Shown here piece after piece: positions 1-64,000 of a stretch of DNA of 64,000 nucleotides. Source of the stretch: Amphiscolops sp. MND2022 (lineage: Eukaryota). The notes beneath the pieces are model-generated. The model was not told where the DNA came from and did no database searches. It saw only the letters and a list, made by a program, of their open reading frames with translations. Position 1 is the first letter of the stretch; the number at the start of each line of letters is the position of its first letter. A program made the translations under genes and the position numbers. Location of the stretch: NCBI GenBank assembly GCA_964187785.1, contig OZ076414.1, forward strand, positions 52,018,001 through 52,082,000, written 5' to 3'.

Positions 1-3000
1 TGAATATCGATAAAGTGCCTGAAATTTTGAAAGCATCAGACGAATGGAAGACTGCTGAGTGCTGCAGCTCCTGGTACCAATGGCGAGCCAAGCAAATTGA
101 ATCAGTCACTGGCATTGTTTCTAACGCGTGTAATCTGCTTCAGATTGGAATAAAAAACGGAATTCAAGGCTTGGCGGAACTCTTGAATGATCTATCTTTC
201 TTCAGCTCAATTATCTATGAAAGCCAGTGTAATATTTTACTTTCCTTTGAGGAGTTTCAAAAAAGTTCAGAGTTTGATCGAATGAATTTGGTTCTGCAGA
301 ACTCATCTGTGGAGACAGTTTGCAGAGACATCCGGAAGTTCATAAAACCCCGTCTGAATACTCTAAGTGTGAAAACTCATGAGCAGTTGTTCAAACAGCT
401 TCTAATTTCTTTATCTTTGTCAGGACTTTCTAAAGTCGTGAAAATTTATGAGGCCTCCAAACCCAATGCGCCCAACCCAATTGAGCCCAATCAGTTATTG
501 TTAATGCGAAATGCAGTTGATTGTATCTACAATTGTCCTAGAACCGATCAACTGGACCAAACATACGCTATTATCAATTGCTTGCCTTTGAAATCATCTG
601 GAAAGTTTGGACCGCAATATGACGAAGTGTTCGATGCAATAGAAACCCTGGAAACCTATTTACAGGCTGCAAGCATTCTTCAGAAGTTCGGCTTGTCCAA
701 ACCTCTCATTGCGTATCAACAAATTGAAATTGACTACTCCGAAAGTGTGAAACTTCTCCGTGAATTGATTGCCACTATTATCAAGCAGCAAAGAATTGCT
801 TCAGCTGAAGATTGTTTCAATTTTTTGGTTCACAGCTTGTTTCAAGTACAGAGAAAACTGACCAAGAAAGTTTCAAGTGTCGAATGTTTCCAAATTTTCG
901 TTACGCAACTCTTGCGATCGGAAAACGTCAAGTTAACCAAACTTGCTTTTCGTTTTTTGACCGTTTCACCGGCTGACAAGGAAATCAAGTTTTCCTATGC
1001 CAACATCGTCTCTTACAAATTACCATTCCAGGAAAGTTGCGAAATATTTCTTACAGTCTCCCAAGAATTCGTTGATTCTGCTTCTTCGGTCAGAGATAGC
1101 TGTATTTTGGCAGCTGTCAATCTACTAAAGAAGATTGAAAATGCTCCAGAGAGTATTGAAAAGGAGAAAAGTTTCATTGATATGCTGATCATACTACAAG
1201 AGTATAACGTGAGTTTACTTCCAGTTGTAATTAGAACGAAGTACGATTTCGAAACATTGGTCAAGTATATTCTTGATGAAAATACGACAGCATACAAAAA
1301 TTGGAAGCGTATGTTGAAAATCGCGTCTTTGTTCAAGTACAACAAAGGTGACAGTACTGTAAATGTTACCGAGTCCGAAAAGAAGGCGAAAATCTGCGCT
1401 TTGGTTGCGGGTCGGTCGTTGGATGACAATTACGTAGACCTTGCTCTAGAAATGTGTTTGATTCTGATAGAACTGGAATGCAAAGATGCCTGGCTCTATT
1501 GTTGGAACCTCGTCCAAATGACAGATTTGAAAGATGTTGAAACCAAACAGAAGCTACTATCATTTGTGACTCTATACTGCCCTGCCGATATCTTGCCTCA
1601 AGTAGTCGAGTTCAAAAACAACCGAAGTGTCATCAGAAAGGTTCTGGGGTCTCAAACTAGTTTCAAGGAAAAAACAGAAACAAGTGATGATAGTAGGAAA
1701 ACATTGTTCCCAGTACTCAATAGGTTGGAAAAAACTGGCAAGACTCTAATCAAGGAAACACAACAAACTACTCAGAGTTTGTTAAAGAAACCATCTGAGC
1801 TGGGTTTATTAAATTTCTCTTGCAGTTCCACAGCAGAAGATTGCAAGCCAAGAGTGAAGTTTAGTTTCTACGACCACGAGGTTCCAACCTTGGAAAATTT
1901 GAAAATGCTCGAAAGTTCGCGAACTAACAAACTAGAGCAATGTTATGTCCAATTGGCTGATTCATGCGCCGATCGTAAAATTTCGGCCGACAGTAGCAAG
2001 GAAGTCAATATGAAAACCAAGACGCTGTTGGAAGAGTGCGCAATTGACTCGTTTCCTAATGACTTCATGTTTTCTTTGGCTTGTTTGCTGGCTTGCAATG
2101 ATTACGAATCAGTGAAACGTTTCCTCGATCGACTGCCCCAAAGCGAGGGAACTTTGCATATGAATATTCTAGCGACAGCTATAATGAACTTGCTTTCGAA
2201 AGAACCAGCAGGCGAATCTCTTTCGTTTTTGAAAAAGACTCCTACAGAAATAATTTCACTTGTGGAAGAGACTGGTGACAATGAAAGGCTACAAAACGCG
2301 ATTCGGAGTCTTCATACGTTTGTCGAATCACACAAATTGTCGGCTCTTAATTCCAGCATTGACGTAACGCGTTTTGAAACAGATGAGGCTTATCGTCTAG
2401 AAACACTGCTGGGTTTAGCCGGATGTAGTGACCCCAAATTGAATTCTCTGGCTTTAGACTTAGCTTCCCGGCACGGGATTGACCAATGGCAGTTGAATTT
2501 GTGCACTTTCAAGCACGTATTCGCCAGCTCGGGAAGTTTGTCAGCTTCTGATGCGAAAAAGTATGTGACAGAGAGAGATTTGGTCTCTAAACTGCGAGAG
2601 AAAGAGGAAATGTTTGTTGCAAAATTGGAAACAGATGTTTTCGAGGAAATTGCAATCAATGATTTGGAAAGACTCCGATTTTTCTTCGAAGTTTTGTCAA
2701 CCTTGAGCGGTTCTTCCAATATGCACCAAAACGCAAAGCTTCATGTTGAAGTTTTATCGTTGTTGAAAACTATCGCTCCATCTATTCCTTACAAGCGAAT
2801 TTTAGTTTCTACTCCTGAAGATGAAGAAGCCATTCATGAAATGATTGCTGAGGTTTGTACACCATCTAATTATGACCAGTTGTCAACCGAGCTCCCGAAA
2901 GTTTCCCAGAATGGACTAAGAATTCAACGAAGCAAAATTATCTGCAGCTATGCCACGAAATTGTTCTTCAAATCTACAGATATCCCATCCAAAATAGAAG

Positions 3001-4436
3001 CAACTAGTACTCTGTTGAAAACTTGCATCGATGCCTTGAAACCCGAAGAATTGAAGAAGTTTGCCGAAATCGCTTGCTACCAGAATGATGAAATTAGAGT
3101 TACGGATTTGAGTTTCATTGCAACGGTTGTCAGAAAGTGTTTGTCTGTAACCAGAAAACTGGTTGGACCCAAAAAGAAGGGAAAACAAAATGCGGATTTG
3201 GTTGAAAAACAGGCTGAAGTGTATGTTGAGAACCTTTTCAACGAAATTGATAGATTGGCTCAGAATAAAGTGATCAACAGTTGGCTCGGATGTGGCGATG
3301 CTCTGAAAACCGGTGCTGCGAAGGCATTTTGGCTCGCCAGAGGTGAAAAAGAAACGATTGATGAAATTCTTGTGGGTTTGGTTTTCGCTGGCATCAATTT
3401 TGAAGATATCAACGATGTTATTACATCTTTGTCGATTGAGTCTAGTCTAACGAGCATTGTTCTATCTTGCATGGAAAGATGTATTGAAGACATCGCCATT
3501 GTCGGCTTAGAAACTATACACCTCAGCGAAACATCGAAACCTTTGATAAACCTATTGTCGAATGTGAGATCCCATCTGAACAATAAAGGACGTTTGATTG
3601 AAGAAACTGAAGTAATTGAGAAGCTGCGACAATTAACATCTCATCAAAACTTGTCGACAGATGCAAAGATTTACTTGCTCGAGAAGTGTGAAGGTTTATT
3701 CAGTTTGAATGACGAAGACTTGAAAAGTTTGCTCCATGTTAGAACGAAAACACTGCTGGGGTCTTTATTCTCTGAGAGCGTTTTCAGTGAAGATGATTTA
3801 AGTTCAGAGGACGGAAGATTCACCCTAGTTTGCGATTTGCTGGATTGCAGTGTACAGGTCGAACAATTTGAAAGACTTCTGCAACTTATCGATGTTTGGC
3901 CCTCGTTTAGACAGTATTCAGGGAATCAGCATCCGATGTACGCCATCTTCTGTAAGTGGATTCAAACGAATCCTGAAAAGGCTTTGCAGCAGCTAACTGT
4001 ATTACTTAATGAGCGAAAGACCGATTCGGTTCTCAAGGACGCTTTTTGCGAAGTCGTCGATTTCTGTTTCGATTCTGGCCTGAAAGAATGTGGTGTAGTC
4101 CTTGGTCTGCAGTTGAATTCATCGTCTGTAGCATCCAAAATCGTCAAAATTTTGAATGACCCAGAAATTGAACTGGAGTTGCCAGTATCCATATTCCCAG
4201 ACCTCGTATCTTGTGGAATCTTGCCCAAGATAGTCAATTCAAAATTCTATGAAATAGTGGTTGATTACGTAATTGAAGAACAAAACAGGGAGTTGATGGA
4301 CAAAATTGTGCAACAATTGAACCAAGATGGATTTGAAATTGAAGCTGCAGATATACTCAGTCGTTACTCTGACGTTCATCCTACATTCAGTACTATTAGT
4401 GCCTCAATAAATTATTTAAAGTCTTGGCTTAGATAA
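1..4436 (+). CDS. NBAS: NBAS (neuroblastoma-amplified sequence, Sec39-like), large terminal coding exon, 5'-partial
   Basis: The frame is open from the window edge to TAA at 4434-4436 (1473 aa from the GTG in the track, which is not a real start). RFETDEAYRLETLLGLAG, ADILSRYSDVHPTFSTI and related segments recall the metazoan NBAS C-terminal half. AATAAA overlaps the stop (4435-4440). Confidence 0.85.
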   Translation, partial: NIDKVPEILKASDEWKTAECCSSWYQWRAKQIESVTGIVSNACNLLQIGIKNGIQGLAELLNDLSFFSSIIYESQCNILLSFEEFQKSSEFDRMNLVLQNSSVETVCRDIRKFIKPRLNTLSVKTHEQLFKQLLISLSLSGLSKVVKIYEASKPNAPNPIEPNQLLLMRNAVDCIYNCPRTDQLDQTYAIINCLPLKSSGKFGPQYDEVFDAIETLETYLQAASILQKFGLSKPLIAYQQIEIDYSESVKLLRELIATIIKQQRIASAEDCFNFLVHSLFQVQRKLTKKVSSVECFQIFVTQLLRSENVKLTKLAFRFLTVSPADKEIKFSYANIVSYKLPFQESCEIFLTVSQEFVDSASSVRDSCILAAVNLLKKIENAPESIEKEKSFIDMLIILQEYNVSLLPVVIRTKYDFETLVKYILDENTTAYKNWKRMLKIASLFKYNKGDSTVNVTESEKKAKICALVAGRSLDDNYVDLALEMCLILIELECKDAWLYCWNLVQMTDLKDVETKQKLLSFVTLYCPADILPQVVEFKNNRSVIRKVLGSQTSFKEKTETSDDSRKTLFPVLNRLEKTGKTLIKETQQTTQSLLKKPSELGLLNFSCSSTAEDCKPRVKFSFYDHEVPTLENLKMLESSRTNKLEQCYVQLADSCADRKISADSSKEVNMKTKTLLEECAIDSFPNDFMFSLACLLACNDYESVKRFLDRLPQSEGTLHMNILATAIMNLLSKEPAGESLSFLKKTPTEIISLVEETGDNERLQNAIRSLHTFVESHKLSALNSSIDVTRFETDEAYRLETLLGLAGCSDPKLNSLALDLASRHGIDQWQLNLCTFKHVFASSGSLSASDAKKYVTERDLVSKLREKEEMFVAKLETDVFEEIAINDLERLRFFFEVLSTLSGSSNMHQNAKLHVEVLSLLKTIAPSIPYKRILVSTPEDEEAIHEMIAEVCTPSNYDQLSTELPKVSQNGLRIQRSKIICSYATKLFFKSTDIPSKIEATSTLLKTCIDALKPEELKKFAEIACYQNDEIRVTDLSFIATVVRKCLSVTRKLVGPKKKGKQNADLVEKQAEVYVENLFNEIDRLAQNKVINSWLGCGDALKTGAAKAFWLARGEKETIDEILVGLVFAGINFEDINDVITSLSIESSLTSIVLSCMERCIEDIAIVGLETIHLSETSKPLINLLSNVRSHLNNKGRLIEETEVIEKLRQLTSHQNLSTDAKIYLLEKCEGLFSLNDEDLKSLLHVRTKTLLGSLFSESVFSEDDLSSEDGRFTLVCDLLDCSVQVEQFERLLQLIDVWPSFRQYSGNQHPMYAIFCKWIQTNPEKALQQLTVLLNERKTDSVLKDAFCEVVDFCFDSGLKECGVVLGLQLNSSSVASKIVKILNDPEIELELPVSIFPDLVSCGILPKIVNSKFYEIVVDYVIEEQNRELMDKIVQQLNQDGFEIEAADILSRYSDVHPTFSTISASINYLKSWLR

Positions 4437-5186
4437 TAAATGAGTATATCTATTGTAAATATTTCTAATTTTGGTTATTGTTTTGGTTCTAGAATCCTGA
4501 TTTGGTGTTACAGAAGAATTATATAATTTTTAAAATTTTTTACCGAGTTGCTGTAAAATACTAGCTAGCTGTGAACGTTTTTATTCAGAGTAGTGTTAAG
4601 AGTGAATATAAAACGAGCTCTTTGTGCTCAAGCAAATTTTTGGCAGAAGTTTGACTGTTCAGTTCCATTATTTCACTTTATTTTACAGGTTTTGTAGCCG
4701 AATCAGTTGCATACAAGTTTACTCATGAAGACTAAGCAAAAATTTTTACCAGTATTTGGGAAAAGTATTTAAGACTCCGAATTTCAAGTTCAGTCTATAG
4801 AAAGTCTTTCGTTTTGCTACCATATTCCGGTTTTTAGTCTGTGCTTTTTTGTGAGAAAGAGTGCCTGACTCTTACAGTGGCAAGTTTTTCAGAAACATCA
4901 ACATAGTTTATAAGCGATAGTTATAATTTTGCTACGGTTTCGTTTCTTTAACAAAGTTTTTAGTTTCGTTCCATTATCGAAGCTAGATCTAACATGGATG
5001 TCTACAAAACGCGAATACGAAACCACAGTTTATTAGGATGCAGGTTTTTCTTCATTCGAGTTCGTCCATGGGAAATTTTTACTATTTGTTGGTAAAGCTG
5101 TTCATTTCAGATATTTTTGTATGCTGTAAAACCACCGATTTGAAATATCCGATTATTACACGGAGGTCAAGGGGAAACAGTTGAAC

Positions 5187-5434
5187 ATGCCAGCCAGTGA
5201 CGACATCAAAGTTGGCACCAAAGTTGAAGTGACTGGAAAAGACTGGCGCGGAGTGGTTGCCTTTTGTGGAGTGACCAGTTTTGCTGCTGGAAAATGGGTC
5301 GGTGTCGTTTTGGACCAGCCCAATGGAAAAAACAATGGCTCTGTGCAGGGGAAGACTTACTTCTCTTGTCAGGACAACTACGGTCTGTTTGTTCGACCGA
5401 CCCAACTGACAATTCTAGAAGAAGCACCCTCCAG
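5187..5434 (+). CDS. DCTN1: Dynactin subunit 1 (p150Glued) exon 1, CAP-Gly domain
   Basis: ATG at 5187; CAP-Gly motif GKWVGVVLDQPNGKNNGSVQGKTYF; donor CCAG|GTATAA, phase 2. Confidence 0.95.
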
Positions 5435-5665
5435 GTATAAATAATTATGTGGATGCGTGAATGAAGGTTCAAATTTCTGTTCCAACTTTGGTGCGATGAG
5501 ATTCTTGTTCCTAGAAACTGTTGTATAGATCTTCTAAGTGAATTCCACAACTTTTTTGTTTTTGTCTCATTGACGCCTAAATTTTCGATATTTTAAATTC
5601 GTGAATAATAATCTCATACTGTCAAACCACATCAAATTAGTTAAATTTGTTATTTTTTGGTTCAG

Positions 5666-5846
5666 CGTGAGTAGTACCCCATCTCGCCCTACAGCCAAGA
5701 CCCCCTCGAAGCCGACCCCAAGCGCTGGCAGTAAACTTAATGTTCCCTCCAAGTCCGGAAGACCCTCTGGTGGAGGCCAATCTGGCATGATGAAGTCAGG
5801 TAGCACAGCATCCCTCGCTTCTGACCACGGAGGTGAAGCTGAAAAG
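5666..5846 (+). CDS. DCTN1: DCTN1 exon 2 (Ser/Pro/basic linker)
   Basis: Acceptor TTCAG|C, donor AAG|GTAAGT; phase matches exons 1 and 3. Confidence 0.85.
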
Positions 5847-6025
5847 GTAAGTCGTGCCGCTGCACTTGTGTGTATTTAGCATTTAAGATTTCGAGAAGTA
5901 TCCGGCTCCATTACAAATAACCTTTCACGCTAGAAGTTCCAATGGTAGGAATCATATTTCTAAGAAATCATACATACATCATTTCCCCATTTGCTTATCA
6001 ATATTTTTGCGTCAGCTGAAATGTT

Positions 6026-6600
6026 AACAAGCCGGGAACGGCATAAGTCGGCGCCATATCTAAGGCTCAAAAATAGCAAAAGGTCAATGAAAGTGTAAAA
6101 AACTTAAAGTCAAACTCACAAAAAGAGTATCAAACTCTCGAAAAAACCTGGCGCGCTAAAAGGGGGATCCTTTTGCATTTTTTAACATCCATTGTTGCAA
6201 AACATCAAAAAATTGAAGGGTGAAAAAATTGGTGTAAAAAAATTTCCGAAAAAGTCTCACGATGCCGAAAAAACTGAAAGGGGGGGCCCTTTGGGATTTT
6301 TCAACATCCATTTTGTCGCAAAACATCAAAAAGTGATGGGGGCCCTTTGGGGAAAATTTTTTTTCGAAAAGTCTTACAATCTGAAAAAACTGAAAAAAAC
6401 TACCATTTAGTCTCTCCCGGTATGGTATGTTACGCGGAAAAAGGAAAAACCTTTTTGGTTCAGTTCGCTAGGCCAAATGAGTCAATTTGGAACCATAAAA
6501 TTGTGTAGAACTTTTAAGAACTATTTGGTCAGTTCGTGTGGATTGAAAAAAAAGAGTCACTATAATAGTCGCGTTTGACTTCATGAAGCACCGACTAAAA
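6026..6600 (-). mobile_element. Non-autonomous Helentron-type (HINE-like) element, family 1
   Basis: Reverse complement of the family-1 ends: 5' TTTAGTCGG and 3' GCGCCGACTT...CCCGGCTTGTT. Confidence 0.65.
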
Positions 6601-7529
6601 ATCCGTGAATGTGGTTTTTCCGGACTTCTATCGTTCCACTTTCATTGACAATTCTGGTAGTGGTGAGGCAGCGCTACTCCGAGTCTTTCGCTAGCTTTTT
6701 AAATTCTCGCAGCAGTGCTTTCATTGATAAAGTAGTGGAGTTCATTATCAACTGATTCATTTTAGCGCTATCCCAGTGGACTGCAGTATCCAAAGGTGGT
6801 AATGTAAAAGCTAATGCTCTACTAGAACTCTTATTTATGCTTGTTTTTAATTAACTCACTGTAAGCTGTCATGAATTGGTTCCATTGTAGAACTTATTAC
6901 TTGCTGATCGCATAGAGTTACTCCAGTGATGCAAATATTTAGTTTTTAATCAACTTCCTAATATTGAAATGATTGACGCTGGAAACATCTTCTGCATCGG
7001 TAAAATATTTCATAAATAAACTTTCTGTCTCTAACGTTCAATACTCGCTAATATTTCTTCTCTCTAAAGAAACTAGCAAAGCTGATTTCCTTTCAAAGCC
7101 TTTTTGCGATGACAAAAAAACATATAGCATGTTTTAAAGCCTTCAGCATTTTTAGTCTTCTTTTAGTTTTAATTCATGTCAAGTAGACAGGGAAGGTCAT
7201 TCGATGTTTTACTGTCTGATTTTTTACAAAGATAGATGAGTCCGTTGTTGCCAGGGATGTCAAAAGATAAATGTCAAAACAATTATTACCCATAAAATTA
7301 GGGAAATAATTTGTTTTTGGAAAATTACTTTTGAAAAGTTTTTTCTCACTCAGTTATTCTTTTTCAGCACAATATGTTGCATAAGCTCAATAAAATTTTT
7401 CAAGTCGGTTTCAATAAATTTTTGCAATACCTGAAATCCTCCAATCCGATTGAAGTAGGCTTGAAATGATTCGACTACAAACAAGCAATTGCTATTAGAA
7501 ATCTTTAACACGGTGTATGTTTTTCCCAG

Positions 7530-7863
7530 CCCATTAAAAAAGAACCAACCTCGACTCCCGTCGCCGCCCCTCCCCCTCACTCTCTGGGGGACAGCAAAGA
7601 GAAGGGGAAGAAAGCAAGCGATGACAAGTTGCCCCAGGAACCCAGTGCTGCAGAGTTGGCCCCTGTCAGTGTGAATCTTCCTCCCCCCGGGGGTGCCACT
7701 ACTGACGTGGCCCTCGTAGCCGAAAACGAAGTCCTCCGAGGACAGATTCAGGACTTGACTGAAAAGTTGAATACGCTCAAAGTGAAGCGGGCTGAAGATA
7801 GGGAAAAGCTCCGTGATTATGGGACGTTGAAGATGCAAGCCGCTTTGGTACCTGATTTCAAAG
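7530..7863 (+). CDS. DCTN1: DCTN1 exon 3 (start of coiled coil 1)
   Basis: Acceptor TTTTCCCAG|, reads PIKKEPT...LTEKLNTLKVKRAEDREKL (cf. p150 LEEKLETLRLKRAEDKAKL); donor AAAG|GTTAG, phase 1. Confidence 0.9.
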
Positions 7864-8152
7864 GTTAGCGAGAGACTTTTCTGAGGACGTTGTCAGAAAT
7901 TGTTAGATGAAGCATTTTGAAGGTATCTACCGTGAAACTAGCACAGGCACTGGAAACTTCGAAAAACGTTTTTTAGGATCCGAGAAAGCTAGCATTAAAA
8001 ATAAGCAAGTTTCTGTCCTAGTTACTTTTTGGGACCATCCTTATTGCCGATTTTTTGCACATGACGAAGTCAATGTGCATTTCAGTCCAGCTAAGTAAGT
8101 TTTTTTTCCACAATAGTCAACTTCACAATGAGCGCCTTTTAGATAAAAGCCA

Positions 8153-8225
8153 AAACCCCAGAGAGATTCGAACCTGCAGCCTGCCGATTGCACGGCATGA
8201 GTGTTGACCACTGTGCCATAGGGAC
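8153..8225 (-). pseudogene. tRNA-derived sequence (SINE head or tRNA pseudogene, Ala/Cys-like)
   Basis: A box TGGCACAGTGG, B box GGTTCGAATC, stem TGCCG/CGGCA with a 6-nt loop; T stem and acceptor stem are mismatched. Confidence 0.5.
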
Positions 8226-8473
8226 GTTATTGAACAAAGTTGAACTGTTGAATATATACGCATGCGATTAAAATAATATATACGCATATTAAAATAATAG
8301 ATGTCTTCGTCATGTGTTGCGAAGCACCGCTTCGCCTCTGTGTTAATATCATCAAGATCTTATTCCATGTCTTTCAGAATAGACAAAATGCAGTGAGTTA
8401 ATATGACCTACCTAATTTTGCGCGGAACGAGAAATATTCAATTTTAGAATTAGAAAAAAGGTAGTTCATTTAG

Positions 8474-8888
8474 AACAAGACGAGAACGTTTCAAATCGGC
8501 GTCCCACTTAAGGCTCAAAAAGCTCAGTCTCATCAAAATGCTCGGGATGGCTCTTATGAAATTTTCAGATTTCAAAGTGCCAAAAAATGGAATGGCGTCT
8601 TTTGAGCTCAAAAAACATTTTCATTAACTGAAAACATCAAAATACGCAAAATGATGGAAAAAATCATTTTCGCGGAAAAAAATTCGTGAAAAGTCGCACA
8701 GTACAGAAAAAACTAAGATAACTCTAGTAAAACTATAAAACACTGAAAGGAGTACTCTCGGCCTCTTTGGGTACACCTTAGGACTTAGGCGTAAAAAGTG
8801 GACCATTCAGTGTGAGGTCTGTGGTCTGGCGAAAAAAACTTGCCATTGTAAAAGTCGGGCACTTTTTGTTTCAGAAAGCGCCGACTAA
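8474..8888 (-). mobile_element. HINE-like family 1 copy
   Basis: CCGACTAA at the right end and AACAAGACGAGAACG...AATCGGCGT at the left end. Confidence 0.55.
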
Positions 8889-9260
8889 TAAGACGCCGGT
8901 CCTGAAAATTTTAGCGACATAAAATGTTTAAGGTTCCAGCGTATAAAATATTTGAAAAAGCAGTATGTGCTTTTTCGGAATTAGAACTTAACTTAGATCT
9001 TGCTATGTAAACCGTATACTGTACAGCTAATAACTTTGTCGAAATGAAGGGTTTTCCAAATGTGCCGCTTTTGATAGTTCTTCGCATTGTGCACCTGAAA
9101 TGTTCTTTTTCTCAACCTTACCTTTTTATTACTTTTATGTTTCTATCATGCCAATAGAATACCTATTGAAAACATCCAAGTTTTTTCTTTGAACATTTTT
9201 TACCACCGCAAAATTGGAGATGCAAAATTCGGTCAATTATTATTTCTGAATTCAACTTTT

Positions 9261-9708
9261 TTTTCAGTTAATTTTCGTCTGATTACGAGTGACTACTGAA
9301 AAATTCAGATATTTTGTTCGGCAGTGAGTATAAGCGTGAGTTTTAAATTTCTCAAGCTGCTGACGACAATTCGTTTCTCGTGCGATGAAACGAGCGAGTG
9401 GTAATTATGCATTCGTACGCCGAATTCATTGAGAAGCCAGCGAATGTTCGTAATTGTTTTCGTACACCTAGAGATAAAGTGAACGAGTGTTAATTATTCG
9501 TTCGCCGAGAGCTTCGCCTGCATTGAAATGCGAATGCGAAATTTCGTCTACGCTTAGTAGTTATATTTTTTTAGTCCGAGAAGATTTAAAGGCGGTGTGA
9601 ACTGGTATAGTGATTAATTGTGCGCTATATAAATGATTAAGATATGCTTCTATTATTGAACATGAAAGGCCTAAAAGCAGAAATAATACTGTGCCTCGCA
9701 GGGGCCTT
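9261..9708 (+). mobile_element. HINE-like family 3 copy
   Basis: Colinear with 59499-59986; 3' ATACTGTGCCTCGCAGGGGCC. Confidence 0.6.
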
Positions 9709-10229
9709 TTTGGAAATAAAGTGTTATTATGGTTTAGGCTCTTTGTACGAGTTCTCTCAAATGAGGGTCCAAATACAGAAGCAAAAAATATAATACACGA
9801 ACCATCGGTTTCCGTGAAGTTACCCGTGAAGTTCATGGGGTCATCATGAATGAAAGCTTAGGTGTTTTAAAATATCGAAATCTTATGATTGTCTTTCATG
9901 AAGGAAAAATGCCAAGATTGAGTTTATGTGACGCATGAAACTTCTTAAAATAGCGTTGGTATCGAAATTCAAATTACGAAAATCAAAATTAATCGGAATC
10001 CGAAGCCAAGTTCGGTAATCACATGCAAAATGCCGGTTTTTAAATTTTTCACCATCAAGTTTGTTTTCAGAAATTCCAAACATTTTTTCTTGTTCCCAAC
10101 GTTCAAAGTGTCCAAAAACAGTATTAAATGGCATTTTCATCTGAAAAAGATGAATGCTTCAAAAAAAACTCTAAAATGACGTACCGTTTGAAAACATGCC
10201 AACCATGATGTGAACTGTTTTTTTTTCAG

Positions 10230-10536
10230 CCAAAATCAGCGAGCTGCAGAAAGACTTACAAGCAGCCCAGAAGAAGGCAGAGGACACTGAGGAGCAGTAT
10301 AAATCGAAACTGGAAGAGTTCCAGGACGTGGGGGACACTATGGAGATGTTGACCCTGGACAAAGAGATGGCCGAAGAAAGGTGCGACACGTTGAAGTACG
10401 AGAACGAGGCACTTATGATCAGAGTGAAGGAGCTGGAGCTGGATCTGAAGGTAATAAAAGAGGAAATTGAGAGTCGTGGAACCGAAGGAGCTGCCTCTGA
10501 TTACCAGTACAAGCAACTGGAAGCTCAATACAACAG
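10230..10536 (+). CDS. DCTN1: DCTN1 exon 4
   Basis: Acceptor TTTTCAG|, MEMLTLDKEMAEERCDTL (conserved p150 motif), donor CAG|GTAATA. Confidence 0.93.
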
Positions 10537-10671
10537 GTAATAAGCTTCCCCTTTTTAAAATTGCGCACTTTACTAAAATCTAGCTAACGAATATGATCTA
10601 ATAATAATTAGCCAACCCCGTCATCTCGTTTAAAGTTGTACCCTTCATTGGTTAGTGATACTTAGTTTGCT

Positions 10672-11410
10672 GTTGTCGGCGCTTTTTTAGAGTCAACTAT
10701 AGTCATGGCTTTTCGTCAGTTTTTTTTCGATGCACCTGAACTGTCCAAAATAGTTCTACCAAAAGTTCTACCCTTCAATTTTGGCAATCTACATGCTACG
10801 TTTGAACAGTAAAGGAGTCCCCTTCGACAATAACAACCTTTGAACAGTAAAGGAGTCCCCTTCGACAATAACAACCTATACCGGGTTTAACGCAAACTGG
10901 ATATAACTTATTCCGGGTATACGTTTCTTGGAGAATTTTTCAGTTACAAAAGGGTTCCCCTTTCAATTTTTACGATATTTAGAGTTGATACAAAATCATT
11001 TGAAGCCACAGGGCCCCCCTTTGGATTTTTTGGTGTGGTGAGACCTTATTCTTTTCTATTTAAACGAATAGCTGTTTTATTCTCAATACTTTATTATACA
11101 TTGTTAATGCTTTTTTTGAAACTTTCATTTAGTCAAAAGGTTTCCTCCCGCTTTCATGGCGGATTTCGACTTTAGAAAAGGTAGTTTTTCGAGCTGAAAG
11201 TTCTTTTTTGGCACTATAAATTTTTTCTAAAAAATCGATTTTTTTCGAAAAATAGTTTTTTGTTTCCAGATTGAGAAAATGTGGTTTCCGAGTCATATGC
11301 GTATCCTTTGTGTATTTTTCGGTACTGAAAAAGTGATAAAATTTTAAAACAGTGTCCTTTTCATATTCAAGAAACTTGAGCGGGGTGCCGACTTGTAAGT
11401 TCTTGTTGTT
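10672..11410 (+). mobile_element. HINE-like family 1 copy (diverged; internal 38-bp duplication at 10801-10877)
   Basis: TGTCGGCG at the start and GTGCCGACTTG...TTGTT at the end; boundaries approximate. Confidence 0.45.
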
Positions 11411-11916
11411 GAAATTTACAATTTCATGAAATTGTTTGAAACAATTTTGTTTTCCGATTCCCGGCCAGGGTTGCGAAACAGCTACTTAGTGGTTTAGCGA
11501 ATTACCGAAGCAACGAGGTTTCATTAACGAATTGATTTAACGGTAGCTGTTTTAGTAGCGATTTTTCATGAGTGCGCAGAACAATCGCTCCATACATATT
11601 GTTTCGAGAAAACTGGCTTACACAAAGGGATCATGTAAAACCTACCGAAACCATTTGACTGCTTCTTGGAAGTGCTGAAAAATGGTACACAACGTTTTTT
11701 GGTTTTATCTATAAACAACCGCATGTCAGTCTTGTCCCTGTTCTTTGAAAAAGTGTTTCTATTTGTAGCTGTCAACCAGCAAAATATGATATGTTCTACA
11801 TGATAAGCGATAAGCGGGTGAAATTAGCGATGTCACAACTCTTTTCCCGACCTATGATAGATTTTTTTTATCGAATATCTATCTCATTGTTTAGTTCTTG
11901 TCTATTCATGTTGAAG

Positions 11917-12168
11917 GCAAAAAGAAGCATTGCTGAGACTGCGAGACTTGATGGCCCAGGAGAACGCTCTTAAAGACAATCTGGCGAAAGAGAACAAACG
12001 TCTGGAAGGCATCGTGACGTCACTGACTGCAGAGAAAGAAAAAATGGCGACTGACAAGAAAGCGCTGGAAGATGATTTGGGAGGTCTTAGAGAGACTGTG
12101 GATGCTGCGTTCGGATCTGAGAAGATGATCGATATGTTGACTGCGAGAAATTTGGAATTAGAAGACAG
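11917..12168 (+). CDS. DCTN1: DCTN1 exon 5
   Basis: Acceptor TTGAAG|G, RQKEALLRLRDL...VDAAFGSEKMIDMLTARNLELEDR, donor CAG|GTAGTT. Confidence 0.92.
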
Positions 12169-12623
12169 GTAGTTGATTTTAGAACATGTTTAATTTGAAC
12201 TGAAGACCATGTGATGACATGTGAAAGTTAATCTTTTCGTACTTCAAAAGTTTCATTCTTTAGCACAACTTCACCGGAAGTTTCACATTTATATGAATTG
12301 TTGATGTCAAGATTACTTTCATATAATATAAAAATGATTGTTTTCTGCGAATTTCCCAAGCTTTAAAGATGAATTTAATCGAAACGAATACCGGGCGCTT
12401 TTAGGCTACTAAACATACGTTTGGTGTCGAAATTTTGAAACAGTATTTTGTCTAGTAATTCTACAAAGCGTGTATACTTCGTTTTCGAAAAAAAATTGTG
12501 AACTTATCAAATGTACCAAGATGAAATTTGAAATTGATGAATTTTAATTTTTTGAGGTTTTCATATTAGTTCATGTGACGGGGAACTTTGACTACCTTAT
12601 ATTGAATGATTTCATCTTTGCAG

Positions 12624-15150
12624 GTGTGCGGAGCAAGAAGAGAAAATTCAAGAACTAGAGGAGCTGACTGAAATGAACAATGAGATAGAGGAAAACTTCA
12701 GACTTAATGAAATCGAACTGAGAGAAGATATTGATATGAAAGAATCTGAACTACGCGCTCTGAGCACTAAAGCCGAGCATTTGATAGCAGTTCTATCGGA
12801 CAGAGAAAACACTATTCTGAAGTTCAGACAATTGGTGCAACAACTCAAAGAAGAAAACGAAAACCTCAAAAATTCGGTTCCGGTTGAGTCTACTGAGGAC
12901 AACGTCACCGCCCCAAGTACTGAAAATAGCTCCCTTCTGGCTCAACAGTTGGGTCAAACCGGATCTAGCTTGCTATCCAATTCATTTACTGCTGATTTGA
13001 AATCTAAACAAAGTAACACGCAGAATCTTTTCAAGTCTTTAGACTGTGACCTGAAAAGTTTGGAAATCAAGCAGCTGGAAGAAAATGTATCGTTCATTGT
13101 GTCATATCTTCCTGACAGCTTTTCTAGATCTGCTGGCGATCTAGATTGCATCAGAGCGTTGGTCCTTTTGCCCAGATTGTGTGAAAAGATCAAAATACTC
13201 GTCAAATATGTGAAAATGAAAAACGGGGCCACTGATGAAACCAATTTGATGGATTCTCAAAAATCCATGGATCCTTCTGAGAACCCGTGTTTCGCATTCA
13301 ATGTTTCGCTGCAACTTATGGGTCTATATAACTTAGTTTCACAGGTTTCATTCATCTTGAATACATGCTCTGTTGAAAGGTATCTTCGCATTGGGTCAGT
13401 TTACCCGGAAATGCTGGTTCACGAGAAATCAATTGACTATCTCATCAATTTGTTCAAGAAGGATCAGCTTGATGATACTGTGAAGTTTGAAAACATTATT
13501 CGAGCAAAGTCTTTCTTTGACCAGCTTCTCAAAGCTGTTTTCTTGGGTGAGAAACTGAATAACAGTCTTATGTTTGAAAACTCGGTCAATCTTATCCAAG
13601 AGTGTTCAGAATGTGTTCACATGAGTTGCGACAAAATTATGTCATACTTGAACCCGAACTTGGAGTTTGACGACTTCGCTGTTTACCTCAAAGAAACGAT
13701 ACAAGTTGGGCAAGATATCAAAAAACTCTGTCGAAAAATGAAGAAGCAGTTTCCATCTTCCTCTGAAAGGATTATGATTGTTTCTGATCAAGTAGTGAAA
13801 GAAGTTACTGATTATTTGGATATGATAACAGATCATGCTTTGATTATGTACCAAGTGAGTCGCGAAGCTGAAATTGCGTCGTCGGTTTTGAATGAGGGTG
13901 AGTTCATTTCAAGTGAGCGGATATGTGAGCTACGAGACCAATGTGTCAGTGACATGACGAAAAATTCGTACGCCCATATCAAACCGATTCCAAACAAGGT
14001 TCAAGCGTATATGACCCAACTTTGCACTTTGACAGACGAAGGCGAATTTGACGAAACTGATGCTCCCAAGTATTCTCAACCGATCTACGCTCACGCCGAA
14101 CAAACGAAGGTGGAATTGGCCAATCAAACGCGAACAGCCGAAGATGCAGACCTCAAGGCAGCCGAACTGAAAGAAGCGAAGATCAAGTTGCGACAAAAAG
14201 ATGAAGAATTGGCCAGCATGAGTGTGAAGATAGAACTCATAGAACAAAAGTCGAAGGCAGTTCCAAAAGCAATGGAAGAGAAAACGAGAATGTTGAAAGA
14301 AGAAAATGAAAAGATTAAAGAGGAGCTGGAATCCGCCAAACGCAACCATGAGATCACTCTTAGCGGTTTGGACCAAGAGATCAAAGATCTTGAGCAGCAG
14401 AATAAAGACCTGAAAGTCAAGATGAACCAAAGTACAATGCGCAGTTTAGTGGGCAGTGTTTCTAAGTTTGCTATCAATCAGACATCCAAGGAGGAAACCG
14501 CTGTTAAATTCATTGATTCTCCGCTGCTCAGAGAAGAAGTAGCATCTCTTAAAAATGCATTGAAATTTTCACAGCAAGAAGTTTGGCGCTTGAGAGGCGA
14601 GAAAATGAAAGAAAAGATGGATCGTTTATCTCCTCTGCCTATTTTGAATAAACCAGTTGGTTTAGCAAGTTCGACTGGGCTAGTTAAACTAGATGGCGGC
14701 GAAAAGGCATCAACTCTGGGCAACTTGACACGACAAGCAGTTTCATTGGTTTCCGAGTTGGATCGTTTGTGCATCAATCCTCGCGTTGTCAATCTGGCCA
14801 ATAGGAAGCCAGGAATGATTCCTGCAGTCGACAAATTGTCATCGGCTCAACAAATGGTAGCTATGAAAACCCATCATTTGAAAGTGCAAAACAAACTGGA
14901 GACCTTGAGAGAAAAGGTTTTGAATTTCACTGCAGCCGAATACCCGTTGGAAGACACTAGTTTGGGCAACTCGCAAAACTCTTTGTTTGCAAACAGAAAG
15001 GAACTCGAAAGAATAAAAGAAAACATGAACCCTTCTTTGGCTGCAAGAGTTATCCTTCCTGTGACAAAGTCTGCAAAACCAGGAACCACCAAAGTTTTTC
15101 TTAGCCGACAACAGTTCTTCGATTTACACCGAGGGATTTTGAATCAATAA
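12624..15150 (+). CDS. DCTN1: DCTN1 exon 6 (dynactin domain, coiled coil 2); joined CDS 3849 nt = 1282 aa
   Basis: Acceptor TTTGCAG|G; contains the 825-aa ORF; joined length is close to vertebrate p150 (~1280 aa). Confidence 0.95.
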
Positions 15151-15890
15151 TTTAAATATTACTAAACTTAATTACTTAAAGCTTGGTTGTAGACTTAAAA
15201 TGGTGATGCCGTTTTCTTTAATTCATTTCATTTATCAGTTCAACAACGTTTTCATTGAGATTCAACTTTGAGTACGTTTACCTCATTTAATTTTCTGTCA
15301 TTCGAGTTCACCCTTCCTCACCGCGCTTTTTGAGTCGACAACGTTTAAGCTAACAGTCCATGTTTTTCGCAAGCAATCAATTATCAAGAAAACAGATCCC
15401 TTGGTCGTGTGCAATATCATTATGCCTCTAGCTCTTTGACCAATTTCATTTGAAGTCAAGAACCCGCGTTACTTAATGAAGTTGTTTGTGAAAACTTTTT
15501 TAATCAAATTGGAAGAAGCTTTTAGTTGAGATGTAATCAACCAATTTTAACTAATTGAATCGAAGAAAAAAATCAAAATATTGCAACCTTGAATCAAACC
15601 AATCCTATGACATCATAAGGGTCAATAAAAACTTGAATATTTAAGTCTGGCTCGAATGAAAGATTCTCAATTCCTTATAGTGTTTCGCCACTTCACTTAT
15701 TCGACGATTGAAATTTGTGAGGGATTTCCTTTCTCTGTGATATTTCTTTCGTGCCTCGATTTTCTCGATAATGACGATGATGTCTCAACATTGACAATAA
15801 ATAGAAGGCGATAATCATTAATATTTCGTTGACTTATCAGTTTGGACTCCCTCTCGTCTCAGTAGTGCCTCTTCAATGCCGCCAGAATGT

Positions 15891-16765
15891 TTTTAGCCGG
15901 CACATTTTAGTAGAAAATGAGCCCGATTATTACAGTTACTAGTTTTTTCGTCAATTAACAGAATATATGCGTGGTGGACACTTTTTACAGAAACTACTAA
16001 AACCAAGTCTGGCCAGCAAAAACGCATCTAAGGTAGTGCAAAGGGCACCCTTTCGTTTTTTTTCTTTTTAACGTAATATACTAAACCGAACGAGACTACA
16101 GGTTCCCCTTTTTTTCGGCACTGTGAGACTTTTTTCGTGTCTCCTTTAAAATTTTTGTAAATGTCTCTAAAAGGTCCCCCTTCAATTTTGATATTTTGAA
16201 ACAAAATGGATATCAAAAATTCCAAAGGGTCCCCCTTTAGATTTTTCGGAACAATGAAACTTTTCAAAAATTTCACTTTCGTTTTCTTCAAACTTTTTAA
16301 TTTCTCCAAAGGGTTATTTTAATTTCTCCAAATTTCTCCTTTATTTTTTTGATATTTTGCAATAGAAGGGATGTTAAAAACTCTCAAAGGTTCCCCCTTT
16401 TACATTTTCCCACACTATGAGGCTGTTCAAATTCTATTTTTTTTTCGTTTGATAAGAGGTTTTCTCATTATATATCCACCAAAATTTTTTTTCAATACTG
16501 TCCGAATTTTGAAGGTGGAGGTTCGAAAATATTGCGCTATATCCGAATTTTCAACCTAATATCCGCACTGTATTGCGTTTTACTGAGGAGAAAGCGGAGG
16601 CACGCTATTTCCGAACTTCTGAAGCAAATTCCGAGCACGAAAGACACCCGTTTGGTGTTTCGAAGTTTTTTGTGAGTTTTTCATAAACGTCCTGAGCATA
16701 TTTTCAAAACTTTGCGCTATTTGGGCCTCGGTAAAGCGCCGACTTTAAACGTTCCCGTCGTACTA
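15891..16765 (+). mobile_element. HINE-like family 1 copy
   Basis: 5' TTTTAGCCGGC...CCCGATTATTACAG; 3' GCGCCGACTTTAAACGTTCCCGTCG. Confidence 0.55.
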
Positions 16766-16804
16766 TCCCTGCAACAGCAGGAATATTATAGGTACTGGAA
16801 GATT

Positions 16805-17170
16805 TTTTTCCAGCCGAGTTTGTTCGTTAATCGAGTACGATTTAGTAGTACGATTATTCGAGTAGTTTATTCATTTCTCGAGCGATGAAGCGAGCGAGTG
16901 TTAATTATGCATTCGTTCGCTGATTCATTGAATCAGTAATCATTATTCGTTCGCCGAGAGCTTCGCCTACATTCGAATGCGAAACTTCGTCGTATGCGCT
17001 TGGTAGTTATATTTTCTTTAGTCCGAGAATTAAAGGCGGTGTAAACTGGTACAGTGATTAATTGTGCGCAATATGATGAATAAACAGGAGTGTATAGTTA
17101 TTCCATTCATGCTACTGTTATTGAACACCTACCTAAAGCAGAAAAGATACTGTGCCTCGCAAGGGCCTAT
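16805..17170 (+). mobile_element. HINE-like family 3 copy
   Basis: Shared core (GAGCTTCGCCT...TAAAGGCGGTGTAAAC) and 3' hairpin. Confidence 0.6.
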
Positions 17171-17470
17171 TTTTCGGAAATATAATTTGATCAGTGAGCA
17201 ATTGTTGAATGAGTTTTTGAAATATGGGTTAAAAGTATATTTAGCTCTTTTTGTGGATCTTTTCTGTTGTTTTCCCTCACCAATTTAATTCCTCCATTGA
17301 AGCGGTCAAGTAAAAATATTCTTTTTTAAATAGATTGTTTATTCATAGATTATTTTATTCATAGAGTATAGATAAAATTATAGAATTATAGAAAGAACCA
17401 ATTAAGTGTTGAGTAGTGTTGAACTCTAACAGCAAACTCAAATAGATTGCGTGAACGAGAGGGGATAGTT

Positions 17471-17992
17471 TTTTAGTCGGAGAAAATCCCGACTCTTACA
17501 GTGGCTAGTTTTTTTTCGTCAGTTCAACGCGAAACGTCCACTTTTTGTGCATTAATGCGCATTCACCAACTTTTACCATATGTACTTAGTACTTCATTTT
17601 CAACGCATCCAAAGCCTCTAACATGAGATAAAAAGCCATTCCAAAGCAGAAGAGTCCACTTTTTTCGACACTATGAGACTTTCCGCCTTTTTTCGGCACT
17701 GTGAGACTGATTTTTCCGAATTTTTTTTATTGTTCCTCCCATCAATTTTTGATATTTTGCAACAGAATGGATGTTCAAAAAATCCCAAAGCGTCCCCCCT
17801 TTTACATTTTTCGGCACTATGCGACTTACTGGAAACTTCAAAAAAATTTCGAAAAAAAAATCGGAGTTTTTTTTCTCAATTTTTAGTTTTTTGAGAGCTT
17901 TTGTTGTCTCCAGTTGTAGAAAAAGTGGTTTTCGATTTCGAGTCTTTTTGAGCCTTAGATATGGCGCCGACTTGGGCCGTTCCCGGCTTGTT
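17471..17992 (+). mobile_element. HINE-like family 1 copy, 153 bp upstream of the SART3 ATG
   Basis: Close relative of 58226-58748; subterminal AGTCGG/CCGACT and 3' GGGCCGTTCCCGGCTTGTT. Confidence 0.75.
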
Positions 17993-18145
17993 CGCGCTTA
18001 CTGTGGGGGGATTAGATCTCTTTTTGTTTCAGTCTGCTGTCCTATGTTGACATCCATAGTTTCAGCGGGTGTTATTTTTTACAGTAAATTAAAATGAAAA
18101 CGGTGCTTTTCATTGATTTCGCATTCAATTCTTTTCAGAGGAATA

Positions 18146-20808
18146 ATGGACGAAAATAAAACTGAGAAAGCTAGTGGTTATAGCGGAAGCATTACTGCAT
18201 CATTGAGGCAACTGGCTTCCACTGGAGATCTTGATGGTGGAGAAATCAAAACGGAAAAGACAAAAGATCAAAATGGCCAATCAGATTCTGACACGTCATC
18301 AGACTCTGAGGATGGAGCAGACGAGTCGTCAACCAATGAGAATCAGAGTAACGAGCCCACACCGAGGCAAATAGTCAGCCGAGCTCAAGCTGCAGTAGAT
18401 GCAAATATATACGACTACAACGCTCATGTCACCCTGATAGATCTATGTAAAACTTTAGACATGACTGAAAAATTGCGCAGTGCTCGTGAAATCATGAGCC
18501 AAACTTTTCCTCTCACCGAGCAGCTTTGGTTGGATTGGACTCAACATGAAATTAGTTTAGGAGAACTGAGTTTTCAGGAAGTTTGTGAATTGTTTGAAAG
18601 AGGCACAAAAGATTATCTTTGTCCGAAATTGTGGGTCGAATATGTGAAATATGTCTCGACCATGAAAATAGCCGCCCAAGATGAAAACTGTTTGCAGATT
18701 GTTCGTAATATTTTCGAGAAAGCTTTAATCGCAATTGGTCTACATGCGACGGCGTCTGACGCTGTTTTCAACACTTATCGCAGCGTTGAAGAAAATTTGC
18801 CACAGTCAGCTGAACTGAAGAAAGAACGAATTTTTCAGCTTTATAAACGTCATTTATCGGTACCAACCCCAAATTTAGAGGGTAATTACAAAGTTTTTCG
18901 TGAAAACTTCGGCGAAGTTGATGAAGTTGAAACTGGGTATAAACGAGCTTGCCATTTATGGGAAAAGATCAAAGGTCTAGAAGAAAAACTGGGATCAGAC
19001 CCTTCTGTTGAAACCTACAAGGATTACTTGGAAGTTGAAGTTTCTATTGGTGACCCTTCTAGAGTGAGATGTCTTTTCGAACGGGCTGTTCAGGATAACT
19101 GTTTGGTCGGAGATCTTTGGTGCAAGTACATCCAGTTTGTATGTTTCAAACTCAAAGATTCCGCTCTGGCTGATTCTATTTGCAGACGAGCTGTCAGAAA
19201 CGTACCTTGGATTCCGAGAATCTGGGAGCATTATATAAATGTATGCGAACGTTTGGGGAAAAGTTTCGAAGAAATCAAGTCGTTGTTCGCAGAAGCACTC
19301 ATTTCGTTGTACGGAGAAGATACTTCTGAGCTTTATCTCGCTTTTCTGACGTACATAAGGCGACGGCTCTCAGCTGGGTTGTCTGATTCGTTGAGCAAGG
19401 ACATGTTGAAACATTTCCGTGACACATATCATAAAGCTTTTGATTCTCTCGCGAGTTTCCCTGAATCCTTGTACGTTGTGAAAAAATTCGTGGCTTACGT
19501 TGAGGCAAAGTTTTTCAAGAATTTGGCTGTTTTTCGCAAGATTTATGACAATTTAGTTATCGAAGACAGTTGCGATACCAAACGATGGGTCGATTATATC
19601 GAGTTAGAGGAAAAGTTCGGTACGCCGGCTCATGTCCATAAATTACATCAGCGCGCTTTCATGTATCCCCGAATGACAAATCCATCTGAATTGATCGGTA
19701 GGTTCATTTTGTATGAACGCCTCAATGGATCCTTAGAATCGCTTGAAGCTGCCTTGTTCAAAACTCAAACGTTCGCTTCTCAAGTTGAACGAGCTAAAGA
19801 AGTTGACAAAGCCAAAGAAGAAAAGAGAAACGCTAAACAACAAAGTAGAAATGATGTTCAAGGCCTGTCAAGATCATGCGGCTTCAAAAAGCAATCAGAA
19901 AATGCCAATAGTGTCAACCACGAGTCGAAAAATTACGATTCAAAAGCAAGCAAACGTCATCATATCCCAGAAGCCGAAGAACAGTCTGATGGCTTCAAAG
20001 TACCTGAAGTTCCACCAACGAAGAAATTAAAGCTAACTGATAAACCGGCCGAAAATCCTTTCAAGAAGAAAACTATTAGCTCTGTGAAGAAAGCAGAAGA
20101 GTTTCGTATTAATTCAGCTGTGAACGAAAACGCTCCTGCTGATTCCATGGAAAGTGAGCTAAATGAAGAAATCCCCAATGTAGATGAAGACATGAAAGAA
20201 AGTAGTACAAAGATGGGCAATTCATTTATCAGCAATGACGAAAACGCTCACCTATCAGTATTTCTGAGTAACCTTTCTTTCAAAGTCACCGAGGATGATA
20301 TTAGAAGTTTTTTCTTGTCTTGTGGAAAAATAACCGGTCTTTCTTTAGCTAAAAACGCTGCTGGTAAATCGAAAGGTTTTGGCAACGTTATATTTCAATC
20401 TGAATCTTCAGTTTTGGAGGCAATGAATCTAAATCGGGAAATGTTATGCGGTAGACCAGTTTTTGTATCTCGTTTTAAACCTTCGAAAAACAATTCCTCG
20501 GACAAACAGAATGACGGAGACATGTTATCCACTACAGACTCCCCAGATAGTAAATTAGTTTACTCTACGGGGCTGGAGAAACACAAATTGTTCATCAGTG
20601 GGTTATCAACCAGTACAACTCGAGAAAAACTCACAGAAATCTTTTCAAAGTTCGGAGACTTGAAGGATGTGCGAATAGTCACTTACAAAAACGGCCATTC
20701 AAAAGGTTTGGCTTTTGTGGAGTTCAAAGACGTTGAATGTGCAAGTAAAGCTTTGGTGGGCCTTGACGGAAGCACTGTCGATTCGAAAGAAATCAAAATT
20801 GCTATCAG
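18146..20808 (+). CDS. SART3: SART3/Prp24 U4/U6 recycling factor exon 1 (HAT repeats plus two RRMs)
   Basis: ATG at 18146; HAT-type LWLDW/LWVEY repeats; RRMs VFLSNLSF...KGFGNV and LFISGL...KGLAFVEF; donor ATCAG|GTAAAC. Confidence 0.93.
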
Positions 20809-21040
20809 GTAAACTAATTTTACGCTTTTTTTCTATTAGTTTTTTTCCTGAAGAATAACGGAAGGACATTTTTTAAGCTTTGGAAGTGATGTAGCTTTGA
20901 AAGAGAAAAGGCGTTAGCGGATTGCTACGTATGAACACATCTTTTTAGTTTTGTGTAATTTCATGTATAATGATACATTTTCGTCCTCATTGGCGACGAA
21001 ATGTCTGAAATATTCCTTGCCGATTATTCACTTACCAATT

Positions 21041-24000
21041 CTATGTTTCTGACTAATGCTGGATGGCCTTACTTAGTTTTTTGAGTGTTCGGAAGAGACG
21101 TTTGGGTGATCATTGTTTTTAATGTTCACATCCCGCGGGCTCCTTTTCTTTTTGTCTCGAGTCTAATTTAGATTTTGTGGAGTGTAAGTTCTAGGCTTTA
21201 TCTGAACAGTGTCGATTGTTGACAATTTTTACTTAGATATGTGTAGTTTTGAATTGTTCATTGAAGTCAATTTCTTGATCGAGTCGTTCCATCACTATTT
21301 TTGTTCGTGTGATGCAAATACTATGCTTTATCTGACTAATGCTGAAGGAACTTACTGATGTATTTCCACATTGTGGATGGTCGGAAAAAAACGTTTCGGT
21401 GACCATTGTTGTCAATGTTCACATCCCGCGGGTTCCTTTTTTTGTCTCGAGTCTGATTTAGGTTTTGTGATGTAAGTTCTAGGCTTTATCTGAAGTGTCA
21501 ATTGTTGACAATTTTTACTTAGATACGTGTAGTTTTGAATTATTCTTTGAAGTCAGTTTCTTGATCGGTTCGTTCCATCACTATTTTTGTTCGTGTGATG
21601 CAAATACTATGCTTTATCTGACTAATGCTGAAGGATTTTACTGATGTATTTCCACATTTTGGATGGTCGGAAGAAACGTTTCGGTGATTATTGTGTTCAT
21701 TGTTCATATCCCACAGGTTGCTTTCGTTTTTGTATCGAGTCTAATTTAGTTTTTGTGATGTGAATTCTATGCTTTATCTGAACAGTGTTTATTGTTGACA
21801 AACTCGTACTTAGATACGTGTAGACTAAGTTGCTTTCTTGAAGCAGCTGTTTGACCGAGTCGGTTCGTTAATATTTTTGTTCATGTGATTCCAATACTAT
21901 GCTTTATCTGACTAATGCTGAACGAACTTACCGATGTATTTTCACATTTTGGATGGTCGGAAAAACGTTTGTGATGATTGTTTTAAACGTTTCTGTGATC
22001 ATTCTTTTCAATGTTCACAGCCCACTCTTTCCTTTTCTTTTTGTCTCGAGTCTAATTTAGTTTTTGTGATGTGAATTCTATGCCTTATCTTAACAGTGTT
22101 ATATGTTGACCAACTTTTATTTGATACGTGTAGACTAAATTGCTTTTTTAAGCAGCTTTTTGGTCGAGTCGTTTCGTTAATATTTTTGATCTTGTGATTT
22201 CAATACTATGCTCTATCTGACTAATGCTGAACGAACTTACTGGTGTATTTTCACATTTTCGATGGTCGGAAAAAAACGTTTCGGTGATCCCTGTTTTCAA
22301 TGTTCACATCCCGCGGGTTCCTTTCCTTTCTGTCTCGAGTCTAGTTTAGGTTTTGTGATGTAATTTCTAGGCTTTATCTGAAGTATCAAAAGTTTACATT
22401 TTTTACTTAGATACGTGTAGTTTTAAATTGTTCTTTGAAGGCAGTTTCTTGATCGAGTCGTTCCATCGCTAATTTTGTTCGTGTGATGCAAATACTATGC
22501 TCTATCTGACTAATGCTGAAGGAACTTACTGAAGTATTTCCACATTGTGGATGGTCGGAAGAAACGTTTCGGTGATCATTGTGTTCATTGTTCATACCCC
22601 ACAGGTTGCTTTTTTTTGTCTCGAGTCTGATTTAGGTTTTGTGATGTAAGTTCTAGGCTTTATCTGAAGTGTCAATTGTTGACAATTTTTACTTAGATAC
22701 GTGTAGTTTTAAATTATTCTTTGAAGTCAGTTTCTTGATCGGTTCGTTCCATCACTATTTTTGTTCGTGTGATGCAAATACTATGCTTTATCTGACTAAT
22801 GCTGAAGGATTTTACTGATGTATTTCCACATTTTGGATGGTCGGAAGAAACGTTTCGGTGATTATTGTGTTCATTGTTCATATCCCACAGGTTGCTTTCG
22901 TTTTTGTATCGAGTCTAATTTAGTTTTTGTGATGTGAATTCTATGCTTTATCTGAACAGTGTTTATTGTTGACAAACTCGTACTTAGATACGTGTAGACT
23001 AAATTGCTTTTTTAAGCAGCTTTTTGGTCGAGTCGTTTCGTTAATATTTTTGATCTTGTGATTTCAATACTATGCTCTATCTGACTAATGCTGAACGAAC
23101 TTACTGGTGTATTTTCACATTTTCGATGGTCGGAAAAAAACGTTTCGGTGATCCCTGTTTTCAATGTTCACATCCCGCGGGTTCCTTTCCTTTTTGTCTC
23201 GAGTCTAATTTAGGTTTTGTGATGTAATTTCTAGGCTTTATCTGAAGTATCAATAGTTTACATTTTTTACTTAGATACGTGTAGTTTTAAATTGTTCTTT
23301 GAAGGCAGTTTCTTGATCGAGTCGTTCCATCGCTAATTTTGTTCGTGTGATGCAAATACTATGCTCTATCTGACTAATGCTGAAGGAACTTACTGAAGTA
23401 TTTCCACATTGTGGATGGTCGGAAGAAACGTTTCGGTGATCATTGTGTTCATTGTTCATACCCCACAGGTTGCTTTTTTTGTCTCGAGTCTGATTTAGGT
23501 TTTGTGATGTAAGTTCTAGGCTTTATCTGAAGTGTCAATTGTTGACAATTTTTACTTAGATACGTGTAGTTTTAAATTATTCTTTGAAGTCAGTTTCTTG
23601 ATCGGTTCGTTCCATCATTATTTTTGTTCGTGTGATGCAAATACTATGCTTTATCTGACTAATGCTGAAGGATTTTACTGATGTATTTCCACATTTTGGA
23701 TGGTCGGAAGAAACGTTTCGGTGAATATTGTGTTCATTGTTCATATCCCACAGGTTGCTTTCGTTTTTGTATCGAGTCTAATTTAGTTTTTGTGATGTGA
23801 ATTCTATGCTTTATCTGAACAGTGTTTATTGTTGACAAACTCGTACTTAGATACGTGTAGACTAAGTTGCTTTCTTGAAGCAGCTGTTTGATCGAGTCGG
23901 TTCGTTAATATTTTTGTTCATGTGATTCCAATACCATGCTTTATCTGACTAATGCTGAACGAACTTACTGGTGTATTTTCACATTTTCGATGGTCGGAAA

Positions 24001-27000
24001 AAAACGTTTCGGTGATCCCTGTTTTCAATGTTCACATCCCGGGGGTTCCTTTCCTTTTTGTCTCGAGTCTAATTTAGGTTTTGTGATGTAATTTCTAGGC
24101 TTTATCTGAAGTATCAATAGTTTACATTTTTTACTTAGATATGTGTAGTTTTAATTTGTTCTTTGAAGGCAGTTTCTTGATCGAGTCGTTCCATCACTAA
24201 TTTTGTTCGTGTGATGCAAATACTATGCTCTATCTGACTAATGCTGAAGGAACTTACCGATGTATTTTCACATTTTGGATGGTCGGAAAAACGTTTGTGA
24301 TGATTGTTTTAAACGTTTCTGTGATCATTCTTTTCAATGTTCACAGCCCACTCTCCTTTTCTTTTTGTCTCGAGTCTAATTTAGTTTTTGTGATGTGAAT
24401 TCTATGCCTTATCTTAACAGTGTTATATGTTGACCAACTTTTATTTGATACGTGTAGACTAAATTGCTTTTTTAAGCAGCTTTTTGGTCGAGTCGTTTCG
24501 TTAATATTTTTGATCTTGTGATTTCAATACTATGCTCTATCTGACTAATGCTGAACGAACTTACTGGTGTATTTTCACATTTTCGATGGTCGGAAAAAAA
24601 CGTTTCGGTGATCCCTGTTTTCAATGTTCACATCCCGCGGGTTCCTTTCCTTTTTGTCTCGAGTCTAGTTTAGGTTTTGTGATGTAATTTCTAGGCTTTA
24701 TCTGAAGTATCAATAGTTTGCATTTTTTACTTAGATACGTGTAGTTTTAAATTGTTCTTTGAAGGCAGTTTCTTGATCGAGTCGTTCCATCGCTAATTTT
24801 GTTCGTGTGATGCAAATACTATGCTCTATCTGACTAATGCTGAAGGAACTTACTGAAGTATTTCCACATTGTGGATGGTCGGAAGAAACGTTTCGGTGAT
24901 CATTGTGTTCATTGTTCATACCCCACAGGTTGCTTTTTTTGTCTCGAGTCTGATTTAGGTTTTGTGATGTAAGTTCTAGGCTTTATCTGAAGTGTCAATT
25001 GTTGACAATTTTTACTTAGATACGTGTAGTTTTAAATTATTCTTTGAAGTCAGTTTCTTGATCGGTTCGTTCCATCACTATTTTTGTTCGTGTGATGCAA
25101 ATACTATGCTTTATCTGACTAATGCTGAAGGATTTTACTGATGTATTTCCACATTTTGGATGGTCGGAAGAAACGTTTCGGTGATTATTGTGTTCATTGT
25201 TCATATCCCACAGGTTGCTTTCGTTTTTGTATCGAGTCTAATTTAGTTTTTGTGATGTGAATTCTATGCTTTATCTGAACAGTGTTTATTGTTGACAAAC
25301 TCGTACTTAGATACGTGTAGACTAAGTTGCTTTCTTGAAGCAGCTGTTTGACCGAGTCGGTTCGTTAATATTTTTGTTCATGTGATTCCAATACTATGCT
25401 TTATCTGACTAATGCTGAACGAACTTACCGATGTATTTTCACATTTTGGATGGTCGGAAAAACGTTTGTGATGATTGTTTTAAACGTTTCTGTGATCATT
25501 CTTTTCAATGTTCACAGCCCACTCTCCTTTTCTTTTTGTCTCGAGTCTAATTTAGTTTTTGTGATGTGAATTCTATGCCTTATCTTAACAGTGTTATATG
25601 TTGACCAACTTTTATTTGATACGTGTAGACTAAATTGCTTTTTTAAGCAGCTTTTTGGTCGAGTCGTTTCGTTAATATTTTTGATCTTGTGATTTCAATA
25701 CTATGCTCTATCTGACTAATGCTGAACGAACTTACTGGTGTATTTTCACATTTTCGATGGTCGGAAAAAAAACGTTTCGGTGATCCCTGTTTTCAATGTT
25801 CACATCCCGCGGGTTCCTTTCCTTTTTGTCTCGAGTCTAATTTAGGTTTTGTGATGTAATTTCTAGGCTTTATCTGAAGTATCAATAGTTTACATTTTTT
25901 ACTTAGATACGTGTAGTTTTAAATTGTTCTTTGAAGGCAGTTTCTTGATCGAGTCGTTCCATCGCTAATTTTGTTCGTGTGATGCAAATACTATGCTCTA
26001 TCTGACTAATGCTGAAGGAACTTACTGAAGTATTTCCACATTGTGGATGGTCGGAAGAAACGTTTCGGTGATCATTGTGTTCATTGTTCATACCCCACAG
26101 GTTGCTTTTTTTGTCTCGAGTCTGATTTAGGTTTTGTGATGTAAGTTCTAGGCTTTATCTGAAGTGTCAATTGTTGACAATTTTTACTTAGATACGTGTA
26201 GTTTTAAATTATTCTTTGAAGTCAGTTTCTTGATCGGTTCGTTCCATCATTATTTTTGTTCGTGTGATGCAAATACTATGCTTTATCTGACTAATGCTGA
26301 AGGATTTTACTGATGTATTTCCACATTTTGGATGGTCGGAAGAAACGTTTCGGTGAATATTGTGTTCATTGTTCATATCCCACAGGTTGCTTTCGTTTTT
26401 GTATCGAGTCTAATTTAGTTTTTGTGATGTGAATTCTATGCTTTATCTGAACAGTGTTTATTGTTGACAAACTCGTACTTAGATACGTGTAGACTAAGTT
26501 GCTTTCTTGAAGCAGCTGTTTGATCGAGTCGGTTCGTTAATATTTTTGTTCATGTGATTCCAATACCATGCTTTATCTGACTAATGCTGAACGAACTTGT
26601 GTATTTTCACATTTTCGATGGTCGGAAAAAACGTTTCGGTGATCCCTGTTTTCAATGTTCACATCCCGCGGGTTCCTTTCCTTTTTGTCTCGAGTCTAAT
26701 TTAGGTTTTGTGATGTAATTTCTAGGCTTTATCTGAAGTATCAATAGTTTACATTTTTTACTTAGATATGTGTAGTTTTAATTTGTTCTTTGAAGGCAGT
26801 TTCTTGATCGAGTCGTTCCATCACTAATTTTGTTCGTGTGATGCAAATACTATGCTCTATCTGACTAATGCTGAAGGAACTTACCGATGTATTTTCACAT
26901 TTTGGATGGTCGGAAAAACGTTTCGGTGATCATTGTGTTCATTGTTCATACCCCACAGGTTGCTTTCGTTTTTGTATCGAGTCTAATTTAGTTTTTGTGA

Positions 27001-28146
27001 TGTGAATTCTATGCTTTATCTGAACAGTGTTAATTGTTGACAAACTCTACTTAGATATGTGTAGACTGAGTTGCTTTTTTTGAAGCAGCTGTTTGGTCGA
27101 GTCGCTTTGTTAATATTTTTGTTCATGTGATTCCAATACTATGCTTTATCTGACTAATGCTGAACGAACTTACTGATGTATTTTCACATTTTGGATGGTC
27201 GGAAAAACGTTTCTGTGATCATTGTTTTAAACGTTTCTGTGATGATTGTTTTAAACGTTTCTGTGATCATTGTTTTCAGTGTTCACAGCCCACTCTTTCC
27301 TTTTCTTTTTGTCTCGAGTCCAATCTAGGTTTTGTGATGTGAATTCTATGCCCTATCTTAACATTGTTAATTGTTGACCAACTTTTATATTAGATACGTG
27401 TAGACTAATTTTCTTTTTTTGAAGCAGCTTTTTGATCGAGTCGTTTCGTTAATATTTTTGTTCATGTGATTTCACTACTATTCTTTATCTGACTAATGCT
27501 GAACGAACTTGCTGGTGTATTTTCACGTTTTCGATGGTCGGAAAAAACGTTTCGGTGATCCCTGTTTTCAATGTTCACATCCCGCGGGTTGCTTTCCTTT
27601 TTGCCTCGAGTCTAATTTAGTTTTTGTGATGTAATTTCTAGGCTTTATCTGAAGTGTCAGTAGTTGACGTTTTTTACTTATATACGTGTAGTTTTAAATT
27701 GTTCTTTGAAGGCAGTTTCTTGATCGAGTCGTTCCATCACTAATTTTGTTCGTGTGATGGAAATACTATGCTTTATCTGACTAATGCTGAAGGAACTTAC
27801 TGATGTATTTCCACATTGTGGATGGTCGGAAGAAACGTGTCGGTGATCATTGTGTTCAATGTTCGTATCCCACAGGTTGCTTTCCTTTTTGCCTCGAGTC
27901 TAATTTAGGTTTTGTGATGTAGTTTCTAGGCTTTATCTGAAGAGTGTCGATTGTTGACAATTTTTACTTAGATACGTGTAGTTTTGAATTGTTCTTTGAA
28001 GTCAGTTTCTTGATCGAGTCATTCCATCACTATTTTTGTTCGTGTGATGCAAATACTATGCTTTATCTGACTAATGCTGAAGGAACTTACTGATGTATTT
28101 CCACAGTGTGGATGGTCGGAAGAAACGTTTCGGTGATCATTGTGTT
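21041..28146. repeat. Intronic tandem satellite, ~25 monomers of ~288 bp with higher-order repeat structure
   Basis: TCTGACTAATGCTGA recurs about every 285-290 bp (about 310-340 bp in monomers carrying a ~25-bp internal duplication); it lies wholly inside the SART3 intron (20809-28800). Confidence 0.97.
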
Positions 28147-28800
28147 TGGAACAGCTTTTTGTGTCTGCAAAAAAATATAATGTTTCAACTCTTCGCCCGT
28201 TTAAAGCTCAAAAGTCGCACGCTAAGGGCTTCTTCAGAGAAACTTTGTTGATTTTCGAAGTCGATTCGAGATACTCGTTGAGAGGTTTGAAGTTGTAACT
28301 TGGGAATTCTTGATTTTTTTTTAATTGTGGTTTTTAATCTGTGCTTTATCTGAATAAAAGGCTGAATAACCTATCTGAAAAGTTTTTTTTTGTTCGGTAT
28401 TAACATCAGATCTTAATTTCACAAGATATCGGGTCGATACCTTCCTATGTTTGGCATTTTCGAAAGTCCCCAAAATGTCTCTTTCCGCCAATTTTCTTTT
28501 GAATTAACTAGTGTGGCATTCTGTGTTTAAATAAAATTTGCTCATCAACTATGTTCTGGCTCAAGTAATTTTTAGTTCTACTAATGGATCATCTGATAGT
28601 TTTGCCGATGCTCTCAATTGATTATTTTCACTGAAAAGGGGCAGGTTGACAAATGCAAAAACCCCTTCGCATTTACGGATTTATTGAAGGATAAAAATTC
28701 GTTTTGACAATTTTTATCCGTTTTTCTGTCATGTCTGCTTCATATTTTTGAGCCTCAAAGTTCTCTCGAGCTTGATTCAGTTCTTGCTTCCCTGTTTCAG

Positions 28801-29155
28801 TAACCCGCCTCCTCGAAAGAAAACAGGTAGCAGTAGAACTGACGAAGAATTGTCTAGCAAATCGAATAAAAGTGCGTCCAATGGACACAAAGCATCTTCG
28901 GTTATTTCAAATGGCTGTACAAAAGATTCGAGTGAAACTTCGACGAAAGACGTTGGAGGTAAAGGTTTAAGACAGCTACTTCCTCGAAATGTATCGAGAC
29001 CGAAAGTCAGGGTTTCCGAAGGCATCTCCCGCAAAACAACGAAGGAATCTGTAGAATCGAATTCTTCCACGAACAAGAACTCAGCACTTGATGCAACACC
29101 TGACTCAAAAGGCCTCTCAAATCAAGACTTTGCAAAACTGTTCAACAAAAATTGA
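28801..29155 (+). CDS. SART3: SART3 exon 2 with C-terminal LSm-interaction motif; joined CDS 1005 aa
   Basis: Acceptor CTGTTTCAG|; the join reads KIAISNPPPRK (cf. IKVAISNPPQRK); ends LSNQDFAKLFNKN (cf. MSNADFAKLF). Confidence 0.92.
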
Positions 29156-30078
29156 TATTTTCTGTTCTATAACAATGAAAGGTAAATAAAATTTAGGTTT
29201 TTCTTTTTCTGAACATCCTTCTTGATTCTGATTAGAAGAAGCAGTTGAGTCGGAAAAATATGGATGATGTGATGGTACCTCGTTGAACTTTCGGCTTGCA
29301 TCTATTTTGAATTATTCGAAACATGGCCTACCAGACATCTACCATACTGTAAAAATCTGGACCTCATTGTAAAAATTTTTTATGTTGATTCCAAAACATT
29401 TTTGTTCAAAAATTCTGACATCAACATAACAAAAACTCAGAAGATATGGACTTCACTACTGATTTCGCCTTTAGCTCAGTTACGTTCAAATTTCAAAAGT
29501 TCTGAGCGTTGGAAAAATTATCATTTTTAATCTTTCACAAAATTGCAAAACTGGGTATCTACTGGACACCTAACATTCAGAATGTCTCTGGCACAATGAT
29601 ATACCACTGAATTCTAGACAATCTGCAGAATCCAATGAATTTTCAAGATTGCAGAAAAAAATTCAAGAACCTGCCCGAAACTCGGAATTTTACTGAAATG
29701 TTCTTTCACCGCCTGAAAATTCACCTAATACACAAATCAACATTGAAAGTGAGAGCAAATAAGCAATTTTATGGGTTGGTTGATAGCGATGCTCAGCACA
29801 TAGGGGGGGGGGGGGGGCGATTTCTTTATCACACTACTGTAGTCAAAAGTTCACAATATTTATGATATTTGATCAATATTTTTTATTACCTCCGAAATAA
29901 CTCTATCAATCTATTATATTTTCATTCCAAATCATATTTAACAATTCGGCAATTCGATTCATTCATTACAGTATGGTATATGTGAAACTAAATTCAAATC
30001 AGATTAGCTTAGTTTGTTGTAAAGTTTCTCTAATCGCAATTAAAATATTTTCCTCGACTCTACACGTTCATCCGCCTC

Positions 30079-30421
30079 CAGAGTTTTGACATCGCTGATT
30101 TTTTTCACTAAGCCACTAATTTCAAAATCGCCGTTTCACCGAAAATTTTTTTCAAACCTGAATGTTTGAATTCAAAAATGTTTTGAAGATAAACGATAAC
30201 CTAATTGATAAATAGAATTTTTATTCTGTGTGTACGTTTCACAGATGAAGAGTTGGTATTTTTCGAAATTCATTTTGAAACTCCTTGTTTTTTTGCTAGG
30301 AAATCTTTAAATTTAGACAATCTTTTAATTGCCGCCAACTTGGATCGCTATTAGAATCGCTGAAAAAGTTCTGCGCGGCCGCTAGTTCGCTAAATCGCTG
30401 ATTAGCCGTGTCAAAACTCTG
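30079..30421. mobile_element. hAT-type MITE (343 bp)
   Basis: 13-bp TIR CAGAGTTTTGACA / TGTCAAAACTCTG; perfect 8-bp TSD TCCGCCTC at 30071-30078 and 30422-30429. Confidence 0.9.
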
Positions 30422-30971
30422 TCCGCCTCTGTAAGTTTTTAACTATGTAACTAATACTTCATCAGAAAGTCATGATCTCTTAAGCCGGGTGGCCAGTTGG
30501 TCGCTTTTTTTACGCTATAAGAGATTAAGTACTGAGTTAAGTGCCCAAAGTGGACACAGCAACGTCATATCTGGAAATATCATTGACTCTTTCGTTACGC
30601 AATAAGTTTTGAATGTTTATGCGTATACCTATCTCAGATATTCTGTTCAACATTTTGTTCCTATTACAATTTATGGTTCCTAAAACACGTTTTTGAAGAA
30701 ACGTTAGGTAACTTTTAGTTGGAAAAACGTAAATTTCTATGATTTTAATTGGGTCGCTTTTTTGTTGAAAAAAACTGGCCACCCTACTCTTAGGTTTTTC
30801 GTACGCAATACAGATATCAGTAAGGAAGCAATAGGGGCTCTACGCCATTTCCAGAATTACAAAAGATTGTTTCCAAGCTCAAGTAAACTTTTATCTCGGA
30901 AATCGATCTGAGATTTCACTCACTCACAGGCTATACAATTTTTGTTGATGATATGAGATCAAAAAAATCAA

Positions 30972-31973
30972 ATGAGATGCCTTTTAAAAGTGACAAAAGC
31001 TGACAAAGAAAGACTTATAGAGTCTTATGAAAAAGGCGAAAATTACCTTGGGTTGGCTAAATTACTCGGCGTAAAACAAAATACTGCCCGTACCATTATT
31101 CGTCGTCATCGCTTAAACTTGCATCCAAAGTCTCACGGCGGACACAGGAAGCCCAACATCACTGATTTTTTTGCGCAAAAGTTACTGGATTTTCTGTCTG
31201 AAAATTGCTCTTCAACTATCAAGGACATGCAGTGTTTTCTGGGAACTGAGGGCCTCCACACATCGCTAAGTACAATTTCGAATTTTTTGGACGGAAAATT
31301 AATTTCATTGCAGTCTACTCGAGTTGTCACAAGTGAGCGAAACTCTGAGAGCGTGAAAGACCTCCGTCAAACGTTTGCCAGTTGGTATTTGGGTGTTGGT
31401 AAATTCAAAAAAGTTATATACGTTGACGAATTTAGAGCAAATCTGTGGATGCGGCGTTCCTATACTCGTTCATCAAGCACTACAAGACCTGATCGTGTGA
31501 TGAATGGACAACGTGGACTGAGTGTCAGCGTTTGCGTTGCAATAACAAGAGAAAAAGCACTACACCACTCAATCAAAGATCAGAAATTTAGCCCAGACGA
31601 TTTTGAGACCTTCTTGACTGAACTCAATCAGCAGCTCCTTCATACGCAAGAACCGGGCTCTTATGCTGTTGTTTTGGAGGAATCCAAAATTCGCCACAGT
31701 TCATCGTTGCCTTGTGGCATTCCATTAGTTTATCTTCCACCACACTCTCCGTTTCTAAACCCCATAGAGTCTGTGTTTAGTGTTTACAAGTCAATAATCG
31801 AAAAAGATTTGGATTGGATTAACAAATTTCCTTCACCAGCTGACCGCAAAGCCAAATTACATGACTCAATTCGGGCAGCTATACTCAACACAGAAGACTT
31901 TGATTCCTTTTATAATCATTGCAATGTTTTTCTCACTAAGTGTTTGTTGAAAGAAGATATAGTGGACGATTGA
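30972..31973 (+). CDS. Tc1/IS630-family transposase-derived ORF (333 aa), altered catalytic triad, possibly domesticated
   Basis: N-terminal HTH (GLAKLLGVKQNTARTIIRR) and second HTH; VIYVDE; LPPHSPFLNPIESVF; the second Asp position reads LEESKIRH; no TIRs recognised. Confidence 0.85.
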   Translation: MRCLLKVTKADKERLIESYEKGENYLGLAKLLGVKQNTARTIIRRHRLNLHPKSHGGHRKPNITDFFAQKLLDFLSENCSSTIKDMQCFLGTEGLHTSLSTISNFLDGKLISLQSTRVVTSERNSESVKDLRQTFASWYLGVGKFKKVIYVDEFRANLWMRRSYTRSSSTTRPDRVMNGQRGLSVSVCVAITREKALHHSIKDQKFSPDDFETFLTELNQQLLHTQEPGSYAVVLEESKIRHSSSLPCGIPLVYLPPHSPFLNPIESVFSVYKSIIEKDLDWINKFPSPADRKAKLHDSIRAAILNTEDFDSFYNHCNVFLTKCLLKEDIVDD

Positions 31974-32184
31974 TTGTCTAATTCTGGTTAAATTAATTTT
32001 TTGGCTATTTAAGTGTTCATTTCACTTGAAATGGAATATAAGCCACTTAATCTGAGACACGTTGTAACAATCTAATCAATGTCTTTCGGCTACCCACTTA
32101 AATCAAGATACGCTCAATCGGAGTACTTTCAGATTGAATATGACATCTTATTGGCGGTACACAGCTCATAATTAACGTGAATCA

Positions 32185-32366
32185 ATGGAAGATCTGATTG
32201 GTCGACAACTGCCGCTCAAATTCGGGTCATCGTTCGAAAACGGTGATATGGGCACTGGTGGGGCTCGAAAAGCCGCCATTTCCGGATTCGGTAGTCACAG
32301 CAGAAACCGAGGTGGACATGGAAGTAGTTCCTCATCCGAACAGTGTGACAAGTATTACTCCGTAAG
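32185..32366 (+). CDS. EAF1: ELL-associated factor (EAF1/2-like) exon 1
   Basis: LPLKFGSSFEN...YYSVR (cf. LRLGESFEK...FHTIR); donor AAG|GTTAGT, phase 2. Confidence 0.8.
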
Positions 32367-32889
32367 GTTAGTTGACTTTTTCTTCGGAATGACACGTTTT
32401 TCTCGAATATGGTAACAGCGTTCAAAACAGAAAGCAAGGCAAATTGTTTTGTGCTAATACAAACCGAGAGCAACAGGTTACTTTGGATTTGCAACTGAAT
32501 CAACTTATGGTTTTGTGCATCAGAGTCAATGTGTAATCGTTACTCTATTGATATGAAGGGATGCCTCAAAATGGCTCAAAATGGTCGAGTCTTAGGCATA
32601 ACGAAACTGTTGATTTTTGTGGCGTAACAAAACCTGACCAGCTACGGAGACACCTATAGTGCTCTACGTGTTGTGGCAAAGTGGAGCGACGTTCCATTAT
32701 TTGACTACCGGCAGGTTTTGACGAAGGCCGGCCTTATACGATTACAGAAGTATTGTCATGCGATGCAAAAAATACATGATTAAAAATCATCACGTATTCC
32801 AGAGAAGAGCCACCAAAGGGCCCCCTTGTTGAACCGATTCTTTTGTTTTCTGGAGAATGGCATTACTATTTTTCAGGAGACCTAATTTA

Positions 32890-33446
32890 AACAAGCCGGT
32901 AACGGCCCAAGTCGACGCCCCGCTCAAAGCCGAAAAAAGCCGCATGTCTTCCACGATTATTGAGAAAACTCATCAGTCTTACAGGACTGAAAAATATTTA
33001 GATGTCACCCGTAGGACCCGGAAACTGTTTTCCTCAACCGAAAACCTTTCAAAAAACTAAAATATTGAGGAAAAATATTTTCCGAAAAATTCTATTTTTT
33101 TCAAAAAGTCCAATATACAATCGAGGAATGCTTAGGAAAATGACTTGGAAAAAAGTCGGTCGAATAGTGCCGAAAAAGGAGACCCTTTGCTCTTTCCCCT
33201 ACCTTTGCAAGCATTAAAAAATTGGTTTAGTGCGGGACTCGAACCTGCGAACTTCTGCTTCTTAGACCCCGTCATCAGGCCTGGCAATATGCGTTAACCG
33301 CGGGACCATTAACCGCGGGACCAAGTTAGCAAGTTTATAAAAATAATAAACTTGAAATCTATAAAATGACGTTACTCAGTGACTGAAGAAAAACACTTGC
33401 CACTGTAAGAGTCGTGCACTTTTTTAACGAAAAGTGCCGACTAAAA
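32890..33446 (-). mobile_element. HINE-like family 1 copy containing a tRNA-like fragment
   Basis: AACAAGCCGGTAACGGCCCAAGTCG at the left end, AAGTGCCGACTAAAA at the right end. Confidence 0.65.
33225..33325 (-). other. tRNA-like fragment (Pol III B box) inside a repeat
   Basis: The minus strand has GCAGGTTCGAGTCCCGC and a duplicated GGTCCCGCGGTTAA; no complete cloverleaf. Confidence 0.35.
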
Positions 33447-33547
33447 GTAATGAATAGTTTCTAGAACTTCAGCAGACATAAATTGTTGTGATAAATTTAT
33501 TAAATAGCGCAAGCTGTTTAATAAGTCATTTCAGACCTTGATAGTGG

Positions 33548-35536
33548 TGTAGTGCCGGGAAAGACAACGACTGGGTTACATATCTACAAGGTTTTTAGAG
33601 CCGGCGGAATAATTCCAATTCATCATGGTGGACAAGACGTGTGATTTCGACAAACTTCTTGCAGAGCTGCGAGAGACCAACCCAACTGCAGCTGCACTTA
33701 TTCGCCATCTTAGTGACCAGCTGGATGAAAAAGAAGCAAGAATTCAAATGCTAGAGAACACTGTTACTGACTTGGAAACTAGAGTTCTTCAACAAGAGCG
33801 ATATTCTAGCAAAGACTGCATTATCATCTCCAACATGCCATCTTTTCCTGGTGACCCTACAGTGCAGGTTGTAGACTTCCTCAACTATAACCTGAGTACT
33901 ACTTTGGAAGTTTGGGATATTAAAGCTTGCCATTTCCTAGGGGATCCACGTGATCAATTAAAACCTGCTCCAGTTATCGTTAAGTTTGTGTATTTTCGAC
34001 ATAAAGACATCGTGTGGCTTATTCTCTCTGCTTCAAAGATCATGTAGCTAAAATCAAACAGAAGTTGAACTTTTGCCATCATACTGTTAGGCGTACTCGC
34101 GACCTTCTGACCGAATCTCAGTTACTGGTTTACTATAAATTACATGTGAATCCACTCATCCAATATGGTGTTCCGATATACGGCTGTACGTCTTTTTCCA
34201 TTCTCAGCCCTATATATACATTACAAAAGAAAATTTTACGAACTATGTTCTTCCTTGAGAAATTTGCAAGCGTTGACTCTCTAATGATAAAAAATGAACT
34301 TCCTACCGTTCATGAATTCCATGTCTATGAACTGTTCAAGTTCATAGTGGCCTCGCTATCAACTGGTCATCCTGTCCAAGTCCTCAACGACATCCTCAAA
34401 CCTGTATCCCAAAGCCATTACTACTTGAGGAATAAGAAACTCGAGCTCGCGATCGAACCTGTCTCCTACAATAAAATGTATCGACAGTCGCTCTCAATAC
34501 GTGTCCCTAGGCTTTATAACAAACTTAAGCATTGGTGTGTTTTACCGGAAAATGATGACCTCGGAAACTTGTCTGAAGACGCGCTCAAAGTGTGTCATAG
34601 GTTCCTCAGAAGCTATTTAATCGGGAATATGGAGCTTGTCAGGTTTGTTTATGAACTTCAGTGAAGCTTCCCCTGCTAACAGTGAATGTGAAGCTGGAAA
34701 GCCAAGCAATGAAGTCCGCAAAGTGGACTCAAACAAAGCCTCTTCTCTGCTGTGCTCAGGAGCTTGGAACCTTTTTGATCATATGATTGCCTACCTACAA
34801 GCTAAAGGATTTTTCTTTAATATCCTTCACTATCATTCAGTTTACTTCTTGGCTATCCTCTTTTAATGCTTTAATTGACCGTGCTATCATCATTCTCCAC
34901 CTTATATTTATTGTAGTTTTCTCATTTTTGGAAAAGAATGCATTAGTGGCATATTCATGGGTTAACCCATGAGTATCCCACTAAATGCCGATGCTTCCCC
35001 CTGCATAGCCTCAGTTAGACGGTCCATGTCCTCTATGTAAGCCTCTCTGAGGTTTACATGGTACATTCCGCTGTAAGTAGAGGGGGGTTGCATCGGCAAA
35101 TTTCACCAAAATGATGTATTAAGTCGCTCTGAGTTCGGATTTTTTCACCTTTTTTTGACGCTTTTCCCGAAATAACTCTGTACGTTTTAGTTGGTTGGGA
35201 GTTGAATCGCTTCAGATACTAGGGCTTAGCTCGTCCACTGCCGATGAAGCAAATGTCAAGTACTGAAGGTATTTTTTTGTTCTCTTTCCGATACTTTTCT
35301 TCCGTCTCGTTTTTTTTTCATTGTTGTCTTAGAATTTTCTCATTTGACTATAGGTTTAGTCAGTATGATTAATCATGTTAATCATACGCTGTTGTTTTTA
35401 ATTCGCTAAGGCTCCCTTCCAGCGGGCGTAAACCCTTTGGGAGTCTTTTCTGGTGTATTTTTATTGTAACTTGATTTGATATTTGTATGTCAATTCTGTA
35501 TCACCAGATAAATTCAATTATTATTATATTATTATA
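33548..35536 (+). mobile_element. Internally deleted CR1/L2-like LINE in EAF intron 1 (ORF1 5' part joined to the ORF2 3' end)
   Basis: ORF 33625 has a coiled coil plus QERYSSKDCIIISNMP...PVIVKFV (LINE ORF1 RRM-like); ORF 34014-34664 is the post-RT region (FKDHV...LIQYG...LQKKILR); (ATT)n-like tail at ~35517-35536. The 5' boundary is approximate. Confidence 0.8.
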
Positions 35537-36102
35537 AATAACGAAAAAATACCTTACCTATTAACCACGGAAATACATTAAATTCGTAAATGATAGCAAT
35601 TACAACATACACTTTTGCAATTTGAATGTACTGCAATTCCAACCAAAACTGTTCTTGACTTATTTATTCTAATTCACTATATAATTATTTCAGGTCGCTT
35701 CCATTTTCTTACCTTTCTAGAACCAAATGCTAATTTTCACCCCAGTTCGGATAAGATTTTGGCTTCTTCGAAATAAATTACTCATCATTAGACCTATTTG
35801 GTTCGTGATTAACTATTGTAATGAGATTATTCACCATTTAGCCAAAATTGGTGAGATATAAATACTATGACGGTTGAAAATACTATACGTTGGAACTGTG
35901 AGTGGTTGAAATTGCAACTGTTGATTGCATATGTCGAGATTGCATAGATGAAAAGTCCTGACCCGTATCCAACTGTGTACAGTGGTCGAAATTTGCTGAT
36001 TTTCTGAGTTTTGTGCCATGTTTCATTCCTTTTTTGCTAAGATTTCGTTATGAGAAAACCAAATATTTGTTCAAAATACTGATTTTGGAGACTGTTTTCA
36101 AG

Positions 36103-36255
36103 GTACGACTTCAAACCTGCTTCCCTCGACAATGACAGACCGGGAGAGGTTGAGATCCAGGGTGACAGAGAAGTGACCATCACCCTGCCCACTATTATGC
36201 CTACCCCCGCAGGCCAAGAGGAAGATGTACAGATACCTGATGATATAGTTTACAA
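36103..36255 (+). CDS. EAF1: EAF exon 2
   Basis: Acceptor TTTTCAAG|; RYDFKPASLD...EVTITLP is the EAF domain core; donor AA|GTAAG. Confidence 0.92.
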
Positions 36256-36310
36256 GTAAGTTTTATTGCCAATCTTTTTGACAAAATAAATGCATCAGAA
36301 AAGTTTGTTT

Positions 36311-36609
36311 TTAGGAGTCGGAAAAAGTTTTCGACTACTTTTGCATTCGTACCCGACCGTTCAATGAAAGTTTCAAATTTCTCAAAAATTGTCCATACGA
36401 TTTTTTTTTCAAGTTTAGCACCGTCATTCTACACCCAAAGGTACTCCTGCGTGCGCAATGGCATCAAAATCGTATGACTGAGATCTGAGAGACATATCCA
36501 AAATTAGTCCAAAAATCCTGAAGAGTAACCCGGGACAATAAAGTACCTACTTTGTTTTTTCAAATTTAAATCTGTTTCCGACTCCTTCACCACACATGCG
36601 GCTCTGGTT
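36311..36609 (+). mobile_element. HINE-like family 2 copy (most of EAF intron 2)
   Basis: 5' AGGAGTCGG; 3' CCGACTCCT followed by hairpin and CTCTGGTT. Confidence 0.7.
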
Positions 36610-36655
36610 ATCCATCATCAATATCGAATTGTCTCTTTTAATACCACTATTTCAG

Positions 36656-37475
36656 GGGCAACAAGAAGCCCGCGCAAAAAGAGTGCCTTCTGATCATAGA
36701 CCACGAAACTGGAGAAGTTACGTTAGAAAAATTGGACTCGTCAATCACTGTTAAGAAAACAAGAAAGGAAAAGTCACTCAAACAACCAAGACCTGCCTTA
36801 TACCCTTCATCCTTTGCAGAATCTTCCGCCTTTTCTCAGAATACATCAAATCAGACCTCGTCTAAACAGAAGCAAACAGCAGAAACATCAAGCAGTGCCA
36901 CTGGCATGACGCAAGACTTTTTGATGAACCAGGATTCGAATGCATCTGAAAAAAGCCATTCTTCCGACAGCTCCAAACATTCTGTCTCAAAAGTTGCCAA
37001 GAAATCTAAAAAAGAGAAGGACGATGTTTTATCTCGAGCAATGATCAACAGATCACCTTTACCGAAAATGAAAACCCCTAGTATTGAACCACAGCAAGCG
37101 GTTCCATCCAAGATTTTGACGTCATCCTATCCGTCGAATGATAATTCCAGTTCTCCGCAAAAGGTTGCTGCTGCTTCATTGACCAGTAAGATTCAAGAAG
37201 CAATATCGGATAGAAGCAATGAAGTCGTTTCGAAACAAGCTAAAAAGAAGGAATCAGAGAAAGAAATCAACCGAGTTCGTAATTTAAGCAGCAGTGATAG
37301 TGATTCGTCAAGTTCAGGTTCAGATTCGAGCTCATGGTCTTCGGACAACGAAGGAAGCAATGCCAAAGCTCCTAAACCGTCTAATTCTAAAACACAGAGT
37401 AACGCCCAGTTTCCTAGCAAGGGTCCCTCGTCTTTTGATCTGCGAGACGATCTGCAATTGAGTGATTCTGACTGA
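36656..37475 (+). CDS. EAF1: EAF exon 3 (end of EAF domain, Ser/acidic tail); joined CDS 384 aa
   Basis: Acceptor TTTCAG|; [37 protein letters not shown]; ends [11 protein letters not shown]. Confidence 0.92.
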
Positions 37476-39888
37476 AAAAAATGTATATTACACAGTATTC
37501 ACTGTTAACGACGATCTATTTTAAAAATATCAGACCTATATCGCTTTAAATCCTTTAACAAGTTGGCAGTTCATATAACAACACTTTCTTCTCAAATGCT
37601 ATGTCAAAAAGGTTGCAGCCATCGTTCCGTTTTTTGAAACCCGAAAATGACCCAGTCGAAATTTGAAACTTCGGTAAGCTTTGTGAATATAACTGATTTC
37701 CAACTTTTAATGACTAAAATTGGGATCTAGGCGTGAACCACAAAGCGCGCGTCTGTTTGTTATTTAGATACAACTTCAGTAAATCATGCTAAAATGGCTG
37801 AAGGAATGAAATGATGTTTTTCACCGTTAAAAGACGCCTCATTTCAGTTTTTCCAAGAAACAAAAGCTATCGGAACGTCAATTGCATTGGAAAACTGTTT
37901 AAATTTGAACTTTTTTGAAATTCTGTTCATTAACTCCCAACCTAGCTGCTAAAGTGTATTCTTCTATTTGAATTTCAATTTCACGCTGTGAGGTTTGATT
38001 GATGAAGCCAAGTCATTGGGTCTTATATTGTGTAGTGCCTTGGGCATTGTTGTGCTGCAATGTTTGCCGAGTTTTGGTTCTCAACTTCTTACTGAAAACG
38101 GGAAAGCGTTCCTAAAATGCACGATGAACAGATGAAGTAAATCATTCTCTCATGTACATAGTTTTTGCTGATATTTACTGACAATTGTTATTGTTTCCCA
38201 TGAATTTGAACGTAATAAATGCCTTTTGATTTGTTCTAATTGCGAAGCAATTGCTTGACGTTTATTGTTTCTTTTCAACATCTGTCTGTGGTGCTTTTTA
38301 CTTTTATTTGATGATTTTGCTTCCTTTCGATTTATTCAGAAATATAATTCAAATTTCAAAATATAAGAAGATACTTCAAATGTTGAGATGGATTCATTCA
38401 GACAAGAGGCAGCTCAAGGAATGTAATCATATGAAAACAGGGTTGGATGAACAACCCCAGAACGTAGGCGCCCGCTTGAGACCCAAAAAACGCAAATGTT
38501 ATTATTATTAATATTTATCTGGCTTTTTGCATGGAGTAAACCCGTATGCAAAGAGCCAGAAAAGACCCTCAAGGGCTAATGCCCGCTCAAGAGGACCTTG
38601 ATATCAGAATATCAAACAGCAGCATCATCATCAAACTTTATTCAATCAACAATTTTTTTATGATAAGCCAGTGTTTGTGTTATGGTAAGGATGTTTTACA
38701 CCTATTTCACACACAAGATCAGTTCTTCTCGATTTTATGACGTGTGGCTGTAGCCTTAGACCGCCTGTATGAACATCATTGAAATGTATAAAATTTGAGA
38801 GGTGGAGAAAAAAAATGGTAACAAATTCAAGTAACTGCTGAAAATAGGCAAAGAAAATATTTGCACTTCATTAAGGGGGGTTTAACCCTAGAAATCACAC
38901 TTTTTAGCTGCCGAAAATTTGGGCATAGGTTAACCCCTAGGGCTATTTTTAAAACATTTTCACCGAAAGAATTATGTTACCCAATTTGAGAAAACGACGA
39001 GCGATGATTTCTCAAATTGGGAAAAACATTTTTCTACGAGCGATGTTGATCATTAATCAACTATTCCGGGCGATGCTAGCCTTGCACTAGAAACACTCAA
39101 TACTTCCAAAACTGCTTGATGTTTCAAAATATGCTCAGGGCGTGTTTGAATAAAATTTCTCAAAAATAGAAATACCGAAAAATACACATAGGAAGCCTTT
39201 TGTGTTCAGAAACGCTTTTCTGTAACCGAAAACATCATCAAAGAAAAACCAAATTGCTGATTTTTTAATAAAGAGGCACAGTGCCGAAAACTTGAAGGGG
39301 GACCTTTTACTCTCTTGCATTACGATACATATGCCGCAACGAACTAGCAAGATCTTGAGAGTTCGATTAACAGGAAGTAAGAAGGCGTTATTTTCCGCCC
39401 TCGCAAATTTCTTTGTGTGGCGGAAATTATCCTTATGTTTAGCGGGCGTCTTATTTTAAGTATTCGTTACGTGCTCTGCTCTTTACACCATGTGATTTGG
39501 TGAATAAAATGCAGTACCTGACTACTCTGCACTTTCTGAGCATTTTGACTACTTTGCACGCATTTTGACAATTTTCCACTTTGCACACGTAGATTGATTA
39601 TATTACTTTCCAATCTGGTACACTTTTTGACTGAAATTCACTTTCAAAGTGAAGAACAATCATAGTGTGTAAGACGGTGCCAAAAACACTAATGGGGAGC
39701 CTATTCAGTTCAATTGAGCAATTCAATTGTTTACCTGTTCAAAGATGGGCTTACTGAAATGCACTCGCATAAACGTCGCGTGTCTTCATAATATTATCCG
39801 AAGTCTGATGTCATACTTTTATGCTTCTGGCCTTTCAAGCCACCCGACTTTTTCATATGTTGGCGTTCTGATGTTTTTAGATGGTCCA

Positions 39889-40264
39889 ATGGATGTTGTC
39901 ACTTTATTTCGTTTATTATCTCTTCTCGTAGTTTTTCACCTTCCTCTACATTCCTGCACGATTGGACCCAAAAGCAAATCGTCCTTAAAAGACAAAAAAT
40001 CTTCCAAAAATGCTCAGAAAAATAACCGTGGTGGTGACACTGATAAACTGGGACCTCAACAACTTACAGTAGAAGATGTTATTGCCCAAAGCCTAATGGG
40101 AGTGTCAGACAAAGACAGAAAGTTCGCCAATAATGTGCTTGGCTATGTTACCCCATGGAATAACAAGGGATACGACCATGCGAAAAATTTGGGAGCCAAG
40201 TTTGACTTAATATCTCCCGTGTGGTATCAGCTCAAAAGACTAAGTGGCAAAGTTGAATTCGGAG
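39889..40264 (+). CDS. CHID1: Chitinase domain-containing protein 1 exon 1 (signal peptide, GH18-like)
   Basis: MDVVTLFRLLSLLVVF signal-like start; VLGYVTPWNNKGYD...FDLISPVWYQL; donor GGAG|GTTAGT. Confidence 0.92.
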
Positions 40265-40673
40265 GTTAGTTGAATTTGAAACAGAAAGCGCAGTGGTACT
40301 GTGAAATTTTTTGTATTCTGTTACCGGACGCTTCTTGGAAAAATCGGACATCTTCCAGCAAAAATGACCTGGAGGAATAAGCTAACTTGAATAAATGCCC
40401 CTATAGTTGTGAAACCTATTTCATGAATGTATGGTTCCAACAGCAAATTTGGGGAAAAATATTTCCTCAAGAGTCTGACGAAAAATAGGAATAATACTAT
40501 TCATTTATTTTGCAGGGTGTTTTGATGTGAATTGCTAAAAAGCATCCCAACACTTCATGGGTACATGTTTTGAAATCATTATCTCGACACCATCGCTATG
40601 ATGTGACTTGTTTTTAGCAATGTAAGAAGCATTTCCAGAGTCGGTATTGTTCATGCGAGTCAGGTTGTGTTAG

Positions 40674-40892
40674 GTTTACAGGATACGGACGCTGGGTGGG
40701 TTAATGACGTCAGAAGTTCAAACCCAGCTGTGAAGATTGTTCCCCGATTGTTGTTCGATGGCTGGACCCAGAATGACTTGACTGCCCTTTTCTCCAGTGA
40801 GATGTCACAAGCTGCCGTCGTCGATAAGATCGCCAAGTTCGCCTTGTCTCAGGGTTTCGATGGATTTGTGTGTGAAATTCTGCTGCAAGTTG
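40674..40892 (+). CDS. CHID1: CHID1 exon 2
   Basis: GLQDTDAGW...IVPRLLFDGW...FDGFVCE; donor G|GTGAGT. Confidence 0.93.
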
Positions 40893-41304
40893 GTGAGTTG
40901 ACATTTGAGGTGTGGTAGTTATTGAACAAAAGGTTGGAAGTTTGTTTTAGACTGAATCACCTCACAAACATCGTATTCTTGAATCGGAAGTTTTTCTAGT
41001 GAACTCGAAAAAAACGTGCCTGGTAAAGTTTTTGGCTGGACGTGTCGTCTTTCGAAATCATGAGGTACTTCACGTGTCCGAAACGGTTTTGGTCCTGTTT
41101 AGCGCAAACAGTTTCGTAACTTTAAGTTTTACTGGAAGTTTGGACTGAAATTTTTAACCATGTTTTATTGAAAGAAATGGGTGAAAATGGAAATTTTCAG
41201 TTGAACCAAATGCGTTCAAAAGATGATGACTGTTGTCTTTCGTGTGAAAATTGAGTGGAGGTCTTCAAATGTTGTGAGGAGCATTTATTAAACTTTGGTT
41301 TCAG

Positions 41305-41520
41305 GTTACCAATATCACGAAGAAGCCATCCATTTTCTGAGTATGTTGGGCGAGGTGTTCAACCGCAACAACCTACTTACCATCGTGCCGTTGCCTCCTC
41401 CTCTGAAAGTGGATGGCAACCCGAATGGGTTCTTTACGCCCAGTGACTACAACAAGCTCAAGTCTTCCGTTTCCTTCTTCAACGTCATGACTTACGACTT
41501 CCCCAACGGCAGGAATGCCG
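41305..41520 (+). CDS. CHID1: CHID1 exon 3
   Basis: Acceptor TTTCAG|; FNVMTYDF; donor GCCG|GTAGGT. Confidence 0.92.
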
Positions 41521-43370
41521 GTAGGTGGTATGCATATTGCATCGATACATGATGCCGATACTTTCAATCGACCTAAAGCAGAATTATTACCGCCGCGGAG
41601 AATTTTTTGCAGAGGAGTGTTAGATACCATCCGATTTTGACCTCTCTTCCATCGAAATGCCACTTAGAAATTCGATTTTTAATTTTTTTTGGAATTTTCT
41701 GGAATTCGGTCGAAGTTCTGAAAGAAAATCATGCTTGCATTCATTTGAGCGGAGCCGAGTTTCGTGTTTTGCATTTATTGCCGAGAAATGATGGTGCAAA
41801 AGTGGCAATGAATGAATAAATGTAGAGTACGAACAATTTTTAAAAGCATTTTTGAAGTTTTTTCCTTCAAGAATGAATCATTATGGCACTCAGTGGTCAC
41901 AATTTGAAGATTGAAACATCTAGCGATGGCGGCTCTCCACGAACTACTAGATAAAAACATAACAAAGCTTAAATGCTTCAACATAATCATTAGAAAATAA
42001 AACTATTGTTAAAAATTACATGAGACCTAAATGCGGAAATAACATCAGTGCAAGTAAAACATTTACAGTTTAACATAAGTACAATTAACAGAAATGCTGA
42101 AGATTTCATAAAGTTTTTTGCGATGAAAATAGACCGAAGAATCTGTCGTTCTCGGAAGCAAAAACATGATAAGATCCGTTAACATTTACGAGAAGTCGCC
42201 GACAAAATGTCATTTTGAGTGGTCCCACCTTGATTATTGGGAAATTGAAATTAGAAAGAGCACCGGATGAAATATTCATTGTTGAGACTGGGATGAGCGG
42301 CAAAAAAGCCAACTATTGAAGCAAGAAGATGCAACCGAAGCTGTCTATTAAAATTCAGTAAAGAAACAGTAATGACTGAACATAAATTATTGATATCATA
42401 ATTTATTCCAGCAATAAAGTTCAGAATTAATAATACACAAACATCATTTGTAAAATGACGTTGAAACGATGTGACTAAGTACAATTCAAAGTAATTTCAA
42501 ATGATAAAAGTCTGTAATGAGAAATGCATCAAATAAATATACCTACGAAAGTTGAAATAAAGAAGGAAAAAAGCTAGAATGGTGTAGTTATGAAGGTAAT
42601 TCATGACAGTAATGAAACTTCCATACTTTTAATTGATAGTACGTAGCTGCCAGCATAAGGATCGTAATCGGAGCAAGAAGGATGTGCTATATGAAAAAGA
42701 TTTTCCATATATAGTATATGAAATCGCTTCATATATTTGTAGTGTTCTCAAAATATCCTTGTGGATGTGCTGTATAAATTTATCGGTACAGATATGATTT
42801 GAACTATTATTTTTAAACAGAAATACTGAAAGCCGACTAATTGCTGTATCCACGTTTACACAAAGACGTTTCAAATCCTTTTTCAAAGGAAAAGACACGT
42901 TGTCAGTTTCCTTCAGAGGAATGCATAATAGTTACAATTTATCAGGCACAAAGAAACGAATCAGAAAAATAATGTTTGGAATTCCTCACTGGAAAGTAGC
43001 TACACAGAACATAGTGAAGTGATCCCAATTTGTATGTAAATTATCAACGTAAGAACTCAAGAACATTGATTCGGAACACAAATTTATATTTTGAAACCAA
43101 ATGGTTTTTTATAATGAAGCCTATTTATTTGGTCAAACACAATAGACTGTATTTGATGGCTTAACAGGATTCAGCTGGAAAAAAAACAATTTTGCACTCA
43201 ATTAATCAATAAGATCAATCTATGAAACACATGAATCGCAAAAATTGAACGTTGAGCATACACATAAGCGTAATGAAGCGTAATGACTTTCTGTTTCAGT
43301 AAAGGAAATGTATCCAGTTTCAAGCGAACTATTCAATTCCTTCAAGCATCAGCGGGAACTTGATGACATA

Positions 43371-43554
43371 CCGTAATGCATTCTGAGCGTCTGTTAAAGG
43401 GGTAACAGGAATAATAGCAGAGATATGATAGAGAAATTGCCTTTATATACACCCTCATCATCCGTAATGCATTCTGAGCGTCTGTTAAAGGGGTAACAGG
43501 AATAATAGCAGAGATATGATAGAGAAATTGCCCTTATATACACCCTCATCATCC
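43371..43554. repeat. 91-bp direct tandem duplication
   Basis: CCGTAATGCATTCTGAGCG starts at 43371 and 43462. Confidence 0.95.
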
Positions 43555-45461
43555 AGAGATGGCATAAACCATCCTATTATCCTTAAACCTTGTGTGGCAT
43601 GGATGTTGGCATCAATACAGTCAGCTGGTCCTCTATCTCGAAAGTGTCCACATTGTCGAATTACAATTGCTCCGTTCTTCTATTTGGGTGCACCAGAATT
43701 TTAGTCAAAGCAGATGTGAACTCAACGCTTCTTGCCCCGGTTACTCGATCGCTGAGTTCATCGCACGTTGTTTCAAAATTTAACCCCAGCGACGTTTACT
43801 GGCACAACGCAAGGGCAAGGTGGATTCGGTCCTTGTGCATCGCCCACTTTTCCCGTGCATACGTTGTCTTTGGACATTGCTTGAATCAACTGGAAGTTTG
43901 TTGATCGAAAGTCGAAAATTTTGTAGTTGGGGACGTTTATATCGGTAGGTGGCGCTTTGTAGATATTTACTCTTGTTTTGGGAATCACTGGATCGTTTAT
44001 ATCGAATAATGTGATTTTTATGGTTTTGAAATAGCCGACAACTTTAGGACATAAAACTCACACAGGAGTTACTGGTTTGACGTGCTGACTATACCCCAAC
44101 AGACATCTGGATTCAAGGGACAATTGAGTGAAGGATAGTAGAACATGATTGGTTCCCTCCACATCAAACAAGGAATCGATCTTAAGTGCTAACTTCCTGA
44201 TGTACTTTGAGTTTTTGGCTGGCCTGTAGTAGTTTTTTCGGATTGACTTTTGCATATAAAAAGGTACTTAAGCTTGTACCGGGATGGCAATCAAACTCAT
44301 CTTTTATGACTTTGTTGTATTTCATAGTTTGAAATCTGTCCCGCATGCAATCTTGTTCCTCTGGAAGAGATTCATCACCTTTGATATATCCAGTGGACAT
44401 TACAGATCTGTATCATTAACTAAAACATCGGAGGATTTACTGAATGGTAATATTTCTGAAATACATGAATACATAAATAATAGTCACAAACGCGCTGCAG
44501 CTATAAAAATTTAATTACACGTTCATTTAACTGTTAGGCTTGAAAATAAGTCTATCAAATAAAGAAAACTGATGAAAGTTGTAACCTTGTTGATAAAGGA
44601 GCTACGTTTATGAACTAAGGGTATAAAATTAACAATAACGACCGGAAATTGTTTTCTCTTGCTATCACATGAGGTTCTATGATAAATTCAACGGAAACGA
44701 AAACATCAAAAGAGTGTTGATCACGAACGACAACAGCGCCTTACAACAAACAAGCTCGCCCGCATTCGGGTCGCTTAGGCTCCCTCAATCCCCGAGCAAG
44801 AGATCTGTAAATTTCTACTCCATGATCGATATCAACTGAAAACAGTAATGAACAAAATATGCTCCAAATTTGTTTGCAATACTTTACAGTTTTATTATCT
44901 GGTGGAATTATGATACCCTCGATTGGTTATCCAAGTAATTGAAAAAGGATAGTGGCGATTAGATGGAACTTTACAAGTATTTGCTCTACTAGATGAAACT
45001 AGTCGCAAAACAACCGCCCTAACGTTAACTCCTTGGAACATTCATTCAATAGCCCGCAGACACCTAAATTGGAATGGGGATTGCTACAAAATCTAAATTG
45101 TATTTTTTTTCCAAAAACAGCATACCTATCGAAATTGCCGAAACTTTCAAAAATGACATAACCGTTGAAAAGTTAAAACTGGAGACCTTCTTGCCACATG
45201 GTCGTCCAGAAAGTCAACAACAAGATTAAGTTAACTTGAGAAAATGCATAGCAATTAATGGAACAGGAGTGATTTTAAAATTGAAATACTCAGGTTGCAA
45301 ATTTGAAACACCACAACGTTAAAGAATAACATTATCGAATAAACCAGATTCACAGACTGCCACAAATTCACCAATAAAATGGTCAATTCTAAAACCAACA
45401 AATTGACTGCTGAATCTCGTTCTCCAGACCTAACCACAGACTTAGCCGGTCAGTGTCAGTT

Positions 45462-45662
45462 TTAAAGTTGTAGGCGAAATGCAGCTAAAGACCATGGTTT
45501 CCCGTGAACAGGTAATGTGAAAGAGCTACCATGACCCGAATTGTGTTCTTGTAACCTCAGTAGAACACTACGTTTCGTTTGGCCGACGTAAATTGTTTTG
45601 TAGGTCTTATCGTGCAAACTCACGAGAAGGTAAACGAAACCATTAATTGTATCAGGAATTGG
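45462..45662 (-). pseudogene. GIY-YIG endonuclease domain downstream of the helicase
   Basis: Hand translation: GFVYLLVSLHDKTYKTIYVGQTKRSVLLRLQEHNSGHGSSFTLPVHGKPWSLAAF. Absent from the ORF track because it has no start codon and is frameshifted on both sides. Confidence 0.88.
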
Positions 45663-45899
45663 TACTCAAATTGAGGGTGATTCAATAGGTGCCATTGATT
45701 GAACCTTTGTTTTAGGAAAAGTTCCCATGCGTCGGAGCATTCACAGCCTGTTGTTAGGTTCTATTTCGTGCTGACTAGTAATCTGGAGGATAGTAGCAAT
45801 TGAATGACAGGTCTCACCTTTAAACAACATTCCAGTGAAAAAAGGAAAGAAATTTGTGAAGTTTCAAAAAGGCAAACCGATCCTTTAATACTGATATCA

Positions 45900-48800
45900 A
45901 AACGACAACGACGTCTAAAAGAAACTTAGTTCAATATATAATAATTCAAAAAAAATCTCAAAATTTAGTTAATAATCTTAGGAAAGAAATTGATCTTAGC
46001 GAAAACAGATAGAACCTAACGTGTTTCCTACGACTATCAACTCTCCTGCGAAATAACAAGTCTCCTACGGATTGCAAAGTTGTTACCCATGAGTTTTTGA
46101 ACAGTTAGGGTCGGATAATTTGCTACTGGAGTCTGTCATCCGAACTGATGTTTTGCGCCACTTATGAACAGAATCAGATACATTTCTCAAACGAAAAGTT
46201 CTCCAGGTTAAATAACGTTTCACTGAACAAATTGGGAATGGCGATCGAATCTATTTCGGGAGCAATGTAGAGAAGCAAACTGGAATTGTCATTACATAAA
46301 TCACCTACAATACCAATTTTTCCCTGAGAAAATTCATCGGTATTGATTCTTGATCCGACAACTGTTAAATTATTCATTAGCACATCTGGATAGCAATTGC
46401 TGTTTAAGTTGTCCTGAAGCCCGAGAGCGTCAATGGCTTCAGCAGGAAAAACTAAACGAGAAGAAAATGGAATAGCACCACGGGGTAGAAATTTCAATTA
46501 TTCCACAACCTAACGATTCAAAAGACCCTCTTCCCTCGATTGGTTGAAACAGGGCTTATTAGGTAAAACTTGGACATTAACAAAACACTTCCGCATACTA
46601 GGAGCAGAGAAAAAATCAATTTCTGTGTGGAAGCTACCCGTTGTGTAAAGTAGGTGAAGCAAAAATTTCACTTTATTTCTCGACAAACTTTGGAAAACAC
46701 AACTTCAGGTGGACAAGGTGAAATATGCCTGGTGTCTAACATAAGTTTCAGCAAATTCTTGTTCATTCGAGCATCGCAAAACGTTACTAAACCGGTCGAG
46801 TGTCGGTTGCGGAAAGTCTCGTACCATCTCTGAAGTTCAACCAAAGACGTTGGTCCTTTTCTAATAACAGCACTGCTGCCGTCAACTCAAGGCCTGTCCA
46901 AATTGTTCGTCATTTCCAGTCAAAAGTGTTGATTGGTTTTTCACTAGTTTTTTAGGTGCTTGCCTGATGAAAAACCTGGAATACAGCTCGAGTTACCGTA
47001 CAAAATACAATTGCGGAGGTTTTGATGGAAAACAAAGTTACTTCAGTGCTGAAGCGCGAGTTGGATGCATCTTCAATGTGAACTTTTTGCCGAGCATAGA
47101 AAGTTGTGTTGCGGAAAATTCAATTGCTCAGGTAAATTCAGAACGTCGTTGGAACTACCGGGAGTTTTTAGGTACCGCCGTGGCTGATTGAATTACTTGC
47201 TTTCATAGCTATGGACGAAACGTGAACAATTTCAGTGTTGGTTATTACAACTGGCAACTTTTGAAGCCATCATAAATATTCAGTCTGTGAAACCTGAAGA
47301 GCAGCAACTGGCGCAACAGGTCGGCTTTCATAGTCCTTCTTCTCTTTGCGTATTGCAGATCCGGTGGTTTTAGTACTGTGCAGTTCAGTTGTTGTGAAGC
47401 CGCCCTCAGCAGAGCCAGGTTTGATTTCAACAGTCGCATGCCCTTCCTTTCGAGCAGCATTTTTTTGATGTACTTAGAGCAGACATTTTTAGGAGTCGGA
47501 AAAAATTTTCGACTACTTATGCAATCGTGCTGTTTTTTTTGTTTTTTTTCTCCCGACCTTTTCATGAAAATTTCAAATTTCTCAAAAACTGTCCATACGA
47601 TTTTCACAAAATTTTGCACAGTCATTCTACACCCAAAGGGGCCCCTGCGTGTGCAAAGGCATCGAAATTGTATGGCCTGGATGTGAGAAACATAGCCAAA
47701 ATTTGCCCAAAAATGGCCAAAAAACAGCCGTTTTTTGACTTTTTTCGATTTTCTCAAAAACTGTCCATACGATTCGAACGAAGTTTTCTACAGTCATTCT
47801 ACACCATATTAGAGTCCTATATGTGCAATGGCATCAAAATCGTATGGCTGGGATGTGAGAAACATAGCCAAAATTAGCCCAAAAATGGCCAAAAAACAGC
47901 CATTTTTCGACTTTTTTCGATTTTCTAAAAAACTGTCCATACGATTCGAACGAACGCGAGTCAGAAGGAAAAAGACTTAAGCCGACTCCTTTACCGCATA
48001 TGCGGCTCTGGTTTATCATCAGTTGTCCGTTGCCACTTCAAAGGGTTAGTGGAAATAATTCAGGTGAATTCTGTATGATATATTCACCTGCTGACAACGG
48101 GTACTTGTATTTCTGACATCTGAGGTCATTCTGAGGTGATTAATTAGAATCCTCAGTGTAAACAATTAGATTAAGCTTCCTCAAAAAGGCTGCAGCGTCT
48201 CTGGAATTTTGTTGCGGAACTTTTTCGAATCCAAACTGTTCGGATACAGGATACAGGCGCATCTTGTTTCCAGAGGCATCATTTTTTTGACAAGAATTGC
48301 AATTGTGAGATTGAACAGATGCGCACAAATCCAAAATGTCAATTCATCCCATGTTTGTTTTCAGAGGCATCATTTTTTTCGACAAGAATTGCAATCGTGA
48401 GATTGAACAGATGCGCATAAATCGAAAATGTCAACTCATCCCATGTGTTTATAATTCGCAAAGTAGAGTGAAAGATGTCCTGAAACGCTTGGAAAAAATG
48501 CTTCTACGTGAATTTGATTTTTTTCCCATATTTTCTACATCATCGGCTAGCCAGAAACGCAAGTGGCTATGCGGGAAATTTGCAACAGAATCGTGGAACT
48601 CAGCTCTGCCCCATATTTTAATAATTTGACCGAGAATGCGTTCCGCTGAGTTCCATCAGATTGTTAACAGTTTCATGTCACACATAAAGTTGGAGAGTTG
48701 TTTTCTCCGGTACCTTTGGCTGGAAACTTGGTTTCGATTGCGCTCATGATGGCAGAATACCGAAGTGTTTTTTCATGTTTAAAGTCAGAGTAACAGATGT

Positions 48801-48935
48801 GCCTTTTCAGCAAGCTCAGCATTTTTTTTTGAGTCGCAGACATCGAACGTCAGATCTTTCGAAGAGCGTAATGGTTTTCCTTGAACTTCAATGTTACGCA
48901 CGCCGCGTTTGAAAAACTGACTTGCTGTTGACTTG
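45900..48935 (-). pseudogene. Second, tandem, internally deleted RepHel copy B
   Basis: Diverged duplicate of ~52350-48980; keeps the HUH motif AEFHDSVANFPHSHLRFWL (PHSH at 48563-48574); lacks the helicase core (equivalent of ~50460-49430); interrupted by a HINE at 47489-48013. Confidence 0.85.
47489..48013 (+). mobile_element. HINE-like family 2 copy inserted into RepHel copy B
   Basis: Same termini, hairpin CCGCATATGCGG, internal ~160-bp duplication; inserted in a T run with no TSD when compared with the empty site in copy A. Confidence 0.8.
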
Positions 48936-48959
48936 CTAATTCTAAAAATTTTGATGACT

Positions 48960-51900
48960 ATTATAGCCATATAAATCGATCTTAGCGAAATCATATAAAT
49001 ACTAACATGTCTCCGATGAAAACCAAGTTTTTCAAAGCTCTAACTCGACTAAGGATCACGTATAATTGGGACGGTAACCAAAGGCTGTATTTCTTTTCTC
49101 GAAGAGACAATTGAGTGGCAATTTTTGCAAAGGAGTCACCTATAAGTTTATGGACAGTAAGGGCCATATAGTTTGTAACGGGAATCTGTGTCCTCCGAAC
49201 TGATGTATTCCGCCACTTATGAACAAAACCAGTTACTTTTCTCAAACGTAGCGTCCTCCATTATAAATAAAGTTTATTGCTAAACAAACTGGTCATGGCG
49301 ATCGAATCTTTTTCGGGAGCAATATAAAGAACCAAACTGGAATTGTCTTTACTGGGTATTTCACCAACAATACTGATTTGTCCCTGAGATAATTCTTTGG
49401 TATTAATTGTCAATCGAACAACTGACTCAACCTGAAGGACAACACTTTGTGGTTCTCGACATTCAGAATTGAGGAATTTGATGCATCGTCATTAGCAGGA
49501 ACCCAGTTGATACTGGAATTGTGGCAAATCTCGTCATCAGCATTATTCTCACAAAATGGATCACCTGACGCTGGGATCGACAATTGATGACGATTCATGG
49601 CTTCTATCTCTGCTTCTCGCCGACCAAAAACTTTCATAATGGAAGCATCACTCAAATCATCCCAACTGTTAGCAAAAGAACAATTTTGTCGAATGATTTC
49701 AACAATTGTGGTAATGCCAGCTTGAGGTATAGGTCGTTGCGTCATAAGTTGGAGTAACCGCTGACCAATAGGGTCTAACATTCTGACTAACGTAGTTAAA
49801 AAGTGTGTGTCAAAGATGAACAACAAAATGGTGGATAAGAAAATGTCTGAACCATCGATGTTTGGCAACTGGTTGGTATCCCCGTTACCAATCACAAAAA
49901 AGCCGCCGAAAAACAGTTTATTCTGACGAAGTTTCTGTAGTATTAAATCCATTGTCGCGAGAATTTCGCTGCTAATTAAGCCAATTTCTTCAATCAGCAA
50001 AACATGTAACGACATGAGTAAAGCTTTTCTTTCTGGGTGATAATGTAATTTTTTCAAAGCTCGCTCGGTTGCTGTGCTAGGATCTGCCTTTTTGTTTGGA
50101 TTAATGCAGAAACTACGATGAATGTGATGGCAATTGAAGTGAGACGCACGACGGGAGGCTAGTCTTGTAACGTAGCATTAAAGTCCATTCAGCATTGCAT
50201 AAAGCAAACAAATGGAAGTTATATGACTTTTCCCAGAGCCAGGTTTTCCCAATAAAAGTTGACATTTCAATCATTGTGAGCATGGCGTCGATTGTTTCAG
50301 CTTGTGCATTGAAGGAAAGATCCGACTGTGAAGGAAGTTTAACTAAAGAAGGAATCCAGTGACCTGAAGTTTGTCGGATAGGCTTGTGGGATGTTCGTAA
50401 CATTCGCACGTTGCAACCTTCGGAATAGTTGTTCCTGAGTCGCAGTTAATATTGTCAACTTGCTTTTCAGTGCTGGCAGTTAAATTATTCATTAACACAT
50501 CTGGATAACAATTGCTGTTTTTGTTGTCCTGAAGCACAAGAGCGTAGATCATCTGCGTCAGATTGGTCGAAATAGGGCACATTAGGTAACACTTGGGCAT
50601 CAACAAAACAATGCCGCATACTAGATCCAGAAAACAAATCAAGTTCTGTGTCAAAGGAACCCATTGTGTAAAGTAAGTGGAGCAAAAACTTCAATCGATT
50701 TCTTTGGAAAAGACAACTTCAAGTGGATAAGGTGAAATATGGCTGGTATCTAACAAATACGTTTCCGCAAACTGTTGTTCATTTAGGCGTCGCGAAACGT
50801 AACCAAACTGATCGAGTAACGGTGAGTGTTGATTGCGGAAAGTCTCGTACCACTTCTGAAGTTCAACAAGAGACGTCAATCGTATTCTAACAACAGCACT
50901 GCTGCCGTCAACCCGAGGTCTGTGAGATTTTGTTAAAATTGTTGATTGATTATTTACTTGCTTTTTAGGTGCTTGCCTGATGAAAAACTTGAAATATAGC
51001 TCAAGTTGGCGAACAAAAAACAACTCTGGAGGTTTGATGGAAAACAAAGTTAATTTATCAATGCTGAAGTGCGAGTTGGATGCATCTTCAATGTGAACTT
51101 TTTGTCGAGCAGAGAAACAGTTGTGTTGTGGAAAATTCAATTGCTCACGTAAATTCAGAACGTCGTTGGAACTACCAGAAGTTTGTATGTATCGCCGAGG
51201 CTGATTGAAGTACTTGCCTCCACGGTATTCCAAAGCTAAGGACGGAACATGCACAAATTTAATGTTGGTTATCACAACTGGCAGCTTTTGAAGCCACCAT
51301 AGATATTCAGTTTGTGAAACCTGAAGAGCAGCAACTGGCGCAACAGGTCGGCTTTCATAGTCTTTCTTCTCTTTGCGTATTTCAGATCCGGTGGTTTTAG
51401 TACTGTGCAGTTCTGGAGTTGATACAGTGAAGCTACCATCAGCGGATCCAGGTTTGATTTCAACAGTCGCATGCTCTTCTTTCCCAGCAGCAACTTTATT
51501 GAGGTACTTAGAGCAAAAATTTTCTGTTGTCAGCTGTACATTGCCACTTGTAAGAGTCAGTGCAAACAATTCAGGAGAATACGGTATAATATGTTCACCT
51601 GCTGACGACGGGTACTGGTATTTCGGACATCTGAGGTCATTCTGAGGAGAATAATTGAAGTCATCTGTATAATAAATGAGATTAAGCCTCCTCAAAATGG
51701 CTGCAGCTTCTCGGGAACATTGTTGAGGGTTTTCTGTGAGCCAAAACTGCTCGGATAGAGGATACGGCTGACTGCGACAAATCTCGTTTCCAGAAGCATC
51801 AATTTTTTTCCGACATGAATTGCAATCGTGATATTGAACAGAAATACAGAAATCAAAAATGTCGTTCAACTCATCCAATGTGTTTATAATTCGCAATGTA

Positions 51901-54900
51901 GAATGAAAGATGTCATGAAACGCATGGAAAAATGCTTCTTCGTGGATTTAATTAGGGTTTCCAGATTCGCTACAGAATCGTGGAACCCAGCTCTGCCCCA
52001 TGTTTTAATAATATGAACGAGAATCCGCTCCGCTGAGTTCAACAAATAATCAATCAAATTGTTAACGGTTCCATGCCACATTTGGAGCATGACTGGTAAA
52101 TATAGTTGGAGAGTGGCTTTGTATTCTTCCGCAGCTTTATCTGGAAACATCCTCTCGATTGCGTTCATGATGGCTGAAATGCCATAATGTTTTTTCATGT
52201 TCAATGTCAGAGTAACAAAGAGGTGTGGTTTTTCAGTCTTCATGGCCTGCCCAACCTCAGCAATATTTTTTTCTGAGTCGCAGAGATCGAACTTAAGCTT
52301 TTCCTTGAACTTCAATGTTATGGACGCCACGTTTGAAAAAATGACTAGTTGTTGTATTATGAAGACTTAAATTTAGGAGGATGTCCGATAGGAAAAACAA
52401 ATAATTGCGATTGGATGAAACATGCAATTCCAGGTGACGGGATAAAGCGTGCTCATGGAAGCCTTGAAACCCGAATAAGTGTGTTTCTCGGTTGTTGCCG
52501 AACAAAAAATACGACAAAGCGCCTGTGAAGGAACCATCAGAAGCTTGATGATAAAAATTACTTGGTGACAGCAAAGCTTCCGCTTGTAATAAAGAAACAG
52601 TTTCTCCGGGAATGGAAGCAGCAAAATTTTGGAACAAACGTACTTTTTCGAGAAGGAGAGAGGATTCTGAGGTCTTTTAAATGTACTCAGCACACCATTT
52701 AGTAACAAATGTATAGGCGCGACTGTTGGATCTTGGTGCTCCTCTAACAGGTAGAGTATTTGAGGCTTCAGTTTCGGCAGCGGGTTCGAAATGCAGACCC
52801 GATTCTAGAATACCAACGAACGAAACAGATGAGTCATCCTCGTCATTGGAAAAAAATGAATTAGTACTTTCGTTGTCAGAATGGGTGATTTCTTCGGGCG
52901 GCAAATTTTCAACCACAGAGGACGATCCAGACGGTAGTGGATCAATAAATTGTTCATCGTGCAATTGTGAAAGTATTTTGAAATGTCGTTTACAAAGGGA
53001 AGAAGAACAACGATCTACTGGACAACGCCATGCTGCTTTCCCGGTGCATCTTTCAACACGGCAGATAAATGAAGAAGTTGTTACGTTTACAGACAGACGT
53101 ATCAAATGTTTTGCACATTTAAAAACGTTTTGGCCTCCAAAAACTGCAGTGAGTGGTCTCTGCCAACAAAAGTTGTGTCACTGACGTATAAAAGAACGTT
53201 CCAATTTCGATTGAAATTATTAATAACTTTACTGTCGCGTCTTTCCGGCAATCAAACGAAGGAAAGGATATGTGCCACCAACCTGTGAAAGCACCACCGT
53301 ATCGAAAAGCCAAATTACACAATTGATTTTCAGGCACAGCCACCAGAGAATAAGTATAGGTATGGACTGTAATCGATGAAGGAATTTCACTTCGCCTGCT
53401 AGCATCCTCTGTACAAACAATGGCAATTAAGATGGAGGGTGAAGGCTCCAGTGATGGAAACAAGTCACAAATATCAAACTGAAGCATTTGACGAACCGGC
53501 ACGTGCAGAGCTAAGCAAGATTCTGTTCTTCACAAACTTGAGTTACTATTGTCGCCAAATTTTGACCGATTAAGTTATCAATTGCAAATAACGACTGCAT
53601 TTCATTCAAGGCGACATCAATCACCGGTGATTTGAAATTACCACGGGTTGATTGCATGCGTGTCAATCTGTTCAAACTTGTATTGAATTTTTGGCTATTG
53701 ATGTTCTGAAGAATCAAATGACTGAAATATTCAACGTTGCTGAGAAGAAAAATTATGTAAGTAACCCCGAAACTTCTTCCTGAAACAATCTACATACATC
53801 CTCTGGAATTGAACCATGAACAGAATTATGATGGAGAAGTGCAAGAGACGCAGGAATGGACTCCTTGTGACTATAGTTATTGTCCAAAAATTGCTTGATT
53901 GATGCGAATGAGAAAAATGTCAAATTGGAACCAGTCGAGAGATGTTGATCGAAGACATCGCCTGCTATTGGCAAATTCATGGTGACAATGGACTCAACGA
54001 AAGACTCATTGACCTCATTGCTGTTCTGGAGCCGCGTGAATATGTTACGCACATCCTGTCGGTTCTGAGAGAAAAAAAGTTTCCGAGTTAGGCAACAAAT
54101 TCTGACTTTTAATATTGAACTGTCTAACGCTGGTGATCTGCAAAGTGCTGATACCTTCGTAACCTTCTTTACTAACTGCCATGGTGTAGGTGTGTGAAAA
54201 ATTCCCAACTCTCAATGTGGTGGCATTTCGAGCTTTCGTTGTCACTAAAGCTAAGCGATCACATTGAGGATGCAACAGGTTTCCCAATGGTGATGTGGGA
54301 ACGTGACACATTTTTAAAACAGTTCCTTGTGAGCTGAACAAGTCTCAAGAAATAATCCGTTGGAATTTACCTCGACATGAGGCCCGGCAACAAAAGATTG
54401 CAAATGAATACAGGTTTGGAGGAAATCGTTGCGCATTGCAGTAAGCTTTTTAGAAGATGCTTTGAACGAACGGAAATTGTTAAACCATTTGTTCAACAAA
54501 TGAACAAAAGAAACATGGGAACAGTTCATCAACAAGGTGTAACAACCTGCGGGACTTTTCACGACAGGGAAAGCGTAATCATTCACCTTGTACTTCAAAT
54601 TATGAGCAGTGTGATTGGATAGCAGATTAATTCTTGAACTTGATGGTGAAATCTTGAAACAATGTGGGTCCACTTGGATTTACGTAACCGAGCTGCGAAG
54701 CTACCATGGACCACGATTCATGAAATTCCTCGGGCAACAACGAATAGAAATACTGGCCATTGCATTGATACTCGCCAGAAGGAACAGTGAAACTGCAGAG
54801 TACAGCCGGCCAAGCAAATTTCCATATGCTTTCTCTCAAGTAACACTCACATAAATTACAAACATCTATTGATAGATGTTGTCTAAAGAAACATGGGCTT

Positions 54901-55268
54901 ATCTTGTTACCAAATTGACGCTTGCAGTACAGAGGACCGAGTGATATTGTTCTCAAATTCAGTGGATAAGATGCAGTGCTTTGGCGCAAACATACCGAAC
55001 AAAGCCCTTGAGAAGTAACAGATGGAAACACTCTAGGTTGAACATGTGAGAATAATTCATCGTCAGCAAATCGAAATTTGACACAGTAAGTACATTGGTT
55101 GGAATTATCAAACACTTGATTCACAACAGAAGGTTGGCTCACACTCTCAGTTTCTTCAACATCGATGAAGCCACCAACATCTATGGTTTCATTGAAAGTA
55201 TCCTGCGAAATGACAGGCTGAGAGGGCGAACCTTCGACAACGAAACAATCTTGATTCTCATTGTTCAA
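48960..55268 (-). pseudogene. Helitron/Helentron-like RepHel polyprotein gene, copy A (frameshifted)
   Basis: Successive minus-strand fragments: Cys-rich N-terminus; Rep motif I PHLFVTLTLN (~52200-52230); IIPYSP and SKYLNK; Walker A GKPGSGKS (50226-50249); LLIEEIG; FGG...GDTNQLP; RTQIPV...TVHKLIG...QLYVILSRV. Confidence 0.9.
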
Positions 55269-56471
55269 TCGATTGACACTTGGAAATCTGCCCGTTTGTG
55301 CATTACGCCTTAATTGTCTTCCTGCTTACAAGCTGTCGAAACATAAATCCACATAACAATGCATAAACTAAACTGAATAGTACACCTCAGCCTAAATCCA
55401 AAGCCATTTTTTCCGGTAATGAATTGTTTTGAAAGCCAAGTTCATTAGGTAAATCCTGCAGCTTTAATAATACAAAAGACTGCTGACAAATCCGATAACA
55501 AATAGCAAGTAAAACGGTAAAAAGAACGACTTCATGGGGATGCAATAACAAGATTGCTATGACGGAACTACAAGATAAAAATAGCTGGAAAGAATGGTAA
55601 TGATAACACGATCTGTGAACATTGAGCTGCCCTGAAAAAAATACGCTGTTAGGTATTTACCATTAACGAAAATCTCACTATCAACAATATTAAAGTGTTC
55701 GACAAAACACTAAGTGGAACGAAAAGGTAAACAATGGAGAACCCATTTAATGACAGTGTTGTAACAAGTAAAGCTTCTGAAAAAGGATTATCCGAATCTA
55801 TGCCACTAGCATTACCGAAGAAGTTATTGCAAAAATTTAAGGTGAGTCAGAAGAAAAACACCGAATAATCATTTAGAAACCTAATTACGCAAAAAAAGCG
55901 GGAACCAAAAATTTAGAATTGATTTATTTTAGAAAATTTGTTAGAATCCTATTTGGAACCAACAATCAACAATTAAAATAGATATAAAAACAATTTTTTT
56001 ATCTGATTCACAGTATAGACTGGGAAAAAACCACGAACGTTGCGCTAAAGACTAACACTTCCCTTATTGAAGCTACACTGAATCTATAACAAAAAGTGGA
56101 AAAACTATGTTCTCGAAAAAAATTAATTTCATGATAAAATACTGAAATTGATGATGACTAAAACTTTGATGAACAATGCATCACAATAATCAAGCTAACA
56201 AACAATTGGTCACAACAGTGTATCAAGTTCAAACGAGCTAATACAATCCTGAAAATAAACTTCATGGTTAAATGTTCAATCATTGATGATGACAAAAAAA
56301 GCTAATAAACAATTCATCAAAATAAACAAGCTAATAAACAATTAATCAAAACAATGCTTCAAGATCCAATGAGCTAATACAATCCAAATCAGTAGGAGTC
56401 ATCATTAAAAAATGAAAACAGTAAAATAGGTAATAAAATTGACCAAAACAATGCTTGTCTATTGTATTTCG

Positions 56472-56780
56472 TTATGATTGAAAAATCAGTATTTTTTTCA
56501 ATATCTTGGCTTGAACAAGAACCTGAAAGTTGAAAACGGCGTTTTGCGTGAGATGAACACCGTCGTACATTAATATAGTTGCTGAATTCAGTTTGGAGCT
56601 ATCATCGTGGAATATATATTGGAATCGTGCGGCTCCGTCTCTCAACAATCCATTCATCTCCTGTATCAACTGATGTAGGTCATGCACTTGTGCATCGAAT
56701 CGGCGCACAATGCCAACGACATGGACTACTTGAACTTTAGACTGCAACAATGCAACGAGATCCAAAATGTGCTGGAAAAC
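56472..56780 (-). CDS. SGNH hydrolase-like gene exon 2; joined protein 175 aa
   Basis: Acceptor ACATTTCAG|, in frame; VVGIVRR...MYDGVHLT (block V DxxH). Confidence 0.8.
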   Translation of the reverse strand, partial: VFQHILDLVALLQSKVQVVHVVGIVRRFDAQVHDLHQLIQEMNGLLRDGAARFQYIFHDDSSKLNSATILMYDGVHLTQNAVFNFQVLVQAKILKKILIFQS

Positions 56781-56820
56781 CTGAAATGTTAACAGTATTT
56801 AAATGATGTTATTTGTATGA

Positions 56821-57369
56821 TTATAAAAAAACTCATGATGGGTTGACACAATGTGCCACCTAGAGCTCGAAGAAACAGTCAGGTAGAGAACCACAAATTA
56901 GAAACTTTACTTAGTCTAAATTATCAAATTCAATACATAAACATCCTAATTGGAGACACCTATAATGGTTTGAGGTATAATACCCCACCTAAGGTGTAAA
57001 TGTTATAAAAAAACTCATGATGGGTTGACGCAATGTGCCACCTAGAGCTCGAAGAAACAGTCAGGTAGAGAACCACAAATTAAAAACTTTACTTAGTCTA
57101 AATTATCAAATTCAATACATAAACATCCTAATTGGAGACACCTATAATGGTTTGAGGTATAATACCCCACCTAAGGTGTAAATGTTATAAAAAAAACTCA
57201 TGATGGGTTGACGCAATGTGCCACCAAGAGCTCGAAGAAACAGTCAGGTAGAGAACCACAAATTAAAAACTTTACTTAGTCTAAATTATCAAATTCAATA
57301 CATAAACATCCTAATTGGAGACACCTATCATGGGTTGAGGTAAAATTCCCCACCTAAGGTGTAAATGTT
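56821..57369. repeat. Tandem repeat, 3 x ~182 bp, inside the SGNH gene intron
   Basis: TTATAAAAAAACTCATGATGGG starts at 56821, 57003 and 57185; copies nearly identical. Confidence 0.95.
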
Positions 57370-57496
57370 CAGACGTACCCAACAATGCACTTTAAACATT
57401 TCAAAAATATCAACGACGATTTCCTAGTTAAAATTTTAATACGTAAGACAACTAATTTTACTGTTTAGTTTACACAAATAACTATAAATGTATAAC

Positions 57497-57715
57497 CATG
57501 GCTGGAGAGTGAGCAGGTTGATTTTTCCACTGTTTTAAGGCATTTCCTCCAAGGAACAGAATGACCTGCTGATTGTCACCAACTCTCATGTTTCTTATAA
57601 AACGGTGTACACGCTCGGCATTGGGACGCGCTCCACTAAAAGAGTGAACATCTGTTTGAGGCAAGGAAACAGTTTTTGCCATGGAATCACTGATCAACAC
57701 AAATTTGGACGGCAT
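57497..57715 (-). CDS. SGNH/GDSL hydrolase-like gene exon 1, nested antisense in CHID1 intron 3
   Basis: MPSKFVLISDSM (block I), SFSGA (block II), VILFLGGN (block III); phase-0 donor ATG|GTTATA (weak). Confidence 0.75.
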
Positions 57716-58225
57716 TGCTCTCTGAAAAATAAAAAATGACAGTGCCTCATTCACAATTTTAACTGGAAGAACTCAAAAAAAATGTGAAAAAAATTGGAAA
57801 CTTGAACTACTTGAGAGCATTTCTCTGAACGGAAAATAATAGAATCGGAGCCGATTTTTGCGATTTGGTTTATTTTAGATACGTACTTGATAGCAAATAG
57901 CACTATGTCATTCCTCTGGTGGGGTTCCACTTTTCCGCGACGAATTAGTTTTTTGAATCAAAATCTGTCAGTTCGAGTAGTCACTTTTTTCTACGAAAGC
58001 AGAACCGGCTAGAAGGCCTCACTTCTACAGTCTTTTGTTTTCTCGAAGACAGACACCAAACCTATAAATTGGCCTTTAAATTGGCCCAGTTATAGAGTTC
58101 CGTTAAAGTCCAAATCCCCTGGTGAATTCGGGAATTATCTGAATATATTCGGCTTCCTGGAACTTTTTTGTCACTCGACTTAATGAATTTGATGTACTTA
58201 CAGAGAAATGTTATTTTATCCCACT

Positions 58226-58748
58226 TTTTAGTCGGCGTTTTCGAACAAAAATCCCGACTCTTACAGTGGCTAGTTTTTTTTCGTCAGTTCAACGCGTAAG
58301 TCCACTTTTTGTGCATTAATGCACATTTACCAACTTTTACCATATGTACTTAGTACTTCATTTTCAACGCATCCAAAGCCTCTAACATGAGATAAAAAGC
58401 CATTCCAAAGCAGAAGGGTCCACTTTTTTTCGGTACTATGAGACTTTCCTCCTTTTTTCCGCACTGTGAGACTGATTTTTTTCCGATTTTTTTTATTGTT
58501 CCTCTCATCAATTTTTGATATTTTGCAACAGAATGGATGTTCAAAAAATCCCAAAGCGTCCTCCTTTTACGTTTTTCGGCACTATGCGACTTACCGGAAA
58601 CTTCAAAAAAAATCCGAAAAAAACGATTTTTTTTCTCAATTTTTAGTTTTTTGAGAGCTTTTGTTTGTTGTCTCCAGTGGTAGAAAAAGTGGTTCTCGTC
58701 TTTTTGAGCCTTAGATATGGCGCCGACTTGGGCCGTTCCCGGCTTGTT
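58226..58748 (+). mobile_element. HINE-like family 1 copy
   Basis: Colinear with 17471-17992 and has the same termini. Confidence 0.75.
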
Positions 58749-58933
58749 TGTAAATGTTTAGTCAGCTTGATTATTGTGTCATTTTGCTATATTATACTAC
58801 TTTGACGCTTCATGGGAAAAACTGATAATTTCTGGCTAACGTCGGTTTTTTCTGCCGTACTCCGTCGCTGTTGAGTGTCGCTTTCTCTGCAGTCCTACGG
58901 CTGTTTGCAGTGTGTCCTATGTTCTGTTTCCAG

Positions 58934-59307
58934 GTCCGGTGGCTCCTGCCAGCTGGGTCGCAGGCTGCATGCTCTACTACACAAAGGATCTGCCCGCAGA
59001 GGAACAGAAAAAGTTTCTGATGGGTCTCAACTTCTATGGGTACCAGTATAAACCCCAGTCTAGCCAGCCCGAACCCATAGTGGCAAGCGTGTACTTGGAC
59101 TTACTCAGAAAGCACTCAAAAAGTGCCAACTTTGAATGGGAGAGCAATGCGGCCGAACATATTCTGGAATTACCTGGGAGCCATATCATATTCTATCCCA
59201 CCTTGCATTCCATAAAACTTAGACTGCAATTAGCAGAAAGACTCAATGTTGGAGTGGGTATTTGGGATTTGGGTCAAGGCTTGGAGTATTTCTTCAATCT
59301 ATTTTGA
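58934..59307 (+). CDS. CHID1: CHID1 exon 4; joined CDS 394 aa; preceding intron is 17,413 bp
   Basis: Acceptor TTTCCAG|; GPVAPASWV...LMGLNFYG...FYPTLHSIKLRL...GVGIWDLGQGLEYFFNLF (cf. human GQGLDYFYDLL). Confidence 0.95.
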
Positions 59308-59498
59308 CCCTGTGTCATTTGCCACTGCCGTTGTCAGAAGTCACTGACGGTGCTGAAAAATATTGAGAGTGGATAGACATGGATGCTTTATTGAAAACTA
59401 TTGTGTACATTTTTATCAGTATTCACTCAGTAAAGTTCATTTATTAATATTTCTGCTTTAGCAGGAATATTATTGTAACCTCAAACTTTCTACTTTTT

Positions 59499-59986
59499 TT
59501 TCAGTACAAATTTTTCGGACGATCTGAATAATTCAGATATTTTGTTCGGCAGTGAGTGTAAGCGTGGGAAAGCTGCCGACAACAATTCAATTCTAGTGCG
59601 ATGGAACGAGCGAGTTGGTAATTATCCATTCGTATGCTGACGTCATTGAGATGAAGCGAGCGAATGTTCGGAATTGTGCTTTCGTTGCCCCCGAGTTATT
59701 GAGATGAAGCGAATGAGTGTTAATTATTCGTTCGTTGAGAGCTTCGCCTGCATTCAAATGCGAATGCGAAACTTCGTCTACGCTTAGTAGTTATATTTTC
59801 TTTGGTCCGAGAAGAATTAAAGGCGGTGTAAACTTTTACAGTGATTACATGTAATTGTACGCTAAATAATAATTGAACAAGAGTGTATTGGTATTCCAGA
59901 TATGATTCTTTTATTAATGATTTTTTTTTGTTTCAAAAAAAATAAAGATTAAAGCAGAAATAGTACTGAGCCCCGGAGGGGCCTAT
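59499..59986 (+). mobile_element. HINE-like family 3 copy
   Basis: Subterminal TCAGTAC / GTACTGA, then perfect hairpin GCCCC-GGA-GGGGC. Confidence 0.65.
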
Positions 59987-61551
59987 TTTAAAATGTGGTT
60001 TTGTCAATTTTAAAGTTCCAACCTGTTCATCGTGTATCTGTTGCAGTATCTCAATAATGACTTTAAGTTTGAGTTTGATAACGACGTCTGAGCTCATTCG
60101 TTCTGATTTGATTTTGTTTTTTATCGAACAATAAACGAATATTGGACCTCACGTTTTTTTTCTCCTGAAAACCTTTTCCATTTGTACTCTGGGGATCCAA
60201 ATAAAATGAGAGTCCCCTTACTGAAGTTTCAATACACATGGGCAGTTTTTTGCGAAAATAGCTTCGAAATACACGAAGAAGGATGACGAATTCGTCAACG
60301 AGAAGCCAGTTCTGCGTAAATTAAATCTCGCTCATCTCACATACACTCCTGTTTACCATATACCTAATTCAAGTTTTTATCAATCTCTGAACTAGTTTTT
60401 TGTTTTTTTTTTAAAAAAAAATCTCTGAATTCAAACATCCCCTTAAGAAAGACCCCTCTTAAATCTCTCAAGACACGAAAATGACCGCTCTTACTTGTAC
60501 GACCCCCCTTTTATTTGTACCCCAGATTAACTTCATTTTTTGCAACCAGCGTCAAACAACAGCGACTCTGACATTGTAAAATTTACTGCACTCAACTATA
60601 ATCAACTTGGGAATTTGCCTTATCAACTAAATCCTCTTCCGATTAAATCGCTTTGTTTTCTCATTGTATTGCCCTTGAATAATTCAATAATTGAATAACT
60701 TTAGCGTATTTATTCCGTCCTTGACAAAATTTGTTCGAAGGGGCTGATGTGTAACAACTTTTCCTCTAGAAGATTCTATTGGCTGAGCCGAGGGCGTTTT
60801 GCAGACTTAACTGTGGTCCAATGGACTTCATAGAAACTGAGTTTTTGATCTTTTTATAGCAAATGACGGAACTAAGAACTATCACGCCCATTGGGATGTT
60901 GCCCAAAATCGTTTATTGCTAATGTTTCAACGTTTTGTGGGTCATTTGTTTGACCTCCTATCTTGTGATGTTATGAAAGCGCACTGACTTTCTCAGCGGG
61001 TTGCGATGGTTGGCTGCTTATACGGAGGAGGGTCAACACTTTTGTAACACTTGGGCGCTTTTGCGAATTTTGTTCCATGCTCTTGGGGAGAATAATATTG
61101 CAGTAGTGACGTTTCTACTGATGCTGATGATGATTGAAGTTTTATGATAAAGTTAATACAAACAATTCATCTGATTTCATTTGAAATATTGAACTCTTTA
61201 TCATGAATTAAATGAACATATCCTGAAAATAGATTTATCTCTTCTTAATCTTCAGTTCTTGGTTGTCATTGATTCCAGTTGAAGGACTGACCTCTTTGCC
61301 AACAACCTTTCAATTGATCCTCGATTTTGTTTTGCAGGTTTTCATTTCTCAGTCGAATCTCACTCTTGAGCAGTTGCTTCTCATCGAGGCGGCAAAGAAA
61401 ACAACAGAAGTTCCTACGGACAGTTGCAGGTTAGATTTTTTCTGAAGTAGAAACAACCTAGAAACAATGTTCCGTTTTTGGTTATGCGCTTTCAGCGAAG
61501 CCACTCTTAAAAAGCAAAATGGTCCTTACAGCATTCAATAAAGGACTTTTC

Positions 61552-61982
61552 TAGAGATTCAATTGAACCGGATTCCGGGTTAATCCGGTTGGAAAAAAAC
61601 CGGATTCCGGATTTTCGAACAGTTAAACTTGCAGAATTTGTAGCTTTTTGTCGTGTGAACAACGTCGTGAACAAATAAATGAACTGAATAAACAACTAAA
61701 CGAACAAAATTTTCATTCATTCACGCTTGGCTGCCTTTACCTAAGACTAGTACATATACCTTAAAATGCATATACTAATGAAAACCGTTCACTCACTGGT
61801 ACGTTTCTTTTTCAGATTTCAATGAGTGGTAAACGAAGAAGCTCAATCTTTGACTATTTCACTGTGAACCAAGAAGACATCCGGTCTTTTTTCATTTGTT
61901 AAAATCCGGTACTTTTTTCCAGATTCCGGAACCGGATTTCATACTGATTCTTACCGGATTTCCGGAATCCGGCGCATCTCTA
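61552..61982 (+). mobile_element. hAT-derived non-autonomous element (431 bp)
   Basis: TIR TAGAGAT...CCGGATTCCGG / CCGGAATCCGGCGCATCTCTA; TSD GACTTTTC / GACTCTTC (7 of 8 match); CCGGAT subterminal repeats; remnant MSGKRRSSIFDYFT (BED-like start). Confidence 0.8.
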
Positions 61983-64000
61983 GACTCTTCTGGAAAGTCA
62001 AAAAGTGTGTTCAATGAATTTTTAAGTGTTGAATTGTGCTACTTTTGAAAGTCCAAAAACTTCTTGGCAATAGCTTGCCTGAACGAATGTCGATTCGTAA
62101 CTATTTTGTGGCTTGGCTTGTTCTTGTTTATTATATTTTTCCAGTTTATCTTGAGAAAATAATACGTATGCAGCAGTTTTGCTCAGCGAAGAGACCGCGC
62201 CGAGAAAACCGAACGAGCTCGGAACAATGCCGTAGTGAAGAAGAGCCGAAAATAGGCAAATGGATAGACGTTTTTTCTGAAATCCGAAATAGAAATTCTT
62301 CAGAGAGAAATTGCGCAATTAAAAGGGGAGGATATTGGACTAGATTGTGACTTGAATCTGAAACAGTAAATTCTGAAAAGATGGTGGTTCATCTTTCTTC
62401 GAGTTTTTTACTGCCTTCTAACATTTTGTCGTGTCAGTGAAAGTTTTGAAATGAAGAAGATTGCAATTGACTGCGAAGGCGAAAAGTTGCAAAGCCTCCT
62501 TGACACGAACTTCGATAAGGGAAAAGCGTAACGCCTGTCGAAACATGTCTTGGAATTATCTTGGTTTTATGACCGCCTTTTTCAAACGTTCACAGAAACT
62601 GTCGAGGACCTTTTTTTTGAATAAAAAAGTTGAAGTAAAAAATTATTTCAAGCAAAATTTTTGTTAATTATAGCTTTAGAGCTCGACTAATAGTTTATTA
62701 ATGATTAAAATAAATTGAAATTATATGCGCATGAGTTGGAGTTTCAATCTTGCCAATCGCGTATGTCTAGTACATGTGACATTCAGTTTTCGTTTTTGGA
62801 AGCTTGAAACAAAATGATTTTAATGAGGAAATCTAACTATTTGGGTAGAATCTACATTGGTCTTCGAAAGTGTTCCGAATGTCAATGAGGACACTTTGAC
62901 AAATGTACTCTTTACTTTTCTACACACTGATTAGTCAGTATATTTACACCAATTTTAATTTAAATGAAGAGCATTCCAATTTAGTTGAATTCCGAAGCGG
63001 CGTTGACAGCCAATTAAAAACGACTTGAAACAAAAACAATTCAATTCCAAAATATTCCAAAAAAAGCAAATTATATTTCAAGTGAATCTTGTGAAGAATT
63101 AACAAACTCTCGGCAGCCAATCAAAAGTTCAGCCAACTCAATCTCAATTTGAAATGAATAGAGAATCACTTTAAATGAAATTTGTAGAATGAGAACAAAC
63201 GTAGCTGTTGTCGATCGCAAAAGGATTGTTCGTCATGGATGAAGTTTTCTTTCTCGCTGCTTACTAAAAGAGTATATTCTCAGCGATTGATTCATTTAAA
63301 TTTGGAATTTAATTCATATGAACTGAAATTGTATTGCCTCGTTTTCCTTCGTTCGTTGCTAGAGCTCACTTAAAGTGATATTTTTTCACTCAATGTGGAA
63401 ATATAAAGCGACGCTATGGTTAGGATACGACTCAATTTTATTGGTCAATTCACTTGATGCGTAAACATGCTTCATTTAAAGTAAAATTGGTGTATTATTG
63501 TGTTGAACGATAGTTTTCTATTGGAACCACGTTCAACCATGTTTCATTGAATGTCTTTGAAACTTTCATTATAAAAGTGTGTTCGAGTTTCAAGTAATTT
63601 TTTGGCACTATTCATGAAAACTAATGAAATACTTTTCTCGGAGGGAAAATGTCCTGGATAGAAATTTTCTCAAAAATGCCTGTTTGTCGTAAATGACGGT
63701 TACAGTCAATGAGCATTACTTGAAAACAAAAAGAAAGATAAATGATTCAGTTTTCCAGTTGACTAATTTAGGTTGAAATTGGTTGAATCCATCCGACAGC
63801 CACTTTTAATAAGTTCAAAAGTTTTCTGATTAATCTCAACCAAGGCCAGGTTTGCAAGCAAGATGATTGATTCATTTCGTATCCTTCTGTCATATCTGAA
63901 CCAACCCACCGAAACTTAATAGACTCTGTTCATCCTTGAACTCGTCATGATATCTAATTGGGAACGCCTTCTACGGATGATTTAAGAAATAATCTATTGA

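Follow-up and report, generated by a model that had tools for sequence, protein, structure and literature searches.

Canonical Helitrons (HLE1) end in a 5' TC and, at the 3' end, in a hairpin followed by CTRR, and they insert between A and T without a target-site duplication. Helentrons (HLE2) have short terminal inverted repeats and insert between T and T, likewise without a target-site duplication. To our knowledge, no nuclease follows the helicase in HLE1. In Helentrons, a single giant protein begins with a long Cys-rich N terminus and contains both the HUH-Y2 Rep and the PIF1 helicase, and an AP endonuclease (Exo_endo_phos) lies immediately C-terminal to the helicase. An RPA-like accessory gene, an OTU domain, and tandem, satellite-like arrays at the ends are further features of this group. 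The HELIANO study uses DUF6570 as a marker of HLE2, places the RPA-like gene upstream, and describes a GIY-YIG domain as "captured" in one HLE2 family, HelenSM92 of Sphagnum magellanicum (PMC11417382), the only published RepHel element with GIY-YIG that we found in the literature. In teleosts, Tomaszkiewicz et al. (2014) found Helitrons preceded on their 5' side by SGNH "texim" genes, whose relatives include PAF-AH and CR1 esterases; their paper reports no such SGNH-Helitron association outside fish and does not mention GIY-YIG (PMC4021074).

We analyzed a stretch of 64,000 nucleotides from Amphiscolops sp. MND2022 (contig OZ076414.1), referred to below as the window. Two exons on its + strand (41292-41549 and 58840-59304) matched human CHID1 residues 205-270 and 267-392, respectively (PDB 3bxw; E 3.9e-5 and 2.4e-30). 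Since both flank a decayed, ~16-kb Helitron-like (rolling-circle) transposon on the minus strand, the element lies antisense within an intron of CHID1, the third one according to the + strand pieces read by eye. In transcription order, it comprises a two-exon SGNH-like gene, a ~2,170-codon Rep-PIF1 (RepHel) frame, a GIY-YIG domain, and an RPA-like gene. All of these modules are colinear with intact public elements (tblastn/tblastx comparison), of which L004 (14.3 kb) and L006 (15.1 kb) carry the four genes in the same order. The features of the window copy are as follows.

57497-57715, minus strand: SGNH-like exon 1 (ATG at 57715), with block I SDS, block II SGAR, and block III GGN
56781-57496, minus strand: SGNH-like intron, GT...AG, phase 0, with a 3 x 182-bp tandem repeat at 56821-57367
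56478-56780, minus strand: SGNH-like exon 2, with block V DGVHL; stop codon at 56475-56477
49006-55319, minus strand: RepHel copy B, decayed, with frame changes and in-frame stops (tblastn of P0152, residues 5-2178)
55319 to ~52700, minus strand: Cys-rich N terminus of copy B, ~1,000 aa
~52700-51200, minus strand: Rep of copy B, with a linker next
~50280-49006, minus strand: PIF1 helicase of copy B, ending at the donor of the helicase/GIY intron
46073-48957, minus strand: RepHel copy A, partial, from Rep residue ~988 to the helicase end, with ~1 kb of the helicase core missing
45301-45815 (core 45477-45665), minus strand: GIY-YIG (SLX1-type) exon remnant, contiguous with copy A
43368-44406, minus strand: RPA-like (tandem OB-fold) gene, decayed (matched by tblastx/tblastn with L001, L002, L006, and L004, in which the 334-aa ORF is intact)
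41920-41975, minus strand: 3'-terminal block, conserved, with ...GCCGCCATCGCTAG as its last letters (G at 41920); the element likely stops here

The locus is best explained, with high confidence, as a dead multi-gene Helitron-like transposon that is probably 5' truncated and internally rearranged. Every one of the SGNH, Rep, PIF1, and GIY-YIG modules that a preliminary description had placed on the minus strand of CHID1 intron 3 was present. Its extent of ~13 kb (44749-57760) proved too short, as the element continues past 44749 to 41920 and the RPA-like gene at 44406-43368 had been missed. The conserved 3' end is closed at 41920 by ...CATCGCTAG, and CATCGCTAG occurs only once in the window. 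This terminal block is the sole noncoding block common to the window, L004, and L006, and it lies ~1.5 kb beyond the RPA-like gene in all three. On the other side, no 5' end could be recognized: the motif found at the 5' ends of the relatives was searched for in the window and was absent. The 5' boundary falls between 57716 and 58151, and the copy is probably truncated there. An unrelated ultra-high-copy repeat starts at 58151, and the window is rich in repeats.

No transposase function is left in the window copy. A domesticated host gene cluster, with no transposon at all, is extremely improbable: it would account for the open SGNH frame, but stops and frameshifts occur in large numbers throughout the RepHel, GIY-YIG, and RPA-like frames, and RepHel belongs to a multicopy family with terminal motifs and head-to-tail arrays. 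The open SGNH frame is no evidence of selection: RepHel is interrupted roughly once every 150 codons, and at this rate of decay a 175-codon gene escapes about one-third of the time.

The intact relatives encode a transposase of ~2,350 aa, in which a Cys-rich N terminus precedes the HUH-Y2 Rep and the PIF1 helicase; GIY-YIG is joined to the helicase via a short phase-2 intron. When the window pieces were aligned with 23 relatives, the Rep motifs FvTlTCN..HPG, EFQ..GNlPHyHiLlW, and YLxKY and a C...C...CR.P.YP finger became visible. Helitron_like_N scored above the cut-off in P0004, P0011, and P0022. When the Rep profile was compared with the PDB, Helraiser (7lcc) was the sole match, aligned exactly at the Rep catalytic motifs (E 0.021). 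Similarly, the Pfam PIF1 family was found in relatives at 34 to 57 bits, and PIF1 helicases in the PDB were matched at E 5e-13.

In the window, the RepHel frame is split into ~15 pieces. Copy B (55319-49006) is colinear with P0152, an intact relative of 2,178 aa. In the alignment it retains motif I (LFVTLTLN), while HUH is deleted and the Y2 motif reads KYLNKV, the second catalytic Tyr being replaced by Val. The Rep motifs reported in the preliminary description are recognizable solely through alignment with relatives, and none of the window pieces matched Helitron_like_N in Pfam. In the helicase, Walker A (GKPGSGKS) is intact and readable in frame, and a window piece reached an atlas score of 0.97 against PIF1 clusters, although Pfam PIF1 on piece 49413-50177 stayed below the cut-off (24.4 versus 25.9 bits). 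Copy A covers residues 988-1676 and 2023-2138 of P0152 (tblastn), contains a 2 x 172-bp repeat at 47571-47914, and retains the HUH motif (FPHSHL at 48452-48655).

Over the SGNH exons and the N terminus of RepHel, a second set of sequences in the contigs was 85 to 89% alike, which points to one or more paralogous copies of the SGNH-RepHel unit in the Amphiscolops genome. This bears on the origin of copies A and B, whose blastn matches were 68 to 91% identical (mean, 77%) and between which a repeat search gave offsets of 3.05 to 4.1 kb. Instead of a tandem duplication within one element, they may go back to two elements, the first lacking its 3' part (SGNH to helicase end present) and the second its 5' part (Rep to 3' end present), which recombination or nested insertion brought together; we give this possibility somewhat less than an even chance. 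It is favored by the divergence of A from B, which we took to be like that of the other paralogue, by a joint ~65 nt inside the helicase/GIY intron of copy B, and by a GIY-YIG spacing as expected from copy A. However, both copies run in one direction and in register, no terminal sequence separates them, and a single old duplication followed by decay yields the same picture.

Downstream of copy A in the rearranged transposon, Pfam PF01541 matched at 45465-45665 above the cut-off (27.5 versus 22.6 bits), compared to 30 to 39 bits in L004, P0011, and P0022. This remnant is 76% identical to L004 over 63 aa and stops short of the region of the catalytic Glu. The top PDB matches of the family profile were the SLX1 structures 4xlg, 7wme, and 6seh (best E 2.3e-8, for 4xlg). 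Among the 128 public relatives whose ORF extends to the helicase C terminus, 110 carry GIY-YIG in the same ORF, 26 to 66 residues past the helicase end. Fourteen of the 18 others end 0 to 10 residues past it, which is the position of the intron in L004 (GTAAGT...AG, phase 2), and GIY-YIG was located directly downstream in all such loci fetched (L001, L002/3/7, L004, and L006). The linkage of GIY-YIG to RepHel in other copies, on which the preliminary description had depended, was thus borne out. GIY-YIG is no independent insertion but ancestral to the clade, whose members come from animal, alveolate, and metagenomic data.

The RPA-like gene, whose 3' part is duplicated in the window (2 x 91-bp repeat at 43371-43552), had no Pfam match. 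An AF2 model built from 17 homologues (pLDDT 70.9) was compared with the PDB by Foldseek, and RPA, RPA70 (DBD-A/B), Teb1, POT1, and CST came out on top (E 3.8e-5, prob 0.99). Atlas scores against OB-fold clusters were 0.90 to 0.92, and the columns of a Cys cluster (C...C...C.C) are invariant in the second half of the proteins. The model predicts tandem OB folds resembling those of RPA70.

The modules might also have come together by chance, an ordinary Helitron lying beside an SGNH fragment (for example, of a CR1/L2 LINE ORF1) and a GIY-YIG fragment (for example, of a Penelope-like element). LINE ORF1s do carry SGNH esterases (PMC4021074), Penelope-like elements carry GIY-YIG (PMC6431247), and the window is full of repeats. 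However, both groups are analogues only, being reverse transcribing with unrelated core enzymes, and no reverse transcriptase was found near the element. Furthermore, L004 and L006 repeat the order, strand, and spacing of the modules although protein identity is only 34 to 76%, and the GIY-YIG that is in frame in most relatives is of the SLX1 type. The noncoding flanks of L004 and L006 show no similarity to the window, and orthology of these loci to the CHID1 intron is therefore unlikely. Taken together, we consider chance proximity very improbable. The intact copies with all modules linked that the preliminary description had sought were found in L004 and L006, and its proposal of a distinct rolling-circle lineage with a different nuclease and an esterase gene is supported by the public relatives.

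The S, G, N, and D-x-x-H blocks of the SGNH-like protein (SDS, SGAR, GGN, and DGVHL) are invariant in an alignment of the window, L004, and L006, whose overall identity is 34 to 55% (51 to 55% for exon 1 of the window versus the other two). Its intron has a counterpart of only ~430 nt in L004. Lipase_GDSL_2 was the only Pfam family matched, by one of three exon-1 copies and below threshold (E 0.02); the atlas score against GDSL clusters was 0.91, and the profile gave three weak PDB matches, two of them GDSL or acylhydrolase proteins, aligned at the C-terminal block (E 1.4). The motifs and these weak database matches tentatively suggest an SGNH hydrolase.

Neither the position nor the strand of the gene differs among the window, L004, and L006; in the two relatives it falls within the mapped ends, and L009, a tandem array of deletion derivatives, has kept it. 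A search that included profile HMMs found no such gene in the sister lineages L001, L002/3/7/8, and L005. SGNH is confined to the sublineage of the window, L004, L006, and L009, and its linkage, unlike that of GIY-YIG, holds only there. A host esterase gene may thus have been captured once by the ancestor of this sublineage, as a passenger with no role in transposition. Its absence from the sister lineages, its status as a separate gene with its own intron, and the ability of Helitrons to capture genes (PMC6431247) agree with this, capture also being one option proposed for fish texim. On the other hand, the four catalytic blocks have been conserved despite the low identity, and the L009 derivatives have retained the gene while losing almost all else, which suggests selection within the element. 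We lean slightly against a mere passenger.

The ends mapped for L004 (5756-20073) and L006 (5452-20522) enclose all four genes and read 5' GTGCG...CTAG 3', without the 5' TC and unlike the textbook Helitron types. The 5' ends carry hairpins in addition to GTGCG, while no strong hairpin was seen at the 3' ends. At 16 of 17 distinct sites we found head-to-tail CTAG/GTGCG junctions, in which CTAG abuts the 5' end of the next unit, as is typical of rolling-circle elements. No target-site duplication was visible at L006, the sole clean junction pair, from which alone the target dinucleotide is read.

Apart from the exchange of the AP endonuclease for the SLX1-type GIY-YIG at the same position, the lineage shares with Helentrons the giant Rep-PIF1 protein, the Cys-rich N terminus, the nuclease after the helicase, the RPA-like gene, the terminal arrays, and, in some relatives, an N-terminal OTU domain (PF02338). 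Its RPA-like gene, however, is downstream, and the Pfam families precomputed for 120 relatives, like our own scans of P0003, P0004, P0011, and P0022, included neither Exo_endo_phos nor DUF6570. With canonical Helitrons it shares the aligned Rep catalytic motifs, PIF1, and the 3' CTAG, although the relation is very remote by the E value of the Helraiser match. A clear 3' hairpin is missing. Compared by description, HelenSM92 is reported as a single family-level capture in a moss, as opposed to a clade-ancestral domain here. The texim genes are alike in arrangement alone, with the SGNH gene immediately before the Helitron coding region and on its strand, and platyfish teximY has 15 exons rather than 2. 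The preliminary description had regarded both cargoes as nonstandard for Helitrons; each has one precedent, in moss and fish, respectively (PMC11417382 and PMC4021074), while we found no literature on the clade, on the SLX1 type of nuclease, or on the combined four-gene architecture.

By analogy with the Helraiser model, Rep would nick one strand at the element ends and bind it covalently via a tyrosine, and PIF1 would unwind DNA 5' to 3'. The displaced strand would be coated by the RPA-like protein, and GIY-YIG would most likely serve to cut the second strand or a flap, in the target or in a branched intermediate, the putative SGNH esterase being a lineage-specific cargo. Overall, the element belongs to a widespread branch, hardly described so far, in which the transposase has an SLX1-type GIY-YIG nuclease at its C-terminal end and is accompanied by an RPA-like gene.

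Between ~58.1 kb and 41.9 kb, the minus strand of the window carries one transposon relic, which lies within an intron of the plus-strand gene CHID1. The relic includes two copies of RepHel, the fused Rep (HUH) and PIF1 helicase transposase of Helitron-like elements.

Features of the relic and of CHID1 around it, in window positions
about 39.7-40.9 kb, plus strand: earlier CHID1 exons, seen in the window
41292-41549, plus strand: CHID1 exon piece, matches human CHID1 residues 205-270 (PDB 3bxw)
58840-59304, plus strand: CHID1 exon piece, matches human CHID1 residues 267-392 (PDB 3bxw)
57715-57497 and 56780-56478, minus strand: SGNH-like gene, two exons, GT..AG boundaries, phase 0
55319-49006, minus strand: RepHel copy B, colinear with residues 5-2178 of P0152, an intact 2,178-aa relative
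48957-46073, minus strand: RepHel copy A, partial, from Rep residue ~988 to the helicase end, ~1 kb of helicase core missing
45815-45301, minus strand: GIY-YIG exon remnant, core 27.5 bits, above the Pfam threshold
44406-43368, minus strand: decayed RPA-like gene, similar to the downstream gene of relatives
ending at 41920, minus strand: conserved terminal block ending ...CATCGCTAG, common to the window and the intact relatives L004 and L006

The preliminary description had placed SGNH, Rep, PIF1, and GIY-YIG in this order on the minus strand, and the same gene order was found in the relic. All of these modules lie inside the extent proposed there (44749-57760), but the boundary at 44749 had to be moved, since the relic reaches 41920 with an RPA-like gene beyond GIY-YIG. 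When 20 stop-free window pieces were checked against Pfam, GIY-YIG was recovered and PIF1 only below threshold, and no Rep, SGNH, or zinc-finger model was among the matches.

Copy B is broken into ~15 open pieces; its HUH motif is deleted and, in the Rep alignment, its second catalytic tyrosine is replaced by valine, while its Walker A motif is still readable. Copy A is more decayed (~77% identity to copy B). The joint between the two copies lies ~65 nt inside the helicase/GIY intron of copy B, and the GIY-YIG remnant is contiguous with copy A. The SGNH reading frame is open in the window, which is no evidence of function, because at the decay rate of RepHel it would stay open by chance in about 1 of 3 cases; the SGNH intron is enlarged by three units of a 182-bp tandem repeat. 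Public runs of this organism yielded contigs with single-copy depth over 55.0-58.15 kb. Furthermore, a second contig set in run X1, 85-89% alike, spans the RepHel N terminus, the spacer, and both SGNH exons, indicating that the genome contains one paralog or more of the SGNH and RepHel unit. The window copy is an inert relic whose only evident effect is a longer CHID1 intron.

Several other repeats were seen in the window. Two units of a 172-bp tandem repeat lie within copy A (47571-47914), probably a further short dispersed repeat that entered the relic; on translation, their pieces (…NFSKTVHTIFTKF…) are similar to a stretch at 36244-36485. An ultra-high-copy dispersed repeat flanks the last CHID1 exon in two pieces (58152-58939 and 59334-60121), with a summed contig depth of 1e5-1e6 versus ~80 for single-copy DNA. 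Many contigs join 58749 to 59444, so that the repeat is uninterrupted elsewhere and contains the exon-bearing 694 bp here. Similar pieces are found at 17483-17992, 9251-9632, and 16884-17122. The GCGAAGC mini-hairpin showed no enrichment across the window (9 sites versus 4 expected, with 3 of 100 shuffles reaching 9).

When 1.84 billion representative proteins were scanned in full with HMMER, the longest open window piece (418 aa, 50694-51947) gave 330 matches. Many of the matched proteins are 2,100-2,800 aa long and are matched between residues ~1,100 and 1,700. Pfam found Helitron_like_N and PIF1 in these relatives, together with a C-terminal GIY-YIG in two of them (P0011 and P0022). An alignment of 23 relatives and the window pieces revealed the full Helitron catalytic set, namely, motif I (FvTlTCN..HPG), the HUH motif (EFQ..GNlPHyHiLlW), the Cys finger (C..C..CR.P.YP), and the two-tyrosine motif (YLxKY). 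The sole solved structure matched by the Rep profile was the bat Helitron transposase Helraiser (7lcc), weakly (E 0.021) and at exactly the catalytic motifs, and the helicase matched solved PIF1 helicases (E 5e-13). Taken together, the Rep motifs and these two matches identify the window element as a true, though distant, Helitron-like element.

We then built a GIY-YIG HMM from eight family segments and scanned all fetched relatives. The ORF extends to the helicase C terminus in 128 proteins with a length of 1,500 aa or more, and 110 of them carry GIY-YIG in frame, 26-66 residues past that end, which speaks against an independent insertion of the nuclease. Fourteen of the other 18 stop 0-10 residues beyond the helicase. 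At that point, L004 has a putative phase-2 intron (GTAAGT...AG, ~165 nt) whose splicing would restore the frame into the GIY-YIG exon. Since GIY-YIG lies directly downstream of the helicase in L001, L002, L003, L007, L004, and L006 (all related public loci), the stop-terminated models are most likely artifacts of prokaryote-style gene calling. Judged from these sequences, the GIY-YIG nuclease is predicted to be part of the transposase. The closest solved relatives of the domain are SLX1 nucleases (4xlg, E 2.3e-8). SLX1 nucleases are structure-specific and usually depend on SLX4. The window element belongs to a large public set of proteins with a fixed C-terminal SLX1-type GIY-YIG. This set includes RefSeq models from a tunicate (Styela clava LOC120345964) and an amphipod (Hyalella azteca LOC125177549, by the family HMM), a Perkinsus GenBank protein (Perkinsus olseni FOZ62_022488), JGI entries named "predicted GIY-YIG superfamily endonuclease," and many metagenome-derived ORFs. 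Most of these proteins are annotated as "uncharacterized" or "ATP-dependent DNA helicase."

A further gene follows the nuclease. In L004 it is a 334-aa ORF, with homologs at the same position in L001, L002, and L006. In L005, a more distant lineage, it lies upstream of the transposase (L005:6562-7554), and RepHel and GIY-YIG form one 2,777-aa ORF. The 334-aa ORF had no Pfam match; its neighbors in a language-model atlas were the OB-fold single-stranded DNA binders POT1, MEIOB, CDC24, and Ssb-like proteins (0.90-0.92). An AlphaFold2 model reached a pLDDT of 70.9 with 17 homologs (40.8 with 5 sequences), and Foldseek matched it to RPA, RPA70 DNA-binding domains, Teb1, POT1, and CST (E 3.8e-5, prob 0.99). 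From its modeled fold, the gene downstream of GIY-YIG is predicted to be RPA-like. RPA-like genes are known accessories of Helitrons (PMC11417382). A second partial copy of the RPA-like N terminus and of GIY-YIG (32-33% identity), an old internal duplication, was observed at L002:17490-18400, between GIY-YIG and the RPA-like gene.

The SGNH exons remained below the Pfam threshold, the only family match being Lipase_GDSL_2 (E 0.02), hit by a single exon-1 copy out of three. In the atlas, exon 1 adjoins GDSL-lipase clusters (0.91). In PDB profile searches, the SGNH exons gave no significant match; of three weak matches of exon 2, two were GDSL or acylhydrolase proteins aligned at the last block. 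A word-indexed protein search with exon 2 returned itself and one relative only. Nevertheless, the blocks SDS, SGAR, GGN, and DGVHL are invariant in the window, L004, and L006 despite 34-55% overall identity. Linkage to RepHel is seen in all three, where RepHel starts ~1.1-1.9 kb downstream of the two exons and on their strand; in L004 and L006 the exons fall within the mapped ends. L009:2400-11600 is a tandem array of ~2.5-kb units. Every unit contains a PIF1 helicase fragment (residues ~1759-1934) along with the two SGNH exons, which are 70-80% identical to those of L004, and the array resembles a deletion derivative in which the putative esterase was retained. When all six frames were scanned with profiles, SGNH was absent from L001, L002, L003, L007, L008, and L005. 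The gene is therefore cargo of a single sub-lineage, to which the window is most closely related (53-76% protein identity). The gene may be a passenger or may have an esterase function as proposed for LINE ORF1 and texim, the SGNH genes beside teleost Helitrons.

The sole non-coding similarity among L004, L006, and the window is a ~45-nt block ending CATCGCTAG, located ~1.5 kb beyond the RPA-like gene in each. L004 and L006 also have a common start, GTGCGCCGGGG..., ~1.77 kb ahead of the SGNH ATG, which delimits elements of 14.3 kb (L004:5756-20073) and 15.1 kb (L006:5452-20522). CTAG stands directly ahead of the 5' start motif at 16 of 17 distinct sites (nine loci). At these contacts, full-length units and non-coding units of ~1.3-2 kb adjoin head to tail, a pattern that rolling-circle elements are expected to give; in long arrays, CTAG/GTGCG junctions connect autonomous with non-coding units. 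A hairpin lies ~40 nt inside the 5' end (among L001-L008, for example, L004:5756-5831, L006:5452-5526, and L002:21235-21308); it has a conserved loop, GGGTAGGGYCC, on nine different perfectly complementary stems (mean stem 5.7 bp versus 3.5 bp in shuffles). A G-run/C-run mini-hairpin was seen ahead of it. DNA folding gave no conserved hairpin at the 3' ends, and the one clean junction pair (L006) showed no target duplication. No 5' boundary was obtained from L002, L003, L007, or L008, whose contigs begin inside the element or whose flanks are also duplicated. These ends were read from copies of a genome other than that of the window, which lacks the loop motif. Because this motif is missing and only ~440 bp separate the SGNH start from the unrelated ultra-abundant repeat and the CHID1 exon, the window copy is probably 5' truncated. 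The L002 contig with one intact element (ctg177350_370x_c, 49.5 kb) is labeled circular at 370x, ~3-4 times the depth of other contigs of its assembly; it might represent either an extrachromosomal circle or a tandem array that has been collapsed.

If the element works like Helraiser, Rep would nick one strand and hold it covalently, PIF1 would unwind this strand, and the RPA-like protein would protect it. The GIY-YIG nuclease would most plausibly nick the target or resolve a branched or flap intermediate. It occupies the position held in Helentrons by an AP endonuclease; the family of the window differs from a strict Helentron in having neither AP endonuclease nor DUF6570, and from a canonical Helitron in its remote relation to Helraiser and its different 5' end. 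We therefore file the element, on sequence features, as a putative new variant within the Helitron-like elements. To our knowledge, these are currently classified into two types, HLE1 and HLE2, with AP endonuclease as the sole recognized transposase-borne nuclease.

In the preliminary description, neither GIY-YIG nor SGNH was known as standard Helitron cargo. Each has one precedent in the literature. HELIANO lists 20 captured domains in Helitron-like elements, and GIY-YIG has a single mention there, for HelenSM92, an HLE2 family from Sphagnum (PMC11417382); a literature search linking Helitron, Helentron, or RepHel with GIY-YIG or SLX1 gave nothing else relevant. Tomaszkiewicz et al. found SGNH texim genes just 5' of teleost Helitrons; for amphioxus, sea urchin, and Oikopleura they reported no association of this kind (PMC4021074). 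The linkage described here extends the fish texim puzzle to a second, differently built Helitron lineage, which keeps a putative esterase with intact catalytic blocks.

A bolder reading, which we advance tentatively and consider somewhat more likely to be wrong than right, is that RepHel-GIY-YIG represents a third major, eukaryote-wide branch beside HLE1 and HLE2, with an obligatory SLX1-type nuclease, a sub-branch with a functional SGNH esterase, and ends that read GTGCG, followed by a covarying hairpin, on the 5' side and CTAG on the 3' side. If so, transposition would include a protein-encoded second cut, in the target or a branched intermediate, that is missing in canonical Helitrons. Whatever its rank, recognizing the RepHel-GIY-YIG group would improve transposon annotation, account for stray "SLX1-like" and "PIF1-like" gene models, and provide a natural system in which to ask why an extra nuclease is needed by some rolling-circle transposons. 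The intact L004 and L006, with their defined ends, are a concrete starting point.

What the first reader, a model, noticed from the sequence alone, without database searches (positions are those of the whole stretch)
56472..57730. Intact, intron-containing SGNH esterase gene nested antisense in a host intron, directly upstream of RepHel
Seen: two exons (57715-57497 and 56780-56472) join in phase 0 to give 175 aa with SDS, G, GGN and DGVH blocks, so the Ser/Asp/His triad appears retained. The frame is undisrupted while the neighbouring RepHel is riddled with stops. A strong acceptor (TTTTTTATTTTTCAG) lies 6 nt before the ATG. Established: TE-borne SGNH esterases are known from ORF1 of CR1/L2/RTE-X LINEs and some Penelopes. 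Inference: it is either element cargo or a gene now under host selection.
Basis: partly seen in the sequence, partly recalled or inferred. Interest (0 to 1): 0.75.

Follow-up and report, generated by a model that had tools for sequence, protein, structure and literature searches.

The report
Esterase gene of a dead Helitron
The small two-exon esterase gene is real and is the regular first gene of a family of rolling-circle (Helitron-like) jumping genes, but the copy in this window sits in a dead element and is drifting neutrally, so the host is not keeping it.

Summary
On the minus strand, 57715-57497 and 56780-56472 join in phase 0 into a 175-aa ORF with the four SGNH blocks (S11, G28, N58, D146/H149).

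It is a real spliced gene. Five diverged relatives found in public assemblies have the same intron position, and an acceptor-like tract lies just before the ATG in each of the five full-length family members. Four of the relatives are followed by a RepHel, which is a single long ORF in two of them, and at least two by a GIY-YIG nuclease ORF. Among family members, synonymous sites are saturated while pN is only 0.29-0.40.

The N-terminal half folds like the esterase of the zebrafish L2 LINE ORF1 protein (best of 48,161 chains, but only Z 5.9).

The window copy is not under host selection. A second haplotype of this same locus (L007) differs by 14 nonsynonymous and 3 synonymous changes (dN/dS 1.3). 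Exons are as diverged as the intron. That haplotype has lost the block III Asn. The window copy has a 1-nt insertion that frameshifts its last codons.

No RNA data exist for this organism. Teleost texim-Helitron is a published precedent. Earlier scan notes report the same gene set elsewhere in this genome.

The parts
57722..57736 (-). Pyrimidine tract plus CAG (acceptor-like) ending 6 nt before the ATG
   Evidence: Read directly. The same Y-tract plus AG lies 5-9 nt before the ATG in L002, L003, L004 and L005, and it is identical in L007.
57497..57715 (-). Exon 1, 73 codons: SGNH blocks I (S11), II (G28) and III (N58)
   Evidence: The half-model has pLDDT 77.6 with beta-alpha-beta-alpha-beta-alpha order. 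Its best PDB match is 4c1b, the ZfL2-1 ORF1p esterase.
56781..57496 (-). Intron, phase 0, GTTATA...TTTCAG; position conserved across the family
   Evidence: There is a GT donor at the same codon boundary in all six lineages, and an AG acceptor at the same place in five of six. No RNA evidence exists.
56821..57369 (+). 3 x 182-bp tandem repeat inside the intron
   Evidence: 97% matches. The allelic copy L007 has two units.
56472..56780 (-). Exon 2, 102 codons plus stop: block V (D146, H149)
   Evidence: Homologues are P0002-P0005 and P0010-P0014. SGNH/GDSL esterases make up roughly three fifths of the top 50 fold matches to the half-model, all with E of 0.4 or more.
56492..56498 (-). A-run holding a 1-nt insertion specific to the window haplotype; it frameshifts the last codons and moves the stop
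   Evidence: L007 reads ...K-E-Y-stop at the family's canonical stop. The window reads ...K-K-I-L-I-F-Q-S-stop.
55320..56471 (-). Spacer between the SGNH stop and RepHel, with short local repeats
   Evidence: It differs from L007 by 4.8%.
49006..55319 (-). Decayed RepHel (HUH Rep plus PIF1-type helicase), collinear with residues 5-2178 of the L002 RepHel ORF (2178 aa)
   Evidence: tblastn. Pfam finds Helitron_like_N and PIF1 on the L002 and L003 proteins and a weak PIF1 hit on the window ORF.
46073..48940 (-). Second, older partial RepHel copy (residues about 990-2140)
45328..45815 (-). Remnant of the GIY-YIG nuclease ORF
   Evidence: tblastn with the L002 GIY-YIG ORF gives 63% identity. PF01541 hits the L002 and L003 ORFs.
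43368..44400 (-). Fourth element ORF (begins M-x-x-GYIK), function unknown, decayed
   Evidence: No Pfam match.
58912..59307 (+). Last exon of the host GH18/CHID1-like gene; earlier exons lie at about 40670-40915 and 41292-41549
   Evidence: PF00704 profile positions 55-109, 122-186 and 205-316 appear in order. Read directly.

Best explanation
The 175-aa gene is the 5'-most gene of a multi-gene Helitron-like rolling-circle transposon. The gene order on the minus strand is SGNH esterase, RepHel, GIY-YIG nuclease, then a fourth ORF. In the family, the esterase is a small, stand-alone SGNH hydrolase with no extra domain. It has a Ser-Asp-His triad and a Gly/Asn oxyanion hole. It is made from two exons joined across one conserved phase-0 intron, and probably a non-coding leader is spliced on just before the ATG. 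It has been kept by selection for as long as the element lineages have diverged, so the element needs it. By analogy with the LINE ORF1p esterase, which is its nearest solved structure, I infer that it hydrolyses or binds acyl/acetyl esters of lipids. This could help the transposition machinery at membranes, for example in nuclear access, germline entry or cell-to-cell spread. The copy in this window belongs to a dead element lodged antisense in an intron of a GH18/CHID1-like host gene. Its ORF is still open, but it is evolving neutrally. Shown: the gene structure, the synteny, long-term constraint in the family and neutral drift at this locus. Inferred: splicing in vivo, catalytic activity, the lipid or membrane role and the leader exon.
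For: Family and synteny. Exon-2 homologues were found by an exhaustive HMMER search and a profile search, and exon-1 homologues by a profile search. Their contigs show exon 1, exon 2, a 1-2 kb spacer, then a RepHel. The RepHel is 2178 aa in L002 and 2095 aa in L003, each a single uninterrupted ORF with Helitron_like_N and PIF1 hits. A GIY-YIG ORF (PF01541) follows in at least L002 and L003, and a fourth ORF is confirmed in L002 and L003. The window element is collinear with this layout.

Intron. All six lineages have a GT donor at the same codon boundary, and five of six have AG at the same acceptor.

Selection in the family. pS is 0.76-0.91 (saturated) against pN 0.29-0.40 among five open CDSs. 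The catalytic residues are invariant in four of the five; L004 reads DKVH, keeping D and H. SGNH identity (43-58%) is similar to RepHel identity (41-54%), which fits long joint descent.

Fold. The exon-1 half-model's best match among 350,542 and among 48,161 PDB chains is 4c1b, the ZfL2-1 L2 ORF1p esterase (Foldseek probability 0.96-0.99, E 0.025; VIA Z 5.9, rmsd 4.3, 62 residues aligned). SGNH/GDSL esterases make up roughly three fifths of the top 50 matches to the exon-2 half-model. In the ESM Atlas, the nearest named clusters for both halves are Lipase_GDSL(_2).

Neutral drift here. L007 is the same locus: 20 kb collinear, including the host exon. The CDS differs at 14 nonsynonymous and 3 synonymous sites, dN/dS 1.34. 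Exons differ by 3.2-3.6%, the intron by 3.4% and the flanks by 1.8-4.8%. An omega of 0.3 or less is rejected. L007 has N58K. The window has D33A, G154A and a terminal frameshift. Contigs from a second individual carry the same five exon-2 differences that L007 shows in the stretch they cover.

Function analogy. [quoted passage not shown]
Against: There is no RNA evidence, because no RNA run exists for this organism. Splicing, the leader exon and expression are therefore inferred from conservation only. No sequence method places the protein in SGNH at a significant level. Pfam gives nothing for the window halves and one sub-threshold Lipase_GDSL_2 hit (E 0.017) for a relative. PDB sequence searches are blank or at chance level. 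The fold evidence rests on half-domain models (pLDDT 77.6 and 61.5) with modest scores, because the spliced full-length protein could not be handed to the fold tools. The element's termini were not found, so it is not shown that the SGNH gene lies inside the mobile unit. That is inferred from repeated synteny. A role for an esterase in rolling-circle DNA transposition has no experimental basis.
Confidence: 0.8

Rival explanations
1. The copy has been domesticated. Although the RepHel died, the host now keeps this esterase gene for its own use, which would explain why it is open while its neighbour is broken.
For: The ORF is open and all five catalytic residues are present in the window haplotype. 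The window copy breaks only 5 of 49 otherwise invariant columns, no more than the other copies do. Both haplotypes have identical splice sites.
Against: dN/dS is 1.34 between the two haplotypes of this locus, and exons are as diverged as the intron and flanks. An omega of 0.3 or less is rejected at P = 0.008. One haplotype has lost the oxyanion-hole Asn (N58K), and the other has a terminal frameshift plus D33A and G154A. Staying open by chance has a probability of about 0.25-0.4 at RepHel's lesion density.
Confidence: 0.04
2. This is a host SGNH gene, or a fragment of one, picked up recently by this particular Helitron copy through the read-through gene capture for which Helitrons are known. 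It would then not be an element gene.
For: Helitrons do capture host sequence. The teleost texim-Helitron association was interpreted as a capture (PMC4021074). The gene has a spliceosomal intron, like a host gene.
Against: The same gene sits in the same place, with the same intron, in at least five element lineages whose SGNH and RepHel proteins are about equally diverged (43-58% and 41-54%). No free-standing homologue was found. All 25 family proteins (9 by the exon-2 profile, 14 by the exon-1 profile, plus the two loci first found) come from a few ENA assemblies. Every one of the seven contigs inspected was an element, a rearranged element or a decayed array of the gene. An ancient capture at the root of the family is not excluded, and it is compatible with the best explanation.
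Confidence: 0.08
3. This is a chance ORF pair with fortuitous SGNH-like motifs and is not a gene at all.
For: Pfam and PDB sequence searches on the two halves find nothing significant.
Against: There are homologues with E down to 1e-21 for the single sequence and 1e-38 for the profile. Both exons are conserved together in seven other loci, one of them the second haplotype of this locus. pN is far below pS. The motif residues are invariant in all but L004 (DKVH). The fold matches point to SGNH esterases.
Confidence: 0.01

Closest known systems
texim genes next to Helitrons in teleost fish (Tomaszkiewicz et al. 2014, PMC4021074)
   Same: An intron-containing SGNH hydrolase gene lies immediately 5' of a Helitron coding region. 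It is multi-copy in the genome, described as related to CR1 esterases and PAF-AH, and of unknown function. The authors proposed either help in Helitron transposition or a mobilised host gene.
   Different: texim genes have up to 15 exons. The paper found the association in fish only, and not in amphioxus, sea urchin or Oikopleura. Here the gene has two coding exons and 168-175 codons. The partner element carries a GIY-YIG nuclease and a fourth ORF. An exhaustive HMMER search with exon 2 found no hit outside this small family, apart from five repeat-rich proteins that I judged spurious. Homology to texim could not be tested, because no texim sequence was available to the tools.
SGNH esterase domain of LINE ORF1 proteins (CR1/L2, RTE-X, Penelope); structure 4c1b of zebrafish ZfL2-1 (Schneider et al. 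2013, PMC3905857)
   Same: It is the nearest solved structure to the N-terminal half. It has the same minimal size (158-171 residues in the crystal chains against 175 here), the same catalytic residues, and it is also carried by a mobile element as its first gene.
   Different: In LINEs the esterase is a domain of ORF1p, next to a coiled coil or PHD, and has no intron. Here it is a free-standing spliced gene of a DNA transposon. By the offset of the structural alignment, the 'transposon-specific' His191 corresponds to Phe54 here, so a hallmark of that clade seems absent (inferred, not aligned residue by residue). Sequence similarity is undetectable.
GDSL esterases/lipases in giant Penelope-like Terminons and some LTR retrotransposons (review PMC6431247)
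   Same: An accessory esterase ORF in a large multi-gene mobile element. The review speculates that it helps passage through membranes.
Helentron / HLE2-type Helitron-like elements with an added nuclease (AP endonuclease; a GIY-YIG domain reported in a Sphagnum HLE2 family, PMC11417382)
   Same: A RepHel of more than 2000 aa, followed by a nuclease module.
   Different: No SGNH, esterase or lipase is mentioned in that survey. The termini of the present element were not determined, so its HLE1 or HLE2 class is open.

Membership tests
SGNH/GDSL hydrolase superfamily | Four conserved blocks in order: Ser (block I), Gly (II), Asn (III), and Asp-x-x-His (V) | tested here: met
   S11, G28, N58, D146 and H149 are present. 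S, G, N, D and H are invariant across the five full-length family members, with L004 reading DKVH instead of DGVH. The spacing fits a minimal SGNH domain.
SGNH/GDSL hydrolase superfamily | Flavodoxin-like alpha/beta/alpha fold with five parallel strands and the Ser at the end of strand 1 | tested here: inconclusive
   Only half-domains could be folded. Exon 1 (pLDDT 77.6) gives strand-helix x3 with D10-S11 at the beta1/alpha1 junction. Its best PDB match is 4c1b (E 0.025, probability 0.96-0.99; Z 5.9). For exon 2 (pLDDT 61.5), SGNH esterases make up roughly three fifths of the top 50 matches, but all have E of 0.4 or more.
SGNH/GDSL hydrolase superfamily | Match to Pfam Lipase_GDSL or Lipase_GDSL_2 at the gathering threshold | tested here: not met
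   No hit for either window half. One relative's exon 1 reaches E 0.017 for PF13472, and there is none for exon 2. The halves were scanned apart, which lowers sensitivity, and the spliced protein had no reference to hand in.
SGNH/GDSL hydrolase superfamily | Esterase activity | not testable with these tools
   Needs recombinant protein from an open copy with all catalytic residues (L002 or L003 type) and a pNP-acetate or lipid assay.
Transposon-type esterase clade of LINE ORF1p (Schneider et al. 2013) | 'Transposon-specific' residues equivalent to ZfL2-1 H191 (strand 3) and S228 (strand 4) | tested here: inconclusive
   By the offset N195 = N58, H191 falls on F54, which is invariant Phe in the family. 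An invariant His (H93) sits in the next strand. No residue-level alignment to 4c1b could be printed.
texim family (teleost Helitron-associated SGNH genes) | Sequence membership in the Texim clade | not tested
   No Texim sequence was available to the tools. The exon-2 HMMER search of 1.84 billion representatives gave only this family's own members plus spurious repeat proteins.
texim family (teleost Helitron-associated SGNH genes) | The SGNH gene lies just 5' of a Helitron coding region | tested here: met
   True in the window and in L002, L003, L004, L005 and L007.
Helitron-like elements (the carrier) | One protein with an HUH Rep domain and a PIF1-type helicase | tested here: met
   PF14214 and PF05970 both hit the single 2178-aa and 2095-aa ORFs of L002 and L003 (below or near the curated cut-offs). 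The window copy is collinear with them.
Helitron-like elements (the carrier) | Defined termini (5' TC / 3' CTRR hairpin, or short TIRs with a TT target) | tested here: inconclusive
   No convincing terminal repeats were found between 57.7-58.9 kb and 41.5-43.4 kb. No upstream conservation was found between lineages.

The most novel reading that the evidence does not exclude
A small spliced SGNH esterase is an ancient core gene, not a passenger, of a whole lineage of Helitron-like rolling-circle DNA transposons (RepHel plus GIY-YIG) outside vertebrates. Together with LINE, Penelope and LTR elements and the fish texim-Helitron pair, this would mean that unrelated classes of mobile DNA have repeatedly come to depend on the same kind of lipid- or acetyl-esterase. 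That would point to a common membrane-linked step in transposon propagation that is still unknown.
Probability: 0.45. Interest if true: 0.6.

Novelty: new variant of a known kind. Interest (0 to 1): 0.4.

Why it matters
Esterase genes carried by mobile elements have been known for two decades, but nobody knows what they do. Nearly all documented cases are retroelements. The one DNA-transposon case, fish texim with a Helitron, was read as a lineage-specific capture. Here a stand-alone esterase gene with a conserved intron is syntenic with RepHel across deeply diverged lineages of a different kind of Helitron-like element, in what appears to be a non-fish animal. That argues the module is useful to rolling-circle DNA transposons as well, and it offers apparently intact copies (L002 and L003 type) for biochemical tests. 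For this window specifically, the result is sobering: the open frame is a relic, not a domesticated gene.

Tried and rejected
1. Pfam on the two window halves gave nothing relevant. Scanning every member of both exon alignments gave one sub-threshold GDSL hit.

2. PDB sequence searches, both single-sequence and profile, gave only chance-level hits. One correctly placed GDSL protein, 4iyj, appeared at E 0.65.

3. A word-index protein search with exon 2 alone found nothing. Only the exhaustive HMMER search and the profile searches found relatives.

4. P0001 and P0006-P0009 are repeat-rich proteins with no BLAST match to the gene. I rejected them as spurious.

5. RNA evidence: no RNA run holds the stretch. 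The four holders behave as DNA, since intron and spacer are present.

7. A search for terminal inverted or direct repeats of the element found only 11-12-mers. No upstream DNA is conserved between lineages, so the presumed leader exon was not found.

8. dN/dS between lineages is not computable, because synonymous sites are saturated.

9. The spliced 175-aa protein has no reference, so I did not type it into the Pfam, PDB, fold or protein-search tools. Each exon was searched apart, which costs sensitivity.

10. An Atlas search of the host exon gave the GH18 family but no taxon.

Full report
**1. The observation**

On the minus strand, 57715-57497 (219 nt) and 56780-56472 (309 nt with the stop) join in phase 0 into a 175-codon ORF. 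Reading straight through the 716-nt gap meets many stops.

- I-S-D-S-M (S11)
- F-S-G-A-R (G28)
- L-G-G-N (N58)
- D-G-V-H (D146, H149)

The donor is ATG|GTTATA and the acceptor is TTTCAG|G. A T-rich tract ending in CAG stops 6 nt before the ATG.

**2. It is a real gene with a conserved intron**

Pfam and PDB sequence searches on the two halves are blank, and a word-index search with exon 2 found nothing.

An exhaustive HMMER search of 1.84 billion representatives with exon 2 found four true relatives, P0002-P0005, with E from 5e-21 to 5e-8. All four are ORFs that cover exon 2 only. In the two that extend upstream, homology starts exactly at my exon-2 first residue. The other five hits are repeat proteins with no BLAST match.

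Profile searches raised the family to 25 protein clusters, all from a few ENA assemblies.

On their contigs, exon 1 lies 214-555 nt upstream of exon 2. In all six lineages a GT follows the same codon. The donors are GTAAGA, GTAAGT, GTAATA, GTTAAT and GTTACG, and GTTATA here. In five of six lineages an AG precedes the same first codon of exon 2. L003 has CAT there, with an in-frame AG three codons further on.

The 'weak' donor therefore has close counterparts in sister lineages.

In the window and in L002, L003, L004 and L005, a pyrimidine tract plus AG lies 5-9 nt before the ATG. This suggests a spliced, non-coding leader.

No RNA run exists for the organism, so splicing is inferred from conservation and has not been seen.

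**3. What it encodes**

Five open CDSs (168-175 codons) are 43-58% identical. S11, G28, N58, D146 and H149 are invariant, though L004 reads DKVH instead of DGVH.

The spliced protein has no reference, so I folded the exons apart.
- The exon-1 model has pLDDT 77.6 and a strand-helix x3 order, with D10-S11 at the end of strand 1.
- Its best match among 350,542 PDB chains is 4c1b, the esterase domain of the zebrafish ZfL2-1 L2 LINE ORF1 protein (probability 0.96-0.99, E 0.025).
- An independent aligner ranks the same chain first of 48,161, with Z 5.9, rmsd 4.3 and 62 residues aligned. It is the only chain with Z of 5 or more, and other SGNH enzymes appear among the next hits.
- The exon-2 model has pLDDT 61.5 and gives no significant hit. 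Roughly three fifths of its top 50 are SGNH/GDSL esterases.
- The nearest named ESM Atlas clusters for both halves are Lipase_GDSL families, scoring 0.89-0.90.

Each test is weak alone. Together with the motif order, they make an SGNH esterase the clear reading, with the LINE ORF1 esterase as the closest solved structure.

That enzyme hydrolyses pNP-acetate and binds acidic phospholipids and liposomes (PMC3905857). This is the basis for my functional inference.

**4. Its surroundings**

In L002 and L003 the gene is followed, after 1.5-1.9 kb, by single uninterrupted ORFs of 2178 and 2095 aa with Helitron_like_N and PIF1 matches. Next comes a GIY-YIG ORF (PF01541), then a fourth ORF that begins M-x-x-GYIK.

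L004 and L005 have the same start of the layout. L005 has a tandemly repeated RepHel N-terminal part. L006 is an array of dead copies of the esterase gene. L001 is a low-coverage, frameshifted copy.

The window is collinear with the L002 layout on its minus strand:
- SGNH gene at 57715-56472
- RepHel at 55319-49006, with at least 5 frame changes and at least 8 stops
- a second partial RepHel at 48940-46073
- GIY-YIG remnant at 45815-45328
- fourth ORF at 44400-43368

SGNH divergence (43-58% identity) is like RepHel divergence (41-54%), which fits long joint descent.

The element lies antisense in the 17-kb last intron of a plus-strand GH18/CHID1-like gene.

**5. Selection**

Between lineages, synonymous sites are saturated (pS 0.76-0.91) while pN is 0.29-0.40. 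The family has therefore been under purifying selection for a long time.

The window copy is different. The exon-1 profile search returned P0023 (92% identical), whose contig L007 is the same locus. It is collinear over 20 kb, including the host exon, at 94-99% identity.

Window against L007:

| Region | Divergence |
|---|---|
| Exon 1 | 3.2% |
| Exon 2 | 3.6% |
| Intron | 3.4% |
| 5' flank | 1.8% |
| Spacer | 4.8% |

In 501 aligned coding nt there are 14 nonsynonymous and 3 synonymous differences, giving dN/dS 1.34. This fits omega = 1 and rejects an omega of 0.3 or less at P = 0.008.

I polarised the changes with the other lineages.
- L007 has lost the block III Asn (N58K).
- The window haplotype has changed two invariant residues (D33A, G154A).
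- The window haplotype also has an extra A in the run 56492-56498.
- L007 ends ...K-E-Y-stop, exactly where all relatives stop, while the window reads on for a few codons in the wrong frame.

Contigs from a second individual carry the same five exon-2 differences that L007 shows in the stretch they cover. The run that matches the window exactly also holds a second copy about 14% different, spanning the RepHel start, the spacer and exon 2.

At RepHel's lesion density of roughly 2.4 per kb, a 525-nt ORF stays open by chance about one time in four.

**6. Comparison with what is known**

The nearest precedent is the texim gene family of teleosts. These are intron-containing SGNH genes immediately 5' of Helitron coding regions. 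They were interpreted as a capture in the fish lineage and reported absent from amphioxus, sea urchin and Oikopleura (PMC4021074).

Esterases are also known in ORF1 of CR1/L2, RTE-X and Penelope elements (PMC3905857), and in Terminons and some LTR elements (PMC6431247). A GIY-YIG domain has been noted in one HLE2 family (PMC11417382). That survey does not mention an esterase.

What differs here is a two-exon, stand-alone gene as the conserved first gene of a RepHel-GIY-YIG element.

I could not identify the organism. Notes of earlier agents suggest an acoel worm, which I did not test. Those notes also report the same esterase-plus-Helitron gene set on other pieces of this genome. I treated them as leads only, and my own loci agree with them.

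**7. Verdict**

'Element cargo' is right and can be sharpened to 'core first gene of the element family'. 'Under host selection' is refuted for this copy.

As a locus it is ordinary, a decaying relic. As a family it is a moderately interesting new variant of a known theme.

Noticed in passing
window 57722-57736 and 44401-44415 (minus strand); L002 9360-9375 and 19330-19343; L003 9475-9490 and about 20260-20275: The esterase gene (5 of 5 lineages) and the fourth ORF (3 of 3) have a pyrimidine tract plus AG 2-9 nt before their ATG. This would fit a common leader exon, or a trans-spliced leader, feeding several genes of the element. RepHel shows it clearly only in L002.
   Followed up: partly
window 56821-57369 versus L007 about 10386-10750: The 182-bp intronic tandem repeat has 3 units in the window and 2 in the other haplotype, a copy-number polymorphism inside the intron.
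   Followed up: partly
window 47328-53682 versus 55331-57188 (compared with L007): Divergence between the two haplotypes is very uneven. It is 0.6% over most of RepHel and 1.3% in the host flank, but 4-6% around the esterase gene and spacer. This could be a deep haplotype block or gene conversion from paralogous copies. It is unexplained.
   Followed up: no
window 55321-55334: The other haplotype (L007 12057-12362) and a contig of run X1 have about 305-324 extra letters here, at the very start of RepHel. The window's RepHel has no ATG upstream of the homology.
   Followed up: no
window 46073-48940: A second, older partial RepHel copy (about 81% identical in DNA to 50561-51523) lies between the main RepHel and the GIY-YIG remnant. 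It is either a tandem partial duplication or a nested second element.
   Followed up: partly
L002 18340-18440: The 2178-aa RepHel ORF stops 30 nt before the GIY-YIG ORF, and a GTAAGT lies just before that ORF. The nuclease may be joined to RepHel by a short intron rather than being a separate gene.
   Followed up: no
L005 10739-20396; L006 2430-10291; the 814-kb contig of L004: Parts of this element family tend to blow up into tandem arrays. The RepHel N-terminal part is repeated at least three times in L005. L006 is an array of dead esterase copies (for example S-D-Y-M in place of S-D-S-M). Many exon-1 ORFs (P0018, P0021, P0022, P0024-P0026, P0028) lie on one contig.
   Followed up: partly
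window 58248-58500 and 17483-17734: A 255-bp dispersed repeat (95% identical) lies just upstream of the esterase gene. L005, L006 and L007 share such repeats with the window at 80-96% identity, so ENA assembly ERZ25074608 is the same or a very close species.
   Followed up: partly
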